From Candidatus Latescibacterota bacterium (lineage in GTDB: Bacteria; Latescibacterota; UBA2968), in contig OZ242010.1 of assembly GCA_965204745.1 (NCBI GenBank), positions 5,184,001 through 5,248,000 on the forward strand: a stretch of DNA of 64,000 bases. Reading direction: 5' to 3'. Made by a program: the position numbers and the translations under genes. The notes under the pieces are model-generated. The model saw only the letters and a program-made list of their open reading frames with translations, was not told the origin of the DNA and did no database searches. This document shows, piece by piece, positions 1 to 64,000 of the stretch. How positions within the stretch are numbered: the first letter of the stretch is position 1; every line of letters starts with the position of its first letter.

Positions 1-185
1 TCCTGAACAGGGCGCGGCGAATCGCTTTCGCCCACCTTCACGGTCGGCGCGTCAAAATGCCCGGCATGCCGCTCTCCCGGCGGCGCGGGCGGCTGGGGCC
101 TTTGGGGAGAGTCGGTCGGTTTGGTCGCCGCCTCCACGGTCTGCTCTTCGATGATCTTGCCATCGGGGCCTCGATAAACAGGCAT
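1..185 (-). CDS. 5' part of a gene running off the window (MPVYRGPDGKIIEEQT...), Pro-rich N-terminus; possibly another member of the FHA cluster
   Basis: ATG at 185 with GGAG RBS upstream; frame open to the window edge; same orientation as the cluster. Confidence 0.55.
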   Translation of the reverse strand, partial: MPVYRGPDGKIIEEQTVEAATKPTDSPQRPQPPAPPGERHAGHFDAPTVKVGESDSPRPVQ

Positions 186-220
186 AGCGATATTCTCCTA
201 TAAAGATGGGGTTGGCGTGA

Positions 221-371
221 GCCACAAAAGGCACGAGCGGGGTACAACTGGCAACAGCCAGTTCAAAACACAAAAGGGGTACACCGTTCAAAGGCACGAG
301 CGGGTACAACTGGCGACAGCCAGTTCAAAACACAAAAGGGGTACAACTGACGACTGACGTTCGCAGTTCAA
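221..371. repeat. GGCACAAAA-type repeat array with AACTGGC-N4-GCCAGTT hairpin units
   Basis: Two copies of GGCACGAGCGG(G)GTACAACTGGCrACAGCCAGTTCAAA plus a variant; same unit at 59613-59716. Confidence 0.8.
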
Positions 372-388
372 ATAAGGCATCAAACAAG

Positions 389-637
389 TGCCCTCGCAAA
401 ACACCCTCCGATCAAGCCATCACGCACAGCGCGTAAGTCCGTCTCGCAACCAACGTCCATTATGCAACCCACCTTGCAGGCTGGCGCATGTCGTTTTGTT
501 ACAAAAGCGATTTGCGCTGTGCAAGCCCCTCGGCGTTTGAGAGCGGCATTTTTTGCTTACTTTTTTTTGCTGTTGAAAAAAAGTAAGTCGCCGAAGGCAT
601 CGAAAGCAACAAACGAGGCTACAGGACCAAACGCATT
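389..637. repeat. ~250 bp dispersed structured element, copy A (MITE or ncRNA candidate)
   Basis: Reverse-complement match along its length to 53552-53798; contains hairpin CTTAC-T8-GCTGTTG-A7-GTAAG. Confidence 0.8.
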
Positions 638-715
638 AAATCAGCAAGCAACACATTTGCTAATCTGTGTGTAATGCAAAAAAAGGAGAATCGCGTCTCC
701 CTCTCCGCCTCGGGA

Positions 716-1492
716 TCACTGCTCGTAGAGCCGGTTGATCAAATTGTCCAAACAGTATTGTCCAGACAGGTTCAGGGCCATCTCTTCTCGGTTTTGGGCA
801 ATGTGCAGGGCAAACACCAGCACTGCCGATTGGATCAGCGCGAGCAAGGTCGTGTAAAACGCGACGCCCAGTCGCCCGGTGATTTCTGCCAACAACGTCG
901 GATCCTGTGGATTTTGGACATTGGCAGCATAATCCAGCGCGAAGGCAATGCCCACAACCGTGCCGATAAACCCCAGCGTTGGGATCAGCCAAACGAGGTA
1001 CCGCACCATCGTGTATTTGAGTTCGAGTTCGTGCTGAAACAATTCGAGAGAGGAATTTAACAGCGCATTGGTCTGATTGACGGATCGGCTCCCCTGAAAT
1101 TGCAAAATACAGCGCGCGATCAACCGCGGCAAAAAGAACCGCCGGTCATCGGCCCGCGGGCGCACCTTTTGGTAAAACTCACCCAAGTCTCGCGCCCGCA
1201 ACATAATCGCATCCTCCTCCGGCAAATAGCGTTTGGATATTTGCGCCAGTTCCAGATGGGATTGGCGAAACCGCATCCACAATTCGCCACAGCCGACGAA
1301 AAACATCAGCCACATGACATTTTGAATCGTGAAGGGATAGGGGAAATTGTCCGTGTGGCGGTCGATCAAAAACGCACCCACTTGGGAATCGGGATGATCG
1401 AAAAGAAGGGTCATGATCGCGATGGCGAAACCGCCCGCGGCCGCGCTGATGCCGACTGCCGTTAAGCGTTGGTTTAATGCGCTGTCAACCAC
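716..1492 (-). CDS. MotA/TolQ/ExbB proton channel family protein
   Basis: TM helices with IPTLGFIGTVVGI and LGVAFYTTLLAL motifs. Confidence 0.85.
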   Translation of the reverse strand: MVDSALNQRLTAVGISAAAGGFAIAIMTLLFDHPDSQVGAFLIDRHTDNFPYPFTIQNVMWLMFFVGCGELWMRFRQSHLELAQISKRYLPEEDAIMLRARDLGEFYQKVRPRADDRRFFLPRLIARCILQFQGSRSVNQTNALLNSSLELFQHELELKYTMVRYLVWLIPTLGFIGTVVGIAFALDYAANVQNPQDPTLLAEITGRLGVAFYTTLLALIQSAVLVFALHIAQNREEMALNLSGQYCLDNLINRLYEQ

Positions 1493-1856
1493 ATCGATCT
1501 CCTATGATTTCTCCGGTGTCGGGATTGCGCCGCACAGGGCCTCGGTGTCTGTCTTCTTTGGGAATGGGCGTTGACCGTGCCGCTGAACCCCGACCGACCA
1601 TGGCGATGAGTTGGCGCGCCGTGGTCTGATAACGACCGAGCATAATGACCTCTGTCGGACTGATAAAGGCTTGTCTGATGGGGACCCAAGCGCCGTCCCG
1701 CGCGACATAGCTCCCGCCCGTGCTGCCGCAATCCGTGAGGTAGAACGCGCCCTGCCGGGTCGCGATCAACTCGGCATGAACGCGGGAAACCGACTCATCG
1801 CGGAGTTGAATATCCACATCCGAACCGCGCCCGATTCGATAAATCGCATCCTTCAT
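1485..1856 (-). CDS. Small FHA domain protein
   Basis: IGRG, SVSRVHAEL and LTDCGSTGGS FHA motifs; start at MKDAIY. Confidence 0.85.
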   Translation of the reverse strand: MKDAIYRIGRGSDVDIQLRDESVSRVHAELIATRQGAFYLTDCGSTGGSYVARDGAWVPIRQAFISPTEVIMLGRYQTTARQLIAMVGRGSAARSTPIPKEDRHRGPVRRNPDTGEIIGDRCG

Positions 1857-1860
1857 CTCA

Positions 1861-2703
1861 TCACCCCGGTTTTGCCCCCACCAGCGTGCCGCCATTGCGC
1901 GTTGTCAACTGCACCAAAAATTCGATAAAATCGCGTTGTCCAACGTAATTGCCAACCGCGGCGGCGTGGATGGGGATTCGCTGTGCGTTGCGGCGCGTGA
2001 CCGCATCGACCACGTCGATCCATGGCTCTGAGGGCGCGCCATCGCTCAACAAGATAATCGCTTCGGGCCGAAGTTCAATTGCCGCGAGCAATGCCGCGCG
2101 CGTGGGCGTGCCGCCAGCTACGCGCCTCATCCACCGATTGATCGTAGATGTAATGCGCCCGTGCGCCTGCTTTTCCACCTGAAAATACTGCCTATTTTCG
2201 GGCCAATAGTGCAACTACGTCACCCTATTTGGGGCGTGAAACCCGATCATACACAATTCGATTTTCGACCGAAAGGCATCGAGCATCGCCTGCACAGACA
2301 ATTTTATGAATTGGCGATAATCCTGTCTGCCCGCCTGATAAATACTGCCCGACATATCCACGACCAGCACGAGTTTCTGCGCTTTCGTCTCGATGCCCAA
2401 CAAAACAGCGGTGTTGTCGATCTCCCGTTGCAGTTTGGCGTTTTCGCGCTTCAACTTCTCGTTCTCTGAATTCGGCGATTGGCTCGAGCGTCGCATGGCT
2501 TCAACCCGTTTTTCGAGTTGTTCGTTTTCCGCTTTCAACTTCTCGTTCTCGCGTTTCAATTTCTCGCTGTCTATGTTCGCGTTCAGGTTGGGAAAAAACG
2601 GCAACAAGATGATGGCGATGAGGATAAAGGCCCCCAGCGCCGATGCGAACAAATCGAGCGCGGACATGCTGAAGATATTGATCTCTCGGTTGCGCGTTTT
2701 CAC
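1861..2703 (-). pseudogene. Membrane-anchored vWA-domain protein (ExbD/MotB-like TM, coiled coil, vWA) interrupted by an in-frame TAG at 2215-2217
   Basis: SALDLFASALGAF TM; VVDMSGS MIDAS before the stop, GGTP and LLSDGAP after it; both ORFs share one frame (GTG ACG TAG TTG CAC). Confidence 0.8.
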
Positions 2704-2718
2704 GGCCAGGCCCTCTCG

Positions 2719-4095
2719 CTAAAGTTTTGAGACCATGAACGCCAAGGTGCCCAGCGCGACCGTGGCGCCGTAGTCCAACTGCGCGGGGCGAAATGGCGAC
2801 AAGCGGCGAGCGTTCAAAAATGTGCCGTTGCTCGAGTTCAAATCCTCGACGTAAAACCGATCATCCCGAACCGAGATTCGCACATGCCGTCTGGATACAT
2901 TTTCATCTCGAACGACTTCATCCACCAAGTCGGGATGCCGCCCGAGCGAAAGCCCCAGGCGTTGCCCCGCGAATCTCTCGGGCGATAGTGCGATGCGAAC
3001 GCGATTGCCCCGGCTGTCAAAACCGGACAGCACCAGACCGCGGTTTGGCAGGGGGCTAGTGGCTGGTTTTTTTGCGACTGGCTGAGGTTGCCCGGCGGAT
3101 CGTTTTTGCACCATCTCACCGCCGCCTCGTCGGCTGATCCGCCGGCTCATGCCTTCTGCTATGCGGACGATCTGTTGCCTGGGTTTTCTGAGGGCGAGTG
3201 CCAAGGCGACCAATGTCAGGAGGCCCAAGAATATCCCCCATGTCAGAAATTGATCGCGTGCCTCTTCGGCTTGGATCCGCGCTCGTTCCGCTTGTTTCGC
3301 GGCGCGATCCGCCCCTCGCAGTGCCTTTTGCATCTCTTCGGTACTGCCCACGCCAGTTGCCGGCAAGCACGCATGGGTCTCTGATCGAAAGGCGATATTG
3401 TGCGTTTGCAAGAGCCTTGCGAGTTCCTCGATGTGCGAGGACCAGTAAATCCCCATGGCATGGGGCACGCGCTCGGTCCCACCGGAAGGACTACGAATGA
3501 CGATGAGAGACGCTTGTGTGTTCACGCCGATCACCCTGCCGCAATCATCCACCAAGGGGCCGCCGCTGTTGCCCGGATTGGTCGGCGCGTTGTGTTGAAT
3601 AATCCCGAGGTTTTGGCTGTGCCACGCGCCCGTAAAAACGCGCCCAATGACGCCGTCCTGCACGGTTGGATCGTGCGCGGGCCTTTCCCTGTCCGCGCCG
3701 CCGGGATAGCCGATGGCCCAGACTTTCTGCCCTTTTTTGGGTTGTGCGAGCGAAAATGTGATGGGCGGGAGGGTTATCCCCAAAACGCGGACAATAGCCA
3801 AGTCGAGTTGCCGGGAGGTGGCGATCACTTCGGCGTCATACATCCTGCTCGAATTTGTCGGTATGGCTTTGACCTGCCGCCCGCCCGCAATGACGTGGGC
3901 GTTTGTGGCGATATAACCGCGATTGTCGATCACGAATCCCGTGCCCGCCCCAACGCCCCGATGCGTCCGCGTGACGATCCGCACGACACTCTTTTCAAGC
4001 GCGGCAAAATCCGGCTCGGCCATCGCATCGCGCCCGCAACAGAGAACGGATAGGACCAGAACGGCAAAACGCCAATAGTTGAATTGGCACGGCAT
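2719..4095 (-). CDS. Trypsin-like serine protease + TM + C-terminal FHA domain
   Basis: Signal peptide; TNAHV, DLAIV, GNSGGP triad intact; LGRH, SRRH, SSNGT FHA motifs. Confidence 0.9.
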   Translation of the reverse strand: MPCQFNYWRFAVLVLSVLCCGRDAMAEPDFAALEKSVVRIVTRTHRGVGAGTGFVIDNRGYIATNAHVIAGGRQVKAIPTNSSRMYDAEVIATSRQLDLAIVRVLGITLPPITFSLAQPKKGQKVWAIGYPGGADRERPAHDPTVQDGVIGRVFTGAWHSQNLGIIQHNAPTNPGNSGGPLVDDCGRVIGVNTQASLIVIRSPSGGTERVPHAMGIYWSSHIEELARLLQTHNIAFRSETHACLPATGVGSTEEMQKALRGADRAAKQAERARIQAEEARDQFLTWGIFLGLLTLVALALALRKPRQQIVRIAEGMSRRISRRGGGEMVQKRSAGQPQPVAKKPATSPLPNRGLVLSGFDSRGNRVRIALSPERFAGQRLGLSLGRHPDLVDEVVRDENVSRRHVRISVRDDRFYVEDLNSSNGTFLNARRLSPFRPAQLDYGATVALGTLAFMVSKL

Positions 4096-4096
4096 G

Positions 4097-5629
4097 TCAC
4101 GCCTCCACCAAACGCACCTGAAAAACGACCGGTCCCAGTTCGAGTTGATCATTGCTTTGCAACACCATCGGTTCACCCGGATCGAGCGCATGCCCATTGA
4201 TCCGCGTGCCATTTAGGGTATTCAAGTCCTCGGCATAGAGATCGCCGCCGGAAACGGTCAGCCTGACGTGGGCGCGGGAAATGGATTCGTGGTCGATCAC
4301 AAAATCGGCTTTGTCCGGGCTCCGCCCGAGGATCGCGCCGGATTGATCGCCCAATGCAAGCGCCGATAGACGCAACGCGAATGGCCTATCAGCGTGGTCT
4401 CGACCTTCCAACACGCAGCCAAAAGGCGCGGGTTGCGCTGCGGCTCTTCGCGCTGCTACGGCCTCTTGTTCTGCCTCGCTCAAGCGGGACTCGGCGCTTT
4501 GCAACCGCGCTTTCTTGCGGCGGGAAGAAATCAGCCAGCCGAGCAATGCGATCAGCAGCAAGGCCGCGCTGATGGCGATAACCCATTGCGACCGCTGCGC
4601 GGTCCTCTCCTCGACGACTGCGAGGCTATCGGCTTTTGCTTTGGCCTGCTCTCGCGCTGTTTTGACGCTGTTAGCTGCCGCGGCTTTGATGCTGTCCGCC
4701 CGTGCCCGATTGACCGAATCCGCCCGCGCTTGTTCTGCTTTGAGACTGTCTGCCACCGCTCGTTTGACCGAATCCGCCCGCGCCTTGGCGCGTTCTGCTT
4801 TTAGGCGTGCGGCGCGTTCTGCGCGTACTCGCTTCTCTGCGGCTTGGACGCTGTCCGCCATCGCTCGCTTCACGGAATCCGCCTGCGCCTGTGCTGCTTT
4901 GACGCTGTCCGTTGCGGCTTTGCGCGCTTGTTCGGCGCGTTCAATCGCGCTTGAGCACGCTTCTTCAACGACGGTGTAGGCAATGCCCCGGCCCATCAGC
5001 GCGGCGATGATGTCGTTGCTGCGTAGGGCAAAGACCGTCCCGCGCGGCTCTGCGTTTTTGCGAAACGGCCAGCGTCCGCGTTCCAAGTCCGGCGTGTTGA
5101 TGCCGACCACGTCCCCGCATTCATTGAACACGGGCATCCCAAAGGCTTTGGACGTCACGACGGCATTGTGATGGAGCAGGTGGACCACGGGATCGCCCGC
5201 TTTCTCACCCGGCAAAGTGTGGTAAGTGCCGATGGTCCCCTGAGAAATCCGCACGCTGTCGCCCATGCCAAACCCCAAGGTCCTCACGGCGCGGCCCACA
5301 GCGGCCCCTTGTTCGGACAAGTTCAGCGCGGGCAAGCCCAACCCCTGCACGCGCAACAGCGCCAAGTTCATCTCCCGCTTGGCAAACACTTGCCGCGCCA
5401 CGATTTCAGCGCCCGTCTTCAGGGATACGACCGTGAATCGCTCTGCATCAGCCAAGAGATGGGCATTGGTCAGCACATACCCCGCTTCATCGACGACAAA
5501 GCCACTTCCTTCCGCCGCGAGTCGGCTACCATCATGAGCACGCACCCGCACAATGCTTTCTACCTGCGCCCAAGCAGAACTCGCGAACAGGAACACCACA
5601 AGATGCACCATCACAGCAACGACACGCAT
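4097..5629 (-). CDS. Trypsin-like domain with degenerate triad + Ala-rich coiled coil + TM + FHA
   Basis: GSGF and TNAHL present, but NLALL and KAFGMP replace the Asp and Ser motifs; LGRS, SRAH, TLNGT FHA motifs. Confidence 0.85.
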   Translation of the reverse strand: MRVVAVMVHLVVFLFASSAWAQVESIVRVRAHDGSRLAAEGSGFVVDEAGYVLTNAHLLADAERFTVVSLKTGAEIVARQVFAKREMNLALLRVQGLGLPALNLSEQGAAVGRAVRTLGFGMGDSVRISQGTIGTYHTLPGEKAGDPVVHLLHHNAVVTSKAFGMPVFNECGDVVGINTPDLERGRWPFRKNAEPRGTVFALRSNDIIAALMGRGIAYTVVEEACSSAIERAEQARKAATDSVKAAQAQADSVKRAMADSVQAAEKRVRAERAARLKAERAKARADSVKRAVADSLKAEQARADSVNRARADSIKAAAANSVKTAREQAKAKADSLAVVEERTAQRSQWVIAISAALLLIALLGWLISSRRKKARLQSAESRLSEAEQEAVAARRAAAQPAPFGCVLEGRDHADRPFALRLSALALGDQSGAILGRSPDKADFVIDHESISRAHVRLTVSGGDLYAEDLNTLNGTRINGHALDPGEPMVLQSNDQLELGPVVFQVRLVEA

Positions 5630-5707
5630 GGAGACCTCCTCTTGTATCGTAAGCAGTCAGCAAAACAATCGGTCAGCACATCCATTGCCTTGGGGTGGAA
5701 AGGGGGG

Positions 5708-5739
5708 ACTGACAACTGACAACTGACAACTGACCACTG
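5708..5739. repeat. Heptamer tandem repeat ACTGACA/ACTGACC
   Basis: Four or more tandem units; same family at 19440, 31201, 39586, 51233, 55047. Confidence 0.8.
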
Positions 5740-5754
5740 CATCTCCCCTCTTTG

Positions 5755-7293
5755 CTATTGCTCTTTTTTTAGAAGACGCATGCCAGCGTTCTTCATTTGC
5801 CACAGAGTAATCAACCAGACCACAACCATAATAATCGCTGTGATTACCCAAATGCCCGCTATCGTAATTATACGCTCATCATTGCTGTTTATCACCGCTA
5901 GTAGTATTGCCGATAGTAGTATTGCCAACCACGGCAAGCAACAGAATGACAAACTGAAAAATGTACTGATCTTTGGATCTGTGATCTCGGCATTGAGGGC
6001 TTTGGCGAGACCGTGAATTGCAACGAAGTACCAGTAGAAATTGAATAATGGAATAAAGAGAAAGCCAATGGCTTTGCCTGGGGTTGTCCTCGCTTTGTCG
6101 GCGGGGATGAGCGACCACAATTTGTGCAGAACGAGGCAACCGAACACGTCAGCAATGATCACGGCTATGGTGTCCAACGCCAACGACCCTGAGATAAGCG
6201 GCAGGGGTACCGTAGCAACAAGGAAAATCCAGTGGGTACTGAACCACGTTTGCAAACGCTTCGCGTCGTCGACTTTGGGGGCTGAAGGAGGGCGATTGGG
6301 CAATTCGTCAATGGTCCTTTCATTTTTGAAATGCCCTTGCGGCAGTGCCGAATCCACCGCCAACTCGGCGTGCCATTCGGACGCCGCCGAGGAGCCGCTT
6401 GGGGAGGAGATTGAAGCGGTGTCGGTCAACGCATCGCGCCATTCGGACACACTTTGCGGCCGGGCATCCTCATCTACTTGTAGCGCGTGATCGATAGCGG
6501 CGAGAAAATGTTGGCTCGCACGGCCCTTGCACCGATCCGAAACTGGAATCAGCGGATCGCGGCGCACCCTATCCGTTGCATCAGCGGGCACCTCATCCGT
6601 CAACGCGCGATAGCACACCCCGGCCAATGCGTAAATATCCGTCCAAGGCCCTTGATTCCCGCGGGTCGAATACTGCTCTATCGGCGCGTATCCCGGCGTC
6701 ACAATGGAGGTCACAGAACGGCTCTTCGCACCCACCGCTTGACGCGCCGCGCCAAAGTCGATCAACACGGGCGAGCGATCCTCGGCGCGAATGACGATGT
6801 TGCCAGGTTTGATGTCCCGATGCAAAAAATCCGCACGATGCACCGCCGCCAAGCCGTCGAGAATCGGATGCAGAATCGCCTTGAGCTCCGACTCGGTCAA
6901 GATGCCCTTGCGGTTGAGATACGCGGACAGGGTCTCGCCCTCGGCGTATTCCATCACGATATACGCCGTGTTGTGCGCTTGAAAAAAATGATGCACGCGC
7001 ACGATATTTGGATGCTGAAACCGCGCCAAAATTCGGGCTTCATCTACAAATCGATCCAGCCCCCACTGAAAGTCCGCTACAACTTGAGACGACTGCGGCA
7101 CCACGGACAGATCGCTTTCGCGGATCGCGAGATCAGCGGGCAGATACTCCTTGATCGCCACGGGAATATCCAGCGCGTGATTCCAGCCGAGGTAGGTAAT
7201 GCCAAACCCGCCGTGCCCGAGGACGCGGTGAAACTCAAAATCCCCAATGCGCGTGCCCTGCGGCAAGGCCAATCTGTGTTGTGCTTCGTCCAT
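5755..7293 (-). CDS. Hanks-type Ser/Thr protein kinase with C-terminal multi-TM domain
   Basis: LGHGGFG, VAIKE, HRDIKPGN, DFG, APIE motifs; several hydrophobic helices at the C-terminus. Confidence 0.93.
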   Translation of the reverse strand: MDEAQHRLALPQGTRIGDFEFHRVLGHGGFGITYLGWNHALDIPVAIKEYLPADLAIRESDLSVVPQSSQVVADFQWGLDRFVDEARILARFQHPNIVRVHHFFQAHNTAYIVMEYAEGETLSAYLNRKGILTESELKAILHPILDGLAAVHRADFLHRDIKPGNIVIRAEDRSPVLIDFGAARQAVGAKSRSVTSIVTPGYAPIEQYSTRGNQGPWTDIYALAGVCYRALTDEVPADATDRVRRDPLIPVSDRCKGRASQHFLAAIDHALQVDEDARPQSVSEWRDALTDTASISSPSGSSAASEWHAELAVDSALPQGHFKNERTIDELPNRPPSAPKVDDAKRLQTWFSTHWIFLVATVPLPLISGSLALDTIAVIIADVFGCLVLHKLWSLIPADKARTTPGKAIGFLFIPLFNFYWYFVAIHGLAKALNAEITDPKISTFFSLSFCCLPWLAILLSAILLAVINSNDERIITIAGIWVITAIIMVVVWLITLWQMKNAGMRLLKKEQ

Positions 7294-7419
7294 GGCGTCC
7301 CTCCGATATTATGGTACCTATCCCCTTGTTCAGTGATCCGCAACCACCGGCCCACTCGTATCAAAAAAGCGCGTAGCGATATTCCTTGTCCGAGCGCGGA
7401 AAATAAAAGAAAGAGACAA

Positions 7420-7765
7420 GGGGAGCAGGGCTTGCTTGAAGGATGGCCGCAAGGGCTGTTTTAATGGGTTGGGGACCTATCCCCCCGGCCCCCTTTCCTA
7501 CAAGGAAAGGGGGAGCATAGCTTGCTTGAGTGATGGATCAAGGGCTGTTTTAATGGCTTTGAGCGAGGGCGTTATGCGATTAAAACCCGTCACATTCCCT
7601 CTCGCAAAACCCATCTGCGTTCTCCCTTCCTCGCAGGCACAGGCGTAGCCTACAACGAGTGAAACGAGTAACGGGGGTAGGGGGTAGGTCCTGATAATGT
7701 TAAAAAGGAACGGGGAGCAGGGGTTTCTTAAAGGGTGATCGCATTGGCTATTTTGATGGCTTTGG
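7420..7765. repeat. REP/REPIN-like composite: inverted pair of GGACCTAyCCCC...CCCyTTCCT-N-AGGAArGGGG units with repeated spacer
   Basis: Units at 7472-7514 and 7623-7691 in opposite orientation; related copies at 38025, 47761 and 55217-55516. Confidence 0.8.
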
Positions 7766-7795
7766 ATGAGTGCTCGACAGCCGCATGGGTATATA

Positions 7796-9124
7796 TCATT
7801 GGGGGCGACGCGCGGCATCCTCGGCGATGTTGTATCCGCCTTCTCCTGTGCGGCGGTAACGCTCGATCATTCGTTCGCGCTCTTCCGTCGGCTGTGCATC
7901 GTAAACGCGCCAGACGTGATCTATCTCTTCAAAAGGGATTTCAAAATCGAGTTCCGCCGCGTAGCGGTGCATCCGTTCCAAGGTGGTCAGCGCGTATTTC
8001 CAGTTGACAAGAGGCTTTAAGAGAAGCACTGCCCGCCGTTGCAACGATAGCTGGGCAAGGGGATGAATGCGAGCAGTCCACTGTTCGTTGGGGCGATGCT
8101 CAACGCCGATGGCCGAAATCGCGATATCGGATAGCCCAAGTCGAGCGTCGAGGGTCGGCGGTCCAATTTCGTGTGGGACTTCTACAACGCGATCTCGGAT
8201 CTGGAACGCATCGGCGAAGGGAGGTGCCGGAAGATGGCGGGATCCCTTGAGGTCCAGCGTCTCGATTAGGGCTTTGCGGTCTTGGTCTGAGGGCGCCCAG
8301 AGATCTAGATCCTTCGGAGGCTGTCCCGTTAGCAAAGTCTTGAATGCACCGCCGGCGAGAAAAAACCTGGCACCAGTGTCAAAACCGATAGTCGCGGCAA
8401 CTTCACGGCGTGCGAACTCAATCACGTCGGACTCTTCAAGTGGGCAAAGAGGATCCAAATCATGGCGAACCGCCTCAAAGTCACGGTAGGCTGTATTCAA
8501 TCCGTCTTCTTCGCGCCAGAAAAACGCGCCCTCAAGGTACCAGGGCCAGTCATTCTTCCCAAGAGGTTGCTTCAACAGCCGCGCTGCCGTTACAGTCACC
8601 AACGAGTCGTGCGTGACAAACACATGAATCCCGGGAATATCGTTCGCTACGGCGAACATGTGTTGTACGAGAAACCGCGCCGCTTCGTCGGGCCGCGACA
8701 ACCCTGGCAACGGGTCAGCCCCCGACACCAGACGCGCCATGACATCTTCATGGTCGCGTTCGGTCCAGATGCATTCGGCACGCTTACTATCGAGGACATA
8801 AATGCCCGGATCGCCGAGTAATTGGTCGGGCACTATGCGGCAGTTGCCCCCAGAACCATCCCGCAGAACTTCGGCGGTCTGAACACACCTAATGAGGGGA
8901 CTCGCGTGAAGCGTACGCAATCTGTCGCCGATCAGGGTGCCGAACTTGCGTCCAAGCCTTCGTCCAATATTGTTAATCGGAAGAGTATAACCCACCATAT
9001 CCCCGGGCGGAAGAGGGTCGCGGACCGAGTGGCGGAGCAAAAAGACCACCGGGCGATTGCGAGGCACCCGTTTGAGAATCGGAGGTATCCAAGACGGGAT
9101 TTGATAACAGATGGTATCGTTCAT
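7796..9124 (-). CDS. Histidine phosphatase domain fused to a polyA-pol/CCA-type nucleotidyltransferase-like domain
   Basis: LLRHS, SPLIRCVQTA, VTHD; C-terminal FLAGGAFK...PKDLDLW. Confidence 0.75.
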   Translation of the reverse strand: MNDTICYQIPSWIPPILKRVPRNRPVVFLLRHSVRDPLPPGDMVGYTLPINNIGRRLGRKFGTLIGDRLRTLHASPLIRCVQTAEVLRDGSGGNCRIVPDQLLGDPGIYVLDSKRAECIWTERDHEDVMARLVSGADPLPGLSRPDEAARFLVQHMFAVANDIPGIHVFVTHDSLVTVTAARLLKQPLGKNDWPWYLEGAFFWREEDGLNTAYRDFEAVRHDLDPLCPLEESDVIEFARREVAATIGFDTGARFFLAGGAFKTLLTGQPPKDLDLWAPSDQDRKALIETLDLKGSRHLPAPPFADAFQIRDRVVEVPHEIGPPTLDARLGLSDIAISAIGVEHRPNEQWTARIHPLAQLSLQRRAVLLLKPLVNWKYALTTLERMHRYAAELDFEIPFEEIDHVWRVYDAQPTEERERMIERYRRTGEGGYNIAEDAARRPQ

Positions 9125-10785
9125 TGCGCCACCCCCACCAACACCGAGACGAGCGATTCCAGAGTTTGAACCTCTTTTATTTTGAAATCCGCGTTATTGA
9201 GCAAGTGCCCGTATTCTGCGGTCGTGCGTTCCTTCCCCCCGCTTGTCATGAGCAGATGCAGGCTACACAACGCGCCCGCGATGCCAGTCTTGGGAATCAA
9301 CATCTCGACGATGTAGATGTGCCCCCCGCGGGGCAGGGCTGCCCGGGCGTTTTGCAGTATCCGGATCGCCTTTGCATCTGCCCAATCGTGAAGGACGCGG
9401 GCGAGTACAACCGCATCGGCCTCAATGCCCCACGGCTCAAATAGATCGCCCGCATACCATGCGAGCCGTTCGCGTTTTCCTTGCTCCTGAATTGCCCGAG
9501 CGATCACCTCGGGGCGGTCGAGGACGGTCACCTGGAGATGGGGATGTGCGTCGAGCATGAGATTTGCCAACACACCCAACCCACCGCCGGCATCAATAAC
9601 GCGCTCGCGCCCCTGAAGACCCAATGCGCTCGTCACACTTGAATAGTCGTGCCGAGCGTAACTTTGCAACATTCGATGATGCCCTTCGCAACGCTGTTCA
9701 TCGCGGGCGACTTCGGCGAAAACATCGGGTGCGTTCTCGTTGCCGTGCAGGGCTTGCGGAAGCGAAGCCCACATTTCCGAAAACGGCCCTGCGTATTCAA
9801 GGGCTGCATCTGCCAATGTGAGCGGATGCTCCATACAGAGAAATTCTCCGCGGGCGGTCAGGTGCCAAATGCCTTCCCGCATCGAGACGAGGGATAACTC
9901 TCCCAGTGCCCGCAGAAGTCGTTGGACAGCACCGATCCGCAATTTGCACTTGTGCGCGACCTCGACAGTGCTCGCGGGGAGTAACTCAATGACGCCGAGT
10001 TTGACTGCGGCGGCGATGGTTTGCGTTCGCCAAAAGCCGACCATGTCCCCAGAGAGTACTGCGAACTCGGAGCGACGGGGTGAACGGAGCGCGACCATGG
10101 ACTCGCCCATCTCGTCGATGACCTCGAATGCCCCGTCGAATCGCTCCACGCGGGCTTGACCGTTGTAGAAGGGTTCCACCGTTGCGAAACGGCGCGAATA
10201 GATGGGGGTGCCGGTGCGATTGACATGTGCCCAACCTGCTTCATCCCGGGCGCGTGCAAAACCTTTGTGGAATACATCGAGATCTGAGAACCATTGACCG
10301 TGTATTTGTCGACCATCCGCGTCGATATGCGTAGATCGGCCATCTTTGGCCTGAATAACGGCGATGCCGTCGCGGTAATCGCCAGCATAACGCCACCGCG
10401 CCTGATAAACCGGAATGCCGTCGTATGCGATGTGAAAGTACGAATTGTCGTTATCGCGTACCGCACATCGTCCTTCTTGAAAGTTGCCGCACCAAGCGTA
10501 TCGCTGTGGGTACGCATCTTTGCCGGATGGCTGAATATGGTGCCAGCCATCTTTGCCAATAACAGCAGCACGGTTTTCGTAGAAGCCAAACGTTCGCCGA
10601 AAATGCCGTTTATAGGCCGGTCTGCCATCCGGCCCGATGTGCCATGCCTTTGATCCTCGGAGGACTGGTGCCAACCCCGGTGCGCGAAACTTCAGGACTT
10701 CGTCAAATCGTTCTTCATAAGCGGGAATGCCGTTAATGACGTGATGGGAGCCTTCCGGTGCGATGTCCAAAAATTCAGGATTCAT
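9121..10785 (-). CDS. WG-type beta-repeat domain fused to a SAM-dependent methyltransferase (Methyltransf_2-like)
   Basis: Repeated F.EG.A.V...W.HI...G units; dimerisation HTH, IDAGGGLG, GDLF, RVLHDW, GGKERT. Confidence 0.85.
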   Translation of the reverse strand: MNPEFLDIAPEGSHHVINGIPAYEERFDEVLKFRAPGLAPVLRGSKAWHIGPDGRPAYKRHFRRTFGFYENRAAVIGKDGWHHIQPSGKDAYPQRYAWCGNFQEGRCAVRDNDNSYFHIAYDGIPVYQARWRYAGDYRDGIAVIQAKDGRSTHIDADGRQIHGQWFSDLDVFHKGFARARDEAGWAHVNRTGTPIYSRRFATVEPFYNGQARVERFDGAFEVIDEMGESMVALRSPRRSEFAVLSGDMVGFWRTQTIAAAVKLGVIELLPASTVEVAHKCKLRIGAVQRLLRALGELSLVSMREGIWHLTARGEFLCMEHPLTLADAALEYAGPFSEMWASLPQALHGNENAPDVFAEVARDEQRCEGHHRMLQSYARHDYSSVTSALGLQGRERVIDAGGGLGVLANLMLDAHPHLQVTVLDRPEVIARAIQEQGKRERLAWYAGDLFEPWGIEADAVVLARVLHDWADAKAIRILQNARAALPRGGHIYIVEMLIPKTGIAGALCSLHLLMTSGGKERTTAEYGHLLNNADFKIKEVQTLESLVSVLVGVAQ

Positions 10786-13133
10786 GAGGTTCCTCCCACG
10801 GGTTTACGCATGTTGCAACCCAGGCAAAGGGAGCGGTTGCGGTATGTTGCCATGAGTTCTCGGTACGCGTCGCCGTTCCATATTTCCATCAATCCTCGCT
10901 CGTGCAGATTGCCAAATTCGCCCAGGGTGCGGCGTTGGGCATCCGGCGCGCAACACGGGTCAAAGCGGCCCATCGCACTCACCCATACCTCTTGACCCAA
11001 AAATGGACACTGCCCGCCGGGGGCGAGATCGTCAACCGCATCTTCATCGAGTGGGAAAATGTTCTCGAGCAAAATGTACTGTCCATTCGGAAGCGTCCGT
11101 TCCACGGCCGCCTCGCGCGCTTTGAAAACCGCCTCATTCCATCGGCGAATGGCTGAGGGGTCGCGGCGCATGGATTGCTTTTTGATTTCGTCGAAGTGGA
11201 CCCACAGGTGGTGCCCTTTCACGCGGTCCACGCCAAGGTCAATGGCGAGTCTCACCGTGTCGGCGAGTTCCCCTACATTGGCTTCGAGAAAAGTTAGTTG
11301 AAAGGTGACGCGACAGCGATTGCCACCGTGGGCCGCGTGTGCGTCTCTCACTGCGATGAATGTCCGTGCGTTTTCCAGCACCTTTTCCCAGTTGGCACCG
11401 ATCATGATGGTCTCCTGCGTCTCTTTCGTCGATCCATTCCAAGAGATTTTGACATCTGACGTCACGGGTACAATTTGCTCTGCCCATTTGCGTGCGCCAA
11501 GGCGCGGGAAGGTGCCGTTGGTCGTGAGGTTGAGCCTAACACCGTAGCGTTTACAAAGATCGAGAATGTCCTCGAATTGATCGTAGAGCAACGGTTCGCC
11601 CATCGTTGACGGAATGATCTCCTCAAGCCCGTGCGGTGCCGCATCTGCGACAACCCGCTCGATCATCTCGAAGGACATCAGCCGCCTAGGCCGGCCTTCG
11701 GTTCTTCTCAAGTCTTGAAGTGGGCTGTGCGGCGAGTGCTCCTCGCACATGATACAGCGCAGATTGCAAGTGTCCGGGTTTGTGTCGAAAGTGATCCGCC
11801 ACGGCCCTTTTCGTCGCTGAAGGCGTGCGGTATCTCGCCGTTTCATCACTTGGTCGTAAAGTGCCTCAATCCGACGAACGTGTGTCTCTATCGCCGGTAC
11901 ATCTCCGGTTGCGCTGGACAGATAGCCCCTCGCGCCGAGTTTGGCGGCGAGTTCGGGCGCATCGACGAATCGTTGCATTTGTTCGGCGAGTGAAGCGGAT
12001 GAGCGATGTTCAAACAGGAGGCCGTTGATCTCGTGATGGACATACTCGCCCATGCCGCCTGCATTGGCGGTGATAACCGGCACGCGGGCCTGTTGCGCCT
12101 CGTGGATGACCAGCGGTGAATTTTCCACCCAAACCGAAGGCACGACGATGGCGTCGCAACGATCAAAAACATCGCGCACAATATTCCAATTTTTGTACTC
12201 GGGCATCCATTCAATGCGCCTGGTCGCGTGTTCTGGCAACGAATTTGCCATCTCTTTTAGCGCGACGGTGTCCTGCCCGCTCGGCCGTCCCCAAATACGC
12301 AAACGCGCATCTCCGCCAATGGTGCTGAACGCCCGAATGAGATCGTGAATACCTTTGGCCGGAATGTGCGTCCCAATGTAGCCAAAGGTAAACGGTTCGC
12401 ACGGAGCTCGGTTGCGGCCCATCATTCGTTTTTGATCGAAACCGTAGTCGAGATAAACGAGTTTGCGTTCGGGCAAACCGAAAGCGTCTCGGTAACGGTC
12501 GTGGAGATAGCGGGCCGGCGCGATAAAAAGATCGATCAACTCGGCCATTTCACGCACATGTTGCATGCGCCGCCCGACCCAGTCGGTCCAGTAGGTGACA
12601 TCGGCCTCGTATTCGTCGGGGGCACCGCTGAAGTAACGGGCATAGCAACGCTCGGCGCACTTGCGATCATCTTGTCCGTCGCAAGCGGCCCAGAGATTGT
12701 TTGGATCTTCGGGAAACATCTGCATAAACTGACCGCGGGGGCACATCAGCCAGTAGTCGTGCAGGGTATAGATGATCGGCACTTCCCGGCGTGCCACTTC
12801 TCGCACCAGCGAGGTCGAGAGGTGGTTGAGATGACCGATATGCACCAGATGCGGTTGCAACCGATCCAGCACTTCGGCAAAGCATTGGTCAACCCCAACG
12901 GCTCGATATCGATCCTTGAAACGGGGATTGTTGACAACATGGAGCGCGACCCGCGGATCTTCGGTATCTCGTTCCACGCGCAAGCGAAAATCCGGCGCAA
13001 AGGGATCTTCTTCACGGGTGAAGACATGCACCTCGTGGCGATTGGCGAGCCCTTGGCACAACATCTGGCTGTACACCTCTGACCCGGCGTTGTAGCGCAT
13101 GGGGTAACCATGAATGACTTTCAGAATTTTCAC
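10782..13133 (-). CDS. GT4-type glycosyltransferase fused to a radical SAM/SPASM domain
   Basis: TLHDYW, KGI, ENSPLVIHEA (GT-B); CNLRCIMC, MGEPL, TTNGT and C-terminal Cys cluster; GTG start with AGGAGG. Confidence 0.9.
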   Translation of the reverse strand: MKILKVIHGYPMRYNAGSEVYSQMLCQGLANRHEVHVFTREEDPFAPDFRLRVERDTEDPRVALHVVNNPRFKDRYRAVGVDQCFAEVLDRLQPHLVHIGHLNHLSTSLVREVARREVPIIYTLHDYWLMCPRGQFMQMFPEDPNNLWAACDGQDDRKCAERCYARYFSGAPDEYEADVTYWTDWVGRRMQHVREMAELIDLFIAPARYLHDRYRDAFGLPERKLVYLDYGFDQKRMMGRNRAPCEPFTFGYIGTHIPAKGIHDLIRAFSTIGGDARLRIWGRPSGQDTVALKEMANSLPEHATRRIEWMPEYKNWNIVRDVFDRCDAIVVPSVWVENSPLVIHEAQQARVPVITANAGGMGEYVHHEINGLLFEHRSSASLAEQMQRFVDAPELAAKLGARGYLSSATGDVPAIETHVRRIEALYDQVMKRRDTARLQRRKGPWRITFDTNPDTCNLRCIMCEEHSPHSPLQDLRRTEGRPRRLMSFEMIERVVADAAPHGLEEIIPSTMGEPLLYDQFEDILDLCKRYGVRLNLTTNGTFPRLGARKWAEQIVPVTSDVKISWNGSTKETQETIMIGANWEKVLENARTFIAVRDAHAAHGGNRCRVTFQLTFLEANVGELADTVRLAIDLGVDRVKGHHLWVHFDEIKKQSMRRDPSAIRRWNEAVFKAREAAVERTLPNGQYILLENIFPLDEDAVDDLAPGGQCPFLGQEVWVSAMGRFDPCCAPDAQRRTLGEFGNLHERGLMEIWNGDAYRELMATYRNRSLCLGCNMRKPVGGTS

Positions 13134-13161
13134 AGCGATCTCCTCCTTTGTATTTCGCGCA

Positions 13162-14154
13162 TCATATCGCCACATCCACGCTTTTGCCGGACGCGCCTGA
13201 GATGCGGGCCGCGTGCAAGACCTGCATCACGCGCAAGCCGTGTTCCGCGGTGATGATCAAGTCTTCGCCCTCGCGCAGGTGCCGGGCGATGTTCACGTGC
13301 AGATTTTCCCGCGGCACGGCCTCCGTGCGAACATCCCGTCCGTTTTCACTGTAGATGGTGACTTCGCCCGCGCCGCCACGTCCGCACACGAGCGTGGCTT
13401 CTGTGCCGAGAACGATCCACTTGTACGGCAGTGCGTAATGGGAAATATCGGCCTTGGCCGCGCGGGCGCGCACCCCATTGTCAAAGACCATGACGATATC
13501 GAACAAATCGTCGGCATCCCCCCATTTGGTATGCCGCACATCGGCAAAGACCGAGACGATGCGATGCCCCGCCATCAAGTCGATCACCTGCTCGACCCAG
13601 TGCGGCCCAAAATCCAGCAAAGTGCCTCCGCCCGCGGCCGCGGTCACGCGCCATTGTCGGTCGTAGTCCGCGATGCCGAACCCCACGGCCGGGCGCGCGC
13701 CCAGCGTGCGATTTTCAATGGCGACGACCTCGCCAACGGCCCCGTCCAAAACCGCGCGCTTCACCAGACAATAATCCCGGTCAAAGTGCCGGTTGTGGTG
13801 CAGCGTCAGCATCACGCCATTGTCCTTTGCCGCCTGCACCATCTCCTCGGCCTGGGGCCCGGTCAGTGCCATGGGCTTTTCGATCAGCATGTGCTTTTTC
13901 GCCGCGGCCACCTTGAGCGCGTCTGCATAGTGCGCTGCCGAATGCGTGGCGATCAACACCAATTCGATGTCCCAAGTCAAAAACGCGTCGAGGTCATCGG
14001 TCGCGCGCAGGCCCTCGCCCATCGCCGCGTCTCGTCTGGACGCCGTAATATCGCACACCCCCACCACCTCGTACACCCCGGTCTCGCGCATGATTCGCAG
14101 ATGGTTGCCGGCCACGCGCCCAAATCCAATTATGCCCGCTTTGATTTTTTTCAT
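13162..14154 (-). CDS. Gfo/Idh/MocA family oxidoreductase
   Basis: GIIGFGRVA, IEKPMA, GGGTLLDFGPH. Confidence 0.9.
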   Translation of the reverse strand: MKKIKAGIIGFGRVAGNHLRIMRETGVYEVVGVCDITASRRDAAMGEGLRATDDLDAFLTWDIELVLIATHSAAHYADALKVAAAKKHMLIEKPMALTGPQAEEMVQAAKDNGVMLTLHHNRHFDRDYCLVKRAVLDGAVGEVVAIENRTLGARPAVGFGIADYDRQWRVTAAAGGGTLLDFGPHWVEQVIDLMAGHRIVSVFADVRHTKWGDADDLFDIVMVFDNGVRARAAKADISHYALPYKWIVLGTEATLVCGRGGAGEVTIYSENGRDVRTEAVPRENLHVNIARHLREGEDLIITAEHGLRVMQVLHAARISGASGKSVDVAI

Positions 14155-14880
14155 TTATTTTTCCTCGTCGTCTCCGTATTCCTCGCCGCGATAGGCCGCC
14201 CGCACTTGGGCTATCGTGGTCGCCTTTTTCACCCGCGCTTGCAGGGCCTCTTCCGTTGCGATCAACAGGTTGACATTCGCCAGCACCTCGGCCATTCGAT
14301 TCGCCGGAAACTTGACCGCGCCATTTTCATCCATGTGGATGATCTCCCCGGGCGCGACATCCATGCCGCAAATCGACACCGGCACGTTCACCGCTTGCAC
14401 GGCCTGATCCCCGTGCCCGGGGGAGATGCCGGTCAACAAATACTGAAATCCCATCGGCCGGATTTCGTCAATGTCCCGCGATGGCCCGTTCGACACGCAA
14501 CCTATGCAGCCCAACGCCTGCATCGTGGTCGTCATATTGCCGCCCGCAAGCCCGACCTTGCCCGCAATCTCGGCCGGGAACTTCTGCTCCAGCGCGAGGA
14601 TAGTAGGCTTTGGCGACGCGTCCAATGCCTCGGCCACGTCCATGAACGACAACCGCTTAAACCCCGCGTCTGGCAAGCCAAACGCACACGTCACCGCGTA
14701 CCCGCACCGCGCGCCGAGTTCCGGATACATGCACTTGATCGTCTGATCCGTGTACCAATTCTCGGTCCAGGGATTGTAAAGCCCCAAACACAGCGGATTA
14801 TTCGGATACGTCGCCACCACATTGGTGATGGATGGCGTATCGAATTTCTCCAACGCCTTCAAAATTTCCCGATCCGTCAT
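14155..14880 (-). CDS. RraA/HMG aldolase family protein
   Basis: DTPSITN, NGPSRDIDE, VAPGEIIHMDENG. Confidence 0.85.
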   Translation of the reverse strand: MTDREILKALEKFDTPSITNVVATYPNNPLCLGLYNPWTENWYTDQTIKCMYPELGARCGYAVTCAFGLPDAGFKRLSFMDVAEALDASPKPTILALEQKFPAEIAGKVGLAGGNMTTTMQALGCIGCVSNGPSRDIDEIRPMGFQYLLTGISPGHGDQAVQAVNVPVSICGMDVAPGEIIHMDENGAVKFPANRMAEVLANVNLLIATEEALQARVKKATTIAQVRAAYRGEEYGDDEEK

Positions 14881-14947
14881 GACTTCCTCCTTTGAAAATC
14901 AGTGGTGCTCTGCCCGGCCCAAAGGCAAGAGGCAAGAGGTAAGAGGC

Positions 14948-16245
14948 AAGATACTCTCTTAAAAGGTCAAGGGGTTTTCGGGGTGATTCGATAGAATTTT
15001 TCGCCCTCAAAATCTTGGTCATGGCGCAACATGCCCCAGATCGAATGGAGCAACTTTCGCATCACCGCAACGATAGCCTGCAAAGGTTTCTTGCCGCGGG
15101 CGATGAGTTGGTCATAGAAGGCTTTGACATGGCCTTCGTGTCTGATGGCCACCCAGGCAGGCATATAGAGGGCATGGCGGAGGTACTTATTCCCGGTTTT
15201 CGAGATGCGTCTTTGTGGATTGGCGGTTCCGGATTGTTTGGGTTTGGGATCCAGGCCTGCATGTGCGACCCACTGGGGCGGTTGCATCTCCTCTGGCAAA
15301 AGGGTCAACTCGGCCAAGAGCCGCAAGGCACTCGTTTGCGCGATGCCAGGCGTCGAGCAGAGGCGTTGGTAGGCACGCTTGAGGGGCTCATCGTGCAAAA
15401 CGAGATCGAGGGCTTGGCTTTCCAAGTATGCAATCCGGCGTTTGAAGTGTCGAATATTCACCTGAATATCGCGTGCGATGAGACGTGTGCTGCGGATGTG
15501 GTAGCTCTGCGCGTGGTTGCGGCTCTGTTCGCGGATGATCTCCTGCTTGAGTTGGTCAATGCGTCTGGTGAGGGCTTGCAGTTGAAGCCGTTGCTCGCTC
15601 GGCGCTTGCCAAGGCACAAAAGGCATGCGCTCGGCATAGTCGAGGATCAACAACGCATCCTTCGCATCCGTCTTCGCCCGTTGCATGCAGGCTTGGGCGT
15701 ACTTGCTCATCGCTTTGGGATTGACGACCATGACCTTTGTGTGGCGATGCCGATGCAAGGCCAAGGCCACCCCCAAACTGTAAAGCCCGGTCGCTTCGAG
15801 GCACACAGAGACCATGTGCCCGCCCTTCGTGAGCCACTTCAGCAACCGCTTATGCGCTTGGGGATCATTGGCAAAGGTCGCTTGCATGACAGCTTGTCCG
15901 GGTCTGGACAGGGCAACGGACAACGTGCGGGCACTGACATCAATGCCGGCAAAAGCGGGGTGAGATTTCGACATGGGGGCCTCCTGTGATGAGGGGGTTG
16001 TAAGGGATCTGGTGCGCGCTCGGGGTCGCGTCCCGACCATTGACGCCAAGTCTACCGGTCTTGTATATGCAGCCTCAAGGGGCTTAGATACTCTTCGGCA
16101 TAGACCCGGCGGTCGGGGGGCCTATCTTACCTACAAGGTCATCGCCTTCAAGAGGGGCCGGCCTTCCCCGAGCCGGGCATCAAGATGGCTTATCTCGATA
16201 CGAGGGCGCAACTCCTAATTAACCCTTACTTCCAAGATAGCAAGA
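14948..16245 (-). mobile_element. IS110-family insertion sequence, copy 1 (1298 bp including both TCTT cores)
   Basis: Matches the other two copies apart from one extra base at the left junction; no terminal IRs; ~270 bp non-coding leader. Confidence 0.95.
14967..15974 (-). CDS. IS110 DEDD recombinase/transposase
   Basis: GIDVS, LEATG, KTDAKDA, AGLDP..QSG, GNKYLRHALY; AGGAGG RBS. Confidence 0.95.
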   Translation of the reverse strand: MSKSHPAFAGIDVSARTLSVALSRPGQAVMQATFANDPQAHKRLLKWLTKGGHMVSVCLEATGLYSLGVALALHRHRHTKVMVVNPKAMSKYAQACMQRAKTDAKDALLILDYAERMPFVPWQAPSEQRLQLQALTRRIDQLKQEIIREQSRNHAQSYHIRSTRLIARDIQVNIRHFKRRIAYLESQALDLVLHDEPLKRAYQRLCSTPGIAQTSALRLLAELTLLPEEMQPPQWVAHAGLDPKPKQSGTANPQRRISKTGNKYLRHALYMPAWVAIRHEGHVKAFYDQLIARGKKPLQAIVAVMRKLLHSIWGMLRHDQDFEGEKFYRITPKTP

Positions 16246-16318
16246 GGGGAGAGGGCCACCCACAGCACGCTCCCCTAGCTCTTAGGGGTCAGTAGAGCGA
16301 AGGACGCAGTAGGTGTGG

Positions 16319-16900
16319 TCATGGCATCCTCGCCATCTGGGTTTCGAGTCGCTGGGCAAGGGCGTCGAAATCCTCGGGGCACTTCTGTCGGATCGCGCTT
16401 ATTCGGCGTGCGGCTTCGCGTCCGAAGGTATCGCGGCCGCCGCCAAGGCGATTGGCGATGCCGCGTTGTTGTGCCAGAACCTCAAAGTAATTTTCCTTGA
16501 CATGAATCTCTGCGCGAACGTCCGCCCAACGCCAATTATGAGACAAGTTCAAGCCCGCGAGAACCCAAGTCTCGATCTCTTCCCAAGCGTTCTCAGCCAA
16601 GAAAACCCGTTGACCTCCGAACCGCGCCTCGAGCTGGTTGAGCCTTTGTCGTCTCTGTGTGTTGCCATCGCGGTCGACGCATAAGATGAAAATGTCTATC
16701 ATGCCTCGATATTGTTCTACGATTTCTGCCATGCGTCTCGATTTTAGGGCTTCCCCAATGCCGCCGAGCAATGGGTCCTGACAAATTCGAATATGTGCGG
16801 AAGGTCTCGGTCTCTTGAAGGTTCTCATAAGCCGAGAGAAAAGCGGCTTGAGAATGTACTGGTCTTTGCGAAAGTCTTCCGGGATGATGAGGATGTTCAT
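16319..16900 (-). CDS. Hypothetical partner of AAA_21 ATPase (TOPRIM/DUF4276-like)
   Basis: N-terminal IIPED, CVDRDG, EEIETWVLA; coupled to the ATPase by an ATGA overlap. Confidence 0.65.
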   Translation of the reverse strand: MNILIIPEDFRKDQYILKPLFSRLMRTFKRPRPSAHIRICQDPLLGGIGEALKSRRMAEIVEQYRGMIDIFILCVDRDGNTQRRQRLNQLEARFGGQRVFLAENAWEEIETWVLAGLNLSHNWRWADVRAEIHVKENYFEVLAQQRGIANRLGGGRDTFGREAARRISAIRQKCPEDFDALAQRLETQMARMP

Positions 16901-18129
16901 TCTCTGATCCTCTCATCTTGAGCACGCGCCAAGTTGAGCATATCTTCCAGCCACCCACTCGTGTGGAGTCGTCCCAAGCCTTGAGATCGCCGCAACTTCT
17001 GTGCGTTGGGCAGACTAGCTACAGATCGGATGACAGCGTCGTCAGTGTCCTCAAGTCGGCAGATGACGGAGGTGTTTTCGAATGTCCTATCATCGATAAG
17101 GGCCAGCATGTCGGGCGAGTGGGTGGTGGTAATCACTTGGATGCCGTTCTGCGCGGTCTGTTTTTCGATCAGTTCGAGGAGTAGCCACAGGCGGTTGGGA
17201 TGAATGCCATTGTCGAGTTCCTCAAAAAAATAAATGCCCGATGGGTTCGTGCCGAGCAACGCGGTCAGCATAGCCAGAAAGCGCAGCGTGCCATCCGACG
17301 CGCTGTAAGCCGATACTTTTCTGCCATTCGCTTCGCAAATCATGAGATGGACCCGTCCACTGGGATCGCGCAAAAACTCAAAACCCGCCACATCCATCTG
17401 CGTGAGTTCCGCCAGCCACTCAGCGAGAATCTCCTGCTGCCGCGGATCAATACAGATTTCCGCCAGTACTGTAGGCAAGTTCTCGCCGCCGTCGCCCAAG
17501 ACAGTCGCATCGGGGAAAGCAGGCACCCGCATCTGTTCCGGCGACAATTCCAGAAAGCGGATGTTGGCGAGAACGCCAATTACTTGCGCGGCGAGATTCC
17601 CATAGTCTTGGTCGTGCCAAACCCCGAGGGGGTAACTTTGAATCTGTGTCAGTGCCGGTTGGTCTGGGCGCACCGCGATTATCTGATTAGTCTCTCCGAG
17701 GCGAAGGCATATAGCTTTTCTATGAGCAAGGCTATCTGGCTGGGTCGTGTAGATCGGCCTCCCATCGGCGTTTAGTTCTTCTCGCGCAACCCTGAATGTA
17801 CCCAGCCTGGTTTTATCGCGTCTGACTTTGATGGCGTAATTAAAGCGGTGATTCTCGACCCGAAATTTGACGCAAAGGGAGAGTGACGGTTGCCCAAAGC
17901 GGATGACTTCATCGGTAGCACCGCGGATCGGTTTCCAACCAGCCTCGTGCTTCCCGCCAAAAATCTCGGCTAAAGTGTAGCCACGACCAATGCCCTGTAA
18001 GAAGCGGAACGCGTCGCGGATGTTGCTCTTGCCGCTGGCGTTCTCTCCCACGAGTACGGTGAACGGACCTACGCGAAGCGTTTCGTCTGCGAAGTTCTTG
18101 AAATTGACGAGTCGGAGCGAAGTGATCAT
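16897..18129 (-). CDS. AAA_21/ABC-type ATPase
   Basis: GENASGKS Walker A, SDGTLR signature, FFEELDNG Walker B, TTHS. Confidence 0.9.
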   Translation of the reverse strand: MITSLRLVNFKNFADETLRVGPFTVLVGENASGKSNIRDAFRFLQGIGRGYTLAEIFGGKHEAGWKPIRGATDEVIRFGQPSLSLCVKFRVENHRFNYAIKVRRDKTRLGTFRVAREELNADGRPIYTTQPDSLAHRKAICLRLGETNQIIAVRPDQPALTQIQSYPLGVWHDQDYGNLAAQVIGVLANIRFLELSPEQMRVPAFPDATVLGDGGENLPTVLAEICIDPRQQEILAEWLAELTQMDVAGFEFLRDPSGRVHLMICEANGRKVSAYSASDGTLRFLAMLTALLGTNPSGIYFFEELDNGIHPNRLWLLLELIEKQTAQNGIQVITTTHSPDMLALIDDRTFENTSVICRLEDTDDAVIRSVASLPNAQKLRRSQGLGRLHTSGWLEDMLNLARAQDERIRE

Positions 18130-18205
18130 GGTGCTTCTCCAAGTGGACTGTTTCCGCGCTTCGGGCAGGCACGGGGCGCCGCCACTACCTGCTTTTCATC
18201 CGCGG

Positions 18206-19183
18206 TTATCCACGGTTGCTTTTCCCCACCTTTACCACATGTTCCCGTTGCCAGTCTTTGACCAGCGGTTGCAGGTCGTTCCAGAATGCTTCGGGAATTT
18301 CAACCGTGCCTGCTGCGGCGTTTTGGCGGGTCTCGGCTTTGTCGCGCCCGCCGCAAAGGGTGGTTGCGATGAGGGGATGCCGCGTACACCACTGCAAAGA
18401 CGCGGCCACCAGTGGAATGCCGTAATCCGCGCACAGGGCTTGGATTTTGCCGACGTGATCCAACACGGCCCGGCTGAAATTGCGATTCACGTACGACCGC
18501 CCGGGGATGGGGCCCGTTGCCAGCAAACCGCGCTCGAGCGGCGTTGCAAGGGCGATCCCGACATCGTGTTTTGCCGCACTGGGGAAAATGAGCGCGTCTG
18601 CGGTGCGATTCAACAGGCTCCACGCATCCGGCACCACGGCCGCGTCGAACTCGCCGGTTTCGATGTACGGGCCATTGGACTCGGGGTCATTGGCCGCAAT
18701 GCCCACAAAGCGCAACACGCCCTCATCCTGCAATTTTCGCAGTGCGCCGAGCGCGCTGTTTTTTGCCATGACCTGTTGCATGGGAAAATCCATTGGGTCG
18801 TGGATGTACAGCACGTCAAACGCATCGACCCCCAAGCGCGCCCGACTGTCTTGGACTTGCCGCATCACCCCGTCATAAGAATAATCGTGCCCGTCCGGCA
18901 AATTGCCCACCTTGGTCGTCACCGTGCACTTTGCGGCCAAGTCGGGCCGCTCGCGCAACACGCGCCCGATGATTTTTTCACTCGCGGTGCTCCCGTAGAG
19001 CGGCGCCGTATCGATCAACGTGCAACCGGCCTCAATCGCAGCCACCACATTCTCCGCGCCTGCATCTTCGTCAACCCGCGCAGACAAGCCGCCATCCGCG
19101 CCCATGACGCGCCCGAGAAACGCCGTGCCAAACCCGACAATGGGCACGCGCAACCCGGTTCTGCCCAAAACCTTTGTCTGCAT
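18206..19183 (-). CDS. Aldo/keto reductase
   Basis: LGRTGL, IDTAPLYG, TTKVG, LYIHDP. Confidence 0.9.
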   Translation of the reverse strand: MQTKVLGRTGLRVPIVGFGTAFLGRVMGADGGLSARVDEDAGAENVVAAIEAGCTLIDTAPLYGSTASEKIIGRVLRERPDLAAKCTVTTKVGNLPDGHDYSYDGVMRQVQDSRARLGVDAFDVLYIHDPMDFPMQQVMAKNSALGALRKLQDEGVLRFVGIAANDPESNGPYIETGEFDAAVVPDAWSLLNRTADALIFPSAAKHDVGIALATPLERGLLATGPIPGRSYVNRNFSRAVLDHVGKIQALCADYGIPLVAASLQWCTRHPLIATTLCGGRDKAETRQNAAAGTVEIPEAFWNDLQPLVKDWQREHVVKVGKSNRG

Positions 19184-19272
19184 TGCAACGCTCCTGTGCC
19201 GAACAGAAATGGGGGAATCATTCGTCTTAAAACCGTCTCTCAAAAACAAAAAACCCACGCATAATAGACGAC

Positions 19273-19328
19273 CGAACACCATGAGTCAACGCAAAAAATC
19301 CCCTGCTCCGCATTGGAGAACAGGGGAG
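19273..19328 (-). terminator. Intrinsic terminator-like hairpin
   Basis: CCCCTG(C/T)TCC stem followed by a T-run on the minus strand. Confidence 0.5.
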
Positions 19329-19627
19329 ACGAACATCTCTATGGCGTCTCGGGTACGATCAGAGGATGGCTTACTCGTTCATGTCTTTGGGCGATTGACC
19401 GCGGCTTGCTTCTTACTCGCTTTCTGCTCTTAATTCGCATTGACAACTGACAACTTGAGAGAGATAGCGCGGTGGCCTTCTCCCGTCTCCCGTCTCGCCT
19501 GTTGCTTTTGAACTTGTACCCCGTGCGTGTTTTTTGTGCCTCTGTATTGGCACGCGCTTGTTTTGCCTCTTTTATTTTCTTGTGAAGATGGCAAAACGAT
19601 TCTATTTTTTGCGCGGAGGTGATCTCA

Positions 19628-20428
19628 ATGTCTGCCAAAGCACGTCTCTACGCGATTATGGAAAAGGCCGAGGAGGGGGATCGGCTGAGTCGCATCTTTG
19701 ACATCTGCATTGTGACGCTCATCGTGCTGAATGTGACGATGGTCATTTTGGAGACGGTCAAAGGGGTAAAAGAGGTTTACGGTGGGTTTGTCGATGGTTT
19801 TGAAGCGATCTGTGTGCTGATCTTCACGGTTGAATACGCGCTGCGAATCTGGTGTTGCACCGCAGATGTAAAATTCGCGCGGCCCATCCGGGGGCGGTTG
19901 GCATTTATGCTGACGCCGTTGGCACTGATCGACCTGATCGCCATCTTCCCCTATTACGTTTTTTTGCTCGTGCCCGTGCCGCCCAATTACACCCTGCCCT
20001 TGCGCTTGTTGCGGCTATTCCGCCTGCTCAAAGTGGGGCGGTACTCGCGGTCGATGCGCTTGTTTGGCGGGGTCATCTGGCAAAAACGCCAAGAGCTTTA
20101 CATCGTGGCATTTGCATTGACGCTTTTGTTGGTGATCGTCTCGAGTTTGATGTATTTTGTCGAACACCACGCACAGCCCGATGCCTTTTCGAGCATTCCC
20201 AAAACCATGTGGTGGGGCATCGTCACCCTCACAACCGTGGGCTATGGCGACGTGTTTCCCATCACCCCATTGGGCAAGTTCTTGGGCGCGCTGATCGCGG
20301 TGCTCGGCGTGGGCATGTTCGCCTTGCCCGCGGGCATTTTGAGTTCCGGATTTGTCGAAGCCATGCAACACATTGACCGCGACCACAAGTGCCCGCATTG
20401 CGGAAAGGAAATCGGTAGCCAAAAATAA
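19628..20428 (+). CDS. Voltage-gated potassium channel / ion transporter
   Basis: S4 LRLLRLFRLLK; selectivity filter TTVGYGD. Confidence 0.93.
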   Translation: MSAKARLYAIMEKAEEGDRLSRIFDICIVTLIVLNVTMVILETVKGVKEVYGGFVDGFEAICVLIFTVEYALRIWCCTADVKFARPIRGRLAFMLTPLALIDLIAIFPYYVFLLVPVPPNYTLPLRLLRLFRLLKVGRYSRSMRLFGGVIWQKRQELYIVAFALTLLLVIVSSLMYFVEHHAQPDAFSSIPKTMWWGIVTLTTVGYGDVFPITPLGKFLGALIAVLGVGMFALPAGILSSGFVEAMQHIDRDHKCPHCGKEIGSQK

Positions 20429-20454
20429 ACGCAAAGATGAGAAAGGAGTCAAAA

Positions 20455-21255
20455 ATGAAATGGGTCATTGGCAGCACCACGCGCCCCTATAACGCCTTGT
20501 CATTTGCCGAGGCGTGCGAGCGGATCGCCCGTGCGGGATATGCGGATGTGGCTGTATTCGCACACAACCGGGTGATGCCCGTGGACGCTGACAGCAGCGC
20601 GGCAGAGGTCGCAGATGCCAAAAAGGCCGCTGCCCACGCCGGGCTTCATCCCTCCATGTTGCTCGGGCAAGCGCGGTTGGATCGCGGCGTTGAAGGCGCT
20701 GTGACCGCGTACAAACACTTGTTGAACAACGCCGCCGAACTGGGCGCGCAGTGGGTCTTGGAATTGGGAACGAGCAAGGAAGCGCATTACGGCATCTATC
20801 CCGAAGTGATGCGCCGAGCCGCCGAACACGCAGAGACTGTAGGCGTGGGGATTTCCCTGAAGCCACACGGCGGCATCAGCCTGACCGCGAAAGAACTCAT
20901 CGACCTGTACCATCGCGTGGATCGCCCGGCATTTGCGGTGAGCTACGACCCGGGCAATATCATCCACTACACCCGCGGCGACGTGCGCCCAGAGCGAGAA
21001 GTGGATGAGATCGCCCCCTACACTTCAACGGCCATTGTGAAAGACTGCGCGCTCGATGCCGAGAACAATCCCGATGTGAACACCACAGCAGGCGATGGCG
21101 AAGTCGATTTTCACCGCATACTCTCCGGATTGACCCGCGGCGGCTTCACCGGGCCTCTGTACGTGGAATGCGTCGGCTCCAAAGACCATGAGGGCATAGA
21201 CCGCGACCTGGCCTTTACGCTTGGATATATCAAAGGGATTCTGTCAGGGCTGTAA
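20455..21255 (+). CDS. Sugar phosphate isomerase/epimerase (TIM barrel) family
   Basis: LKPHGG, YDPGN, VKD, GDGEVDF, GPLYVE. Confidence 0.8.
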   Translation: MKWVIGSTTRPYNALSFAEACERIARAGYADVAVFAHNRVMPVDADSSAAEVADAKKAAAHAGLHPSMLLGQARLDRGVEGAVTAYKHLLNNAAELGAQWVLELGTSKEAHYGIYPEVMRRAAEHAETVGVGISLKPHGGISLTAKELIDLYHRVDRPAFAVSYDPGNIIHYTRGDVRPEREVDEIAPYTSTAIVKDCALDAENNPDVNTTAGDGEVDFHRILSGLTRGGFTGPLYVECVGSKDHEGIDRDLAFTLGYIKGILSGL

Positions 21256-21267
21256 AAGGAGGATGTT

Positions 21268-22269
21268 ATGCCAAACAAAATTCGGGTTGCAGTGATTGGA
21301 ACCGGGCAGCGAGGGCCGGCGCATGCGCGGGCCTTGTTGGGATGCGACAACGCCGAACTCGCCCTCGTGTGCGATATAGACGAAGCGCGGGCCAAAAACG
21401 CGGCTGAGAATTTCAATGTGGAGTACGTGCTCGATCACCGCGAGGCGATAGCGTGCGAGGATATCGACGCGCTGGGCATTGCAACGCACACGCGCCACCA
21501 TGCAGGGGTTATGCGAGACGTTGCCGCAGCGGGCAAGCCGTTTCTGGTCGAAAAGCCATATTGCGAAAGCATCGAATCCGGCAAAGAAATTTGCGAGATC
21601 GCAGAGCGGCAAGGCGTCGTCGCGATGGTGGGCTATCAATCGCGCTTCACCGCGTTTGCCCAAGAGATGAAGGCACTCGCCGAGCAAATCGACTTGGTGC
21701 AGACCAATGTCACGCTTCAGCGCGGATTTTTCAACCCGCAATACTTTTTCCCCGAACATTACAGCGGCATCATAGACGCGCTTTCGCATACGATGGACCT
21801 GGCACTGTGGTGGACGGGCGCGTTGCCTGTGGAAGTGATGGCGCACGAGCGATGCGGCTTGTTCAAACCCGATAAAGGTGCCGTGGAATTTGTCAACATC
21901 ATCGCCCGGTGCGAAGGCGGGCAAATCGCGTGTATGACGGGCAGCATGGCCGGATTGCAAATGCAGAACATCTTTCAAATGGCGGGTTTGCGGGGCAATA
22001 TCTCGGCCACAGACCGCAACCGGATCCGGTACGTCACCCATCGCGGATTTAACGAAGACAAAACCCCAATCGATCTCAAAGCGGGCGAATGGACCGGATC
22101 TCGCAACGAAGGCATGGATATGTGGACGCACTTTGCCCAATGCGTGCGAGAAGGGCGAACCGATGTCTCGCCCGGAGCGAGCCTGCGAGAAGGCCTGGCG
22201 CAAGTGGCGGTGAGCGAAGGCGCGTATCGCTCGTCCAACGAAGGGAAAGCCATCGCCATCGCGCTTTAG
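21268..22269 (+). CDS. Gfo/Idh/MocA family oxidoreductase
   Basis: VAVIGTG, LVEKP, VGYQSRF. Confidence 0.9.
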   Translation: MPNKIRVAVIGTGQRGPAHARALLGCDNAELALVCDIDEARAKNAAENFNVEYVLDHREAIACEDIDALGIATHTRHHAGVMRDVAAAGKPFLVEKPYCESIESGKEICEIAERQGVVAMVGYQSRFTAFAQEMKALAEQIDLVQTNVTLQRGFFNPQYFFPEHYSGIIDALSHTMDLALWWTGALPVEVMAHERCGLFKPDKGAVEFVNIIARCEGGQIACMTGSMAGLQMQNIFQMAGLRGNISATDRNRIRYVTHRGFNEDKTPIDLKAGEWTGSRNEGMDMWTHFAQCVREGRTDVSPGASLREGLAQVAVSEGAYRSSNEGKAIAIAL

Positions 22270-22324
22270 GGCGCGCTCAACCTGATGGGAGACGAGCTGA
22301 ATCCCGGATTGAGATCGCGAGGTC

Positions 22325-23161
22325 TTACAAGAGCGGCAATTGCGGGGTCTTGGGAGGATAGAAAACGCCAATGATAATGAAAGGATTTCGCGATCTGCGA
22401 TGATGTTGTAGCGTAGTACCCAAAAAGAGATACACGTCATTCTTCTCGAGAAACGTATCGAAATATTTCTTGCGAACAAGCGCGTTGGCTTCTGCTTCAT
22501 CTCCATCGGTTTGTTTCAAGCAATTCCAGAACAGCGCGCCGATTTCCCAATCTTCAATCATCATTCTACGTGGCTGATCATCGCCTTCCGAAAGAAGCTT
22601 ATAGGAATACTTGTAAGGCAATTTTCGCACAACCGGACGCGATTGCATCTCCCCCAGTTCATTGGTTTCAAAAATATCACCCTGTTGATTTTGAGCGATA
22701 AATTTATCGTTCCAATCGCGATCTGTTTCTTCGATCACAAAATCGACAATTTCAGCGGGTTTAAGCGTAGCGAGCGATTTGAATTCCTCACTCTTGGCCC
22801 GTGCGATAAGTTCTTTCATCGATGTAAAAACTTCCTTCAGCACAAGGTTCTTGCGTTCAGCCCATGCATTTTGCGTACCCAGCTTATCGCCTACTTGAAT
22901 CAATTCATCGATGCCCCGATGTGGTCGATAGCTTTCGGGGCGAAAATCCTGTTCTCTTCTTTGCAAATCAAGCGTAATCCAACTGTATTTCGGATACTGC
23001 TGGCTATCCTGTAAAAACCGAAACGGAACCGGATAAATCCGAATCCACTGTTCGCCATTGAGCAATCCCGCTGTACAAACCAATTCTCCATACTTGCTCG
23101 AAGGCTGGGGATAGGTCTTAACCGTGATAAACACCTTTGCCTGGGGAATTTCACGATTCAT
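22325..23161 (-). CDS. Conserved hypothetical protein, DUF488-associated
   Basis: VKTYP...ELVCTAG, WIRIYPV, RPESY, IEDWE, FLGT; lower GC than flanks. Confidence 0.7.
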   Translation of the reverse strand: MNREIPQAKVFITVKTYPQPSSKYGELVCTAGLLNGEQWIRIYPVPFRFLQDSQQYPKYSWITLDLQRREQDFRPESYRPHRGIDELIQVGDKLGTQNAWAERKNLVLKEVFTSMKELIARAKSEEFKSLATLKPAEIVDFVIEETDRDWNDKFIAQNQQGDIFETNELGEMQSRPVVRKLPYKYSYKLLSEGDDQPRRMMIEDWEIGALFWNCLKQTDGDEAEANALVRKKYFDTFLEKNDVYLFLGTTLQHHRRSRNPFIIIGVFYPPKTPQLPLL

Positions 23162-23170
23162 TTTTGCCTC

Positions 23171-24055
23171 CTATAAATGGATAACTCGGGTGTCAAAGGC
23201 CGCGCTTTTTTTTAAGTATTCCGTCACCTGATTGCGATGACAGCAGTGATGATCTCTTTCAAAGCACGTTAATGCAATGCGCGTGTGTTCGTCCAATAAT
23301 ATCTCGACATCTTTGAGACACTCGCGTTGGTTTGGCAAAATTTCTGTGCTATAATATTCAAACAAATCTCGATACGCCCTTGGCGAATTTAGATCGCGCC
23401 GCAAATTTGATGGAATGCCCAACTCTGGCAGGTGGTAATATTGAAGACCGGCGCGTTCTGTATAACGTTGGAATTTCGCTTTGGAAAACCCATATTTCAT
23501 AGAGAATGGATTTTTTCGCACATCGACGAGTGCCTTGACGTGATGGGCGATCAACTGATTCAGATAGGCGTCAATGCTTTTGCCCTCGTATCCAATTGTG
23601 AAAAGACACGGCGATGTATCTCGCAAAAACCACGGTTGCAAGGACGCGATTTCATCTTGGCTTAACACCTCGGAAAGAATCGCACTTCGACAGGCGTAGT
23701 GAGGAAATTCGAGATATGTTTTTCGAATGAGTGGATTGCCGCGCAACCCATTTGTTTTTGCGACAAAAGTTTTAAGAGCAATTTGATCTTTGGGCTTGAG
23801 TTGCTCAATGAAAGACGCATCTGCGACAACCACAAAATTCTCATTCTCGCCCAAAAGTCCTCGTGATTCCAAACGACTCTTATCCCAATAAGACAAAAAA
23901 CTAAACCCACCGTATTTGTAGGGAAAAAAATCGTAGAAATTTTGCTTGGTATATTGGCAAAACAAAAAGAGCAATTTTTGAAAATCCGTCCGCTTTAATT
24001 TTTTCCCACATGCCTCAACCAATGCCAATAGAATTTTTTGCCGATAATACATCAT
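23171..24055 (-). CDS. DUF488 domain protein with N-terminal wHTH-like region
   Basis: FTIGYEG, LVDVRKNP.S, LGIPS, LTCFE...CHR. Confidence 0.85.
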   Translation of the reverse strand: MMYYRQKILLALVEACGKKLKRTDFQKLLFLFCQYTKQNFYDFFPYKYGGFSFLSYWDKSRLESRGLLGENENFVVVADASFIEQLKPKDQIALKTFVAKTNGLRGNPLIRKTYLEFPHYACRSAILSEVLSQDEIASLQPWFLRDTSPCLFTIGYEGKSIDAYLNQLIAHHVKALVDVRKNPFSMKYGFSKAKFQRYTERAGLQYYHLPELGIPSNLRRDLNSPRAYRDLFEYYSTEILPNQRECLKDVEILLDEHTRIALTCFERDHHCCHRNQVTEYLKKSAAFDTRVIHL

Positions 24056-24161
24056 AGCACACCTCACATTGAGCAACCCAAGGATCACAAACGCACATCG
24101 TGCAATTTACTACACGAATGTTCAGTTGTCAAGTTTGTTTTTTTCCACGCAAAGGAAGGAT

Positions 24162-24692
24162 ATGGACTTCGTTCAAAAAGACGCGCGGATAACACCGCAT
24201 TATTTTGCGGACGACGGGCGGATTCCGAACAGCGCGTTTCCCCTGTTGGTCTATCGCGGCGCCCTGTCATTGCCCAACGACGATCCCGCTTGGGCATTTG
24301 AACAGGTGTTTGCGACCAATCGCTGGTCGCGCTCGTGGCGCGATGGGATTTATACCTTTCACCACTATCACGCGACCGCCCATGAAGTGCTGGGCATTGC
24401 GCGGGGAAGTGCCGAGGTGTGTATGGGAGGCGAACGCGGGGCGCGGTTGACAATCGGGCCTGGCGATGTGATGGTCATTCCCGCGGGCGTGGGACACAAA
24501 AACTTGGGCGCGAGTGCGGATTTGCTGGTGGTCGGCGCCTATCCCGATGGGCAGCATCCGGACTTGTGTCGGGACAGCGCGAGCGACCACGAGCGCGCAC
24601 TGGATCACATCCCCAACGTGTCGATGCCGGATTCCGATCCGGTCTTCGGCGTCGCGGGCGGGTTGGTGACATTGTGGAACCGCGAACTCTGA
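24162..24692 (+). CDS. Cupin protein (YjlB-like)
   Basis: FHHYHATAHEVL, GDVMVIPAGVGH. Confidence 0.85.
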   Translation: MDFVQKDARITPHYFADDGRIPNSAFPLLVYRGALSLPNDDPAWAFEQVFATNRWSRSWRDGIYTFHHYHATAHEVLGIARGSAEVCMGGERGARLTIGPGDVMVIPAGVGHKNLGASADLLVVGAYPDGQHPDLCRDSASDHERALDHIPNVSMPDSDPVFGVAGGLVTLWNREL

Positions 24693-24728
24693 TGCACGCG
24701 ACGCGATCCATCGAATAAGAGGATAACA

Positions 24729-26978
24729 ATGGCCGTCCAACTATCAGAACCCGAACGACTCGACTTGGCGATAGAGGGCATGACGTGTAGCGCGTGCTCG
24801 GCGCGTCTCGAACAGGCGTTGATCAACGCAACCGGCGTCTTGGAAGCCACCGTCAACTTGGCTTTGGAACGGGCGATAGTCAGCATTGACCCGGCGCAAA
24901 CCGACCGCGATTCGGTCGTCGATGCGGTGCGCCGCTGTGGGTTCGACGTCGGCATGCAAACCGGCACCTCGCCAGACGCGGGCGAGCCTGATACCGAGCG
25001 CAGGGCGATTCTGATCGCGGCGATCTTGACCGCGCCATTCATCATCCAGATGGCGGGCATGTTCGCCAACGCCCCATATTTGCACCTGCCGCCGTGGGTG
25101 CAACTAACATTGGTCATCCCCATCCAATTCGCACTCGGCTCGCGCTTCTACCGCGGCGCGATCAACGCACTGCGCGGCGGCGGGGCCAACATGGACGTGC
25201 TCGTCGCACTGGGAACCACCGCAGCATTCGCTTACAGCGTCTATCAGATGGTCATCCCCGGCGCGGGCCATCTCTACTTCGAGGCATCGGCGGTCATCAT
25301 CACCCTCGTCCTGGTCGGCAAGCACATCGAGGCACGGGCCAAGCGCGGGGCCTCGGCCGCGATTCGGGCACTCTTGGCCCTGCGCCCCGACACCGCCCTC
25401 ATGCGGCTCCCGAATGGCGAACTCATAGAACGCCCGGCGCGCGCCTTAAAGGTGGGCGACATCGTCGTCTGCCGCCCTGGCGATCAAGTGGCTGTCGATG
25501 GCATCATCGCACGCGGAGAAGCCGAAATTGACGAATCCCTCATCACTGGCGAAAGCAATCTCATCCCCAAAATGACGGGCGATTCGGTCACGGCCGGCGC
25601 CATCAACATCGACGGCTTCATCGACATCGAGACCCGGGCCGTCGGCGACAACGCCACGCTTGCCAAAATGATCCGCTTGGTCGAAACCGCGCAAGTCGGC
25701 AAACCAGCGGTGCAACGCCTCGTGGATCGCATCAGTGCCATCTTCGTCCCCGCGGTCGTTTCCATCAGCGCGGTCACATTCGCGGGTTGGTACCTAGCCG
25801 GCGCGCATCTCCAACGCGCCATCGTTCACCTCGCCGAGCTCACGGGCTTCGCGCCCCCGAGTTTTGCCGGCGACATCATCGAACACGCACTCATCAGCGC
25901 CGTCGCCGTGTTGGTCATCGCCTGCCCCTGCGCCTTGGGCTTGGCGACGCCGACCGCAATCATGACCGGCGCTGGCGCGGCAATGCGGGCCGGCATCTTG
26001 ATCAAAGACATCGCCACCTTAGAGCGAGCACACGACTTGTCGCATGTGGTCTTCGACAAAACCGGCACCCTAACCGAAGGCAAGCCGGCTATCGCCGAAA
26101 TCGAATTGCTGTCCGATCTCAAAGAAAACGAAGTCCTCCAAATCGCGGCAACATTGCAACAGGGAAGCGAACACCCCATCGCCGAGGCATTTCGCACGGT
26201 TGCAACCCATCGGGGGCTTGGACTCTCAACAGTCGAGCACTTCAAAAGCACGGTGGCACGCGGCATTGAAGGCGACATCGACGGCATCCGCTACTTCATC
26301 GGCAATGACCGCATGGTCCGGGGCAAGGGCCTGGACTTACCCCAACGCACGTTGTCGCACCGCGGGGCAGACGTGTATCTCGGTGCTCGTCTCAAAGAGG
26401 GGAATGTCCTGCTCGCCCGGTTTGAACTTGTCGATGCCGTGCGCGCAGAGGCCAAAGCCGCTATCCGGCAACTCGAGCGGCTCGGCGTCATTCCCTTGTT
26501 GGTATCCGGCGATGCCGCGCCCGCAACCGAGCGAGTCGCCAAAGAATTGGGCATTGACGACATGCACGCCGAAGCCGGGCCGGAAGACAAGGCCGCGATC
26601 ATCCAACGCCTGACCGACAACGGCGCGTGCGTCGGCATGGTGGGCGATGGGATCAACGACGCCCCCGCACTCGCCCAAGCCACTGTCGGCATCGCGATGG
26701 GCTCGGGCACCGATGTGGCAATGGAAACCGCCGCCATCACCCTCATGCGCCCCGATCCCCGGCTCGTGCCCGCCGCCATCGAAGCGAGCCGCAAAACCTT
26801 TCGCAAGATCAAACAAAATCTGTTCTGGGCCTTTTTGTACAATGTCATCGGCCTGCCCCTCGCCGCACTCGGCTTCCTAAGCCCGTCTCTGGCCGGCGCA
26901 GCGATGGCCTTTTCGAGTGTCAGTGTCGTAACCAACTCGCTCTTATTGCGCTCTTGGCAACCCAAACGCGATGCGTAA
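24729..26978 (+). CDS. copA: Heavy-metal (Cu+) P1B-type ATPase
   Basis: GMTCSAC, TGES, CPC, DKTGT, SEHP, GDGIND, YN. Confidence 0.9.
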   Translation: MAVQLSEPERLDLAIEGMTCSACSARLEQALINATGVLEATVNLALERAIVSIDPAQTDRDSVVDAVRRCGFDVGMQTGTSPDAGEPDTERRAILIAAILTAPFIIQMAGMFANAPYLHLPPWVQLTLVIPIQFALGSRFYRGAINALRGGGANMDVLVALGTTAAFAYSVYQMVIPGAGHLYFEASAVIITLVLVGKHIEARAKRGASAAIRALLALRPDTALMRLPNGELIERPARALKVGDIVVCRPGDQVAVDGIIARGEAEIDESLITGESNLIPKMTGDSVTAGAINIDGFIDIETRAVGDNATLAKMIRLVETAQVGKPAVQRLVDRISAIFVPAVVSISAVTFAGWYLAGAHLQRAIVHLAELTGFAPPSFAGDIIEHALISAVAVLVIACPCALGLATPTAIMTGAGAAMRAGILIKDIATLERAHDLSHVVFDKTGTLTEGKPAIAEIELLSDLKENEVLQIAATLQQGSEHPIAEAFRTVATHRGLGLSTVEHFKSTVARGIEGDIDGIRYFIGNDRMVRGKGLDLPQRTLSHRGADVYLGARLKEGNVLLARFELVDAVRAEAKAAIRQLERLGVIPLLVSGDAAPATERVAKELGIDDMHAEAGPEDKAAIIQRLTDNGACVGMVGDGINDAPALAQATVGIAMGSGTDVAMETAAITLMRPDPRLVPAAIEASRKTFRKIKQNLFWAFLYNVIGLPLAALGFLSPSLAGAAMAFSSVSVVTNSLLLRSWQPKRDA

Positions 26979-27006
26979 TGCGAATTTCGCTTCTTACGAG
27001 GTATTC

Positions 27007-28464
27007 ATGCAACCGACAAATCTGCTGTACATCATCTCCGACCAACACAATCGCAACTTGCTCGGGTGTTACGGACACCCGATGGTGCAAACGCCCAACT
27101 TGGATCGCTTGGCCGAGCGCGGCACGCGATTTGCCAATGCCTATACCAACTGTCCGATTTGCGTGCCCGCCCGCGCATCTTTGGCTACGGGTCGCTACGT
27201 GCATCAAATCGGCAACTGGGACAACGGACAACCCTATGATGGCAGCGTTCCGAGTTGGCATCACCGCTTGCGCGAGCAGGGGGTTCACGCGGCGTCAATC
27301 GGCAAATTGCACTTTCAGGGGCACGGCGCAGATCACGGGTTTGGGGAGGAAATCGAGCCGTTGAACGTCGTAGATGGCGTGGGCGATGTCTTGGGCTGCA
27401 TTCGAGATCTGCCCCCCTTTCGCAACAAGCGGCCGGGCATCCGCGAAGCCGGGCCAGGGGACTCCACGTACTTGCAATACGACCAGCGCAATGCGGACAA
27501 CGCGATCAAGTGGCTGCGCGCCCATCGGAATGACGAAAAGCCCTGGTGCCTGTTTTTGTCCTTTGTGTGCCCGCACCCGCCGTACATCGCCCCGCCGGAC
27601 TTGTACGATATTTACGACCCCGACGAGTTGCCCATGCCCCCGCAGTGGCGCGCCGAGGATTGGCCCGATCATCCCGCAATGGATTATTTCAGGCGATTTT
27701 TCACCTTCGATCCCCAGTTCGCAGAACCCATCGTGCGGCAACTGAACGCGGCCTATTACGCGGTGTGTACGTACTTGGATCGGCAAATTGGTCGCGTGCT
27801 CGATTCATTGGACGAGTTGGAATTGACCCACAACACGCGCGTGATCTACACGTCTGACCACGGCGAGCACCTAGGCGGCCGCGGGATTTACGGCAAATTT
27901 ACCATGTATGAAGACGCCGCAGCCGTGCCCTTTTTAGTTGCCGGGCCAGAGGTGCCCGCCGGCAAAGTGGTGGCAACCCCCGTGTCGCTCATCGACAGTT
28001 TTCCGACAATTGTGGAAGCCGTGGGCGCGCAGCAAACCGCCGCAGACGCGGATTTGCCGGGCGAATCCCTGTGGGTTATCGCCCAAGACGGAAACCGCGA
28101 CCGCACGGTCTTTGGCGAATACCACGCGGTTGGAGCAAAACACGGCGCGTACATGCTACGAAATCTGCAATACAAATACATCTACTATGTCAACGACCCG
28201 CCGCAACTGTTCGACGCGACAACTGACCCCGACGAATGCGATGATCTCGCGCCATTGCCCGACAGTCGGGACGCGCTGGAAATTTTGGAGTACGAACTGC
28301 GAGAAATCGTCGATCCCGAAGCCGCGGATGCCCAAGCCAAAGCCGCGCAAAAAGCCACCATAGACGCCTTGGGTGGCAAAGAAGCCGTAATTCAACGCGG
28401 GGCATTTGACAACTCACCCGTGCCCGGAGAAGCCCCTGCGTTTCGGCAACACGGCGCCGAGTAA
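27007..28464 (+). CDS. Sulfatase (choline-sulfatase-like)
   Basis: SDQH, CVPARAS, GKLH, SDHG. Confidence 0.9.
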   Translation: MQPTNLLYIISDQHNRNLLGCYGHPMVQTPNLDRLAERGTRFANAYTNCPICVPARASLATGRYVHQIGNWDNGQPYDGSVPSWHHRLREQGVHAASIGKLHFQGHGADHGFGEEIEPLNVVDGVGDVLGCIRDLPPFRNKRPGIREAGPGDSTYLQYDQRNADNAIKWLRAHRNDEKPWCLFLSFVCPHPPYIAPPDLYDIYDPDELPMPPQWRAEDWPDHPAMDYFRRFFTFDPQFAEPIVRQLNAAYYAVCTYLDRQIGRVLDSLDELELTHNTRVIYTSDHGEHLGGRGIYGKFTMYEDAAAVPFLVAGPEVPAGKVVATPVSLIDSFPTIVEAVGAQQTAADADLPGESLWVIAQDGNRDRTVFGEYHAVGAKHGAYMLRNLQYKYIYYVNDPPQLFDATTDPDECDDLAPLPDSRDALEILEYELREIVDPEAADAQAKAAQKATIDALGGKEAVIQRGAFDNSPVPGEAPAFRQHGAE

Positions 28465-28604
28465 GTGCCATCCCAACAGGAGATCGCCGTGTCCGAAACC
28501 GTTAAGCCATTGATCGATGGGCTTTCGTTTTTCACCCGGCAAAAGGTCGCGATCAGCCGGTGGATGGACGCAAAGCGACCATTTTTTTCTTTGGGAAGCC
28601 CATA

Positions 28605-29126
28605 ATGCACGCGCTCGATTTTTGGAAAACCGTGACGATGGACCAGAGTCATTTTTTAGATCAGTTGATCGATTTGCTGACCGCGCACGAGATTGCGTAT
28701 TGCGTGATCGGTGGGCAAGCTGTCAATGCCTATGCCGAGCCAGTGGTCAGTCTCGATCTCGATCTGGTCGTCGCCATAGCACATCTCGACCGGGCAGTGG
28801 CCCTGCTAAAAGGGAATTTCGCACTCAAAAAATTTCCCCATAGCCTCAACGTGTACCAAGAGGGATCGGATTTGCGCGTGCAAATTCAAACCGATGCGCG
28901 ATATTTTGATTTTCCAGACCGCGCTGAACCGTGCGAAATTCTCGGTCTCGAACTGCCGGTCGCCTGCCTTGAAGACACCTTGCAAGGCAAGATATGGGCC
29001 GCACTGGATGCGGATCGCCGAAGCAGCAAACGGCAAAAAGACCTCGCCGACATCGCACGCCTCATCGAAACCCACCCCTTTCTCCAATCGCAAGTTCCCG
29101 CGGAAATTCTCTCAAAACTGGTATAA
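28605..29126 (+). CDS. Nucleotidyltransferase family protein
   Basis: IGGQAV...DLDLVV, R..KRQKDLADI. Confidence 0.7.
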   Translation: MHALDFWKTVTMDQSHFLDQLIDLLTAHEIAYCVIGGQAVNAYAEPVVSLDLDLVVAIAHLDRAVALLKGNFALKKFPHSLNVYQEGSDLRVQIQTDARYFDFPDRAEPCEILGLELPVACLEDTLQGKIWAALDADRRSSKRQKDLADIARLIETHPFLQSQVPAEILSKLV

Positions 29127-29128
29127 GC

Positions 29129-29587
29129 ATGGCAAGTCGGCACGCAGATTGGTTTCGGCAGGGACAGCGCGACCTAGCGCACGCCCGCAGAGCAACAGAG
29201 GATGGCGATTGCGAATGGGCCTGTTTTGCCGCGCAACAAGGCGCGGAGAAAGCGGTTAAAGCCGTTTTTCAAAAGATCGGTGCTGAAGCCTGGGGGCATT
29301 CCGTCACGGTGTTATTAGAGGCATTGCCCAATTCTTCCGCCTTTGAACCCGACCTTTTAGACGCGGCAAAAGAATTGGACAAACACCACATCCCGGCGCG
29401 GTATCCCAATTCTCATCCCCAAGGCGCGCCGTTTGAATACTATACGCGAGGAGAAGCGCGTCGTGCTGTATCAAACGCGGACAAAATCATCGCCTTCTGT
29501 TCGGGTCTTCTATTTGAACCGCCCCAAGACGATCCAGCGGCTTCGGCAGGCGATGGCGATGTTGAAGAGTCGGCACCCCGAGATTGA
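29129..29587 (+). CDS. HEPN domain protein
   Basis: WACFAAQQGAEKAVKA, WGHS, LDKHHIPARYP. Confidence 0.9.
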   Translation: MASRHADWFRQGQRDLAHARRATEDGDCEWACFAAQQGAEKAVKAVFQKIGAEAWGHSVTVLLEALPNSSAFEPDLLDAAKELDKHHIPARYPNSHPQGAPFEYYTRGEARRAVSNADKIIAFCSGLLFEPPQDDPAASAGDGDVEESAPRD

Positions 29588-29831
29588 GCGTGCGGTTCTG
29601 TTCGGTTCTCTGTGCCGCGGAGATGCCGTTCCCGGAAGCGATGCCGACGTGTTGCTCGTCCTCCGAGAAAGCGCGTTGCCTTTCCGCGAACGCAGTGTTT
29701 ATTACGCGCCCCAACACATCGGCATCGGCATACATATTTTTGCGTACACGCGCTCTGAATTGAACGCGATGCACACCGCGAAAAACACTTTTGTTCGCCG
29801 AGCACTACGAGAGGGAATGGATTTGGTTTGA
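29463..29831 (+). CDS. Minimal nucleotidyltransferase (MNT) partner of HEPN
   Basis: LFGSLCRGD...SDADVL; GTG start with GAGGAG RBS overlapping HEPN (start uncertain). Confidence 0.8.
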   Translation: MLYQTRTKSSPSVRVFYLNRPKTIQRLRQAMAMLKSRHPEIERAVLFGSLCRGDAVPGSDADVLLVLRESALPFRERSVYYAPQHIGIGIHIFAYTRSELNAMHTAKNTFVRRALREGMDLV

Positions 29832-29868
29832 TGACCCATTCGTTCAACCGCCACCATCAGGAGGAATC

Positions 29869-31206
29869 ATGGCAGATGATATCAAAGCCGTTGCGAAAAC
29901 CGCGCGGCGGGTTGCTTTGGCATTGCGTCAGGCCACGGAAAACCAGCGCAATGCCGCGCTCGAAGCCATTGCCCAAGCCTTGACCGCCAATCGCGACAAA
30001 ATTTTAGATGCCAACAAACGCGACATGGTCGCCGCAGAAGATATGCGCGCCCAGGGGAAAATCACCCTGCCCTTGATCAAGCGGCTGAAAGTGGATGCTG
30101 AAAAACTGCACAGCGAAATCATCGTCGGCGTCCGCAGCGTCGCAGTTCGAGAAGACCCCATCGGCAAAACGCAGGCCGCCACCGAATTGGACGCGGGCTT
30201 AACCCTGTATCGCGTGACCGTGCCCATTGGCGTGATCGGCGTGGTCTTCGAGTCGCGCCCAGACGCGCTCGTGCAAATTGCGACCCTGTGCTTAAAATCG
30301 GGCAACGCCGTCCTGCTCAAAGGCGGCAGCGAAGCCCTGCACACCAACCGCGCATTGGCCCAGGTTATGGCGGCGGCAACGGCCGGGATGGACGGCATCC
30401 CCGAAGGCTGGATGCACCTCTTGGAAACCCGCGAAGAGGTGACGGGCATTCTCGACTTGCACGACCTCATCGACCTGATCATCCCGCGCGGGGGCAATGA
30501 GTTGGTGCAACATGTGATGAACAATACCAAAATCCCGGTGATGGGACACGCCGACGGCATCTGCCATGTGTACGTGGACAAGGCCGCGGATTTGGCCAAG
30601 GCCGTGCGTATCGTCGTCGATTCAAAAACCCAGTACGCAGCCGGTTGCAATGCCGCCGAAACCCTACTGGTCCACGCCGAGATCGCCGCCCCCTTTTTTG
30701 CCACAGCACTGCGGGAACTCGCGGACCACGGCGTCTTGATCCGCGGCGACGCCCGCACCCGAAAACTGGCGTCCAACGCGGGCGGCCTGACCCCGGCCAC
30801 AGACGCGGATTGGTCAACCGAATACCTCGACTACATCCTCTCGGTCAAGGTCGTGGATTCGGCTCAAGAAGCCATCGCGCACATCAACGACTACGGTAGC
30901 CACCACACCGATTCAATCGTCACCGAAAACCAGCGGGCAGCGAATCAATTCTTGCAAGGCGTGGATTCGGCTTCGGTCATGCACAATGCCTCCACGCGCT
31001 TTGCCGATGGCTTCCGCTATGGCCTGGGGGCCGAAGTGGGCATCAGCACCAACCGCTTGCACAGCCGCGGCCCCGTCGGCCTCGAGGGCTTGGTCATTTA
31101 CAAATACATCGTCACGGGCGATGGGCATATTGCCGGCGACTACATCGGCGAATCCAGCAAGACATTCACCCATCGGAAATTGGATGCGGTATGGGCGGAG
31201 CAGTAG
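29869..31206 (+). CDS. proA: Gamma-glutamyl phosphate reductase
   Basis: FESRPD, LKGGSEA, IPRGG, CNAAET, NASTRFADG, RGPVGL. Confidence 0.97.
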   Translation: MADDIKAVAKTARRVALALRQATENQRNAALEAIAQALTANRDKILDANKRDMVAAEDMRAQGKITLPLIKRLKVDAEKLHSEIIVGVRSVAVREDPIGKTQAATELDAGLTLYRVTVPIGVIGVVFESRPDALVQIATLCLKSGNAVLLKGGSEALHTNRALAQVMAAATAGMDGIPEGWMHLLETREEVTGILDLHDLIDLIIPRGGNELVQHVMNNTKIPVMGHADGICHVYVDKAADLAKAVRIVVDSKTQYAAGCNAAETLLVHAEIAAPFFATALRELADHGVLIRGDARTRKLASNAGGLTPATDADWSTEYLDYILSVKVVDSAQEAIAHINDYGSHHTDSIVTENQRAANQFLQGVDSASVMHNASTRFADGFRYGLGAEVGISTNRLHSRGPVGLEGLVIYKYIVTGDGHIAGDYIGESSKTFTHRKLDAVWAEQ

Positions 31207-31229
31207 TCAGTGGTCAACGGAGGAATACA

Positions 31230-34109
31230 ATGATTAAAAAATGGTTCGGTCTGATCTGTTGCGCGTGTGTTGTCGCGGCGTGTGCGACCACGCAAAAGGT
31301 TGAAACACCTCGGCCACAAGTCGTCCCAAAGCCCGAAACACTGCCCATTGACCCGGCAGTGCGCTCGGGCAAATTGGCAAATGGGCTTCGCTATGTGATT
31401 CGGGAAAACAAACGCCCCGAGAACCGCGCCGAGTTGCGCCTCGTGGTAGATGCAGGCTCCATTTTGGAAGATGCGGACCAACAGGGCCTGGCCCATTTTG
31501 TCGAACACATGGCCTTTAATGGCACGGCCAATTTTCCCAAACAAGACATCGTCAATTTCCTCGAAGGCATCGGCATGCGATTCGGCCCGGATTTGAATGC
31601 GTACACCAGTTTTGACGAAACCGTCTATATGTTGCAAGTGCCCACGGACAGCGCGGCGGTGATGGAAAAGGCATTTCGCATCTTGGGCGATTGGGCGCAT
31701 CGGGTCGAGTTTGACCCCGAAGAGATCGAGAAGGAAAGGGGCGTGGTCATCGAAGAATGGCGTTCCGGGCGCGGTGCAGGCGCGCGCATGCGCGACGAAC
31801 AACTGCCGGTCTTGCTCAAAGATTCGCGGTATGCCGAGCGGTTGCCCATCGGTCAAAAGGCATTGCTCGACACGTTTAAGCACGCATCCCTCACGCGCTA
31901 TTACCGCGACTGGTATCGGCCCGACCTCATGGGCGTGATCGCCGTAGGGGATTTCAGCGCGGACGCCATCGAGGCCCTCATCAAAAAGACATTTGCGCCG
32001 ATCCCAAAAGCCGAAAACCCGCGTGTTCGCACCGCCTATACCGTGCCCGATCACGCGGAAACCCTGTTTGCTATCGCAACGGATCCGGAAAATTCTCGAT
32101 CCTCCGTATCCGTTTATTTTCTGCGAGAAGTCGCGCCCGAAGGCACAGTGGAAAATTATCGCAGCATGTTGATTCGGAGCATGTTCAACAGCATGCTCAA
32201 CCAGCGTTTTGACGAAATGATCAAAAAGCCTAATCCGCCGTTTCTGGGCGCGGGGTCCAGCCACGGAAATCTGGTCAGAACCAAAGCCGCCTACATCTTG
32301 GGCGCGGGCGTCGAAGAGCGCGGGATTGAACGCGGCCTAGAAGCCATCCTAACAGAAGCCCTGCGCGTGCAGCGTCACGGCTTTACCCTATCGGAAGTGG
32401 ATCGCTTAAAAACCAACATGTTGCGGAGCATTGAACAGGCGTACCGCGAGCGCGACAAACGGCGTTCGGGCGGTTTTGCATCCGAATACATCCGCCACTT
32501 CTTGACGGACGAACCCATCCCGGGCATTGAAATCGAACGCGCGTTATTCCAAAAATTGTTGCCGGGCATCCAAGCCGAAGAAATCAACCGCTTGGTCGGG
32601 GAATGGCTTACCGACGAGAATCGCGTCATCGTGGTCAGCGCGCCCGAAAAAGCGGGCTTGCCCATCCCCTCTGAAGCCGAATTGTCGGGCATTCTCAACG
32701 CGGTGCAACAAAAAGAGGTCGAACCATACAGGGAAGAGGTGTCAGACGATCCCCTCATCGCGCATCTCCCCACGCCCGGCCCTGTGGTGCGCGAAACGAC
32801 TATCGACACATTTGGCGTCACGGAATGGACCTTGAGCAATGGGGTCACAGTGGTGATGAAACCCACGGATTTTAAGAACGACGAAGTTCTGTTCACCGCA
32901 TTCAGCCCGGGCGGTCACTCGCTGGCAAGCGACGAAAATTACATCGCGGCCTCCACCGCGACTGCCGCCATCATGGAAGGCGGGTTGGGCGAGTTCAGCC
33001 AGATCGACTTAAAAAAGAAATTGGCAGGCAAAGTGGTGCGCGTGTCTCCCGGCATCAGCGGCCTGAGCGAGCGCGTGTCAGGCAGTGCGTCTCCCGAGGA
33101 TTTGGAGACCATGTTCCAACTCATCTATCTCATGTTCACCGAGCCGCGGGCAGATTCGCTGGCATTTCGCGCGTTTCGAGATCGCTATCGGGCCGTGTTG
33201 CAAAATCGCGGGATGAGGCCCGAGACCGCTTATTCGGACACGATCCAAGTGACGATGTCGCAATACCATTTCAGATCGCGGCCGTTGTCGAATGAAATCC
33301 TATCGGAAATGGACCTGCAAAAATCCCTGGCCTTTTACAAAGATCGATTCGCCGACGCCAGCGACTTTACCTTTGTGTTCGTCGGCAATTTCGCACCCGA
33401 AAAAATCAAGCCCCTAATCGAGACCTATCTCGGCGGTCTGCCCGCGCTCAACCGCACAGAGACCTGGCGCGATACGGGCATCAGACCCCCCAAAGGCGTC
33501 ATTGAAAAGACCATACGCCGAGGGCGCGAACCCAAAAGCAGGACGCGCCTGATCTTCACCGGGCCTTTTGACTGGGATGATCGGTTCGGGCGGTACGCCT
33601 TCGATTCTATGGGCGATGTCCTAAACATCAAGTTGCGCGAGGTCTTGCGAGAAGACGAGGGCGGCACTTACGGCGTGGGCGTCCGCACCTCCGTGTCGCG
33701 CTGGCCCGAGGGCAAATACAGCATTTCGATCAGCTTTGGATGCGATCCCGACCGGTTGGAGGAACTGACCCAACTCGTCTTTGTCCAGATCGACAGCATG
33801 AAACAAAAACCCGTCGATCGATCGTACATCGACAAAGTGACCGAAATGGACTTGCGCCGCCGCGAAACGAACCTCAAAGAAAACCGCTATTGGCGCAACA
33901 CCTTGCAGTGGTACTACCAACACGACAAGGACATGATGGCCCTGCTGAAGTACGAAGACGAGATCGTCAAAAAACTGACCGCAGAGGATGTCCAACAAGC
34001 CACACAGCAGTATTTCAACATGAAAAACTACGGCCGATTTGTGTTGCTGCCGGAAGGCGAAACCAAAAAATCAAAAGCAACCACAGAGGAAAAACGGAGC
34101 GCGGATTAA
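31230..34109 (+). CDS. M16 family zinc peptidase (PqqL-like), lipoprotein
   Basis: Lipobox VAAC; HFVEH; NAYTSFDETVY; ERGVVIEEWR. Confidence 0.92.
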   Translation: MIKKWFGLICCACVVAACATTQKVETPRPQVVPKPETLPIDPAVRSGKLANGLRYVIRENKRPENRAELRLVVDAGSILEDADQQGLAHFVEHMAFNGTANFPKQDIVNFLEGIGMRFGPDLNAYTSFDETVYMLQVPTDSAAVMEKAFRILGDWAHRVEFDPEEIEKERGVVIEEWRSGRGAGARMRDEQLPVLLKDSRYAERLPIGQKALLDTFKHASLTRYYRDWYRPDLMGVIAVGDFSADAIEALIKKTFAPIPKAENPRVRTAYTVPDHAETLFAIATDPENSRSSVSVYFLREVAPEGTVENYRSMLIRSMFNSMLNQRFDEMIKKPNPPFLGAGSSHGNLVRTKAAYILGAGVEERGIERGLEAILTEALRVQRHGFTLSEVDRLKTNMLRSIEQAYRERDKRRSGGFASEYIRHFLTDEPIPGIEIERALFQKLLPGIQAEEINRLVGEWLTDENRVIVVSAPEKAGLPIPSEAELSGILNAVQQKEVEPYREEVSDDPLIAHLPTPGPVVRETTIDTFGVTEWTLSNGVTVVMKPTDFKNDEVLFTAFSPGGHSLASDENYIAASTATAAIMEGGLGEFSQIDLKKKLAGKVVRVSPGISGLSERVSGSASPEDLETMFQLIYLMFTEPRADSLAFRAFRDRYRAVLQNRGMRPETAYSDTIQVTMSQYHFRSRPLSNEILSEMDLQKSLAFYKDRFADASDFTFVFVGNFAPEKIKPLIETYLGGLPALNRTETWRDTGIRPPKGVIEKTIRRGREPKSRTRLIFTGPFDWDDRFGRYAFDSMGDVLNIKLREVLREDEGGTYGVGVRTSVSRWPEGKYSISISFGCDPDRLEELTQLVFVQIDSMKQKPVDRSYIDKVTEMDLRRRETNLKENRYWRNTLQWYYQHDKDMMALLKYEDEIVKKLTAEDVQQATQQYFNMKNYGRFVLLPEGETKKSKATTEEKRSAD

Positions 34110-34170
34110 ACGGATTACACGGATTACACGGAGGAAAGGCGGATCGCGGATGGCGCGGATTACACGGATT
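34101..34170. repeat. Nonamer CGGATTACA repeats
   Basis: About six CGGAT-cored units; related inverse units at 50911-50943. Confidence 0.7.
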
Positions 34171-34202
34171 GTGTTGCCAAAATTAGCTAATCGGGAGGTT
34201 GT

Positions 34203-34913
34203 ATGGGTGCTGAACTGAGCCGCCTGAAAAACGCCACCTATCCCGGGCGGGGGATTGTGATCGGGCAAACGCCTGATGGCGCCGCTCTGGTTCAGATCTA
34301 TTGGATTATGGGGCGCAGCGCGAGCAGTCGCAACCGCGTATTTGTGCGCGAGGGCGATGCTGTAAAAATCGACGCCATAGACAAATCCCAAGCCATCGAT
34401 CCCTTGACCCTGTATTACCCCATCAAGGTCTGGCGCGACGCCCACATCGTCACCAATGGCGATCAGACAGAAACAATCGTCCAAGCCCTGCAAAATGCTG
34501 GGTCCTTTGAATCGGCCTTGCAGACGCGCACCTTTGAACCCGACGCGCCCAATTTCACACCGCGCATTTCCGGCCTCGTCAAATCGGGAGACGCGCACGC
34601 CTACCGGCTGGCAATATTGAAAACCGTCAACGGCGATGCGCGTTATTGCTCGCGTCAGTTCTTCAACTGCGAAACCGCGATTCCGGGAACGGGGCATTGC
34701 ATCACGACGTACATGGACGACGGCAATCCCTTGCCCTCATTTGAAGGCGAACCGTTTGCGGTCGTTTTATTTGACGATATCCACCAAACAGCGGACGTAT
34801 TTTGGAACGCATTAAACAGCGACAACCGCGTCTCCCTGCTCGTAAAATTCATCCATCCCAAAACTTCCGATCTGGTAATCGTGAACAAATATGGGGAAAA
34901 CAATGACGATTAG
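34203..34913 (+). CDS. IMP cyclohydrolase, PurO-like
   Basis: YPGRGI, IMGRSASSRNR, TNGDQT, FEPDAPNFTPRISG. Confidence 0.8.
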   Translation: MGAELSRLKNATYPGRGIVIGQTPDGAALVQIYWIMGRSASSRNRVFVREGDAVKIDAIDKSQAIDPLTLYYPIKVWRDAHIVTNGDQTETIVQALQNAGSFESALQTRTFEPDAPNFTPRISGLVKSGDAHAYRLAILKTVNGDARYCSRQFFNCETAIPGTGHCITTYMDDGNPLPSFEGEPFAVVLFDDIHQTADVFWNALNSDNRVSLLVKFIHPKTSDLVIVNKYGENNDD

Positions 34914-35610
34914 TGCGTTGACATTTGACGTATTTGGCACGGTGGTGGATTGGCGCAGTTCGGTTATCCGCGATGGCGAGCGGTTGGTCGAAGGCAAGGG
35001 GTGGCAGGTGGATTGGGCCGCTTTTGCCGATGCGTGGCGCGCGGGCTATGGCCCGTCCATGAATCGCGTGCGTACCGGCGACTTGCCGTGGACCAAGATC
35101 GACGATCTGCACCGCCTGATCTTGGACGACTTGCTACCCGAATTTGGCATTGAAGGACTGACCGAGCACGAGATCGAAACCTTTAACCGGGTGTGGCATC
35201 GCCTGGATCCATGGCCCGACGCCGTCGGGGGCTTGTTGCGGTTGAAATCCCGATACACCATCGCCACCTTGTCCAATGGCAACGTCTCCCTGCTCGCCAA
35301 CATGGCGAAATACGCGGGCCTGCCGTGGGATTGCATCTTGTCTGCTGAATTGGCGCGGCACTACAAGCCCGACGCCGAGGCGTATTTGAAAGCCATCGAG
35401 TTGCTCAGTTGCGACCCGTCCGAAGTGATGATGGTGGCCGCACACCAAGGCGACTTGCGCCACGCAGCACAGGTGGGCATGAAAACGGCCTTTGTGTTGC
35501 GCCCCTTCGAGCGCGGCCCCGATAGAGAGAAGGACTTGACGCCCGATCCGGATTTCGACATTATGGCGTGCGACTTTCACGACTTGGCGGACAAATTGGG
35601 GTGCTATTGA
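34903..35610 (+). CDS. Haloacid dehalogenase type II
   Basis: FDVFGTVVDW, LSNGN, YKP, VAAH..DL. Confidence 0.92.
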   Translation: MTISALTFDVFGTVVDWRSSVIRDGERLVEGKGWQVDWAAFADAWRAGYGPSMNRVRTGDLPWTKIDDLHRLILDDLLPEFGIEGLTEHEIETFNRVWHRLDPWPDAVGGLLRLKSRYTIATLSNGNVSLLANMAKYAGLPWDCILSAELARHYKPDAEAYLKAIELLSCDPSEVMMVAAHQGDLRHAAQVGMKTAFVLRPFERGPDREKDLTPDPDFDIMACDFHDLADKLGCY

Positions 35611-35624
35611 AAGAGGAGGCTGTC

Positions 35625-36899
35625 ATGATTCAAAGCGGCGTTGCAACCGGAGACATCACGCCCGAACCGGGCCTTGTGCTTCAGGGACATTGGAACACCA
35701 ATCCATCGCATGCGGTGCTCTATCCGCTCGAGGTGCGGGCCATTGTGTTTGCCGAAGGCGACTCGCAAATCGCCATTGCCACCCTGGACGTCATCGGCGT
35801 GACCAAGGACACCACGGATCGGATTCGCGCACAGGTGGCAAAGACATCCGGCATCCCCGAAGCTGGCGTGATGATCGCGTGTAGCCACACGCATTGCGCG
35901 CCCGCCACCTTGCCGTGTTTGGGCATGACGCCCGATCCCAAATTCATGGATCGCCTCGTCAACACCACAGCCGCGTGCATTGCCGAAGCGGCCCGCGCGC
36001 TTCAACCCGTGACCTTTGGCCTGGGCTGTGGGTCCGCGCATTTCAACATCAACCGCCGTCCCCTGCCCGGCTCGTCGGGCATGACATTGAATTACGGCGG
36101 GATTGTGGACCGCCGCGTGCGCGTGTTGCAGGTGTGCAAAGCGGACAGCGCGCCCCTCGCCGCGTTGTTCCACTACTCGTGCCATCCGACCACCTTAAGC
36201 GGTTCGCACGGCCTCATCTCACCCGACTTTCCGGGCATTGCCCGCAACCGAATCGAACGCGCCCTCAACTGCAAAGCCCTGTTTTTGAGCGGATGCTTTG
36301 GCAACATCCGCCCCGCCATTTTGAGCGAGACCGGGGGATTCGCCTCGGCCACCAAAGAACAGTTGGACGCTTGCGGGTACGAGTTGGGCGACGAGGTGTG
36401 TCGCGTGGCCGCAGAGCTGGATCCCAAAAGCGCGACGGGCATTCGCGCTCGGCGCACGGGCATGGCACTTCCCTTTGGCGACCCGATGCCCGAAGATCAG
36501 TTGATGGAGATGGCGGCAGATGAGACCGAGAGAGGGCAGTTGTTGACAGGCCCTTGGGCCGAGCAGGTGCTGGCGATGATGACAGCAGGTAGCGTACCGG
36601 CTGAAAAGCCCACCGAGATGCAGATGATGCAACTAGGCCCGCTGATGCTGATCGCCATCCCGGGCGAGCCCGTGCAGGAAATCGGGCACGCCATAGAAAA
36701 ACGGCTGCGGCACCTGAGCGCGGATCTGTGGCCCGTGGGCTACGCCAATGACGAGGTGGGATATTTGTGTACAGCGCGGCACTACGAAGAGGGCGGGTAC
36801 GAACCCAATGCCTATCCGTACTACGGAGAACCCGCACCCTTTCACGGCGAAGAAACGGTCATTTTGAAAACCGCAGACGCTTTGGCACGAGGCGCGTGA
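35625..36899 (+). CDS. Neutral/alkaline ceramidase-like amidohydrolase
   Basis: DITP, SHTHCAP, INRR, YSCHPT, PGE, GYAN..GY. Confidence 0.8.
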   Translation: MIQSGVATGDITPEPGLVLQGHWNTNPSHAVLYPLEVRAIVFAEGDSQIAIATLDVIGVTKDTTDRIRAQVAKTSGIPEAGVMIACSHTHCAPATLPCLGMTPDPKFMDRLVNTTAACIAEAARALQPVTFGLGCGSAHFNINRRPLPGSSGMTLNYGGIVDRRVRVLQVCKADSAPLAALFHYSCHPTTLSGSHGLISPDFPGIARNRIERALNCKALFLSGCFGNIRPAILSETGGFASATKEQLDACGYELGDEVCRVAAELDPKSATGIRARRTGMALPFGDPMPEDQLMEMAADETERGQLLTGPWAEQVLAMMTAGSVPAEKPTEMQMMQLGPLMLIAIPGEPVQEIGHAIEKRLRHLSADLWPVGYANDEVGYLCTARHYEEGGYEPNAYPYYGEPAPFHGEETVILKTADALARGA

Positions 36900-36972
36900 T
36901 GAATCGCTTATGGGTGGGGTTCTTCACAATGGTAACGGCTCCCGCGATCTCCACACCCTCAAGGTGACACCC

Positions 36973-37950
36973 ATGCCAAACAACAAACAAATCGTCCGTC
37001 AATTGGATATCCTCCGGGAATTTAGCACTCGGAAATACGGCGTGACCATTCGAGAACTTGCCGAGGGACAAGGCGTCTCGACGCGCACAATACACAGGGA
37101 CCTCAACGACCTGCAAGAGGCGGGCTTCTTTCTCGATGCAGAGGTGCGAGAGGGTCAAAAATACTGGAAGTTCGATCAAAATACGGACTTGCTGTCCCTG
37201 AAGTTTCCCATCGACGAAATCATCGCCTTGAAGTTTATCGAGGGCATCGTCAGTTCGCTTGCGGGAACGCCATTCAACGAGGCATTCAACAAAACCCTGA
37301 ACAGAATCCGAACGACGCTTCCCGAGGACATGCGCACGTTTTTAGCACGGGCAGGCACCGCTTATTATCCACACCAGCGCGGGCAAAAGGCGCAAATCCC
37401 GCCCGAAATATTCGCAACGGCCCATCGCGCCATCAAAGAACGCAAAATTTGCAACGTCACCTATCGCGCGATCACCACCGGGCAAACCAAAACCTACCCC
37501 ATCACGCCCTTCAGATTGTTGTATTATCACAATGGATTTTACCTTTTGTGCCGCAATCCGAATTACGGCGATTTGCTCACCCTGGCCGCAGAGCGCATTC
37601 AGGCGCTCGAAATCACAGCGCAACCCTTTGGGTATCCGCACGATCTCGACATAGAAGGCCGCGTTCAACAGGCATTCGGCATCGTCCTTGAGGACCCCAT
37701 ACCGATCAAAGTTCGATTTTCCGCATCGCAAGCCCCTTATGTCAAACAACGGATTTGGCATCCCTCGCAAGAGATCGAGGAATTGGACACCGGCGAGATC
37801 ATCCTGTCGTTTCGAGCTGGCGGCCTTCATGAAATCAAATCGTGGATCTTAAGCCACGGTGCCGAGGCAGAAGTCCTCGAGCCGCCCGGCCTGCGCGAGG
37901 AAATCACCGCGGAACTCAAAAAAAATCTGCATTTTTATCAAAAAACCTGA
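36973..37950 (+). CDS. WYL-domain transcriptional regulator (HTH-WYL-WCX)
   Basis: STRTIHRDL HTH; GFYL; RIWHPSQ; SWILSHG.EAEVLEP..LRE. Confidence 0.92.
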   Translation: MPNNKQIVRQLDILREFSTRKYGVTIRELAEGQGVSTRTIHRDLNDLQEAGFFLDAEVREGQKYWKFDQNTDLLSLKFPIDEIIALKFIEGIVSSLAGTPFNEAFNKTLNRIRTTLPEDMRTFLARAGTAYYPHQRGQKAQIPPEIFATAHRAIKERKICNVTYRAITTGQTKTYPITPFRLLYYHNGFYLLCRNPNYGDLLTLAAERIQALEITAQPFGYPHDLDIEGRVQQAFGIVLEDPIPIKVRFSASQAPYVKQRIWHPSQEIEELDTGEIILSFRAGGLHEIKSWILSHGAEAEVLEPPGLREEITAELKKNLHFYQKT

Positions 37951-37955
37951 TTACC

Positions 37956-37989
37956 TACGACACACCTCGTCATATCCCTTCTTTATCTT
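37956..37989 (+). promoter_or_regulatory. Putative WYL operator (TACGAC-N7-GTCATA) and -10-like TATCTT
   Basis: Imperfect inverted repeat directly after the WYL stop codon. Confidence 0.4.
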
Positions 37990-38050
37990 TAAGGCGCGTT
38001 CCAAAGAATGCGTCTTTTTTTGTGATCTATCCCCCCGGGCCCCTTTCCTA

Positions 38051-39355
38051 ATCCAAAACCGACAAAAGGGGATCAACATCCTCCTCTACGGCCCTCCGGG
38101 CACGGGCAAAACCGAGTTTGCGCGCACCCTTTGCGGCGCGGTCGGAACGCGGCTCTACGCTATCGGGGACAACGAGGTCGGCGCCGAGGCGCGCCTGAGC
38201 ATCAACCGCTCACAGACCTTGGACTACGCACTCGAAGCCCTCGCAGACGAGCAGAACGCCGCGATCCTCTTCGACGAGATGGAGGATTTTCACCGCGTTG
38301 AAAAACTCTGGCTCAATCGCATTGTCGAGGAAAATCCCGTGCCGATTATCTGGGCGTGCAACGCCATTGGCTACTACCGCGTGATGCAGCCGTTCTTCAT
38401 CGACCGCATGTTGCACGCCATAGAGTTTCGCCACATGTCTGCCCAAGCGCGGCAACGCGTGTACACGGACATCCTGCACGAGACGCACCTGCCCGCCCCT
38501 GAAACGCGCCAACTCGCCGAGGAATTGGCCCGCAACGCCAAGGTCACGCCGCGGCAAGTCGCGATGGCGGTCGACCAAGCCGCGATGGTCAACGGGGATC
38601 CCGAAACCATCCGGCGCAGCGTTGCCCAAAAGGAGAAATTGCGCTATGGCATCCGCCCGCCCGACGCGCGGCCCATCGCGCAATACGATCCGTCATTGGT
38701 CCACGCCGATATCGACATGGCGGAATTGGCGGCCCGGATGGTCGCGTTGGGCCCGCGCCGGTTCGCGCTCTGCTTGAGCGGGCCGCCGGGCACGGGCAAG
38801 ACCGCGTTTGCGCGCCACATCGCCGAGCAGATGGGGATCGACATCCTGCCCAAGCGGGCGTCTGATCTTTTGGGCAAATACGTGGGCGAAACCGAGAAGC
38901 AGATCGCGTCGGCATTTGCCGAGGCGATTGAGACGCGGTCGTTTCTGGTGTTCGACGAGGTGGATTCGCTCCTCATGGATCGGCAATCTGCCCAGCGGTC
39001 GTGGGAAGTGAGCATGGTCAACGAGTTGCTCAGCCAGATGGAGCGACACCCCCTCCCCTTTGCCTGCACCACGAATCAGCGCGACGCCCTTGACCCTGCC
39101 GCTGCGCGCCGCTTCTTGTTCCGCGCCGAGTTCCGCTATCTCGATCCGCCGCGCATTCGCCGCGCGTTCGACTTGTTCTTCAATGCCAAGGCCCCTGCCC
39201 CTGTGCTCGCGCTGACCAAACTCACCCCCGCGGATTTCGCCAACATACGCGAACGCGCAGAGGTGCTCGGCTTCTTGGACGCCCCAAACCGCATCGCATC
39301 CGCCCTCGCCGACGAATGCCACGCAAAACCCGGCAACACCCCAACGGGCTTCTGA
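38051..39355 (+). pseudogene. Tandem double AAA+ ATPase, apparently 5'-truncated
   Basis: Two GPPGTGKT Walker A motifs with FDE Walker B; no credible start or RBS; begins directly after a half REP at 38025-38050. Confidence 0.65.
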
Positions 39356-39450
39356 CAACGGAGCGAGATACAACGGGCCGCTTTCCAAGCCCGTTCATCG
39401 CCGAATCGGAGCACAACCGCGTAGCAGTTCATTGAGGCGAGTACGTGATT

Positions 39451-39654
39451 ATGCGGTTGAGTGGCCCTCTCGCCTCTCGCCTCTCCCGTCTCCCCTGCGG
39501 AGCGGTTGTGCGGTTGTGCGGCTGGTGGCCGTCTCCCCTCTTGCCTCTCCCGTCTCCCCTGCGGAGCGGTTGTGCGGCGGGGCGGACTGACCACTGACCA
39601 CTGACCACTGACCACTGGTTTTAGGCGGTTGAGTGGCAGGGTGGCCGTCTCCCC
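39451..39654. repeat. Mosaic of GTGGCC-(CCTCTCS)n, GCGGTTGT and CTGACCA repeats, including an empty IS110 target
   Basis: Tandem heptamers; CCCCTCTTGCCT at 39535-39546. Confidence 0.8.
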
Positions 39655-39679
39655 TCTTGTATCTTGGAAGTAAGGGTTA

Positions 39680-39900
39680 ATTAGGAGTTGCGCCCTCGTA
39701 TCGAGATAAGCCATCTTGATGCCCGGCTCGGGGAAGGCCGGCCCCTCTTGAAGGCGATGACCTTGTAGGTAAGATAGGCCCCCCGACCGCCGGGTCTATG
39801 CCGAAGAGTATCTAAGCCCCTTGAGGCTGCATATACAAGACCGGTAGACTTGGCGTCAATGGTCGGGACGCGACCCCGAGCGCGCACCAGATCCCTTACA
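39680..39900 (+). ncRNA. Predicted IS110 bridge RNA (ends approximate; also present in copies 1 and 3)
   Basis: CCCCTCTT (39742-49) and AGGTAAGA (39767-74) match the target; AGAGTATCT (39805-13) and ATACAAGA (39833-40) match the donor circle junction. Confidence 0.8.
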
Positions 39901-39924
39901 ACCCCCTCATCACAGGAGGCCCCC

Positions 39925-40932
39925 ATGTCGAAATCTCACCCCGCTTTTGCCGGCATTGATGTCAGTGCCCGCACGTTGTCCGTTGCCCTGTCCAGACCCG
40001 GACAAGCTGTCATGCAAGCGACCTTTGCCAATGATCCCCAAGCGCATAAGCGGTTGCTGAAGTGGCTCACGAAGGGCGGGCACATGGTCTCTGTGTGCCT
40101 CGAAGCGACCGGGCTTTACAGTTTGGGGGTGGCCTTGGCCTTGCATCGGCATCGCCACACAAAGGTCATGGTCGTCAATCCCAAAGCGATGAGCAAGTAC
40201 GCCCAAGCCTGCATGCAACGGGCGAAGACGGATGCGAAGGATGCGTTGTTGATCCTCGACTATGCCGAGCGCATGCCTTTTGTGCCTTGGCAAGCGCCGA
40301 GCGAGCAACGGCTTCAACTGCAAGCCCTCACCAGACGCATTGACCAACTCAAGCAGGAGATCATCCGCGAACAGAGCCGCAACCACGCGCAGAGCTACCA
40401 CATCCGCAGCACACGTCTCATCGCACGCGATATTCAGGTGAATATTCGACACTTCAAACGCCGGATTGCATACTTGGAAAGCCAAGCCCTCGATCTCGTT
40501 TTGCACGATGAGCCCCTCAAGCGTGCCTACCAACGCCTCTGCTCGACGCCTGGCATCGCGCAAACGAGTGCCTTGCGGCTCTTGGCCGAGTTGACCCTTT
40601 TGCCAGAGGAGATGCAACCGCCCCAGTGGGTCGCACATGCAGGCCTGGATCCCAAACCCAAACAATCCGGAACCGCCAATCCACAAAGACGCATCTCGAA
40701 AACCGGGAATAAGTACCTCCGCCATGCCCTCTATATGCCTGCCTGGGTGGCCATCAGACACGAAGGCCATGTCAAAGCCTTCTATGACCAACTCATCGCC
40801 CGCGGCAAGAAACCTTTGCAGGCTATCGTTGCGGTGATGCGAAAGTTGCTCCATTCGATCTGGGGCATGTTGCGCCATGACCAAGATTTTGAGGGCGAAA
40901 AATTCTATCGAATCACCCCGAAAACCCCTTGA
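39925..40932 (+). CDS. IS110 DEDD recombinase/transposase
   Basis: Same protein as 14967-15974. Confidence 0.95.
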   Translation: MSKSHPAFAGIDVSARTLSVALSRPGQAVMQATFANDPQAHKRLLKWLTKGGHMVSVCLEATGLYSLGVALALHRHRHTKVMVVNPKAMSKYAQACMQRAKTDAKDALLILDYAERMPFVPWQAPSEQRLQLQALTRRIDQLKQEIIREQSRNHAQSYHIRSTRLIARDIQVNIRHFKRRIAYLESQALDLVLHDEPLKRAYQRLCSTPGIAQTSALRLLAELTLLPEEMQPPQWVAHAGLDPKPKQSGTANPQRRISKTGNKYLRHALYMPAWVAIRHEGHVKAFYDQLIARGKKPLQAIVAVMRKLLHSIWGMLRHDQDFEGEKFYRITPKTP

Positions 40933-41052
40933 CCTTTTAAGAGAGTATCTTGCCTCTTGCTTCTCCCCTCTCCCCTGTGGTTGTGCGGCGGGGCGGCGGC
41001 GAAGCCTACCATTTTTATCTTGATTTCGTTCAAATAATCGCTAACTTGGGGT

Positions 41053-41255
41053 TGTCAACCATCGAGCAGAGCCCGCATGTCGGGTAGCCTGCTGAATAGA
41101 ATAGCCTACTCAACTGGCGGCGGGTCGCTCCCGGCACCAAGGCGAATAAGTAGGACCCTTCCCGCATCTCTCTGCGTGATGGTTGACACTGCCCGGCCCC
41201 TATGCTGGCGCAGCGTCAACCTGCCTTCAATCTGTCAACCATCCACGTCAACACG
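41053..41255 (+). ncRNA. Candidate structured leader or ncRNA closed by TGTCAACCATC/GATGGTTGACA
   Basis: Outer stem plus GCAGAG/CTCTGC, CCCG/CGGG and CCTACT/AGTAGG; downstream GTCAAC repeats; promoter-like TTGATT...TAACTT upstream. Confidence 0.4.
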
Positions 41256-41544
41256 CAAAGGAGAGATGCCATGTTCATGTTCAAGAACACCTTCACTTAA
41301 CCCCCCGCAACGAGTTCCATTCTCTTTTTGTCTGACCTAACGCAATGGTTTGCACCACGCGCTCTTGCGCCCCTGCGTCGCGTCAGTCACCAACTTTCTC
41401 AAATTCCCCGTGCGTCCAAAAGTGGGCTTGATTTTGGACAGGGGAAATCATTCTGCTATGTACCCCAATCCGAAACAGAAAGCGTTGTTTGGGTTGGGCA
41501 ATGTCGCACGAGTCGCAAACCACCTGTTTCAAAGGAGATGTGTC

Positions 41545-42495
41545 ATGACGATGCAAGCACAACTCAACCAGTATTACAAGGATGTTGGTATCGCGCCTGT
41601 GGTCCCTAAGGATGTTGGCATCACGCCTGTGGATTCTATGGAAGACATCCAAAAAAAGATGTTCTGCGAGTTTCCGTGCGAAAAGAGGGCCGACTGCCGG
41701 GAAGCCTGCCTTGGAGCTTGGAACAAAAAAGAAGAGTTTGTGTTTGAACCTCGTATTGATGGCGTTACCGTCAGCCAAGAATATCAAGCCGGAAAGTACC
41801 ACGGGGACAGAATCCCCCGGATTGTGGTTCTCTCTCTGTCCGCTCCACAGCCTAGTCCTGGGCAAATTCTGTCCATTCCACAGCCGAAGGAAGAGCAAGA
41901 TAAGCCTGCCGCAAATTCCAAGACTCGCTGGCGGGCCTCTCACTGGCCTGAAACTTTGGCGATGGTCCGGAGCTTTCTTCTTTCCTTCATTGCATGTGAG
42001 AACTTTCCAGGGCCAGCGACGTACCAGGAAGCCAAAAGTAAAAAGGAGATCGAAAAACTCTTTGTTCATGTGCGAACGGCAAAGTGTTGCTCCAATGCCA
42101 AAGGAACCAGTCAAGAGCCTGGTAAAGTGTACGAGAATTGTGGCGGTTATCTCGGGAAGGAACTGAGCATTCTTAAACCCGACGTGATCGTTACCCAAGG
42201 CAACCAAGCACATTGGAGGGCAGTAGAGCATGCTTTTGAGGAAAATGCAAATATCTCAGTTGAGGAAGTAAGAGGTATTGAGACCAAGAATTGCATCGCA
42301 TGCATCGTGAATCTAAAGGAAGGCAACCAGCGCGTCTATTGGCTACCGTTGTACCATCCTCGTGCTGTACGCTATTATTATCCCCAGGCTGGTGATAAAA
42401 TTGACTGTGAGAGCAATGTTGGGAGTTGGAGTGCAATGCGGAAGAACCTCGTGCGCTATGGCGAGGCGATCAAGGATTTCATCAACGATAGATAA
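41545..42495 (+). CDS. Uracil-DNA glycosylase-like superfamily protein
   Basis: N-terminal Cys cluster, TAKCC, CGGYL.KEL.ILKPDVIVTQG, LYHP; AAGGAG RBS. Confidence 0.7.
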   Translation: MTMQAQLNQYYKDVGIAPVVPKDVGITPVDSMEDIQKKMFCEFPCEKRADCREACLGAWNKKEEFVFEPRIDGVTVSQEYQAGKYHGDRIPRIVVLSLSAPQPSPGQILSIPQPKEEQDKPAANSKTRWRASHWPETLAMVRSFLLSFIACENFPGPATYQEAKSKKEIEKLFVHVRTAKCCSNAKGTSQEPGKVYENCGGYLGKELSILKPDVIVTQGNQAHWRAVEHAFEENANISVEEVRGIETKNCIACIVNLKEGNQRVYWLPLYHPRAVRYYYPQAGDKIDCESNVGSWSAMRKNLVRYGEAIKDFINDR

Positions 42496-42504
42496 TGTGA
42501 TGAG

Positions 42505-42539
42505 AAAGGGGGTGATACCTTGTGCTGTCATCTCCTTTT
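42505..42539 (+). terminator. Hairpin GGGGGTGATA-CCTTGTGC-TGTCATCTCC followed by TTTT
   Basis: About 10 nt after the stop codon; near-identical hairpin at 47369-47401. Confidence 0.65.
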
Positions 42540-43245
42540 AACTTTTCATTGTTTCGAGCAGTTTCACGCGAGCGGCGAGGAGCGCAACGTGATCGAAGAA
42601 TGGCGCAAACGCGCTGGACGCAGGTGATGTGAACGCTTTATCTGTTGTGCGGAAAACAACAGACACACTCATTTTTTTTGCTCTTATTGGAGGCAGTCAT
42701 GAGTCGTTTGCTCGGTTATCTCGCAATTCTTGCCCTCGCGCTGGCAATGCACTATTCCGTAGCAGCACAAAACAATGCCAATGCCGACTTTGATGGCGAT
42801 GGCACGGTTGGCTTTTCAGACTTCTTGGCGTTTGCAGGGCAATATGGCACCCAGCGCGGAGACGGCAGATACCAAGCCAAGTACGATCTGAATAGCGATG
42901 GCATGATAGACTTTGCCGACTTCCTGCTCTTTGCCAGCAGTTTTGGCAACACGCACATTCCGGCCGCCAATTCGGGCCAACCCGTCGTTGACCAAAACAT
43001 CGATCTGCCGGCTGGGAATTACATTCAATTCCGCTTTACTGTCGATACAGACACACAGCAAAACGTCGTTCTCCAAGGCGAGTTCAGCGTTGAGAACGGC
43101 ACCGTGCAGATGGCTGTGATGAACGAATCCGAATTTCGGACATGGCAAACAGGGGGAATGCCCGGCGTGCTTTATAGCCCGGGCAATACCTCTGGCGAGA
43201 CCTTTCGCCTGCCCATTGACGATAGCGACACCTACTATATCGTTT

Positions 43246-44024
43246 TTAGGTTCTGTTGACATTTTGTTTTAGAGCGATGAGCGTGGCCGCAAAAGCGAGA
43301 AAGCCTCGATAACTCGTGCTGAGTTTCTCAAAGCGAGCAAATATCCTGCGATACTGCTTCATTTTTCCAATCAACCGCTCAATCAAATTGCGTTGCTTAT
43401 ACCGATGGCGATCATAATCACGCGGGGTCTTGCGATAAGACCGGGGCGGAATCACGGCAACCTGTCCATGGTGAGAAAGGACGTCCAGAAACGCTTGTGA
43501 ATCATAGCCCTTATCCGCGATGACAGATCGGCTCTCATACCCAGCGATTAACGCTTCGGCTTGCGTGATATCGTGGGTTTGTCCCGGTGTGAGTCGAAAC
43601 CGGAGCGGGAGGCCACGCGCATCTGTGCAGAGATGGATTTTGGTGCTGAACCCGCCTCGGCTCTTGCCGAGGGCTTGCGCGGCTTGCCCCCCTTTTTTTT
43701 TGAGGCACCCGCTGCACAGGCATGAGCACGCACGACAGTGCTGTCAATGATCAGACATGCCAAGTCTGGATCAGACGTAAAATGCTGGTGCATGCGTTCC
43801 CACACGCCATACCGGCACCAGCGAGCAAAGCGTTTATAGACTGTGTTCCACTTCCCGTACTGTGCGGGCAACTGACGCCACTGACCACCCGAGCGCATCA
43901 CCCACAGAACCGCTTCAATGAAGCGTTTGCAACCGGCTTCCTCGCCGACATAGACGCGAGGGCATTCGCGGATGAATGCGAGAATTTTAGGCCACTGGTT
44001 CGCAGAAAGAATAAGGTTTGACAT
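43246..44024 (-). CDS. IS5 transposase in two ORFs joined by a -1 frameshift at A9G6 (43687-43701)
   Basis: WRQLPAQYGKWNTVYKRF and IIDST in ORF A; GKSRGGFSTKIH, ADKGYD, RNLIER in ORF B. Confidence 0.9.
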
Positions 44025-44066
44025 ACACACAGAGTAACTCAAAATATCCCAAATGTCAACAGAACC
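43249..44066 (-). mobile_element. IS5-family element (IS427-like group) with 16-bp IRs and flanking TA
   Basis: GGTTCTGTTGACATTT / AAATGTCAACAGAACC, each flanked by TA. Confidence 0.93.
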
Positions 44067-44359
44067 TAATCAGTCCATAACGCTAAAAAAATAAAATGTC
44101 AACACGACCTAGCAACAGGGGGTCAACTGCTGTTACGATTGAGGCCGATATTTCCCTGGGTCCTGACGGTGGGGACGGTGGGGACGGTGGGGATAGCGAG
44201 ACAGTTGTCATTTCCGATTCCACGCTACGCGCTGTGATTTCGGGCAATTTAGGCAAGGCACGCCGTGCGCCTATCACCCGGGCTGACATGGCGACCTTGA
44301 GGCGGATTTACGCACGATATGAGAATATTAACGATTTGACAGGGCTTGAGTTTGCAACC

Positions 44360-44995
44360 AACCTGACAAGGTTAGACCTTGGCTACAACCAAATATCGGA
44401 TATCACCGCGCTAGCGGGATTAACCAAACTGACATGGTTAGACCTTCACGACAACAAGATATCGGATATCACCGCGCTAGCGGGATTAACCAAACTGGAC
44501 ACGTTAGACCTTGGCTACAGAAACCGAATATCGGATATCACCGCGCTAGCGGGATTAACCAAACTGACATGGTTAGACCTTTCCGACAACCGAATATCGG
44601 ATATCACCGCGCTAGCGGGATTAACCAAACTGACATGGTTAGACCTTCGTAGCAACCAGATATCGGATATCGCCGTGCTAGCGGGATTAACCAAACTGGA
44701 CACGTTAGACCTTGGCGGCAACCAGATATCGGATTCGGATATCGCCGCGCTAGCGGGATTAACCAAACTGACATGGTTAGACCTTGGCTATAACCACCTA
44801 TCGGATATCGCCGCACTATCGACCTTAACCAACCTGGAAGGGTTAAGGCTTTACGAGAACCACCTATCGGATATCGCCGCGCTAGCGGCCTTAACCAACC
44901 TGACAAGGTTAGACCTTCACTACAACCAAATATCGTATATCGCCGTGCTATCGGGATTAACCAAGTTGACAAGGTTAGACCTTCGCTACAACCCG
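44360..44995 (+). repeat. 66-bp coding tandem repeats (LRR units)
   Basis: Near-identical ATCGGATATCACCGCGCTAGCGGGATTAACCAAACTG units. Confidence 0.9.
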
Positions 44996-45103
44996 TTGAG
45001 TGCCACATCAATCAACACGCACATTCCGGCCCTTCGGGCCAGAGGGGTTAGGGTGTATTTTTAGTTCAGTGGACAAGGCTTGCACCGCGAAAGGGGGTGA
45101 CTG

Positions 45104-45259
45104 ATGGCAAAAAAGTTGCCTTCGTTCCGATTCGGGCGTAGGGTTAGGGCGTTGTTCGATTATTATTTTTCAAAAGGGGGAATTTTTCCCCGTTTATCGA
45201 ATGCTCGTGGGGCCTGGGAATCCCGTGCGGTACGGCATTCGGAAAATCACTCTCAATAG
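45104..45259 (+). CDS. Small 51-aa hypothetical protein (MAKKLPSFRF...)
   Basis: Strong AGGGGGTGA SD just before the ATG; below the ORF-track cutoff. Confidence 0.3.
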   Translation: MAKKLPSFRFGRRVRALFDYYFSKGGIFPRLSNARGAWESRAVRHSENHSQ

Positions 45260-45568
45260 TTTTAGGTGGTCCCACCCGGCCTTCTAATTCCTCGTTTTGA
45301 GAGTGACGAGTGAATTAGAAGGCTTTTCTTGTGGGGGATTGCAATGGATGCTGTTCGTATATCCTTTGATCGTTTGGCGTGTATGGAGGGGCCCCAATAG
45401 TTGTCTAAGGAGTATTTGTGGGCGATAGCGCGGGCAATCACCGAGGCTCCTTTTGCGGAATTGCGCGGGGGGCTTTGTGATTCGATGGAGAGTCGCTATT
45501 ACGACTATGAAAAAAAGATTAAAGCGGAAGGGGCGTATCAACGCTTCTTGCAGGAAGAAGGAGGTTAG

Positions 45569-45880
45569 ATGGAAAATTTTAGACGTGTGGTTTCGTGGAT
45601 CGCCTTCGCCGTTTTGGTGATCGTCACCCTTGGTTTTTTTGGTTTCTATCCACGCGATAATTTTCGTGAGGCTTCGGCAGTCCAGATCATAATTGGGTGG
45701 ACTTTATATTTGGGGATACTCATTTCGGTCTATTATCTGGCTTCGGATTCTAAGATTGCCAAGCGGTTGCGTAGGGATGAGGAGAGGGAAATGCATGAAC
45801 TTTTTGAGGCCGTGCGCGAGCGGTGGCCGAAGGCGAGCGAGAGGAAGGCGAAGGTACCAAAAAGTGGTACGACTGATTAA
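45569..45880 (+). CDS. Small two-TM membrane protein
   Basis: AGGAGG RBS; two hydrophobic segments. Confidence 0.6.
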   Translation: MENFRRVVSWIAFAVLVIVTLGFFGFYPRDNFREASAVQIIIGWTLYLGILISVYYLASDSKIAKRLRRDEEREMHELFEAVRERWPKASERKAKVPKSGTTD

Positions 45881-46033
45881 AAAAAGCGTCACCGGGTGGG
45901 GTAACCTGGCGACGCCACGTCCTCAAAAGCCTCTGGCCCGTAGATGCCCTCAAGTTGGCAGAACGCTTGCTTTCGCCCGATGTATGACACCCCCGCCTAA
46001 CCGCGCCGAAATAGACAGAGAGCGTTTTGCCAC

Positions 46034-46062
46034 TTGACATAGCACAGATAGTACTATATACT
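46034..46062 (+). promoter_or_regulatory. Sigma70-type promoter
   Basis: TTGACA-17 bp-TATACT. Confidence 0.75.
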
Positions 46063-46126
46063 GTATCTAACCGCCGAAGCAGAAAGCGTTGTTTGAGATA
46101 GATTCATTCACAGGAAAGGAAGGGCT

Positions 46127-47206
46127 ATGTTATTCAGACTCATTCGCACGGATCAAAAGCCCATATTTCAGCGGTTTATGAAATGTAAGGCATCAGATTT
46201 GAACCTGAAAGAAAAGGATGTAGAAAACTGGCTAGCAGAGAACCCGGAGTTGTTGTTCGGCGTCGAGCAGGTATTAGTGATTACACAATCTATCGGGGGT
46301 CAACATATGGCCGACATAATGGCTTTGGACGCCGATGGGCGTCTGGTCATTGTGGAAATAAAACGGGACCGGTCTAACAGAGAGACAGTTGGGCAGTTGC
46401 TTGAATATGCTGCTGCCAGAGTAGGAAGTAACTATGAGGACCTAGAAGAATTGCACCGGAAGTACTGGCACCAGTGCAAAAAAAAAGATCCATACGTTTC
46501 CTTAATTGAGCAATTTCGAGCTCTAACCGATGACCCCAAAGCTGATCAGAGGGACATTCCCAAATCTCGGCAAGGTCATCGGATTTGTATTGTGGCGCCC
46601 AGTTCTGATGAGGGTTTGTCTCGAATTGTAGAATGGTTAAAAGAGTATGGTGTGCCGATTAGCTTTGTGCCTTTCACGCTCTATACAGACAGAGATAACG
46701 ACGACATTCTACTGGACATAGAGCCCCTACCTGAGCCGTTGCCTGAAGGTCATGCGACCCAAAAAAATGTTATGGAAGACCGAGACCGATTATTCAATAC
46801 AAATGAAAAAAACGCACAGGGGGCTTACAAAAAGATGTTTGAGAAAGGTGTAATCGCTATTTATGGCTATGAGACAGGCCCTCAGAATCTAATGGGAAGT
46901 GTCAAAGGCCAGCGGGTATTTGCTTATGTCAATGGCAAGGGAATTTTGGCAGTTGGAAAGATCGTTAATTCTGAACCCGTGGCTGTGGCTGGTGACACTG
47001 ACACTGTCTTTGGTGTAGGTGAAGAGTTTCAGGTAGAAGTTGATTGGGAGACAATCGTAGATGAAGATAAGGGCGTAACAATCACGCAAGTCAAAAAGCA
47101 ACACGGCTATAGGCTCCCTGTCCGCAATGTCTTTTGCAACATGTATTGTCCTTCTGATGTCACAAACTGGATTTTTGAAGAGCTTCAACGCAACGCAAAA
47201 AAATAA
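46127..47206 (+). CDS. NucS/EndoMS-like PD-(D/E)XK nuclease with an extra C-terminal domain
   Basis: EKDVENWL..NP, ADIMALD..GRLVIVEIKR, GQLLEY; low GC. Confidence 0.75.
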   Translation: MLFRLIRTDQKPIFQRFMKCKASDLNLKEKDVENWLAENPELLFGVEQVLVITQSIGGQHMADIMALDADGRLVIVEIKRDRSNRETVGQLLEYAAARVGSNYEDLEELHRKYWHQCKKKDPYVSLIEQFRALTDDPKADQRDIPKSRQGHRICIVAPSSDEGLSRIVEWLKEYGVPISFVPFTLYTDRDNDDILLDIEPLPEPLPEGHATQKNVMEDRDRLFNTNEKNAQGAYKKMFEKGVIAIYGYETGPQNLMGSVKGQRVFAYVNGKGILAVGKIVNSEPVAVAGDTDTVFGVGEEFQVEVDWETIVDEDKGVTITQVKKQHGYRLPVRNVFCNMYCPSDVTNWIFEELQRNAKK

Positions 47207-47219
47207 TGACCGCTTCAAT

Positions 47220-47339
47220 TTGCGCGGTTCATGGAAGATGTGATCGACAACCGCGCAACCGAATGCGTTGAAAGAAATGGAACGAACAGGAGAAAGCCCT
47301 ATTCCATGGGCAAGCATCAAAAAAGAGATCGGATTGTAG
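47220..47339 (+). pseudogene. Frameshifted antitoxin C-terminal remnant
   Basis: FMEDVID... and ALKEMERTGESPIPWASIKKEIGL* lie in different frames. Confidence 0.4.
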
Positions 47340-47368
47340 CGTACACCCCGGTAAGTATTCATTTTTCG

Positions 47369-47401
47369 AGGAGGTGACACCTTGTGCTGTCGCCTCCTTT
47401 T
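47369..47401 (+). terminator. Hairpin GGAGGTGACA-CCTTGTGC-TGTCGCCTCC followed by TTTT
   Basis: Homologous to 42505-42539. Confidence 0.65.
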
Positions 47402-47467
47402 CATTTTATTAACCACTGCATCGTATTTGACATATATTTTTTTTATTACGATTCAATTGGATGACTT

Positions 47468-47791
47468 ATGGATGCGAAAAAGAAAAAACACCTCGAATCT
47501 GCCGGGTGGCGCGTTGGTTCAGCAACAGATTTTCTCGGCCTGAGTGAAGGAGAAGCCGCGTACATCGACCTCAAGCTCACGTTGAGTGAGAAAGTGCGTC
47601 AATGTCGCAAGCGAAAAAAATTGACCCAGACCCAACTGGCGCAACGCCTCAAATCCAGTCAGTCTCGCGTTGCCAAAATCGAAGCGGGCGACCCCTCTGT
47701 TTCGCTGGATTTGTTGATCCGATCCTTGCTCACCCTGGGCGTCACCAAAACCGCTCACTGTTCCCCCCTTCCTCGCAGGAAGGGGGGCTAG
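47468..47791 (+). CDS. XRE-family HTH antitoxin (HigA-like), orphan, C-terminus encoded by a REP
   Basis: GWRVGSATDFLGLS, LTQ..LA...SSQSRVAKIEAGD; last codons lie in the REP at 47761-47803. Confidence 0.8.
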   Translation: MDAKKKKHLESAGWRVGSATDFLGLSEGEAAYIDLKLTLSEKVRQCRKRKKLTQTQLAQRLKSSQSRVAKIEAGDPSVSLDLLIRSLLTLGVTKTAHCSPLPRRKGG

Positions 47792-47821
47792 GGGGGTAGG
47801 TCCCAATAAAAGGAGCGGGAC

Positions 47822-49174
47822 ATGGCTGACCATTACGACGTCATTGTCGCGGGTGCGGGCATTGGGGGGTTGTGCGCGGCTTTGCGTGCTCGGGAAAACG
47901 GGGCGTCTGTTGCCATCCTCGAAAAAGCCGACCAAATCGGCGGATCAGCCGCGGCATCGGGCGGCACGATCTGGTGCGCGTCAACCATAAGCGAATGGCT
48001 CAAAGTGCAACCCCATGGCGATAGGGCCCTCGGCAGCGCGCTGATTGACCACTTCCGCCTGGGCATAGACTGGCTCATCAAGCAGGGCGTTTCCCTGCAA
48101 GCGCGTGCCGAACCCAATCCCTACAAATTCCAGCGCACCATTTATCAACTCCTGCCCGACGCGCGCGCGGCAATGGAAACATTGAGCGACCGATTTCGCG
48201 CAAGGGGTGGGCGCATCTTCACAAACACCGCCCTGACCGGATTGCTCGGCGGCAATGGCGCCCCCATCGCAGGCGTTCAAACCGCGCATTCGGAATGGAC
48301 ATCCCGCGCTGTCATCCTATCGACCGGCGGCTTTCAGGGCAACCCCAAGTTGCGGGCGCGGTATTTTGGCGTGCAATCCGATCACATGATCGTGCGCGGC
48401 GTGCCGCAAAACACCGGGGGCGGCTTTCAAAGCGCGCTCGCCGCAGGCGCGCAACCCGTCGGCCCATTCAACCGCTTCTACGGCCACCTCTTGCCCGCGC
48501 CGCCCGCGCGAGTTGGCCTGCACAACTTTCTCGCTATCAAACCCGACTTCAGCGAATACGCGGTGTTGATCAACCTCAACGGCGAGCGATTCGACGACGA
48601 ATATTTGGGCGACGAAGTCACCTGCCACTCCCTCGTGCAACAACGCAACGCCACCGCCATCCTCGTCTTTGACCAACACATCCGCGACAACCAAGCCGCG
48701 CTCTCCCAATGGCCCGCCCCAGATAATGACCGCGTCACCAACATCCGCGAAGCAGGCGGCGAAGTCCTCGAAACACCCTCTTTGCATGAGCTCGCCCACG
48801 CCTTGACCAACCGCTGGCACATCCCCTTCCACGCATTCCAAACCACAATGACCGACTACGCCGCGGCCTGCGCTTCGGGCAATGGGCAAACCCTGTCCAT
48901 CCCAAAATCCGGCGGCCTCATCCCGCTCGACACGCCCCCCTATTACGCCATCCGAACCGTGCCCGGCATCACCTTCACGTACGGCGGGGCCAAAGTCGAT
49001 GCCAACGCACAAATTTTGGACAAAACCGACTGCCCCATCCCCGGCCTCTTCGCGGCCGGCGCCGACTGCGGGGGCATCTACACCCGCGGCTACACGGGCG
49101 GCTTGAGCATGGGCCTCGCCTACGGCCTCATCGCAGGCGAAGGCGCGGCCCAACACGCTCGGCTTTCGGGTTGA
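47822..49174 (+). CDS. FAD-dependent oxidoreductase (flavocytochrome c/TcuA-like)
   Basis: GAGIGG, STGGFQGN, TFTYGG, PGLFAAG. Confidence 0.85.
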   Translation: MADHYDVIVAGAGIGGLCAALRARENGASVAILEKADQIGGSAAASGGTIWCASTISEWLKVQPHGDRALGSALIDHFRLGIDWLIKQGVSLQARAEPNPYKFQRTIYQLLPDARAAMETLSDRFRARGGRIFTNTALTGLLGGNGAPIAGVQTAHSEWTSRAVILSTGGFQGNPKLRARYFGVQSDHMIVRGVPQNTGGGFQSALAAGAQPVGPFNRFYGHLLPAPPARVGLHNFLAIKPDFSEYAVLINLNGERFDDEYLGDEVTCHSLVQQRNATAILVFDQHIRDNQAALSQWPAPDNDRVTNIREAGGEVLETPSLHELAHALTNRWHIPFHAFQTTMTDYAAACASGNGQTLSIPKSGGLIPLDTPPYYAIRTVPGITFTYGGAKVDANAQILDKTDCPIPGLFAAGADCGGIYTRGYTGGLSMGLAYGLIAGEGAAQHARLSG

Positions 49175-49234
49175 CAGATCCGGATTGCGTGCGTATATCA
49201 ACGATCACCTCACATCCTCAACCTGGAGACAGCC

Positions 49235-50773
49235 ATGCGACCCAACATCGTCTTTGCCTTTGCCGACGACTGGGGGCGTTATGCCAGTGCTTATGCACAC
49301 GTGGAAGGCCCCTATTCGCTCAACCACCTCATCGACACCCCCAACTTTGACCGCATTGCCCGCGAAGGCGCGTTGTTCACCAACGCCTTTGTACCCGCGC
49401 CGAGTTGCACGCCCTGCCGCAGTTCCATTCTCTCGGGGCAATACTTTTGGCAAACCGGCCTCGGCGCGATTTTGCAAGGGGCATTGTGGGACGAGAGCAT
49501 TCCCACGTACCCGCTCGAACTCGAAAAAGCCGGCTACCACATCGGGTACACGTACAAAGTCTGGTCCCCCGGACAAACCGCCAATGCTCCTTATGGCGCG
49601 GACCGAACGCGCTATGAACCCGCCGGCACCAACTACCGCCGATTCTCCCATTGGGCCACCGAACACGCCGAAGACTTGGGCGTTGAAGGCGCGAAACGCG
49701 TTCTCTTGGACGAAACCCGCGACAACTTCAACGCCTTCCTCAACGCCAGGCCCGCGCATAAACCCTTCTGCTACTGGTGGGGGCCAACCAACACGCATCG
49801 CTCATGGGAACGCGGCTCTGGCAAAGCCCTCTGGGGCCTCGACCCGGATGATCTCAAAAGCCGATTGCCCGACTTCTTGCCCGACGTCCACGCGGTTCGG
49901 GAAGACGTGTGCGACTACTTGGGCGAATGTCAGGCGGTTGATGCGGGCTTGGGCGTCTTGATCACCTGCCTTGAAGACATGGGCGAACTCGACAACACCC
50001 TCATCGTCGTCAGCGGGGACCACGGCATCCCGGGCTTTCCGCGTGGCAAGTGCAACCTCTACGACATCGGTTGCGAAGTGGCCCTGGCCGCACGCTGGCC
50101 CAAGCACATCCCCCCAGGGCGCACTGTCCACGACTTTGTCAACCTCATGGACCTCGCGCCCACCTTCCTCGAAGCCGCAGGTGTGGATATCCCCGCCACC
50201 ATGACCGGCAAAAGCCTGCTCCCGGTCCTCAAAAGCAAACAGAGAGGACAGGTCGATCCCCAGCGCACCTTTGTGGTCACCGGGCGCGAGCGACACGTTG
50301 CCACCGCACGAGAAGGCCAACTGCCCTATCCCCAACGCGCCATTCGCACGGGCGACTTTCTCTACATCCACAACTTTGCCCCAGGCCGCTGGCCCATGGG
50401 CGACCCACAGGGACTCGACGACCCCCGTGCAGAAGCCCCGTCTGTCGAAGCCCTCGCGCAGAACACGCGCATCGCCTATCCCGACTTGGACGCCAGCCCC
50501 ACGAAAGCCTACATGATTCACCACCGCGCAGAAGACGCCATCCGCCCCTTATTTGAAATTGGCTTTGGCAAACGGCCGCGCGAAGAACTCTACGACCTGC
50601 ACGCCGATCCCCACTACATGAACAACCTCGCCGCTGCCCCCGAATACGATTCCATCCGCGAAGAATTCGCGACCGCCCTCATGCAAATCCTGCGCGCCCA
50701 AAACGACCCCCGCCTCACCGAATCCCCCTGCCGCTTTGAACGCGCGCCGTATGCCGGCCCCGTACAAGACTAG
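49235..50773 (+). CDS. Sulfatase
   Basis: ADDWG, SCTPCRSS, GDHG, ELYDL..DP. Confidence 0.92.
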   Translation: MRPNIVFAFADDWGRYASAYAHVEGPYSLNHLIDTPNFDRIAREGALFTNAFVPAPSCTPCRSSILSGQYFWQTGLGAILQGALWDESIPTYPLELEKAGYHIGYTYKVWSPGQTANAPYGADRTRYEPAGTNYRRFSHWATEHAEDLGVEGAKRVLLDETRDNFNAFLNARPAHKPFCYWWGPTNTHRSWERGSGKALWGLDPDDLKSRLPDFLPDVHAVREDVCDYLGECQAVDAGLGVLITCLEDMGELDNTLIVVSGDHGIPGFPRGKCNLYDIGCEVALAARWPKHIPPGRTVHDFVNLMDLAPTFLEAAGVDIPATMTGKSLLPVLKSKQRGQVDPQRTFVVTGRERHVATAREGQLPYPQRAIRTGDFLYIHNFAPGRWPMGDPQGLDDPRAEAPSVEALAQNTRIAYPDLDASPTKAYMIHHRAEDAIRPLFEIGFGKRPREELYDLHADPHYMNNLAAAPEYDSIREEFATALMQILRAQNDPRLTESPCRFERAPYAGPVQD

Positions 50774-50794
50774 GTGGTCGCGTCCAAGTGTTCA

Positions 50795-50830
50795 AAAAAA
50801 AACGGCCTCTCTCTTGAGAAGCCGTTTTTT
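50795..50830. terminator. Bidirectional terminator
   Basis: A9-CGGC...GCCG-T6. Confidence 0.65.
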
Positions 50831-50949
50831 ATCCCAATAGGACTTACGCAACGAAAACCCATCCTCATTTTTTACTAGGGGATAGGGCTTGCGGTAGGGC
50901 GGTGTGGGGTAATCCGCGCAATCCCCTAATCCGCGATTCAGACACGGAG

Positions 50950-51125
50950 GGGTGGAACGGATGGGCACGCACGGGCGGTTGGGTGGAACGCACGGGCGGT
51001 TGGGTGGCGCGGATGGGCACGCACGGGTGGTTGGGCGGAGTGGGCACGCACGGGCGGTTGAAGATTGCGGATTGATCACTGAGAACTTATTATATACAAG
51101 GACAAGCACAGGGCCCTGTCCCTAC
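50950..51125. repeat. ACGCACGGGYGGTTG tandem units plus a GTAG-type REP
   Basis: Four cores in 50963-51060; GGACAAGCACAGGGCCCTGTCCCTAC at 51100-51125. Confidence 0.7.
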
Positions 51126-51260
51126 GGGGCTTGGGGATGGATGAACTGGCTACTGACGACTTGAGCGAGCGCGGTTGCCTTCTCCCTTCTCCCCTCTCCC
51201 CTCTCACGCCTTTCGGCCGGGGGGTTGGGTGGACTGACCACTGACCACTTGGAGATCTTC

Positions 51261-52337
51261 ATGCACGAACTCATAAACGGCATTGTGCCGACAGAGCCGG
51301 GGGAACAGGAGCGATTGATCGGACTCGGCGATCTGAAGAAAACCGCGCAGGGGCTGTACGAAGCTGCGGGCGTGCCAACCGCAGACGCGCAGTTGATGGC
51401 GCAGTTGCAGGGCGAAACCGATGTGCGCGGGGTTCACTCGCACGGCACGCGACACTTGCCCGGGTACTTGAAGCGCATCCAAACCGGGCACACCAATCCA
51501 AAACCCGAAATCCGCGTCGTGCGCGAAGGGCCTGCGTGGGCCACTGTGGATGGCGATGGCGGCTTGGGGCACTTGCCCTCGTATCGGGCCATGCAACTGG
51601 CAATCGCCAAAGCAGAGCACATGGGCATTGCCGCGACGACGGTGATCAACAGCCGGCACTACGGCGCGGCGGCCTGTTATGCCACCATGGCATTGGAACG
51701 CGACATGATCGGCTTTTGCGTGTCGAGCAGCAGCCGAGGCGTCGCGCCTTATGGGGGCATCGACCGCTTGTTGGGCAACCACGCGCTGGCTTATGCGATC
51801 CCCGCGGACAGGGAATATCCCATTGTGCTGGACATGGCAACGGGCCGCTCGGCCTGGGGCCGCGTGGCAACCATGCGCTTGTACGGGCAAAAATTAGAAG
51901 GCGCGTGGGTGTTAGACGAGGATGGGCAACTAACAGATGATCCGCATCGCGCCCACGCCTTGGTGGCGCCCGGCGGCGCGAAAGGCTCTGGGCTAAACGT
52001 CGTCATGGACGTGTTGAGCGGCATTCTCCCCTTTGGCTTGGCCACGGTGAATCGGGATCCCGAACTTCAGGGACAACGACGGGCTAGCCACTTTTTTCAG
52101 GCGATCAAAATCGAAACCTTTTGCGCTGTATCGGACTTCAAACGCGAAGTGGATCGCATGATCCAAACGATCCGCGCATCCCGGCCGCGCAGAGGCGTGG
52201 ACCGCATCTACGTGCCGGGGGAAATCGAGTGGCTAAAAAAGGCAACGTGGGAAAAGACCGGGATTCCCCTGCACAAAACGCATGTGGAAAGTTTGGAAAC
52301 CACAGCCGCAGAACTGGGCGTCGAGGTCGCGTGGTGA
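51261..52337 (+). CDS. Ldh_2 family (malate/L-lactate-type) oxidoreductase
   Basis: RGVHSHG, DGDGGLG, NSRHYG, LDMAT, KGSGL, YVPGE. Confidence 0.9.
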   Translation: MHELINGIVPTEPGEQERLIGLGDLKKTAQGLYEAAGVPTADAQLMAQLQGETDVRGVHSHGTRHLPGYLKRIQTGHTNPKPEIRVVREGPAWATVDGDGGLGHLPSYRAMQLAIAKAEHMGIAATTVINSRHYGAAACYATMALERDMIGFCVSSSSRGVAPYGGIDRLLGNHALAYAIPADREYPIVLDMATGRSAWGRVATMRLYGQKLEGAWVLDEDGQLTDDPHRAHALVAPGGAKGSGLNVVMDVLSGILPFGLATVNRDPELQGQRRASHFFQAIKIETFCAVSDFKREVDRMIQTIRASRPRRGVDRIYVPGEIEWLKKATWEKTGIPLHKTHVESLETTAAELGVEVAW

Positions 52338-52342
52338 GGGAC

Positions 52343-53401
52343 ATGGACGACAAAAACACCCCTGTGGTCTCGATCATCATCCCCCATTACTTGGGAGATA
52401 TTCTCTCCGAGTGCCTGACGTTTGTGTACGAACGCACAGCCGACGGTTCCTTTGAGGTCATCGTGGCCGATGATCAGCCCTATCCCGACGGCAGCTTGGC
52501 GCGTGCCAAAGCGCGGTTTCCGGACATTCGCATCGTCAAAACCGGCGGGGGAAATGGCACGCCGAGCAAGGGCATGGGCGCGGGTTGCAACCGCGGCCTA
52601 GAAGTGGCGCGAGGCGCGTACGCGATGTTGCTCAATTCCGATGTGGAGGTGGGCGAGGGCTGGTTGCCGCCCCTGATCGATGCCCTGAGTTCTGACGCGG
52701 GGATTGGCGCGTGCCAGCCTAGGGTGCGATCCCTGCGCGACCGCAACATGTTCGATTACGGCGGCGCCGCGGGCGGCCTGATGGACCGCTGGGGATTTAC
52801 GTTTTGCCAAGGCCGAATTTTTGAGTTTGTCGAAGAGGATGTGGGGCAATACGACCATCCCCGCGATATTTTTTGGGCCATAGGAGGCGCGATGTTTTTG
52901 CGAATGGCGTGCCTCGAGCAAACGGGCCTGATGGACGAGGGCTTTTTCATGCACATGGAAGAAGTCGACTTGTGCTGGCGATTTCACTTGGCCGGGTATC
53001 GCCTCGTGTACGTGCCGGACGCTATCGTGTACCACTACAACGGCTTCACCCTCAGCGCGGACAGGTACAAAAAAGCGTATTTCAACCACCGCAATCAACT
53101 CGTGACACTGCTGAAAAACCTCTCCCTCTCGCGCCTGCTGTACAAAATCCCCATTCGCGTGGGCATGGAACTGGCAAATGTGTTGCTGCTGCTGAAGGGC
53201 AACTGGAAACACCCAGTCGCGGCACTCGCCGGCCTGCTGTGGGTCTTGTTGCACCCGGTCGACATCCTGCGGCGCAGGCGCGAAACCCAAAAGATGCGAA
53301 GCGTGGGCGATGGGGAGATAGAACGCAAGTTGTTTCAAGGCTCTGTGGTGTACCGCCATTTCATCCGCGGCGCGAAAACCGTGCGCGATTTGGGGGCTTG
53401 A
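52343..53401 (+). CDS. Glycosyltransferase family 2
   Basis: SIIIP, GCNRG, LLNSD, FFMHMEEVDLCWR. Confidence 0.9.
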   Translation: MDDKNTPVVSIIIPHYLGDILSECLTFVYERTADGSFEVIVADDQPYPDGSLARAKARFPDIRIVKTGGGNGTPSKGMGAGCNRGLEVARGAYAMLLNSDVEVGEGWLPPLIDALSSDAGIGACQPRVRSLRDRNMFDYGGAAGGLMDRWGFTFCQGRIFEFVEEDVGQYDHPRDIFWAIGGAMFLRMACLEQTGLMDEGFFMHMEEVDLCWRFHLAGYRLVYVPDAIVYHYNGFTLSADRYKKAYFNHRNQLVTLLKNLSLSRLLYKIPIRVGMELANVLLLLKGNWKHPVAALAGLLWVLLHPVDILRRRRETQKMRSVGDGEIERKLFQGSVVYRHFIRGAKTVRDLGA

Positions 53402-53551
53402 GACCAGAGGTATGGGCGCGATAGAGAACGTGCAACAGCGGTAAAAAGTCACAGGATTATACCAAATTGATTTTAGGTTGTCCGTATCCTGCCTCCTATC
53501 AAGGAGGAATGAGGAACAGACGTTCCGTACGGATCATGCGGTGCTTGTCTA

Positions 53552-53798
53552 AAGCGTTTGGTTCTGCATTCTCGTTTGTTGCCTTCAATGCCTTCGGCGA
53601 CCTACTTTTTTTCAACAGCAAAAAAAGTAGGCAAAAAATGCCGCTCTCAAACGCCGAGGGGCTTGCACAGCGCAAATCGCTTTTGTAGCAGTACGACATG
53701 AGACAGCCTGCAAAGGGGGTTGCATTATGGATGTGGGTTGCGAGACGGACTTGCGCGCTGTGCGTGATGGCTTTAGCTGATGGTGTTTTGCGAGGGCA
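53552..53798. repeat. ~250 bp dispersed structured element, copy B (inverted relative to A)
   Basis: Matches 389-637. Confidence 0.8.
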
Positions 53799-53866
53799 TG
53801 GTTGCAAGGGTTTCTCTGAATGACTGCGGAACGTCAAATGAGCGGAGCGAGGAGTAGGTGAATGTC

Positions 53867-55033
53867 ATGAAAGCGATTGGTCTCATGTCTGGCACGTCTG
53901 CGGATGGGGTGGATGCCGCGCTCGTGGAACTCCACGCCTCCGCTGGGCGCGTGTCTCTGCTCGGGTATTGCGAAGTGCCGTTCTCCGCGGCTGTTCGACG
54001 CGAAATTTTGTCCCTTTGCGAAAGCGGGCGCGTAGATGCGATCTGCCGCATGGACGCCGCATTGGGCGAGTGGTTTGCAGAAGCGGCCCTGCGCGTGTGC
54101 GAACAAGCGGGCATCGGCGCGGAAGAAGTCGATGTGATCGGATCGCACGGGCAAACCATCCACCACTTGCCCGCGCTCGGACAAAGTGCCGGCAAACGGG
54201 TGCGGTCAACCCTGCAAATCGGCAACCCCTCGGTCATCGCAGAGCGCACGGGCATCACCACCGCCTCGGACTTTCGGTCGCGGGATATGGCCGCAGGCGG
54301 GCAGGGCGCGCCGCTCGTGCCGCTGGTGGATTACCTTTTGTTTCGCGCTGAAAACGCGGGCCGCGTCATGCTCAACATCGGCGGCATTGCCAACGTCAAT
54401 GTGTTACCCGCAAGGTGCGACCTATCAGATGTATTCGCGTTCGACACCGGGCCTGGGAACATGGTCATCGACGGCGTCATACGAGCACTCACCCGCGGCA
54501 AACGCGCTTATGACCAAAACGGCACCTGCGCGGCCCAAGGGCGGGTCCGCCAAGCCCTGTTGGACGACCTCATGGCGCATCCCTTCTTCGACCTGCCCCC
54601 TCCCAAATCGACCGGACGCGAGGACTTCGGGGATGCCGTGGTCCGCAAAATCCTCAACTGCGGCGGCAACCCGGCAGACCTCATCCGAACAACGACGCAA
54701 TGGACCGTGCAAACCATCGCTCTCGGCCTCGAGCGATTCGTCTTTCCCAAGTGCGAAATCCGCGAAGTCATCGCAAGCGGCGGCGGCGCGCACAACCCGA
54801 CCCTCATGGCGCTCTTGGCCCGCGCACTCGGTCGCATCTCCCTGCGCCGCCTGGACGACTTGGGCATGGCATCCAACGCAAAAGAAGCCATCGCCTTCGC
54901 AATTCTGGCCTGCCAAACCGTGCGGGGCCTGCCCGGCAATGTGCCGAGCGTAACGGGTGCGTCCAAACGAGTGATCCTGGGCAGCATTACCCCGGGCCGT
55001 CGCCTGCGGATAAAAGTTGATTCAACGCGCTGA
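53867..55033 (+). CDS. anmK: Anhydro-N-acetylmuramic acid kinase
   Basis: GLMSGTSADG, SHGQT, GGQGAPLVP, NIGGIAN, FDTGPGN, KSTGRE. Confidence 0.96.
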   Translation: MKAIGLMSGTSADGVDAALVELHASAGRVSLLGYCEVPFSAAVRREILSLCESGRVDAICRMDAALGEWFAEAALRVCEQAGIGAEEVDVIGSHGQTIHHLPALGQSAGKRVRSTLQIGNPSVIAERTGITTASDFRSRDMAAGGQGAPLVPLVDYLLFRAENAGRVMLNIGGIANVNVLPARCDLSDVFAFDTGPGNMVIDGVIRALTRGKRAYDQNGTCAAQGRVRQALLDDLMAHPFFDLPPPKSTGREDFGDAVVRKILNCGGNPADLIRTTTQWTVQTIALGLERFVFPKCEIREVIASGGGAHNPTLMALLARALGRISLRRLDDLGMASNAKEAIAFAILACQTVRGLPGNVPSVTGASKRVILGSITPGRRLRIKVDSTR

Positions 55034-55046
55034 GTTGGGTAATTTT

Positions 55047-55110
55047 CAGTGGTCAGTGGTCAGTCAGTGGTCAGTGGTCAGTAGTCAGTAGTCAGTAGTC
55101 AGTAGTCAGT
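55047..55110. repeat. Heptamer tandem repeat CAGTGGT/CAGTAGT
   Basis: About nine units. Confidence 0.85.
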
Positions 55111-55175
55111 CCCCGCCCAACCCCTACCGCTATGTTCGTTAGAATTAGGTTGTGTTGACATTTCATTTGTTCCTT

Positions 55176-55516
55176 TGATGGCTTCTCGCTCTGGTTGCTC
55201 TGATGGCGTTGCGCGGGGGGACCTATCCCCCCGGCCCCCTTTCCTACGAGGAAAGGGGGAGCGCATGGCTTTCTTGAAGGGTTGTCTCCCTGGCTGTTCT
55301 GATGGCTTTGGGCGAATGGATCACGCCATAGAAACCCAAACCCCCATCGCGCAATCCCTCGGAAAACCACTCACAGTTCCCCCTTCCTCGCAGGAAGGGG
55401 GTTAGGGGGTAGGTCCCACCTCGCAAAACCGCTCTACAGTTCCCCCCTTCCTCGCAGGCACAGGCGTAGCCTACAACGAAGCGAAGCGAGTAACGGGGGC
55501 CAGGGGGGTAGGTCCC
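55176..55516. repeat. REP/REPIN-like composite with three units
   Basis: Units at 55217-55261, 55377-55416 and 55440-55516; spacer similar to 7420-7765. Confidence 0.8.
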
Positions 55517-55577
55517 GATAAGGAGCGACTATTCCAGTTTCTCAAGGGGAGGCAGGGTGGCCCTCTTCCGTCTCCCC

Positions 55578-56874
55578 TCTTGTATCTTGGAAGTAAGGGT
55601 TAATTAGGAGTTGCGCCCTCGTATCGAGATAAGCCATCTTGATGCCCGGCTCGGGGAAGGCCGGCCCCTCTTGAAGGCGATGACCTTGTAGGTAAGATAG
55701 GCCCCCCGACCGCCGGGTCTATGCCGAAGAGTATCTAAGCCCCTTGAGGCTGCATATACAAGACCGGTAGACTTGGCGTCAATGGTCGGGACGCGACCCC
55801 GAGCGCGCACCAGATCCCTTACAACCCCCTCATCACAGGAGGCCCCCATGTCGAAATCTCACCCCGCTTTTGCCGGCATTGATGTCAGTGCCCGCACGTT
55901 GTCCGTTGCCCTGTCCAGACCCGGACAAGCTGTCATGCAAGCGACCTTTGCCAATGATCCCCAAGCGCATAAGCGGTTGCTGAAGTGGCTCACGAAGGGC
56001 GGGCACATGGTCTCTGTGTGCCTCGAAGCGACCGGGCTTTACAGTTTGGGGGTGGCCTTGGCCTTGCATCGGCATCGCCACACAAAGGTCATGGTCGTCA
56101 ATCCCAAAGCGATGAGCAAGTACGCCCAAGCCTGCATGCAACGGGCGAAGACGGATGCGAAGGATGCGTTGTTGATCCTCGACTATGCCGAGCGCATGCC
56201 TTTTGTGCCTTGGCAAGCGCCGAGCGAGCAACGGCTTCAACTGCAAGCCCTCACCAGACGCATTGACCAACTCAAGCAGGAGATCATCCGCGAACAGAGC
56301 CGCAACCACGCGCAGAGCTACCACATCCGCAGCACACGTCTCATCGCACGCGATATTCAGGTGAATATTCGACACTTCAAACGCCGGATTGCATACTTGG
56401 AAAGCCAAGCCCTCGATCTCGTTTTGCACGATGAGCCCCTCAAGCGTGCCTACCAACGCCTCTGCTCGACGCCTGGCATCGCGCAAACGAGTGCCTTGCG
56501 GCTCTTGGCCGAGTTGACCCTTTTGCCAGAGGAGATGCAACCGCCCCAGTGGGTCGCACATGCAGGCCTGGATCCCAAACCCAAACAATCCGGAACCGCC
56601 AATCCACAAAGACGCATCTCGAAAACCGGGAATAAGTACCTCCGCCATGCCCTCTATATGCCTGCCTGGGTGGCCATCAGACACGAAGGCCATGTCAAAG
56701 CCTTCTATGACCAACTCATCGCCCGCGGCAAGAAACCTTTGCAGGCTATCGTTGCGGTGATGCGAAAGTTGCTCCATTCGATCTGGGGCATGTTGCGCCA
56801 TGACCAAGATTTTGAGGGCGAAAAATTCTATCGAATCACCCCGAAAACCCCTTGACCTTTTAAGAGAGTATCTT
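55578..56874 (+). mobile_element. IS110-family insertion sequence, copy 3 (1297 bp including cores)
   Basis: Junctions CCCC-TCTT-GTATC and GAGTA-TCTT-ACCT. Confidence 0.95.
55848..56855 (+). CDS. IS110 DEDD recombinase/transposase
   Basis: Same protein as the other copies. Confidence 0.95.
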   Translation: MSKSHPAFAGIDVSARTLSVALSRPGQAVMQATFANDPQAHKRLLKWLTKGGHMVSVCLEATGLYSLGVALALHRHRHTKVMVVNPKAMSKYAQACMQRAKTDAKDALLILDYAERMPFVPWQAPSEQRLQLQALTRRIDQLKQEIIREQSRNHAQSYHIRSTRLIARDIQVNIRHFKRRIAYLESQALDLVLHDEPLKRAYQRLCSTPGIAQTSALRLLAELTLLPEEMQPPQWVAHAGLDPKPKQSGTANPQRRISKTGNKYLRHALYMPAWVAIRHEGHVKAFYDQLIARGKKPLQAIVAVMRKLLHSIWGMLRHDQDFEGEKFYRITPKTP

Positions 56875-56894
56875 ACCTCTCACGCCTTACCGTC

Positions 56895-57716
56895 ATGTCC
56901 GACATCCTACTCATAACAACCGCCAGCGCGTACATCGCCAGCGCGATAGGATACGCCCTCCATTTCCACCGGCCCAAAGCGCTGTGGCGCGGGTTGAGCA
57001 CATGGGGCCTGTGGGCCGGGTGGGGCCTGCACACCGCGTTGTTGGGCGCGATTGCGATGGCCACGGGCGGCATCCCCTTGACCAATCAGGTCTTGCCCTC
57101 ATTGTGCGCGTGGTTGGTCGTGGTCGTTTACGCGTACCTCGAAGTGAGTAGCCGAGATCGCTCCTTGGGCGCGCTCATCGTGCCCATTGTGGTGATCTTG
57201 CACCTGTTGACCCTGTCCAAATTGTTCGGCGTCGAGCATATCCAAGGCACGGGATACAGCGGCGGCTGGTTCAAACTCCACGTCCTGGCCTATCTCCTCG
57301 CGTACACGGCATTTGCGATTTCCTGCGTCGGGGGCATCATGTACCTCGTGCTCTTGGGCGAAATTCAGGCCAAGCACTTTGGGTTTTTCTACGGCCGATT
57401 GCCGTCGCTCGAGGTGTTGAACCAGATCACCAACCGCGCCGCCACTTTTGGCTTTGTCTTCTTGACGAGTGGGTGCATTGCCAGTTCGGTGTGGGCGTTT
57501 CAGCACTTCTCGCAGGTCTCGATTTGGCGCGAGCCCGTGTTTTTGCCCGTGCTCATCGCTTGGATCATCTACGCGGGCAACCTCGCGGCGCGCTGGTGGG
57601 GCGGCTGGCAGGGCAAGCGGGCCGCGTTTTTGTCCATCATCGGGTTCGCACTCGTGGTGCTGGCCTTTCCCGTGGTGGGCGTTCTCTTTTCCGGCCCCCA
57701 CAACGTAGGGCCTTGA
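56895..57716 (+). CDS. Cytochrome c assembly family (CcsA/HemX-like) membrane protein
   Basis: About eight TM helices; LHV, LPSL..L, GWQGKRAA; lies ahead of hemA. Confidence 0.8.
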   Translation: MSDILLITTASAYIASAIGYALHFHRPKALWRGLSTWGLWAGWGLHTALLGAIAMATGGIPLTNQVLPSLCAWLVVVVYAYLEVSSRDRSLGALIVPIVVILHLLTLSKLFGVEHIQGTGYSGGWFKLHVLAYLLAYTAFAISCVGGIMYLVLLGEIQAKHFGFFYGRLPSLEVLNQITNRAATFGFVFLTSGCIASSVWAFQHFSQVSIWREPVFLPVLIAWIIYAGNLAARWWGGWQGKRAAFLSIIGFALVVLAFPVVGVLFSGPHNVGP

Positions 57717-57718
57717 CC

Positions 57719-58357
57719 ATGCGCTATCCCGTGTTTTTGAAATTGGATGACAAACCCTGCGTCGTAATCGGCGCGGGCCGGGTTGCCGAACGCCGGGTGC
57801 GCGGCCTGTGCGACGCCAAGGCGCGCGTGAAAGTCGTGGGGATGACCGCGACCCCGGGGATCCTAACTCTGGCCGACGCGGGCGCGGTTCGCCTGTACCG
57901 ACGGGCGTTTGAACCGGGAGACGTGGATGGTTGCTTTCTCGCCATCGCCGCGACCGACAACGCCTGCGTCAATCGGGCCGTGCAGAAGGCAGCGCGGCGC
58001 AAAGGCGTCTTGTTCTGCGGCGCGGATCATCACTCGGACGGCGATTTTACCGTGCCCGCAGTGGTGCGGCACGGCGCATTGCAACTGGCGATCTCCACCG
58101 GGGGCGGCAGTCCCGCGTACGCCGCGTTGTTGCGCCGAGAACTCCACGCCTTTTTGGACGCCGGGCACGCGCAGTTGTTGGACTTGCTGTGCGATTTGCG
58201 ACCCAAAATTTACGCGCGATTTCCCGACTCGCCAGAGCAGCGGCAAAAGTTCTGGCAGCAGATCGTCACACCCGATACCCTGACCATGGCGCGCAATGGT
58301 CAATGGGCTGAACTCGAGAAACGGATACGAGCATGTCTCTCGTCGTCATTGGACTGA
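57719..58357 (+). CDS. Precorrin-2 dehydrogenase/sirohydrochlorin ferrochelatase (SirC/Met8-like)
   Basis: YPVFL, GAGRVA, AATD, ISTGGGSP. Confidence 0.9.
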   Translation: MRYPVFLKLDDKPCVVIGAGRVAERRVRGLCDAKARVKVVGMTATPGILTLADAGAVRLYRRAFEPGDVDGCFLAIAATDNACVNRAVQKAARRKGVLFCGADHHSDGDFTVPAVVRHGALQLAISTGGGSPAYAALLRRELHAFLDAGHAQLLDLLCDLRPKIYARFPDSPEQRQKFWQQIVTPDTLTMARNGQWAELEKRIRACLSSSLD

Positions 58358-59613
58358 GCTACCGCACCGCGCCGGTTGAAATCCGAGATGGCGTCGCGGT
58401 GTTGCCCCATGCATTGGAAGGGGTCTTGCAAGGCTTTGCCACCGTGCCCGAAATCGCCGAATGCGCGGTTTTATCCACTTGCAATCGCTCGGAAGTCTAT
58501 TGCGTAACGCACGATACCCACGCGGCCCGAGACGCGGTGATCGCCAAGTGGTGCGACCAAAGCGGGCTGGCGCCGGACGCGCTGTGCCGGCATCTGTTCG
58601 TCTATCGGGACGCAGACGCCGCGCGCCACCTGTTTGGCGTGGCCGCCGGGCTGGATTCGATGGTGATGGGCGAACCGCAAATCGCCGCGCAGGTCAAAGA
58701 GGCCGGGGCCGCCGCGCTCTCTGCTGGCGCGAGCAAAACCGTGCTCAACCGCCTGTTTCGCGCCGCGACCGAGGCGTCCAAGCGGGCGCGCACAGAGACC
58801 GAGATCGCGACCGGCGCCGTGTCTGTGAGCTTTGCTGCGGTGGAACTCGCGAAGAAAATTTTTGGGCACCTAGACGGGCAAACGGCCTTGGTGCTCGGCG
58901 CGGGCGAGATGAGCGAATTGACTGCGCGACATCTCGCGGACCAAGGCGTGAAATCCTTGTTGGTGACGAGCCGCACGTTTGCGCGGGCGCGCGATTTGGC
59001 GATGCGCGTGGGCGGGCGCGCCATCCACTTTGCCGAGGGCATGGACAATTTGCACGCCGCAGACGTGATCATCAGTTCCACGAGCGCGGAGAATTACGTT
59101 TTGGAACGCCATCATGTCGCGTCGGCCATGCACCAGCGCAAGAACCGCTCCATGTTTTTGATCGACATTGCCGTGCCCCGCGACATCGACCCGGCAGTGG
59201 GCGATCTGTACAATGTGTTTCTCTACGACCTCGACGATTTGGAATCCGTCGTCGGTGCGAATTTGGAAAAGCGAAAAACCGAAGCGGAAAAGGTCAATGC
59301 GATTTTAGAAGGAGAAGTGAGGGCGTTTTCCGCGTGGGTCAATTCCCTCGACGTGGTGCCCGCTATCGTGGCCCTGCGCCGGCACTTTCAATCGTTCATG
59401 GACGCCGAACTCGCGCAGGCCAAGTTGGCCGAGTTTTCAGACGACCAACGCGCACAAGTCGCCAATGTGGTGCGCCGATTTATGAACAAAGTGTTGCACA
59501 AACCCGTGATACGCCTCAAGGAAGCAGCCGAAGAAGAAGACAGCGGCGCGTACGTGGCGGCCCTGTCCTACTTGTTCGATCTCGCGGTTGAAAAAAGAAA
59601 GATGGAAGTTTAG
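58333..59613 (+). CDS. hemA: Glutamyl-tRNA reductase
   Basis: STCNR, GLDSMVMGEPQI, GAGEM, DIAVPRD. Confidence 0.97.
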   Translation: MSLVVIGLSYRTAPVEIRDGVAVLPHALEGVLQGFATVPEIAECAVLSTCNRSEVYCVTHDTHAARDAVIAKWCDQSGLAPDALCRHLFVYRDADAARHLFGVAAGLDSMVMGEPQIAAQVKEAGAAALSAGASKTVLNRLFRAATEASKRARTETEIATGAVSVSFAAVELAKKIFGHLDGQTALVLGAGEMSELTARHLADQGVKSLLVTSRTFARARDLAMRVGGRAIHFAEGMDNLHAADVIISSTSAENYVLERHHVASAMHQRKNRSMFLIDIAVPRDIDPAVGDLYNVFLYDLDDLESVVGANLEKRKTEAEKVNAILEGEVRAFSAWVNSLDVVPAIVALRRHFQSFMDAELAQAKLAEFSDDQRAQVANVVRRFMNKVLHKPVIRLKEAAEEEDSGAYVAALSYLFDLAVEKRKMEV

Positions 59614-59716
59614 CCACAAAAGGCACAAAAGGCACAAAAGGCACGAGCGGGGTACAACTGGCGATAGCCAGTTCAAAGGCACGAGCGGGGTACAACTGGC
59701 GATAGCCAGTTCAAAG
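59613..59716. repeat. GGCACAAAA nonamers plus two 39-bp hairpin units
   Basis: Two tandem AAAGGCACGAGCGGGGTACAACTGGCGATAGCCAGTTCA units; matches 221-371. Confidence 0.85.
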
Positions 59717-59778
59717 GTGAGCAATGTGTGTAGGGGATGCACCCGTGCTCGCCCAAAGAGACAAGAGGGACAAGGATA

Positions 59779-60702
59779 ATGATCATCGGTAGCCGAGGAA
59801 GCGCGCTGGCTCTGTGGCAGGGCAACTGGGCAAAGCGAAAATTAGAGGACGCACATCCCGAACTCAAACCCGAGATCGCGGTGATTAAGACGCAGGGGGA
59901 TCGCTTGTCCGAAACCCCGCTGTCCCAAATCGGCGGCAAAGAGGTGTGGACCAAAGAAATCGAGAATGCCCTGTTGGCCGGGCGCATCGATCTGGCGGTT
60001 CACAGCTTGAAAGACCTGCCCGCGCAGTTGCCGAATGGATTGGCCCTCGGCGCGATCAGCCTGCGCGAGGACGTGCGAGATGTGTTGGTGAGCAAGCGCG
60101 ATCAGGGGTTTTGGGATTTGCCAAAAGGCGCGGTGCTCGCAACGAGCAGTTTGCGGCGGCAAGCCCAACTGCGGCACGCACGCCCTGACCTGCGTTTCGT
60201 GGAAATGCGCGGCAATGTGGATACGCGCCTCAAAAAATTCCGCGCGAAAAATATAGACGGCATCGTCCTCGCCGCCGCCGGTTTGAAGCGGTTGGGCTTG
60301 GAAACCCACATCGCGGATTATCTCGACCCTGCCCTGTGTTTGCCCGCGCCCGGTCAAGGCGCGCTCGGCATCGAAATACGCGCAGGTGACCGCGAGGTTT
60401 TGCGATGGATCGCCGTTTTGAACCACGCGGAAACCCAGCGCGCTGTCACCGCAGAACGCGCCATGCTGGCGGCCCTGGGCGGAGGCTGCCGCGTCCCTAT
60501 CGGTGGTTTGGCGACCTGTGATGCGTCCCTATCGCGCTTGCGCGCAGTCGTGGCCTCGGCCGATGGCAAGCGGATCATCCGATCACAACGAGCGAGCACC
60601 AAAGACACCCCCGACCAACTAGGCCACCGCGTCGCCCAAACCCTCCTCGCCCAAGGCGCGTCAGAAATTTTGGCATTGGAACAACGCGGCGATAGACGAT
60701 GA
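59779..60702 (+). CDS. hemC: Hydroxymethylbilane synthase
   Basis: GSRGS.LA..Q, VHSLKD, TSSLRR, RGNVDTRL, GGGC. Confidence 0.97.
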   Translation: MIIGSRGSALALWQGNWAKRKLEDAHPELKPEIAVIKTQGDRLSETPLSQIGGKEVWTKEIENALLAGRIDLAVHSLKDLPAQLPNGLALGAISLREDVRDVLVSKRDQGFWDLPKGAVLATSSLRRQAQLRHARPDLRFVEMRGNVDTRLKKFRAKNIDGIVLAAAGLKRLGLETHIADYLDPALCLPAPGQGALGIEIRAGDREVLRWIAVLNHAETQRAVTAERAMLAALGGGCRVPIGGLATCDASLSRLRAVVASADGKRIIRSQRASTKDTPDQLGHRVAQTLLAQGASEILALEQRGDRR

Positions 60703-60745
60703 TCTCCTGTTGCGGGGAGATCGAGAAGGCACAAAGAGGTTTGGA

Positions 60746-61000
60746 GTGGACTACGAATTGACGCAACACGCCCGAGAAAGTCTCCGGATTCGTCCCAATA
60801 TCCAAATAGCGTGGATCGAGCGGGTACTCAGTTCCCCCGAACTCATAGTGCCTGATCGCGTGGATCCGGACTTGGAGCACAGGCTGGGGCGGATTGAAGA
60901 ATATGGCGGGCGCGTGTTGCGCGTGATTATTCGGACAAACACCACGCCATTGCGATTGATTACCTTTTACTTTGATCGCACAATGAGGAACCGGTTATGA
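60746..61000 (+). CDS. DUF4258-type toxin-like protein
   Basis: LTQHA, RVLRVI, ITFYFDR. Confidence 0.75.
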   Translation: MDYELTQHARESLRIRPNIQIAWIERVLSSPELIVPDRVDPDLEHRLGRIEEYGGRVLRVIIRTNTTPLRLITFYFDRTMRNRL

Positions 61001-61221
61001 AACTCCAAATTGACGAAGAAGCCGATGCGTTGCATCTGCGCCTGACCGATGGGCCGGGCGTAGCGTCCGAGGAAGTCGCTCCCGGCATTATCCTCGACTA
61101 CGACGCCGACGATCAAGTGATCGGCGTTGAAATTCTGTATCTCTCCAAACGGCCTCATCCCATCAATTTGATGGACTTTCAACTCGAGACGCGGCGAACC
61201 AAACTCGCAGAAAGCGCGTAA
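60997..61221 (+). CDS. DUF2283 family protein (antitoxin-like)
   Basis: D.EADAL.L, LDYD....VIGVEIL. Confidence 0.85.
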   Translation: MKLQIDEEADALHLRLTDGPGVASEEVAPGIILDYDADDQVIGVEILYLSKRPHPINLMDFQLETRRTKLAESA

Positions 61222-61265
61222 GTCCCCTCGTCGTCGTGGTCGTCATTCGCATTGAGAGCGAACCC

Positions 61266-62798
61266 ATGCAAACTGGATGCGTATATCTCGTCGGTGCCGG
61301 GCCGGGCGATGTGGAATTGCTCACAGTGAAGGGCCTGCGTCTCATCCGAGAGGCGGATGTGATCTTGTATGACGGGTTGGCAAATCCCGCGCTATTGAAG
61401 GACGCATCCCCGAAGTGCGAGTGCATCAATGTGGAAAAACGCCCGGGGTATCAGCGCGTGCAACAAGCGGAAATCAACCACCTCATGGTGAACCGCGCGC
61501 AACAGGGCCTGCGCGTCGTGCGCTTAAAAGGGGGCGACCCGATGGTATTTGGGCGCGGGGGCGAGGAAGCCGAGGCGTTGAAAGCACGCGGCATTCGGTT
61601 TGAGATCGTGCCGGGCATCAGCAGTGCCATTGCCGCGCCCGCCTACGCTGGCATTCCCGCCACGCACAGGGGCATCTCCCCCCATGTGACGATAGTCACC
61701 GGGACGACCGCTGCACTCGAAGATCGCGGGGAAGTCGATTGGGAAGGGCTGGCAAAGGTGGGGGGCACGCTCCTCATTTTGATGGGCACGCGAAAACGCG
61801 GTGAAATTGCCCGCCGCCTCATCGCCGGGGGGCGACCACATGACACCCCCGTCGCAGCTATTCAATGGGGGTCTTTGCCCGCGCAACGCACAGTGAGAAC
61901 CACGCTGGCAAAAATGGGCGACGTCGCGATGACCAACCCCGCGGTGATCGTCATAGGAAAAGTCGCGGCAATGGACCTGGATTGGTTTGCGTCCAAGCCC
62001 CTGTTTGGACAGCGGATCGCCGTGACCAGAGCGCGTGTGCAGGCGAGTGACTTGACGCGCCAGTTGCAGGCATTGGGCGCGTGGGTCATCGAAGTGCCGA
62101 CCATTGCATTTGCCGAACCCGAGGATTGGCGCGATGTGGATTGTGCCATAGCAGAGGTGCATGCGTACGATTGGCTCATATTGACGAGTGCAAATGGAAC
62201 GGATCGCTTTTTCGAGCGTTTGTTTCACCAGGGCCGCGACCTGCGCGCATTGGGGAACACAAAAATTGCAACCGTCGGCGCGGCGACCTCGGCCCGAGTG
62301 CGCGCCTGGCATCTCAAGGTGGATCTCGAAGCGGCTGACCGCACCTCCGAAGGCTTGCTCGAGGCACTCGGCGATGATCTCTCCTCACGGCGATTTTTGT
62401 TGCCCCGGCCAGAAAAATCCCGGGGCGTACTCGGCGAGGGGATTCGCCAGCGCCGGGGCCAAGTCCGCGAAGTGGTCGTCTACAAAACCGTGCGGCCCGA
62501 TGCCTTGCCCGCTGAATTTTTGCAGCATCTCGACCGGGATGAGATCGATCTCATCACCTTTACGAGTTCATCCACGGTCACCAATCTCATAGACTCGCTC
62601 GGCGACGCCCTGCAACAACCGGGCAGAGAACGCTTGCGAGCAGCATGCATCGGCCCCATCACGGCCCAAACCGCAACCGCACATGGATTCGACGTGGTCG
62701 TGGAACTCCCCGCATCATCGGCATCCATTTCCGCCTTGGTGAAGGCCATTGAAGCACATGCAAAAAAAAATGCAACTTTTGGGCAAAAATGCGGTTGA
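61266..62798 (+). CDS. cobA: Uroporphyrinogen-III C-methyltransferase / uroporphyrinogen-III synthase fusion (CobA-HemD)
   Basis: VGAGPGD, RLKGGDP..FGRG.EE; then VTRA, TSANG, FTSSSTV, CIGPIT. Confidence 0.95.
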   Translation: MQTGCVYLVGAGPGDVELLTVKGLRLIREADVILYDGLANPALLKDASPKCECINVEKRPGYQRVQQAEINHLMVNRAQQGLRVVRLKGGDPMVFGRGGEEAEALKARGIRFEIVPGISSAIAAPAYAGIPATHRGISPHVTIVTGTTAALEDRGEVDWEGLAKVGGTLLILMGTRKRGEIARRLIAGGRPHDTPVAAIQWGSLPAQRTVRTTLAKMGDVAMTNPAVIVIGKVAAMDLDWFASKPLFGQRIAVTRARVQASDLTRQLQALGAWVIEVPTIAFAEPEDWRDVDCAIAEVHAYDWLILTSANGTDRFFERLFHQGRDLRALGNTKIATVGAATSARVRAWHLKVDLEAADRTSEGLLEALGDDLSSRRFLLPRPEKSRGVLGEGIRQRRGQVREVVVYKTVRPDALPAEFLQHLDRDEIDLITFTSSSTVTNLIDSLGDALQQPGRERLRAACIGPITAQTATAHGFDVVVELPASSASISALVKAIEAHAKKNATFGQKCG

Positions 62799-62823
62799 CA
62801 TATCCGAAAAGACACAGTAAATT
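62795..62823 (+). promoter_or_regulatory. Sigma70-type promoter
   Basis: TTGACA-17 bp-TAAATT. Confidence 0.65.
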
Positions 62824-62868
62824 TAGGTCGAAATGAAAATCGATCACCTTTTTCACAGGAGGAGCGTT

Positions 62869-63675
62869 ATGAAGCGTATGATGGTTGCTGTAGGTCTGGG
62901 GCTGAGTTTGGTTGGCTCGGCCATTGCCGGTCCCTTGACACAGGGGCTGGAATTTACGGGCGGGGAGAATAGCCTGGCCAATCTCGTGTTGCAACGTGCA
63001 CAGAGCATTGTCGCCGAAGATGGCATGTTGAAGTTGCAGGTCACGATCAGCCACGCCCAAAAGTTGAAGGGCTATGGCTTTGTGTTGCAGTACGATCAGG
63101 CCAAGTACGAATTTGTCGAAGCGCGCGAAGTCGATCAAAATCTGCTCAACACCGGCAACGGGCAACCCGCGCTGTTTCTCGCATCCACCAAAACCCCCGG
63201 CCAAGTGGCTGTTGGGTCGATGAAGGTCGATGGGCAGGGGGCAAGCGGCGACGGCAGTTTGGTCGAGTTCGCGTTTAAGACCACGCACACGCCAGTGCCC
63301 ACGGATTTCCAAATTCTCGACGGCGTCATGGTCGATCTGTCCGGCGGCATCGATGCGATTACCAACATCGAAATTGGCAATCTCAAGCCCGTGCCCATGG
63401 ATTACGCCCTCAATCAAAATATCCCCAATCCCTTTAACCCCTCTACCACCATCAACTACCAGTTGCCCGAAGCCAGCGAAGTCCAACTGGTGATCTACAA
63501 CCTGCTCGGGCAGGAAGTCCGCACCCTGATTCGGGAATCTATGGACGCGGGTTTTCACTCGGTCGTTTGGGATGGCATGGACGAATACGGCAAGCAAGTC
63601 GCCAGCGGGATTTACATTTACCGCTTGTCCGCCACCAACTTCACGCAGGTGCGCCGCATGATGTTGCTGAAGTAA
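62869..63675 (+). CDS. Secreted protein with cohesin-like domain and FlgD-Ig/T9SS-type C-terminal domain
   Basis: Signal peptide; GYGFVLQYD; QNIPNPFNPSTTI, IYNLLGQ, WDG, SGIYIYRL. Confidence 0.85.
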   Translation: MKRMMVAVGLGLSLVGSAIAGPLTQGLEFTGGENSLANLVLQRAQSIVAEDGMLKLQVTISHAQKLKGYGFVLQYDQAKYEFVEAREVDQNLLNTGNGQPALFLASTKTPGQVAVGSMKVDGQGASGDGSLVEFAFKTTHTPVPTDFQILDGVMVDLSGGIDAITNIEIGNLKPVPMDYALNQNIPNPFNPSTTINYQLPEASEVQLVIYNLLGQEVRTLIRESMDAGFHSVVWDGMDEYGKQVASGIYIYRLSATNFTQVRRMMLLK

Positions 63676-63696
63676 TGGCGCGTTTGAAGTTTTCAA

Positions 63697-63730
63697 GGCC
63701 GCTTACCTCTGGTAGGTGGCCTTTTTTTTT
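63697..63730 (+). terminator. Intrinsic terminator
   Basis: GGCCGCTTACC-TCT-GGTAGGTGGCC followed by T9. Confidence 0.85.
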
Positions 63731-63742
63731 GGAGATCCCATT

Positions 63743-64000
63743 ATGATTCGCGTTGGTCTGGTCGGATATGGCTTGGGCGGCAAAGTCTTTCACGCGCCGC
63801 TGATCGACCTCGCGCCCGACCTCGCGCTGTACGCGGTCTGCTCGCGGTCCTCGGCAAAACGCTCGGCAGCAACGGCGGATTTTCCCTCGGTCAAGACTTA
63901 TGGCACGTATGACGCGCTGTTGGACGACGACAATGTCGATCTCGTCGTACTCGCCACGCCGCACGACACCCACGCGCCGATGAGCATCCAAGCGATGGAT
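63743..64000 (+). CDS. Gfo/Idh/MocA oxidoreductase, 5' part
   Basis: MIRVGLVGYGLGGKVFHAP, VVLATPHDTH; runs off the window. Confidence 0.85.
   Translation, partial: MIRVGLVGYGLGGKVFHAPLIDLAPDLALYAVCSRSSAKRSAATADFPSVKTYGTYDALLDDDNVDLVVLATPHDTHAPMSIQAMD

Follow-up and report, generated by a model that had tools for sequence, protein, structure and literature searches.

Three minus-strand genes in the window (the whole 64,000-nucleotide stretch of DNA that was analysed) form one horizontally mobile unit, which we read, with confidence and doubt in about equal measure, as a cytoplasmic pathway to a modified, sugar-derived small molecule. Judged by sequence comparison, the published Undecim Cluster (PMC9203015) contains homologues of genes 1 and 2 in UC3 and UC4: gene 1 has 51.7 % identity to WD0613 (UC3) of Wolbachia phage WO across 98 % of its length, 51 % to the Rickettsia and 55 % to the Arsenophonus homologues, and gene 2 aligns with phage WO WD0614/UC4 in tblastn at 30 % identity over 553 columns (E 3e-84). 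Of the free-living forms of this cassette, the three-gene one is the commonest; the core, made up of a GT4-radical SAM fusion, a WG-repeat protein and, in most cases, an SDR sugar-nucleotide enzyme encoded upstream, is also UC2-UC4 of the Undecim Cluster. The sequence-only reading had matched the genes to no known pathway and called them unassignable; this is indeed a real, compact, cytoplasmic multi-enzyme operon that no characterised pathway fits, but the UC3/UC4 homology does assign its first two genes.

Gene 1 (10782-13133, 783 aa from a GTG start; the WD0613/UC3 homologue) encodes a GT4 glycosyltransferase fused to a radical SAM/SPASM domain, gene 2 (9121-10785, 554 aa; the WD0614/UC4 homologue) encodes WG repeats fused to a class I O-methyltransferase, and gene 3 (7796-9124, 442 aa) encodes a histidine phosphatase fused to a class II tRNA-nucleotidyltransferase-like (NTase) head and neck, giving the six domains originally proposed. 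Both junctions read ATGA, so that stop and start overlap by 4 bp, as had also been seen. The open reading frame call for gene 1 begins further upstream (10782-13175, minus strand, 797 aa), but the GTG at 13133 is the true start, since GGAGGA lies 7 nt upstream of it and the homologues are 783 aa long and begin MKILKVIHGYP; the 5' boundary earlier given to the operon is thus the start of gene 1. Neither a transporter nor a conserved small ORF was found within the operon, in agreement with the earlier remark that transporter and precursor peptide are lacking, and orf106 (7498-7818), which overlies repeats, had no homologue among the 79 cassette loci. By inspection, the three proteins contain no signal or membrane segments.

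Within its own genus the cassette is a clean 6-kb insertion, present in 2/20 other same-genus species and in 0/40 outside the genus; at one locus (L002) a 6,078-bp insert stands in place of 6 bp of a close relative. Homology to cassette-less relatives ends where the GFO gene ends, which makes the 28-nt spacer with the Shine-Dalgarno sequence (13134-13161, minus strand) the upstream edge of the insert. The adjacent, co-oriented GFO/IDH/MocA oxidoreductase and RraA-like genes (13162-14880, minus strand) are chromosomal backbone and lie outside the cassette, because their DNA occurs in 12/12 same-genus genomes searched and the cassette in 2/20; the order in cassette-less relatives is AKR-RraA-GFO-sulfatase. 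The cassette travels by itself as 3-5 genes and has IS and toxin-antitoxin genes as neighbours in insertion hotspots, and copies are carried on Rickettsia plasmids (pREIP and an R. asiatica plasmid) and Arsenophonus plasmids.

The GT4-radical SAM fusion was found at 79 loci in more than ten phyla, at 63-93 % identity, and the carriers include halophiles and marine taxa. At the 62 loci with at least 4 kb downstream of gene 1, the WG-repeat domain follows in 62, a methyltransferase in 46, a phosphatase in 44, an NTase in 28 and all four in 23, a linkage far beyond chance; the core pair thus does co-occur elsewhere, the WG-repeat domain being the sole universal partner of gene 1. An SDR gene lies upstream in 43/72 loci, and other tailoring enzymes are PhyH (4 loci), carbamoyltransferase (4 loci) and NUDIX (L054). 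Several parts are also joined in single polypeptides: WG-O-methyltransferase, GHMP kinase, GT4 and radical SAM in P0286 and P0292 (P0002 and P0286 share 30 % identity, E 2e-58), GHMP kinase, GT4 and radical SAM in P0282 and P0284, and a phosphatase-like head, carbamoyltransferase, GT4, radical SAM and a WG tail in P0308. The kinase part of these natural mega-fusions is galactokinase-like (9ulx, 1.9e-44; galactokinase 1s4e, 2.3e-8), and the fusions argue that the parts of the cassette belong to one sugar pathway.

Gene 1 matches Glycos_transf_1 (3.7e-24), Glyco_transf_4 (8e-17), Radical_SAM (8.5e-15) and SPASM (5.4e-10) in Pfam, P0001 scores above the Pfam GT4-conflict cut-off (35.4 vs 26 bits), and 270 of the 783 positions are invariant among 52 full-length sequences. 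The GT4 domain (GT-B, retaining type; residues 1-437, 11823-13133, minus strand, by Pfam and Foldseek) is closest in fold to sucrose-phosphate synthase (6kih, 1e-17), MshA (3c4q, 2.5e-17), GlgM (6tvp, 2.7e-17) and BshA (6n1x, 1.3e-16), which take small acceptors and so point to a small molecule, although the ranking is shallow, lipid-linked GT4 enzymes scoring just 100- to 1000-fold worse. Its ENSPLVIHE fits the E-x7-E motif. The Cys-rich insert noticed earlier in the N-terminal GT4 lobe (12645-12743, minus strand) contains four cysteines, C131, C151, C159 and C163 in the 783-aa numbering, each conserved in 52/52 full-length sequences, and is probably a metal site; its pLDDT below 50 in the model is expected of such a site, which AlphaFold does not model. 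The CX3CX2C motif (456/460/463) of the radical SAM/SPASM domain (10785-11822, minus strand, 346 aa) and seven more cysteines of gene 1 are likewise each conserved in 52/52, and the motif lies 16-23 residues into the domain, leaving no N-terminal peptide-recognition domain. This radical SAM family forms a discrete group, with 131 clusters at E <= 1e-30 in a search of 1.84 billion representatives, and no close solved relative of the domain was found. At two loci (L074 and L076) GT4 and radical SAM are separate genes.

Gene 2 matches Methyltransf_2 (5.1e-35), Dimerisation (2.4e-7) and WG_beta_rep (3.8e-7), with WG repeats at residues ~1-235 and a class I O-methyltransferase with its dimerisation domain at ~245-554. 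By alignment, the WG-repeat domain (10081-10785, minus strand) comprises six repeats with one invariant histidine apiece (H15, H49, H83, H118, H153 and H187), and a profile search returned no solved relative for it. The closest solved relatives of the methyltransferase are the natural-product O-methyltransferases CalO6 (6e-32), AlpH and MmcR, again in favour of a small molecule. In gene 3 the His_Phos_1 match (4.8e-4, 20.3 bits) falls below the 21.7 cut-off, but in the AlphaFold model (pLDDT 92.5, pTM 0.91) the N-half (residues 1-225) resembles histidine phosphatases (RosC 8s6q, 1.6e-7; TIGAR; PhoE), and a structure search places the C-half (residues 226-442) with class II (CCA-type) tRNA nucleotidyltransferases (4wc2, 6.3e-9; 1vfg; 5hc9). 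Conserved in gene 3 are the catalytic motifs RHS and THD as well as GGAFKTLLTGQPPKDLDLW. In other loci the phosphatase and the NTase are separate genes.

From these parts we infer the following pathway. The GT4 domain would use a nucleotide sugar as donor and glycosylate an acceptor that is small and probably phosphorylated, either a nucleotide or a sugar-1-phosphate, and the fused radical SAM/SPASM domain would carry out a radical transformation of the glycoside made on the same polypeptide. The WG-repeat domain may hold the intermediate for the fused tailoring enzyme, here the O-methyltransferase; elsewhere WG is fused to a NUDIX hydrolase or to nothing, and carbamoyltransferase would be an alternative tailoring enzyme. 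The histidine phosphatase would then take off phosphate, and the CCA-type NTase head would nucleotidylate the product at a hydroxyl of ribose or sugar type, possibly as an activation or self-protection step. The small-molecule part of the earlier reading, a small-molecule or nucleotide pathway, accords with the methyltransferase relatives, the GT4 folds and the use of either methyl- or carbamoyl-transferases for tailoring, and a small molecule is further favoured by the phosphatase fold neighbours (RosC, TIGAR and PhoE), by the PhyH and NUDIX alternatives and by the lack of a peptide-recognition domain and of a conserved small ORF; the aminoglycoside analogy is not borne out, as no 2-deoxy-scyllo-inosose synthase or aminotransferase is linked. 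Several points run counter to our reading. SPASM enzymes usually act on peptides, which would also allow a protein substrate; the methyltransferase family typically acts on phenolic acceptors rather than sugar hydroxyls, a poor fit to a plain glycoside; and the window contains no SDR, so that the sugar donor here must come from elsewhere.

A defence role, raised as a possibility by the sequence-only reading, is suggestive. Single cases are striking: the cassette is embedded in BREX in the order BrxHI-[cassette]-PglZ-BrxA (L009 and L051), a PDC-M51A/B pair inside one operon (L003) consists of a radical SAM protein and a nucleotide kinase (VakA, 1.5e-17), and Zorya II (L010), pVip (L049, 2.2e-90), GajB of Gabija (L074) and, at other loci, Ssp, Druantia and BREX genes adjoin the cassette. 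The window itself also encodes PDC-M07A, PDC-M19A/B, WYL plus IetA-like and PDC-S11 genes. However, when PADLOC hits at cassette sites were compared with those at control sites in the same 24 genomes, any hit was found at 8/24 vs 5/24 sites (one-sided p = 0.26) and a specific defence system at 6/24 vs 2/24 (one-sided p = 0.12), which is not significant, and four of the six system-bearing cassette sites belong to Sorangium relatives. Searched against the three proteins, the PADLOC system models matched generic domains only (pVip, 1.5e-8 over the radical SAM core; mad2, 1.8e-7) and gene 3 not at all. We nevertheless lean towards a conflict function for the cassette, anti-phage or antagonistic.

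Other pathways can be considered. One would resemble the routes to nucleoside antibiotics such as tunicamycin, liposidomycin or blasticidin: a sugar nucleoside, high-carbon or modified, would be built or remodelled by the radical SAM domain and glycosylated by GT4, and phosphatase, NUDIX and NTase would handle nucleotide ends, yielding an antimetabolite against phage polymerases, competitors or the host. Nucleotide-type accessories suit this idea (NUDIX in L054, the thymidylate-kinase-like PDC-M51B in L003, viperin in L049 and the CCA-type NTase), and in Wolbachia and Rickettsia the cluster also contains an ABC transporter, a PhyH dioxygenase and two enzymes of the threonine-aldolase type, classes that make 5'-C-glycyluridine in liposidomycin/caprazamycin pathways. 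As described in PMC6105854 and PMC6965331, the tunicamycin genes offer class parallels in TunA (SDR), TunD (glycosyltransferase), TunM (methyltransferase), TunN/TunH (pyrophosphatases) and TunIJ (ABC exporter), TunB is a radical SAM protein of 337-340 aa (338-346 aa for the domain here) and the most conserved Tun protein (67-86 %), like the radical SAM domain here, and the histidine phosphatase TunG has 192-223 aa (~220 aa here). Yet TunA (3vps, 3.6e-21) is no closer a match of the cassette SDR than GalE or UDP-xylose synthase is (~9e-23), none of 20 stand-alone radical SAM proteins looked up among the best 150 representatives bears an actinobacterial or Tun name, linked genes of the TunC, TunE or TunH class are missing, most loci lack an exporter, and the kinase of the mega-proteins is a galactokinase-like sugar kinase, not a nucleoside kinase; we consider such a pathway unlikely, though worth keeping in view. 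A physiological metabolite, either a compatible solute or a low-molecular-weight thiol or antioxidant, would be made by GT4 acting on a phosphorylated acceptor followed by the phosphatase, as with MshA/BshA or sucrose-phosphate synthase. The best GT4 matches and the halophilic and marine carriers agree with this, and a dedicated phosphatase does follow the GT4 enzyme in the sucrose and mycothiol routes, but the patchy, strain-level spread (2/20 species in the genus), the plasmid and prophage copies, the hotspot sites beside IS and toxin-antitoxin genes, the lack of a linked deacetylase or ligase, and the pairing of extreme conservation and tailoring that varies, which is atypical of osmolyte routes, make it quite improbable.

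Modification of a macromolecule, by glycosylation, methylation or repair of an RNA 3' end (tRNA), DNA or protein, for example by a module for self-marking or repair that is joined to BREX-like defence, seems to us decidedly doubtful. The NTase fold is like that of A-adding and CCA-adding enzymes, its neighbouring phosphatase recalls the E. coli CCA enzyme, which carries an HD phosphatase domain, polypeptides are common SPASM substrates, the WG domain, non-catalytic by annotation, could bind a polymer, and the cassette does occur inside BREX operons (L009 and L051). On the other hand, the NTase part has only ~215 aa and lacks a tRNA-binding body and tail, neither NTase (28/62 loci) nor phosphatase (44/62) is core, the methyltransferase belongs with the COMT-like enzymes for small molecules, L051 also has the BREX methylase PglXI, so that the cassette is not its replacement, and the fused galactokinase-like kinase and carbamoyltransferase point to sugar chemistry. 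A surface-glycan precursor pathway (EPS, LPS or capsule) has been annotated for UC1-UC3 and UC10: section 16 of PMC9203015 gives WD0611-WD0613 and WD0620 as exopolysaccharide or LPS synthesis, the functions in that section being annotation-based predictions only. GT4 enzymes and SDR epimerases/dehydratases are typical of glycan loci, and a GT2 and a sulfatase-like gene lie near L058; however, 118 same-strand neighbours at 63 loci include no flippase, polymerase, polyprenyl-phosphate transferase or other membrane protein, the three proteins lack signal and membrane segments, and the cassette is mobile as 3-5 genes by itself. It is not a characterised surface-glycan pathway, and we regard this origin as very improbable.

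Among known systems, the tunicamycin cluster (tunA-N, Streptomyces chartreusis) and the Rathayibacter tunicaminyluracil clusters resemble the cassette in enzyme classes only. According to PMC6105854 and PMC6965331, those clusters bring together an SDR, a radical SAM enzyme, a glycosyltransferase, a histidine phosphatase, a methyltransferase, pyrophosphatases and an exporter, classes that they share with the cassette, and have an unusually conserved radical SAM component and translational coupling, as here; no acyltransferase, deacetylase or NPP pyrophosphatase is linked to the cassette, in which GT and radical SAM form a fusion and a WG domain occurs. Small-acceptor GT4 enzymes (sucrose-phosphate synthase, MshA, BshA and GlgM) match the GT4 domain best in both sequence and fold and have E-x7-E in common with it, at 16-18 % identity only, and none of them has a Cys4 insert or a radical SAM fusion. 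From class II tRNA nucleotidyltransferases (A-adding, CCA-adding and poly(A) polymerase I) the NTase domain of gene 3 differs in lacking body and tail, in its fusion to a histidine phosphatase and in occurring in just 28/62 cassettes; the GG...D.D motif and the fold of head and neck are shared. The pVip and kinase-associated viperins also use a radical SAM enzyme to produce a small-molecule effector inside the cell, but the cassette enzyme matches pVip models over the generic core only (1.5e-8), scores 27.5 bits against a cut-off of 180 for NCBIfam viperin, and has a SPASM domain, absent from viperins. Compared with the Undecim Cluster, the window lacks the SDR (UC2), PhyH (UC5), the ABC transporter and the aldolases (UC6-UC8), adds the histidine phosphatase-NTase gene, absent from the WO and Rickettsia clusters, and is part of the chromosome of a free-living Latescibacterota-like genome, not a prophage or plasmid; the Undecim core (UC2-UC5, WD0612-WD0615) nevertheless has a GT4-radical SAM fusion of equal length and architecture, followed directly by a WG-repeat/methyltransferase gene, and is mobile, as here.

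The three genes at 7796-13133 on the minus strand belong to a cassette whose core has been described within the Undecim Cluster (genes UC1-UC11) of phage WO of Wolbachia, and they form its commonest free-living variant. A sequence-only reading had described them as an operon of unusual domain fusions coupled by 4-bp overlaps, with a cysteine-rich insert in the glycosyltransferase, and ORF calling and domain analysis agreed with that observation on all points; both junctions, 1/2 and 2/3, are ATGA. Gene 1 starts with a GTG at 13133, preceded 7 nt upstream by GGAGGA, and its homologues have 783 residues and the same first residue. Its product joins a GT4 glycosyltransferase (Pfam Glycos_transf_1, 3.7e-24; Glyco_transf_4, 8e-17) to a radical SAM/SPASM half (Radical_SAM, 8.5e-15; SPASM, 5.4e-10). 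The GT-B lobes were detected by Pfam and by Foldseek (TM-score up to 0.79 on the target), and two invariant glutamates, E337 and E345, make up the E-x7-E motif of GT4 enzymes. Each of the four cysteines of the insert (C131, C151, C159 and C163) was found in 52/52 full-length sequences, as were the CX3CX2C motif of the radical SAM domain (C456, C460 and C463) and C527, C607, C709, C727, C728, C770 and C773, so that both the motif and a C-terminal cysteine-rich domain predicted to bind auxiliary clusters are present. The CX3CX2C motif starts about 16 residues into the radical SAM domain, which directly follows the GT4 domain. A SPASM peptide maturase of the RiPP type was rejected, because there is no room for an N-terminal RRE domain and no conserved small ORF is linked; orf106 (7498-7818) was likewise rejected as a fourth gene or precursor, its homologue being absent from all 79 loci of relatives that carry gene 1.

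Gene 2 encodes WG repeats (WG_beta_rep, 3.8e-7), a dimerisation domain and an O-methyltransferase (Methyltransf_2, 5.1e-35). The WG domain (10081-10785) consists of six repeats with one invariant histidine each (alignment A3), which suggests a putative ligand or metal site. The histidine takes the place of the canonical glycine (W-H-x-I), and a ring of six histidines is possible. In gene 3 the sole Pfam match was a sub-threshold His_Phos_1 (20.3 against a cut-off of 21.7 bits), and we therefore rely on an AlphaFold model made from 29 sequences (pLDDT 92.5, pTM 0.91). The fold of its N-terminal half matches the histidine phosphatases RosC, TIGAR, PhoE and Rv3214, and the features of branch 1 of that superfamily, namely an RHG-type motif with the catalytic histidine, a second histidine and the fold, are present. 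The C-terminal half matches the class II tRNA nucleotidyltransferases 4wc2 (6.3e-9), 1vfg and 5hc9, and the motifs of both halves are kept (RHS/THD, as LLLRHSVR and VTHDS in alignment A1, and GG...DLD). CCA- and A-adding enzymes need a body and a tail for tRNA substrates. Gene 3 has a head and neck but neither of these, with about 215 aa aligning to targets that are 340-440 aa long, and a full CCA-adding or A-adding enzyme is thus ruled out; from the model, the C-terminal half is predicted to work like a pol-beta nucleotidyltransferase. No close solved relative of the radical SAM domain or the WG domain was found, an Rfam scan of 6500-19500 at E <= 0.1 gave no match, and a promoter and terminator scan of the operon gave nothing convincing.

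The conservation of the wider cassette is extraordinary. When 8,000 candidates were scored against the gene 1 protein, 2,698 were homologues; the best 120 are 76-98 % identical and nearly all 783 aa long. When one genome per species was sampled, 130 of 135 candidate stretches encoded a relative and the 79 loci were kept. The carrier records span more than 10 phyla, including Latescibacterota (87-93 % identity), Myxococcota (Sorangium, Nannocystis and Myxococcus), Gamma-, Beta- and Alphaproteobacteria, Opitutales/Verrucomicrobia, Planctomycetota, Nitrospinae, Longimicrobium and Desulfovibrionales. Among the 52 full-length sequences, 270 of the 783 positions are invariant, and the median identity to the window is 73 % in the GT4 half and 74 % in the radical SAM half. 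On viral contigs a single-protein query found none, and an alignment query found five full-length loci (46-59 % identity) and one partial locus.

The sequence-only reading had made co-occurrence of the genes elsewhere a test of the operon, and the parts do co-occur: in the 62 loci whose downstream sequence reached 4 kb or more, a WG domain was present in all 62, a methyltransferase in 46, a phosphatase in 44 and a nucleotidyltransferase in 28, and all four were found, as in the window, in 23. Of 72 loci, 43 have a sugar-nucleotide epimerase/dehydratase (SDR) gene upstream in the same orientation. The fusions are not fixed: the GT4 and radical SAM parts are two separate genes in L074 and L076, the phosphatase and nucleotidyltransferase also occur alone or split, and the WG domain also occurs alone or joined to NUDIX (L054). 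Alternative tailoring genes encode PhyH (L003, L049, L052, L055) or a carbamoyltransferase (L050, L079, L014, L018). Just downstream of gene 3 we also observed a conserved protein of about 230 aa (L004, L010, L037, L049, L053 and L077; e.g. L037:15338-16027), which has a DWD motif and no Pfam or PADLOC match and was detected by tblastn in 9/62 loci. Our literature search found no paper joining radical SAM, glycosyltransferase and WG repeat, and none on a neighbourhood of viperin with a glycosyltransferase.

The cassette is a mobile unit. Two of 20 further species in the window's genus carry it, 40 genomes from neighbouring genera and families gave no copy, and the RraA-GFO DNA upstream of it was found in all 12 same-genus genomes searched. 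Since cassette-less relatives keep the order AKR-RraA-GFO-sulfatase-ThuA, RraA and GFO are backbone genes and were rejected as pathway members. The flanks of the carrier locus L002 and of the cassette-less L101 are 92-95 % identical. L101 has 6 bp where L002 has 6,078 bp of inserted DNA, between the GFO and sulfatase genes; besides the three cassette genes, this DNA contains a small ORF and a gene for a PemK-like toxin. The part of the window that is homologous to the relatives ends at the GFO stop codon. A second insertion (14967-18129), with an IS110-family transposase, a 193-aa ORF and an AAA_21 ATPase (PADLOC PDC-M07A, 1.5e-64), separates AKR from RraA; in four relatives of the same genus these two genes are neighbours. 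The non-coding stretch 7410-7765, immediately downstream of the operon, contains a 64-nt element in three direct copies (63-75 % identical to the reference copy), of which just two share an 18-nt core seen nowhere else in the window; the copies overlap orf106, which is probably spurious. Beyond them, at 716-7293, is a signalling cluster of a Ser/Thr kinase, two paralogous trypsin-like protease-FHA proteins, a small FHA protein, a coiled-coil protein and a MotA/ExbB-like protein.

Natural mega-fusions indicate independently which enzymes go together. When 1.84 billion representatives were scanned with the radical SAM domain, a discrete family of 131 clusters was obtained at E <= 1e-30. Two of its proteins (P0282, P0284) join a GHMP kinase to GT4 and radical SAM domains, two (P0286, P0292) carry a WG-O-methyltransferase ahead of the same three, and one (P0308) has a phosphatase-like head, a carbamoyltransferase, GT4 and radical SAM domains and a WG tail. 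Gene 2 is 30 % identical to P0286 (E 2e-58), and the head of P0308 is 28 % identical to gene 3 (E 1.9e-6), its WG tail matching at E 9e-34. These five proteins are 1,318-2,458 aa long, and P0308 begins with a hydrophobic segment. Because natural fusions join them, the WG, methyl- or carbamoyltransferase, phosphatase, GT4 and radical SAM parts act together. The fused kinase offers a clue to the substrate: its best match is 9ulx 'AbGHMP' (1.9e-44; we found no paper on this protein), galactokinases match at about 2e-8, and Atlas clusters are named putative galactokinase. The kinase part is thus galactokinase-like, and a kinase acting at the sugar anomeric position suggests a sugar-1-phosphate intermediate. 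This reading fits the best matches of the GT4 domain (sucrose-phosphate synthase, MshA, GlgM and BshA), of the phosphatase (small-molecule phosphatases) and of the methyltransferase (natural-product O-methyltransferases). Probably, then, the parts belong to one pathway of sugar chemistry. We would propose, at about even chances, that the cassette encodes a cytoplasmic route to a modified glycoside that is first phosphorylated and later dephosphorylated, with methylation and nucleotidylation as optional steps, and that it is carried as an accessory trait, possibly related to conflict.

A role in defence had been raised by the sequence-only reading, with co-location in defence islands as a check, and the outcome was divided: single cases are striking, and an enrichment over matched controls was not significant. 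In an Opitutales record (L009) and in Pseudodesulfovibrio (L051) the whole cassette lies between BrxHI and PglZ-BrxA of BREX, and PglXI, an AriA-like ATPase and ZacABC are also close by in L051; this embedding in two unrelated lineages is the strongest single argument for defence and is suggestive. At L003:3955-6020, between the SDR and GT4-radical SAM genes, a 479-aa radical SAM protein and a 210-aa thymidylate-kinase-like protein match PADLOC PDC-M51A (5e-143) and PDC-M51B (3.5e-58). Zorya II comes after the cassette in L010, BrxL, BrxE or PglW flank four Sorangium loci, and other flanking genes are viperin (L049), GajB (L074), SspBC (L021), DruE (L025) and AbiEii (L024). Gene 1 scores above the cut-off of Pfam 'GT4-conflict', and the window holds several PADLOC candidate systems, among them a gene pair at 22325-24088 (PDC-M19B, 3.9e-112; PDC-M19A, a DUF488 protein, 1.4e-105), a WYL regulator with an IetA-like AAA ATPase at 36910-39352 and a PDC-S11-like gene at 46127-47203. 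The same WYL and IetA-like pair was seen directly after the cassette in L021. We counted PADLOC matches at E <= 1e-15 among ORFs of 150 aa or longer, taking the closest two on either side of each of the 44 loci with full flanks (173 ORFs), and did the same for 24 control sites, located on the same contigs at a distance of 100-200 kb (95 ORFs). Any match was found at 15/44 loci and 5/24 control sites, and a specific system at 10/44 and 2/24. In the 24 matched genomes the counts were 8 versus 5 for any match (p = 0.26, one-sided Fisher) and 6 versus 2 for a specific system (p = 0.12), and four of these six cassette sites are from related Sorangium genomes; the test therefore does not establish a defence association. 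Against PADLOC-DB 2.0 the gene 1 product matched pVip (1.5e-8, core only), the gene 2 product mad2 (1.8e-7) and the gene 3 product nothing; a known anti-phage system was rejected, as the cassette proteins match the models of no system there beyond generic domains. That the cassette is a chemical immune module, making an intracellular sugar-nucleotide-type antimetabolite that blocks phage or virus replication, functionally like the ddhNTPs of viperin, is in our judgement very improbable. In such a module the phosphatase-nucleotidyltransferase gene would turn the compound from inert to active and back, and the histidine-ringed WG domain would serve as its carrier or sensor. If it were real, the same chemistry in the Undecim Cluster would contribute to the effects that Wolbachia has on its insect hosts and on the viruses of those hosts, and protists would have a counterpart in the eukaryote-like mega-fusions. 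An antiviral or antibacterial antimetabolite as product would define a new class of effector made by radical SAM enzymes.

A nucleoside-antibiotic-type pathway resembling that of tunicamycin also seems unlikely, if less so. Among the genes of the endosymbiont versions, those for PhyH and the aldolases are reminiscent of the UMP dioxygenase and transaldolase known from uridyl-peptide and lipo-nucleoside biosynthesis. The available parts of two papers describe, for the tunicamycin (tun) cluster, the SDR TunA, the glycosyltransferase TunD, the histidine phosphatase TunG, pyrophosphatases, an exporter, TunB, a very conserved radical SAM enzyme of 337-340 aa, and TunM, a methyltransferase implicated in immunity (PMC6105854, PMC6965331), which is the same list of enzyme classes as in the cassette. 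However, the match of the cassette SDR to TunA (3vps) is not TunA-specific, the TunC, TunE and TunH classes are absent from the cassette loci, and neither Tun nor actinomycete names occurred among the 20 stand-alone radical SAM relatives looked up of 150 listed. None of 30 proteins looked up by cluster bore a Tun name, a search of plasmids with the radical SAM domain matched 18 records with no actinomycete among them, and a search for shorter homologues listed only stand-alone or truncated forms 64-87 % identical, few of them named, and those generically. An aminoglycoside reading through the 'AGAB' cluster of Rickettsia buchneri was rejected, since the accessible parts of its descriptions place it at a separate locus (PIG-L, KanB, HemL, BtrB and others; PMC9111745, PMC8770908).

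The cassette is related to the Undecim Cluster. Gene 1 is 51.7 % identical by tblastn, over residues 15-793 (98 %), to a gene of phage WO (MN180251) annotated as glycosyl transferase / moaA-nifB-pqqE family, the orthologue of WD0613 (UC3), and 51 % and 55 % identical to genes on two Rickettsia and three Arsenophonus plasmids, respectively. Gene 2, which follows directly downstream as UC4 does, is 30 % identical to it along its full length (553 columns, E 3e-84), and the counterpart of UC4 on pREIP is annotated 'WG repeat-containing protein'. A cassette SDR is 38 % identical to UC2 and a cassette PhyH 24-29 % to UC5, and the order in WO and pREIP is SDR, GT-radical SAM, WG-repeat protein, PhyH, ABC transporter and two threonine-aldolase-type genes. 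At the level of homology, this shows the core of the Undecim Cluster to be one branch of a much wider cassette. According to the part of the published account available, the cluster is in most arthropod Wolbachia and highly expressed, and the functions offered there are annotation-based predictions only (PMC9203015). Because the cassette occurs in culturable bacteria (Halomonas sp. 25-S5, Ramlibacter alkalitolerans, Ectothiorhodospira shaposhnikovii, Myxococcus vastator, Sorangium and Nannocystis are among the carrier records), the question of its product becomes testable outside an obligate endosymbiont. The two versions differ in their surroundings and content. The Undecim Cluster has UC2, an SDR gene, directly upstream, whereas the window has the GFO/IDH/MocA and RraA backbone genes there; the cluster is without a counterpart of gene 3, and, conversely, none of UC5-UC11 (PhyH, ABC transporter, two aldolases, GlpT, UDP-glucose dehydrogenase and methylase) is found in 1-24000 of the window. 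Finally, the Undecim Cluster sits in the eukaryotic association module of a prophage, whereas the cassette of the window occupies a chromosomal insertion site.

Follow-up and report, generated by a model that had tools for sequence, protein, structure and literature searches.

A working-looking IS110-type insertion sequence with a predicted bridge RNA that matches joints in host heptamer arrays

How does the IS110-type jumping gene at positions 39655–40951 choose its sites, and does it carry an RNA of its own for the purpose? The 64,000-nucleotide stretch of Candidatus Latescibacterota DNA analysed here (the window) holds three of the 52 full-length copies in the host genome (G000): copy A (39655–40951, + strand), copy B (14948–16245, − strand) and copy C (55578–56874, + strand). 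The boundaries of copy A, which include TCTT at both junctions, were drawn from an alignment of the three copies and from the 52 genomic copies. The target and donor junctions given for the three copies in an initial annotation of this DNA are all present: the left junction is CCCC-TCTT-GTAT throughout, and the right junction is GAGAGTA-TCTT-GCCT in copies A and B and GAGAGTA-TCTT-ACCT in copy C. The left end of copy B has an additional C behind its fifth base (TCTTGCTATC), which interrupts the right-donor site and also the −10-like hexamer described below. The element-specific DNA of copy A (39658–40950, 1293 bp) begins with a left end of 267 nt (39658–39924) and finishes with a right end of 18 nt (40933–40950). 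The ends lack terminal inverted repeats, and the junctions have only TCTT in common. A long non-coding left end, a short right end and no target duplication beyond the core place the element in the IS110 group. It looks functional as far as its sequence can tell, and it is very probably an autonomous insertion sequence whose target is chosen by its own bridge RNA.

The 335-residue recombinase that had been proposed is encoded at 39925–40932 (+ strand), behind a ribosome-binding site, AGGAGG (39914–39919, + strand), that was read from the sequence and is kept in close orthologues. Residues 9–154 match PF01548, the N-terminal RuvC-like DEDD domain (E = 1.2e-24), and residues 203–287 match PF02371, the C-terminal Tnp domain (E = 4.8e-20). 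The best match to a solved structure is ISCro4 (9t56; E = 7.6e-40), and IS621 (8wt6) matches with E = 5.8e-36 and 127.6 bits. Asp12, Glu60, Asp103 and Asp106 align with the DEDD residues of IS621, and Ser248-Gly249, within KQSGT, aligns with the ESG of IS621 (Ser241-Gly242), the catalytic residues of IS621 being used as named in PMC11208158. From these alignments the predicted product is a DEDD/Ser recombinase and a homologue of IS621 and ISCro4. The protein cluster of the exact sequence has 91 members, and none of the 40 inspected bears a name. The element is also present in sponge-metagenome contigs, and its nearest named relatives are metagenome-assembled Latescibacterota genomes.

TCTT had initially been read as the crossover core. 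In the host genome the core is ambiguous inside TCTT, but it is clear in the sister lineage. The two junctions share CT and are then followed by differing bases at 18 of 18 loci (L007–L024) and at five of five loci in the sister species (G091). A subfamily of the host genome, v5, with TCTT on the left and TCTC on the right, is consistent with the same assignment. On these grounds the core was narrowed to CT, which in copy A lies at 39656–39657 at the left junction and at 40949–40950 at the right junction.

The 267-nt left end is predicted to encode a conserved RNA of about 155–210 nt with two stem-loops, each carrying a large internal loop. The comparative structure derived from 20 orthologous leaders has 34 pairs, with 94.5% of cells paired and compensatory changes at 14 of the pairs; this level was reached in none of 500 shuffles, and slid controls gave at most 49.5% paired. 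In copy A the structured core of the predicted bridge RNA spans 39726–39881 (+ strand) and is closed by a helix between 39726–39730 and 39877–39881. The target-binding stem-loop (39731–39784, + strand) has an outer stem of GGG/CCC and GGCC/GGCC with an AA bulge and an inner stem of AAGG (39751–39754) with CCTT (39761–39764), which together enclose an internal loop of 11 nt on the 5′ side (39740–39750) and 12 nt on the 3′ side (39765–39776). The donor-binding stem-loop (39799–39846, + strand) has an outer stem of TGCCG/CGGTA and an inner stem of AGCC (39815–39818) with GGCT (39825–39828), and its internal loop comprises 39804–39814 on the 5′ side and 39829–39841 on the 3′ side. A scan of 39500–41100 against Rfam 15 with E values up to 10 returned only chance-level matches, the best being a microRNA model (E = 0.98).

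The covariation-supported structure places the guides in two internal loops, as had been predicted, and leaves these loops open. A check by folding gave a mixed outcome, since the minimum-energy fold of the single sequence buries half of each guide: UCUUG of the left target guide pairs with UAAGA of the right target guide, and GUAU of the left donor guide pairs with AUAC of the right donor guide. The open-loop form of the single sequence costs 13.9 kcal/mol more than this fold. Because the single-sequence fold is ambiguous, we relied on the comparative structure instead. A 2-bp pairing that joins the two target guides is conserved (alignment columns 93–94 with 116–117; 39745–39746 with 39768–39769 in copy A) and may act as a clasp that restricts the targets that can be programmed.

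The 12-bp target is CCCCT-CT-TACCT (CCCCTCTTACCT), and the first loop carries CCCCUCU(U) and AGGUAAG, sense and antisense to it, respectively. The left target guide, CCCCTCTT (39742–39749, + strand), is sense to the target top strand at positions 3–10, with the core CT at 39747–39748; the right target guide, AGGTAAG (39767–39773, + strand), is the reverse complement of CT-TACCT, target positions 8–14. The second loop likewise carries AGAGUAUCU and AUACAAG, sense and antisense to the joined ends AGAGTAT-CT-TGTAT. Its left donor guide, AGAGTATCT (39805–39813, + strand), is identical at 9/9 positions to the right-end terminus through the core (40942–40950), and its right donor guide, ATACAAG (39833–39839, + strand), is the reverse complement of CT-TGTAT at the left end over 7/7 positions. 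In both loops the left guide is thus sense, the right guide antisense and the core covered by each, which is how guides are defined for IS621 in the available text of PMC11208160. Each word occurs once in the leader and exclusively on the + strand. The proposal that the leader follows IS621 bridge-RNA logic is borne out by these four words, which have the order and strand sense of IS621. The left target guide had been described as 9 nt long; about 7–8 nt are specified instead, positions 1–2 being mismatched to the target.

The right guides had been reported one base longer. The words AGGTAAGA (39767–39774) and ATACAAGA (39833–39840) are indeed present on the + strand of the leader, but the 3′-terminal A of each probably occupies the handshake position. 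By the handshake rule of PMC11208158, the two nucleotides 3′ of each right guide pair with positions 7–6 of the other DNA. AC stands at this position in the donor loop (39840–39841, + strand), and AT (39774–39775, + strand), which could pair with positions 7 and 6 of the donor (..GTA-T|CT), is the candidate handshake guide in the target loop. The target-loop AU would pair with donor T7 and A6, and the donor-loop A with target T7, leaving its C unpaired with C6; since position 7 is T in both DNAs, cognate and noncognate handshake pairing look alike.

One could suppose that the guide-like words are relics of target or donor sequence, left for example by old nested insertions, and that the protein alone picks the site. 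The target is low in complexity and CT-rich, which makes short matches easier to obtain, and folding predicts that half of every guide is base-paired in the free RNA. Against this, when the 262-nt leader was shuffled 20,000 times a single word appeared in 12 to 79 shuffles and two or more words in none, and the opposite strand senses of the left and right guides are those that the IS621 model requires. The words also lie at fixed places in a conserved structure. In distant orthologues (52–64% protein identity) they change in step with unrelated targets that are not CT-rich, and in ten of ten orthologue lineages each set of guide loops scores highest against its own flanks (10–15, with an off-diagonal mean of 7.3). 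The guide tables behind this comparison omit locus L032, the right ends of L002, L005 and L042 and some donor loops, and the boundaries of the single-copy orthologues G101, G097, G152 and G151 were set by conserved end words rather than by copy comparison. We consider the relic explanation extremely unlikely and retain the bridge RNA as the very probable agent of site choice.

The occupied and empty sites of the host genome can be compared with the guides directly. Over positions 3–14, the guide of a copy matches its own site perfectly in 23 of 52 copies and in 40 of 52 if rU:dG pairs are allowed, so the tabulation of insertion sites called for at the outset comes out in favour of guided insertion. 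Against it, the remaining 12 of 52 have at least one mismatch that is not a wobble; three mismatches are seen in three copies, namely the mosaic copy at G000:602779 and two copies whose right side reads TCTCCCGT. In the main family the left junction is TCCCCTCTT in 39 of 45 copies and ACCCCTCTT in 2 of 45, and the right junction is TCTTACCT in 24 of 45 and TCTTGCCT in 17 of 45. A G:U wobble had been offered as the reason for the GCCT sites, and occupancy fits this: 20 of 25 perfect sites are filled (80%), against 17 of 82 with one rU:dG wobble (21%). Occupancy is 4 of 87 (5%) at TACC..ACCT sites, which have two mismatches far from the core, and 0 of 53 at TACC..GCCT sites, where the distal mismatches are combined with the wobble (Fisher tests of site-class occupancy, p = 1.2e-7 and 1.9e-3). 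An unoccupied target of the wobble type, CCCCTCTTGCCT (39535–39546, + strand), belongs to a module that is repeated in the host and precedes copy A by 109 nt; it is the sole match in the window, and 100 shuffles gave none.

Variation among the copies points in the same direction. The left target guides of subfamilies carry CGCC, TGCC or TCCC, matching their own sites. In a subfamily that is 89% identical to the main family, the loop changes are CCCC to C/TGCC and AGG to AAG; xGCC sites are used by three of its five copies and by 0 of 45 main-family copies (p = 5e-4), and ACTT sites, which its guide AAGTAAG would read, by four of five against one of 45 (p = 1e-4). Subfamily v5, with the guide TCCCTCTC/TCTCACCT, is located at an exactly matching site. 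As read from these sequences, the subfamilies that share this genome arose by point mutation of the target loop and use different joints of the arrays.

The same copies bear on whether the element still moves, since a fossil might have been multiplied by duplication of host repeat modules rather than by transposition. The 89% subfamily does sit in a recurring host module (...GGTCTCGCC|TCTT|ACTTCTTGCCTCTTACTTGGGGATAGGGCT), but 47 unoccupied copies of the target of that module were found. Its five copies are 94–99.8% alike while their flanks match over 18–213 nt at 82–100% or not at all, and copies so similar that share only flanking modules of 40–213 nt indicate independent insertions. Furthermore, 30 of the 52 copies are identical over 1297 nt with different flanks, and the 335-codon frame is intact in 51 of 52. 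Multiplication of a fossil by module duplication is very improbable on this evidence, and we continue to regard the element as mobile. None of 24 sequencing runs listed is recorded as RNA. A search of contigs from four of these runs (X1, X3, X5 and X6), which cover the element at 95% likeness or better and its flanks in part, found no joints of a circle junction or an empty-site allele.

The sites themselves were initially described as GTGGCC-(CCTCTyS)n arrays. Heptamer arrays are present, but the repeat unit is C[CG]TCT[CT][ACG], often A-terminated, and just 7 of 52 copies have GTGGCC in the 60 nt to their left. Insertion takes place where two units meet, an arrangement that provides many sites in a fixed orientation. 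These had also been called intergenic safe sites. The three window copies, for which Pfam-supported neighbours were checked, are intergenic, but safety is less clear for copy C, which occupies a perfect ACCT site and ends 20 nt before the start codon (ATG, 56895) of a gene for cytochrome c assembly. Genome-wide, stop-to-stop frames of at least 150 codons contain 65% of array bases compared with 91.5% of all bases, but as a proxy for intergenic location this is too crude at 56.5% G+C to carry a conclusion.

A four-unit array pattern occurs 1280 times in the host genome and 1231 times in the sister species, the genomes whose elements aim at arrays, and 0–20 times in each of the 19 remaining genus genomes (four times in G082, where the elements insert at sites that are not arrays). 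The arrays belong to the host and are abundant in these two genomes only. This distribution could mean that the arrays are expanded or maintained by the element itself: the targets are tandem and 7 bp apart, so units would be gained or lost if the guides directed recombination out of register, between two targets or between a junction and a target. The donor junction, too, is a heptamer in tandem (two times GTATCTT), and the right flank of two copies is consistent with the loss of one 7-nt unit. However, the two genomes belong to sister species by one marker (AnmK is 90% identical between them and at most 81% identical to the rest), so the correlation between arrays and element amounts to a single evolutionary event. 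At least one array is found in 17 of 21 genus genomes, most of which are without the element, the sister species has an unoccupied array at the corresponding position before the cytochrome c assembly gene, and heptamers from the ends of the element were not found inside arrays, although no systematic search was made. We judge it quite improbable that the element built the arrays. Mutual amplification, with arrays lengthened, shortened or seeded as the element spreads, we likewise hold to be improbable; if true, the element would be partly responsible for the excess of arrays, about 60-fold or more, in the sister genomes, and would be an insertion sequence that builds its own landing pads. The reading that we prefer remains that the element exploits arrays that its host provides.

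The ends of the element suggest how its RNA might be expressed. A −35-like hexamer, TTGACC (40929–40934, + strand), overlaps the stop codon and extends into the right end, and a −10-like hexamer, TATCTT (39660–39665, + strand), lies in the left end; in the joined ends they are separated by an 18-nt spacer. The predicted circle junction is ...GAGAGTATCT|TGTATCTT... In the 20 orthologous leaders TTGTATCTT is invariant or nearly so, and the orthologues compared have TTGACC or TTGAAC at the same distance from the core to within 1 nt. By analogy with IS621, the hexamers would form a promoter solely once the ends join. The element would then leave as a circle, whose junction would unite the two hexamers; the bridge RNA would hold the circle junction in one loop and the chromosomal target in the other, and a recombinase tetramer would exchange strands at the CT core. 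Exchange at this core would leave no target duplication.

Taken together, the element is a clear new example of a known mechanism, and the mechanism itself is not new. Its interest lies in one closed genome in which 52 copies with three or four versions of the guides can be set against a complete count of sites, filled and empty, which together constitute a natural experiment on specificity in which single-base changes of the target loop appear to have moved subfamilies to new sites. It is also an IS110 element of an uncultured lineage that lives on a tandem, non-palindromic simple repeat. No tandem simple-repeat target of an IS110 element was described among the literature matches listed, and searches of the literature on heptanucleotide tandem repeats and on Latescibacter insertion sequences from sponges found nothing on insertion-sequence targeting and no papers, respectively; the IS110 databases of Durrant et al. 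(2024) and Perry et al. (2025) may include this orthologue. With its compact predicted RNA, which would read a target of 12 bp, the recombinase is a further candidate for programmable recombination among the orthologues, and nothing suggests that it is superior to those known.

The closest comparison is with IS621. Both have a two-domain DEDD/Ser recombinase with five aligned catalytic residues, a left end that is long and precedes the gene, a right end that is very short, an RNA (predicted here) with target-binding and donor-binding internal loops whose guides include the CT core, and donor ends that are much more conserved than the targets. The natural target of IS621 is a REP-type repeat, whereas here it is a joint in a tandem heptamer array. 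The sequences are only distantly related, and the target loop is tighter, with 11 and 12 nt where the residue ranges of IS621 give 13 and 15 nt. Pairing of the right target guide extends over 7 nt (positions 8–14) rather than 4, the left target guide in effect spans positions 3–10, and the right donor guide is contiguous over 7 nt where that of IS621 is split. In IS621 of Escherichia coli, with its bridge RNA and recombinase (Durrant et al., 2024, PMC11208160; Hiraizumi et al., 2024, PMC11208158), the −35 likewise belongs to the right end and the −10 to the left, as do the candidate hexamers here. ISCro4/IS622 of Citrobacter rodentium (PDB 9t56) shares the architecture of the element; it is enterobacterial and has been engineered for human cells, and the available text of the preprint reports a screen of 72 orthologues without mention of Latescibacter (Perry et al., 2025, 10.1101/2025.05.14.653916).

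The recombinase superfamily and the RNA-guided choice of site are shared more widely. Elements of the IS1111 group have their guide RNA downstream of the gene and subterminal inverted repeats, whereas the present element has all four guides upstream of the gene, no more than 18 nt after the stop codon and no inverted repeats at its ends. The likeness to that group, which uses a seekRNA and is named in the accessible part of PMC13604230, extends to superfamily and guidance. ISPpu9 and ISPpu10 of Pseudomonas putida are also IS110 elements that multiply via a dispersed host repeat, and the repeats described in the accessible text are extragenic palindromes or conserved intergenic sequence (PMC12288879; 10.64898/2026.03.19.712850). 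The repeat used here is instead a non-palindromic tandem heptamer, so that a single array can offer several sites, all in one orientation.

The window contains three near-identical copies of an IS110-group element: copy A at 39655-40951 on the forward strand, copy B at 14948-16245 on the reverse strand and copy C at 55578-56874. The left junction of all three reads CCCC-TCTT-GTATCTTGG; on the right, GAGAGTA-TCTT precedes GCCT in copies A and B and ACCT in copy C, and copy B has an extra C within its right-donor site. The only long ORF, at 39925-40932, encodes the 335-residue recombinase claimed in the initial annotation, with both Pfam domains of IS110 transposases (PF01548, E = 1.2e-24; PF02371, E = 4.8e-20). 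The protein matches the solved structures of the ISCro4 recombinase (9t56, E = 7.6e-40) and the IS621 recombinase (8wt6, E = 5.8e-36) over nearly its whole length. Its catalytic residues D12, E60, D103, D106 and S248-G249 align with D11, E60, D102, D105 and S241-G242, described as the composite active site of IS621 (PMC11208158). On sequence evidence, its similarity to bridge recombinases of solved structure is enough to settle the fold. The non-coding left end of 267 nt, the right end of 18 nt and the lack of inverted repeats are the layout of the IS110 group.

Four guides had been read from the leader (the left end 5' of the recombinase gene) by the logic of IS621, and this reading holds. 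The left target guide CCCCTCTT (39742-39749), right target guide AGGTAAGA (39767-39774), left donor guide AGAGTATCT (39805-39813) and right donor guide ATACAAGA (39833-39840) follow one another in the proposed order on the forward strand, each occurring once in the leader. Among 20,000 shuffled leaders, each word appeared in 12-79 and two words together in none. Their strand senses agree with the IS621 definition, by which left guides pair with the bottom strand, and hence have the top-strand sequence, right guides pair with the top strand, and each guide includes the core (PMC11208160).

A consensus derived from an alignment of 20 leaders, with guide-to-guide pairs removed, comprises 34 pairs in five helices. 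In this structure 94.5% of cells are paired and 14 of the 34 pairs have changed on both sides; none of 500 shuffles reached the observed cells paired, both-side changes or covariation score, and slid controls gave at most 49.5%. The closing helix of the predicted bridge RNA (39726-39730 with 39877-39881) encloses a target stem-loop (39731-39784; internal loop of 11 nt/12 nt) and a donor stem-loop (39799-39846; 11 nt/13 nt). The expectation that folding would place the guides in two internal loops is borne out by this comparative structure, in which all four lie in the loops, but not by the single-sequence minimum-energy fold. In that fold UCUUG is paired with UAAGA, and GUAU with AUAC; the open-loop form lies 13.9 kcal/mol higher. 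The two guides of a loop represent opposite strands of one core and so must be able to pair with each other to some extent; the pairing is longer here because T lies on both sides of the core and GTAT is repeated in the donor. In a complex like that of IS621, the guide loops would be opened on the protein.

Separately, the left and right target guides could form a 2-bp pairing with each other, between 39745-39746 and 39768-39769, the latter lying toward the 5' end of the right guide (alignment A1, columns 93-94 and 116-117). This pairing holds in 38 of 40 cells, ten of them changed on both sides, and includes lineages that are not CT-rich (CG/CG, CA/UG); its covariation score was reached by 0/500 shuffles, and slid controls gave at most 47.5%. 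In genome G128, the right-guide bases at columns 116-117 mismatch the real target yet pair with the left guide. The pairing may be a guide-to-guide clasp, or may reflect a constraint for a target dinucleotide repeated 6-7 bp apart; we found no mention of it in the portions of the bridge-RNA literature consulted.

The genome of the window (G000) is a single contig of 5.48 Mb with 56.5% G+C. Of 77 pieces matched by BLAST, 52 represent the element in full length (1.23% of the genome), with ten leader variants. Thirty are identical throughout and a further eight are identical to each other and 96.1% identical to the query; the 335-codon ORF is kept in all but one, which stops at codon 262. At least one further heptamer unit adjoins 46 of the 52 copies and at least two adjoin 41 (strict unit pattern). 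GTGGCC, which the initial annotation had placed before the arrays, lies within 60 nt to the left of only seven. The 45 copies with the main guide have the left junctions TCCCCTCTT (39), ACCCCTCTT (two) and TTACCTCTT (four), and the right junctions TCTTACCT (24), TCTTGCCT (17), TCTCCCGT (two), TCTTGCCC (one) and TCTTACTT (one). The two with TCTCCCGT would be the perfect site minus one 7-nt unit.

When all insertion sites were tabulated, guide and site matched perfectly at positions 3-14 in 23 of the 52 copies, and in 40 if an RNA-U:DNA-G wobble is allowed; the rest have one (five copies), two (four) or three (three) further mismatches. Unoccupied 12-mers were counted across the genome for comparison with filled sites. 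The perfect site CCCCTCTTACCT is filled 20 times and empty five times, the one-wobble site CCCCTCTTGCCT 17 and 65 times, TACCTCTTACCT (two mismatches) four and 83 times, and TACCTCTTGCCT (wobble and two mismatches) 0 and 53 times, where a random 12-mer of this composition is expected 0.77 times. Site occupancy is graded by guide match (Fisher tests: perfect versus wobble, p = 1.2e-7; next step, p = 1.9e-3), which fits the wobble suggested earlier for GCCT sites. One unoccupied wobble site lies at 39535-39546, 109 nt upstream of copy A. Four main-family copies at TACC..ACCT have a perfect right half and two left mismatches, recalling the half-match insertions reported for IS621 (10.64898/2026.08.31.748434). 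At G000:C1:1121590-1124183, two copies of different subfamilies (96.1% and 100%) stand head to tail. Only TCTT (the end of the upstream copy), ACC and TCTT (the start of the downstream copy) lie between them, so the later element entered the next unit of that array.

Where the guides have changed, the sites have changed with them. In a five-copy subfamily with 89% identity, C/TGCCTCTT replaces CCCCTCTT and AAGTAAGA replaces AGGTAAGA; left sites read xGCC in 3/5 (0/45 in the main family, p = 5e-4) and right sites ACTT in 4/5 (1/45, p = 1e-4). These elements are 94-99.8% alike, while their 400-nt flanks share either nothing or only pieces of a dispersed host module (18-213 nt); the copies are independent insertions. 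The genome holds 47 unoccupied [CT]GCCTCTTACTT sites. The single copy of variant v5, whose guides are TCCCTCTC and (as reverse complement) TCTCACCT, occupies a site of precisely this sequence, and its junctions, TCTT on the left and TCTC on the right, are the pattern predicted by a crossover just after CT. A mosaic copy (G000:602779) has guides of the 89% type at a v5-type site (three mismatches); mobilization in trans by the v5 RNA would explain this, as would gene conversion after insertion.

Matches at E 1e-40 or better were found in 12 of 168 genomes of the phylum and, within the genus, in three of 21 (G000, G082 and the sister species G091). Close protein relatives (76-84% identity) comprise 25 loci from two chromosome-level Latescibacteria/Latescibacterota genomes from metagenomes; a 48% match lies on one Gemmatimonadota contig. 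In orthologous loci L007-L024, CT alone is common to both junctions (left ..CCT-CT-TGTATC in 18/18, right GAGAGTAT-CT-CCC.. in 16/18). The core is therefore fixed as CT, in place of the TCTT initially annotated. Their loop words are CTCGCCTCT and (reverse complement) TCTCCC, matching at positions 5-9 in 18/18 and at all nine in 3/18, and five G091 loci behave likewise. The six G082 loci lie in unique, non-array DNA and have loops ATCC(T/C)CCTT and TCTTTTCT; the right flank is CTTTTCT in three of the four whose right end was found by pattern. Six more distant lineages (52-64% identity) occupy unrelated sites that are not CT-rich, and the loops follow: the right guide CTAACGT of G041 equals the flank in 3/3 copies, the right guide also follows the site in G152 (CTCACTT) and G151 (CTCACGC), and the left guide of G128 is CAAGCATCT against GAAGCATCT. 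When all guides were compared with the flanks of all lineages, the own site was the row maximum in 10/10 lineages (own-site scores 10-15; off-diagonal mean 7.3, maximum 12), a consistency test rather than a probability because the lineages are related and single-copy boundaries were inferred. In the 54%-identical G041 elements (L041, L051, L056), the left target guide ends in AT and left junctions read AT in 2/3, while the right guide and 3/3 right junctions read CT; within one loop, the left and right guides thus seem to call for different cores. Sequences at least 95% like the element are present in contigs from sponge-metagenome-labelled runs X6, X7, X9, X10 and X14. On one X6 contig the left end adjoins another array flank, and the element is therefore at other sites in related populations.

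The genome contains 545 arrays of at least three units C[CG]TCT[CT][ACG], most commonly CCTCTTG, CCTCTCA, CCTCTCC and CCTCTTA (for example at 39461-39560 and G000:C1:333145-333326). The four-unit pattern occurs 1280 times here, 1231 times in G091 and 0-20 times in the other 19 genus genomes (four in G082), an excess of at least 60-fold; a reversed-pattern control gave 0-9 matches. By AnmK identity, a single gene, G091 is nearest (90%), followed by G082 (81%), G087 (78%) and the rest (73-75%). The array upstream of a cytochrome c assembly gene carries copy C here, is unoccupied at the same place in G091 and is absent from G082, G087 and G083. This shared position and the genus counts therefore identify the arrays as inherited host features, expanded in the G000/G091 lineage. 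The element of each species is tuned to the joint between common heptamer units. The two array-rich genomes are sisters, so the association of arrays with elements directed at them counts as one event and is compatible with either having come first. The opposite strand of the units resembles Shine-Dalgarno words in tandem (..AGAGG). This genome is also rich in several other, unrelated kinds of short tandem repeat. A composite host module (GGTGGCC, heptamers, CCTGCGGAGCGGTTGTGCGG) occurs three times in 200 nt at 39461-39660, with copy A in the third; the module is followed by four GACCACT heptamers (39588-39615), and GTGGTCA/GTAGTCA runs lie upstream of copy C.

All three window copies lie between genes with Pfam support. 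Copy A has an AAA ATPase gene on one side and, on the other, an ORF that weakly matches UDG; copy B is bordered by an RraA-like gene and by an unassigned ORF, beyond which is an AAA_21 ATPase gene; and copy C lies between AnmK and the cytochrome c assembly gene. The sites are thus intergenic, as described earlier, but `safe' is plausible only, as copy C ends 20 nt before the cytochrome c assembly ATG (region 56871-56897); in G091 the unoccupied array abuts the same ATG (L065). Any promoter formerly upstream of the gene must now be cut off from it by this insertion. The AAA_21/AbiEii-like ATPase gene (16897-18129, reverse strand; E = 4e-33), beyond the 193-residue ORF from copy B, may form with that ORF a defence-type gene pair.

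Once the ends are joined, TTGACC of the right end (40929-40934) lies 18 nt before TATCTT of the left end (39660-39665). Orthologues keep both hexamers and the whole donor junction (AAGAGAGTATCT and TTGTATCTT). This conservation fits the description of IS621, in which a sigma-70 promoter is reconstituted in the circle and conservation is higher in donors than in targets (PMC11208160). Neither a terminator-like site nor a good internal promoter was found in 39550-41050. Of the candidate handshake bases, AU after the right target guide can pair with donor positions 7-6, in line with the handshake rule, and AC after the right donor guide matches target position 7 only; position 7 is T in both DNAs, so cognate and non-cognate pairing look alike there.

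Taken together, every defining feature of an IS621-type bridge system tested at the sequence level appears to be present. Neither this orthologue nor any IS110 element that targets tandem heptamers is described in the titles, abstracts and passages searched. The element is an unusually complete natural specificity experiment. Its differences from IS621 are of degree: the loops are tighter, the right target guide is 7 nt long, the right donor guide is contiguous, the specified target is 12 bp and the natural target is a tandem simple repeat.
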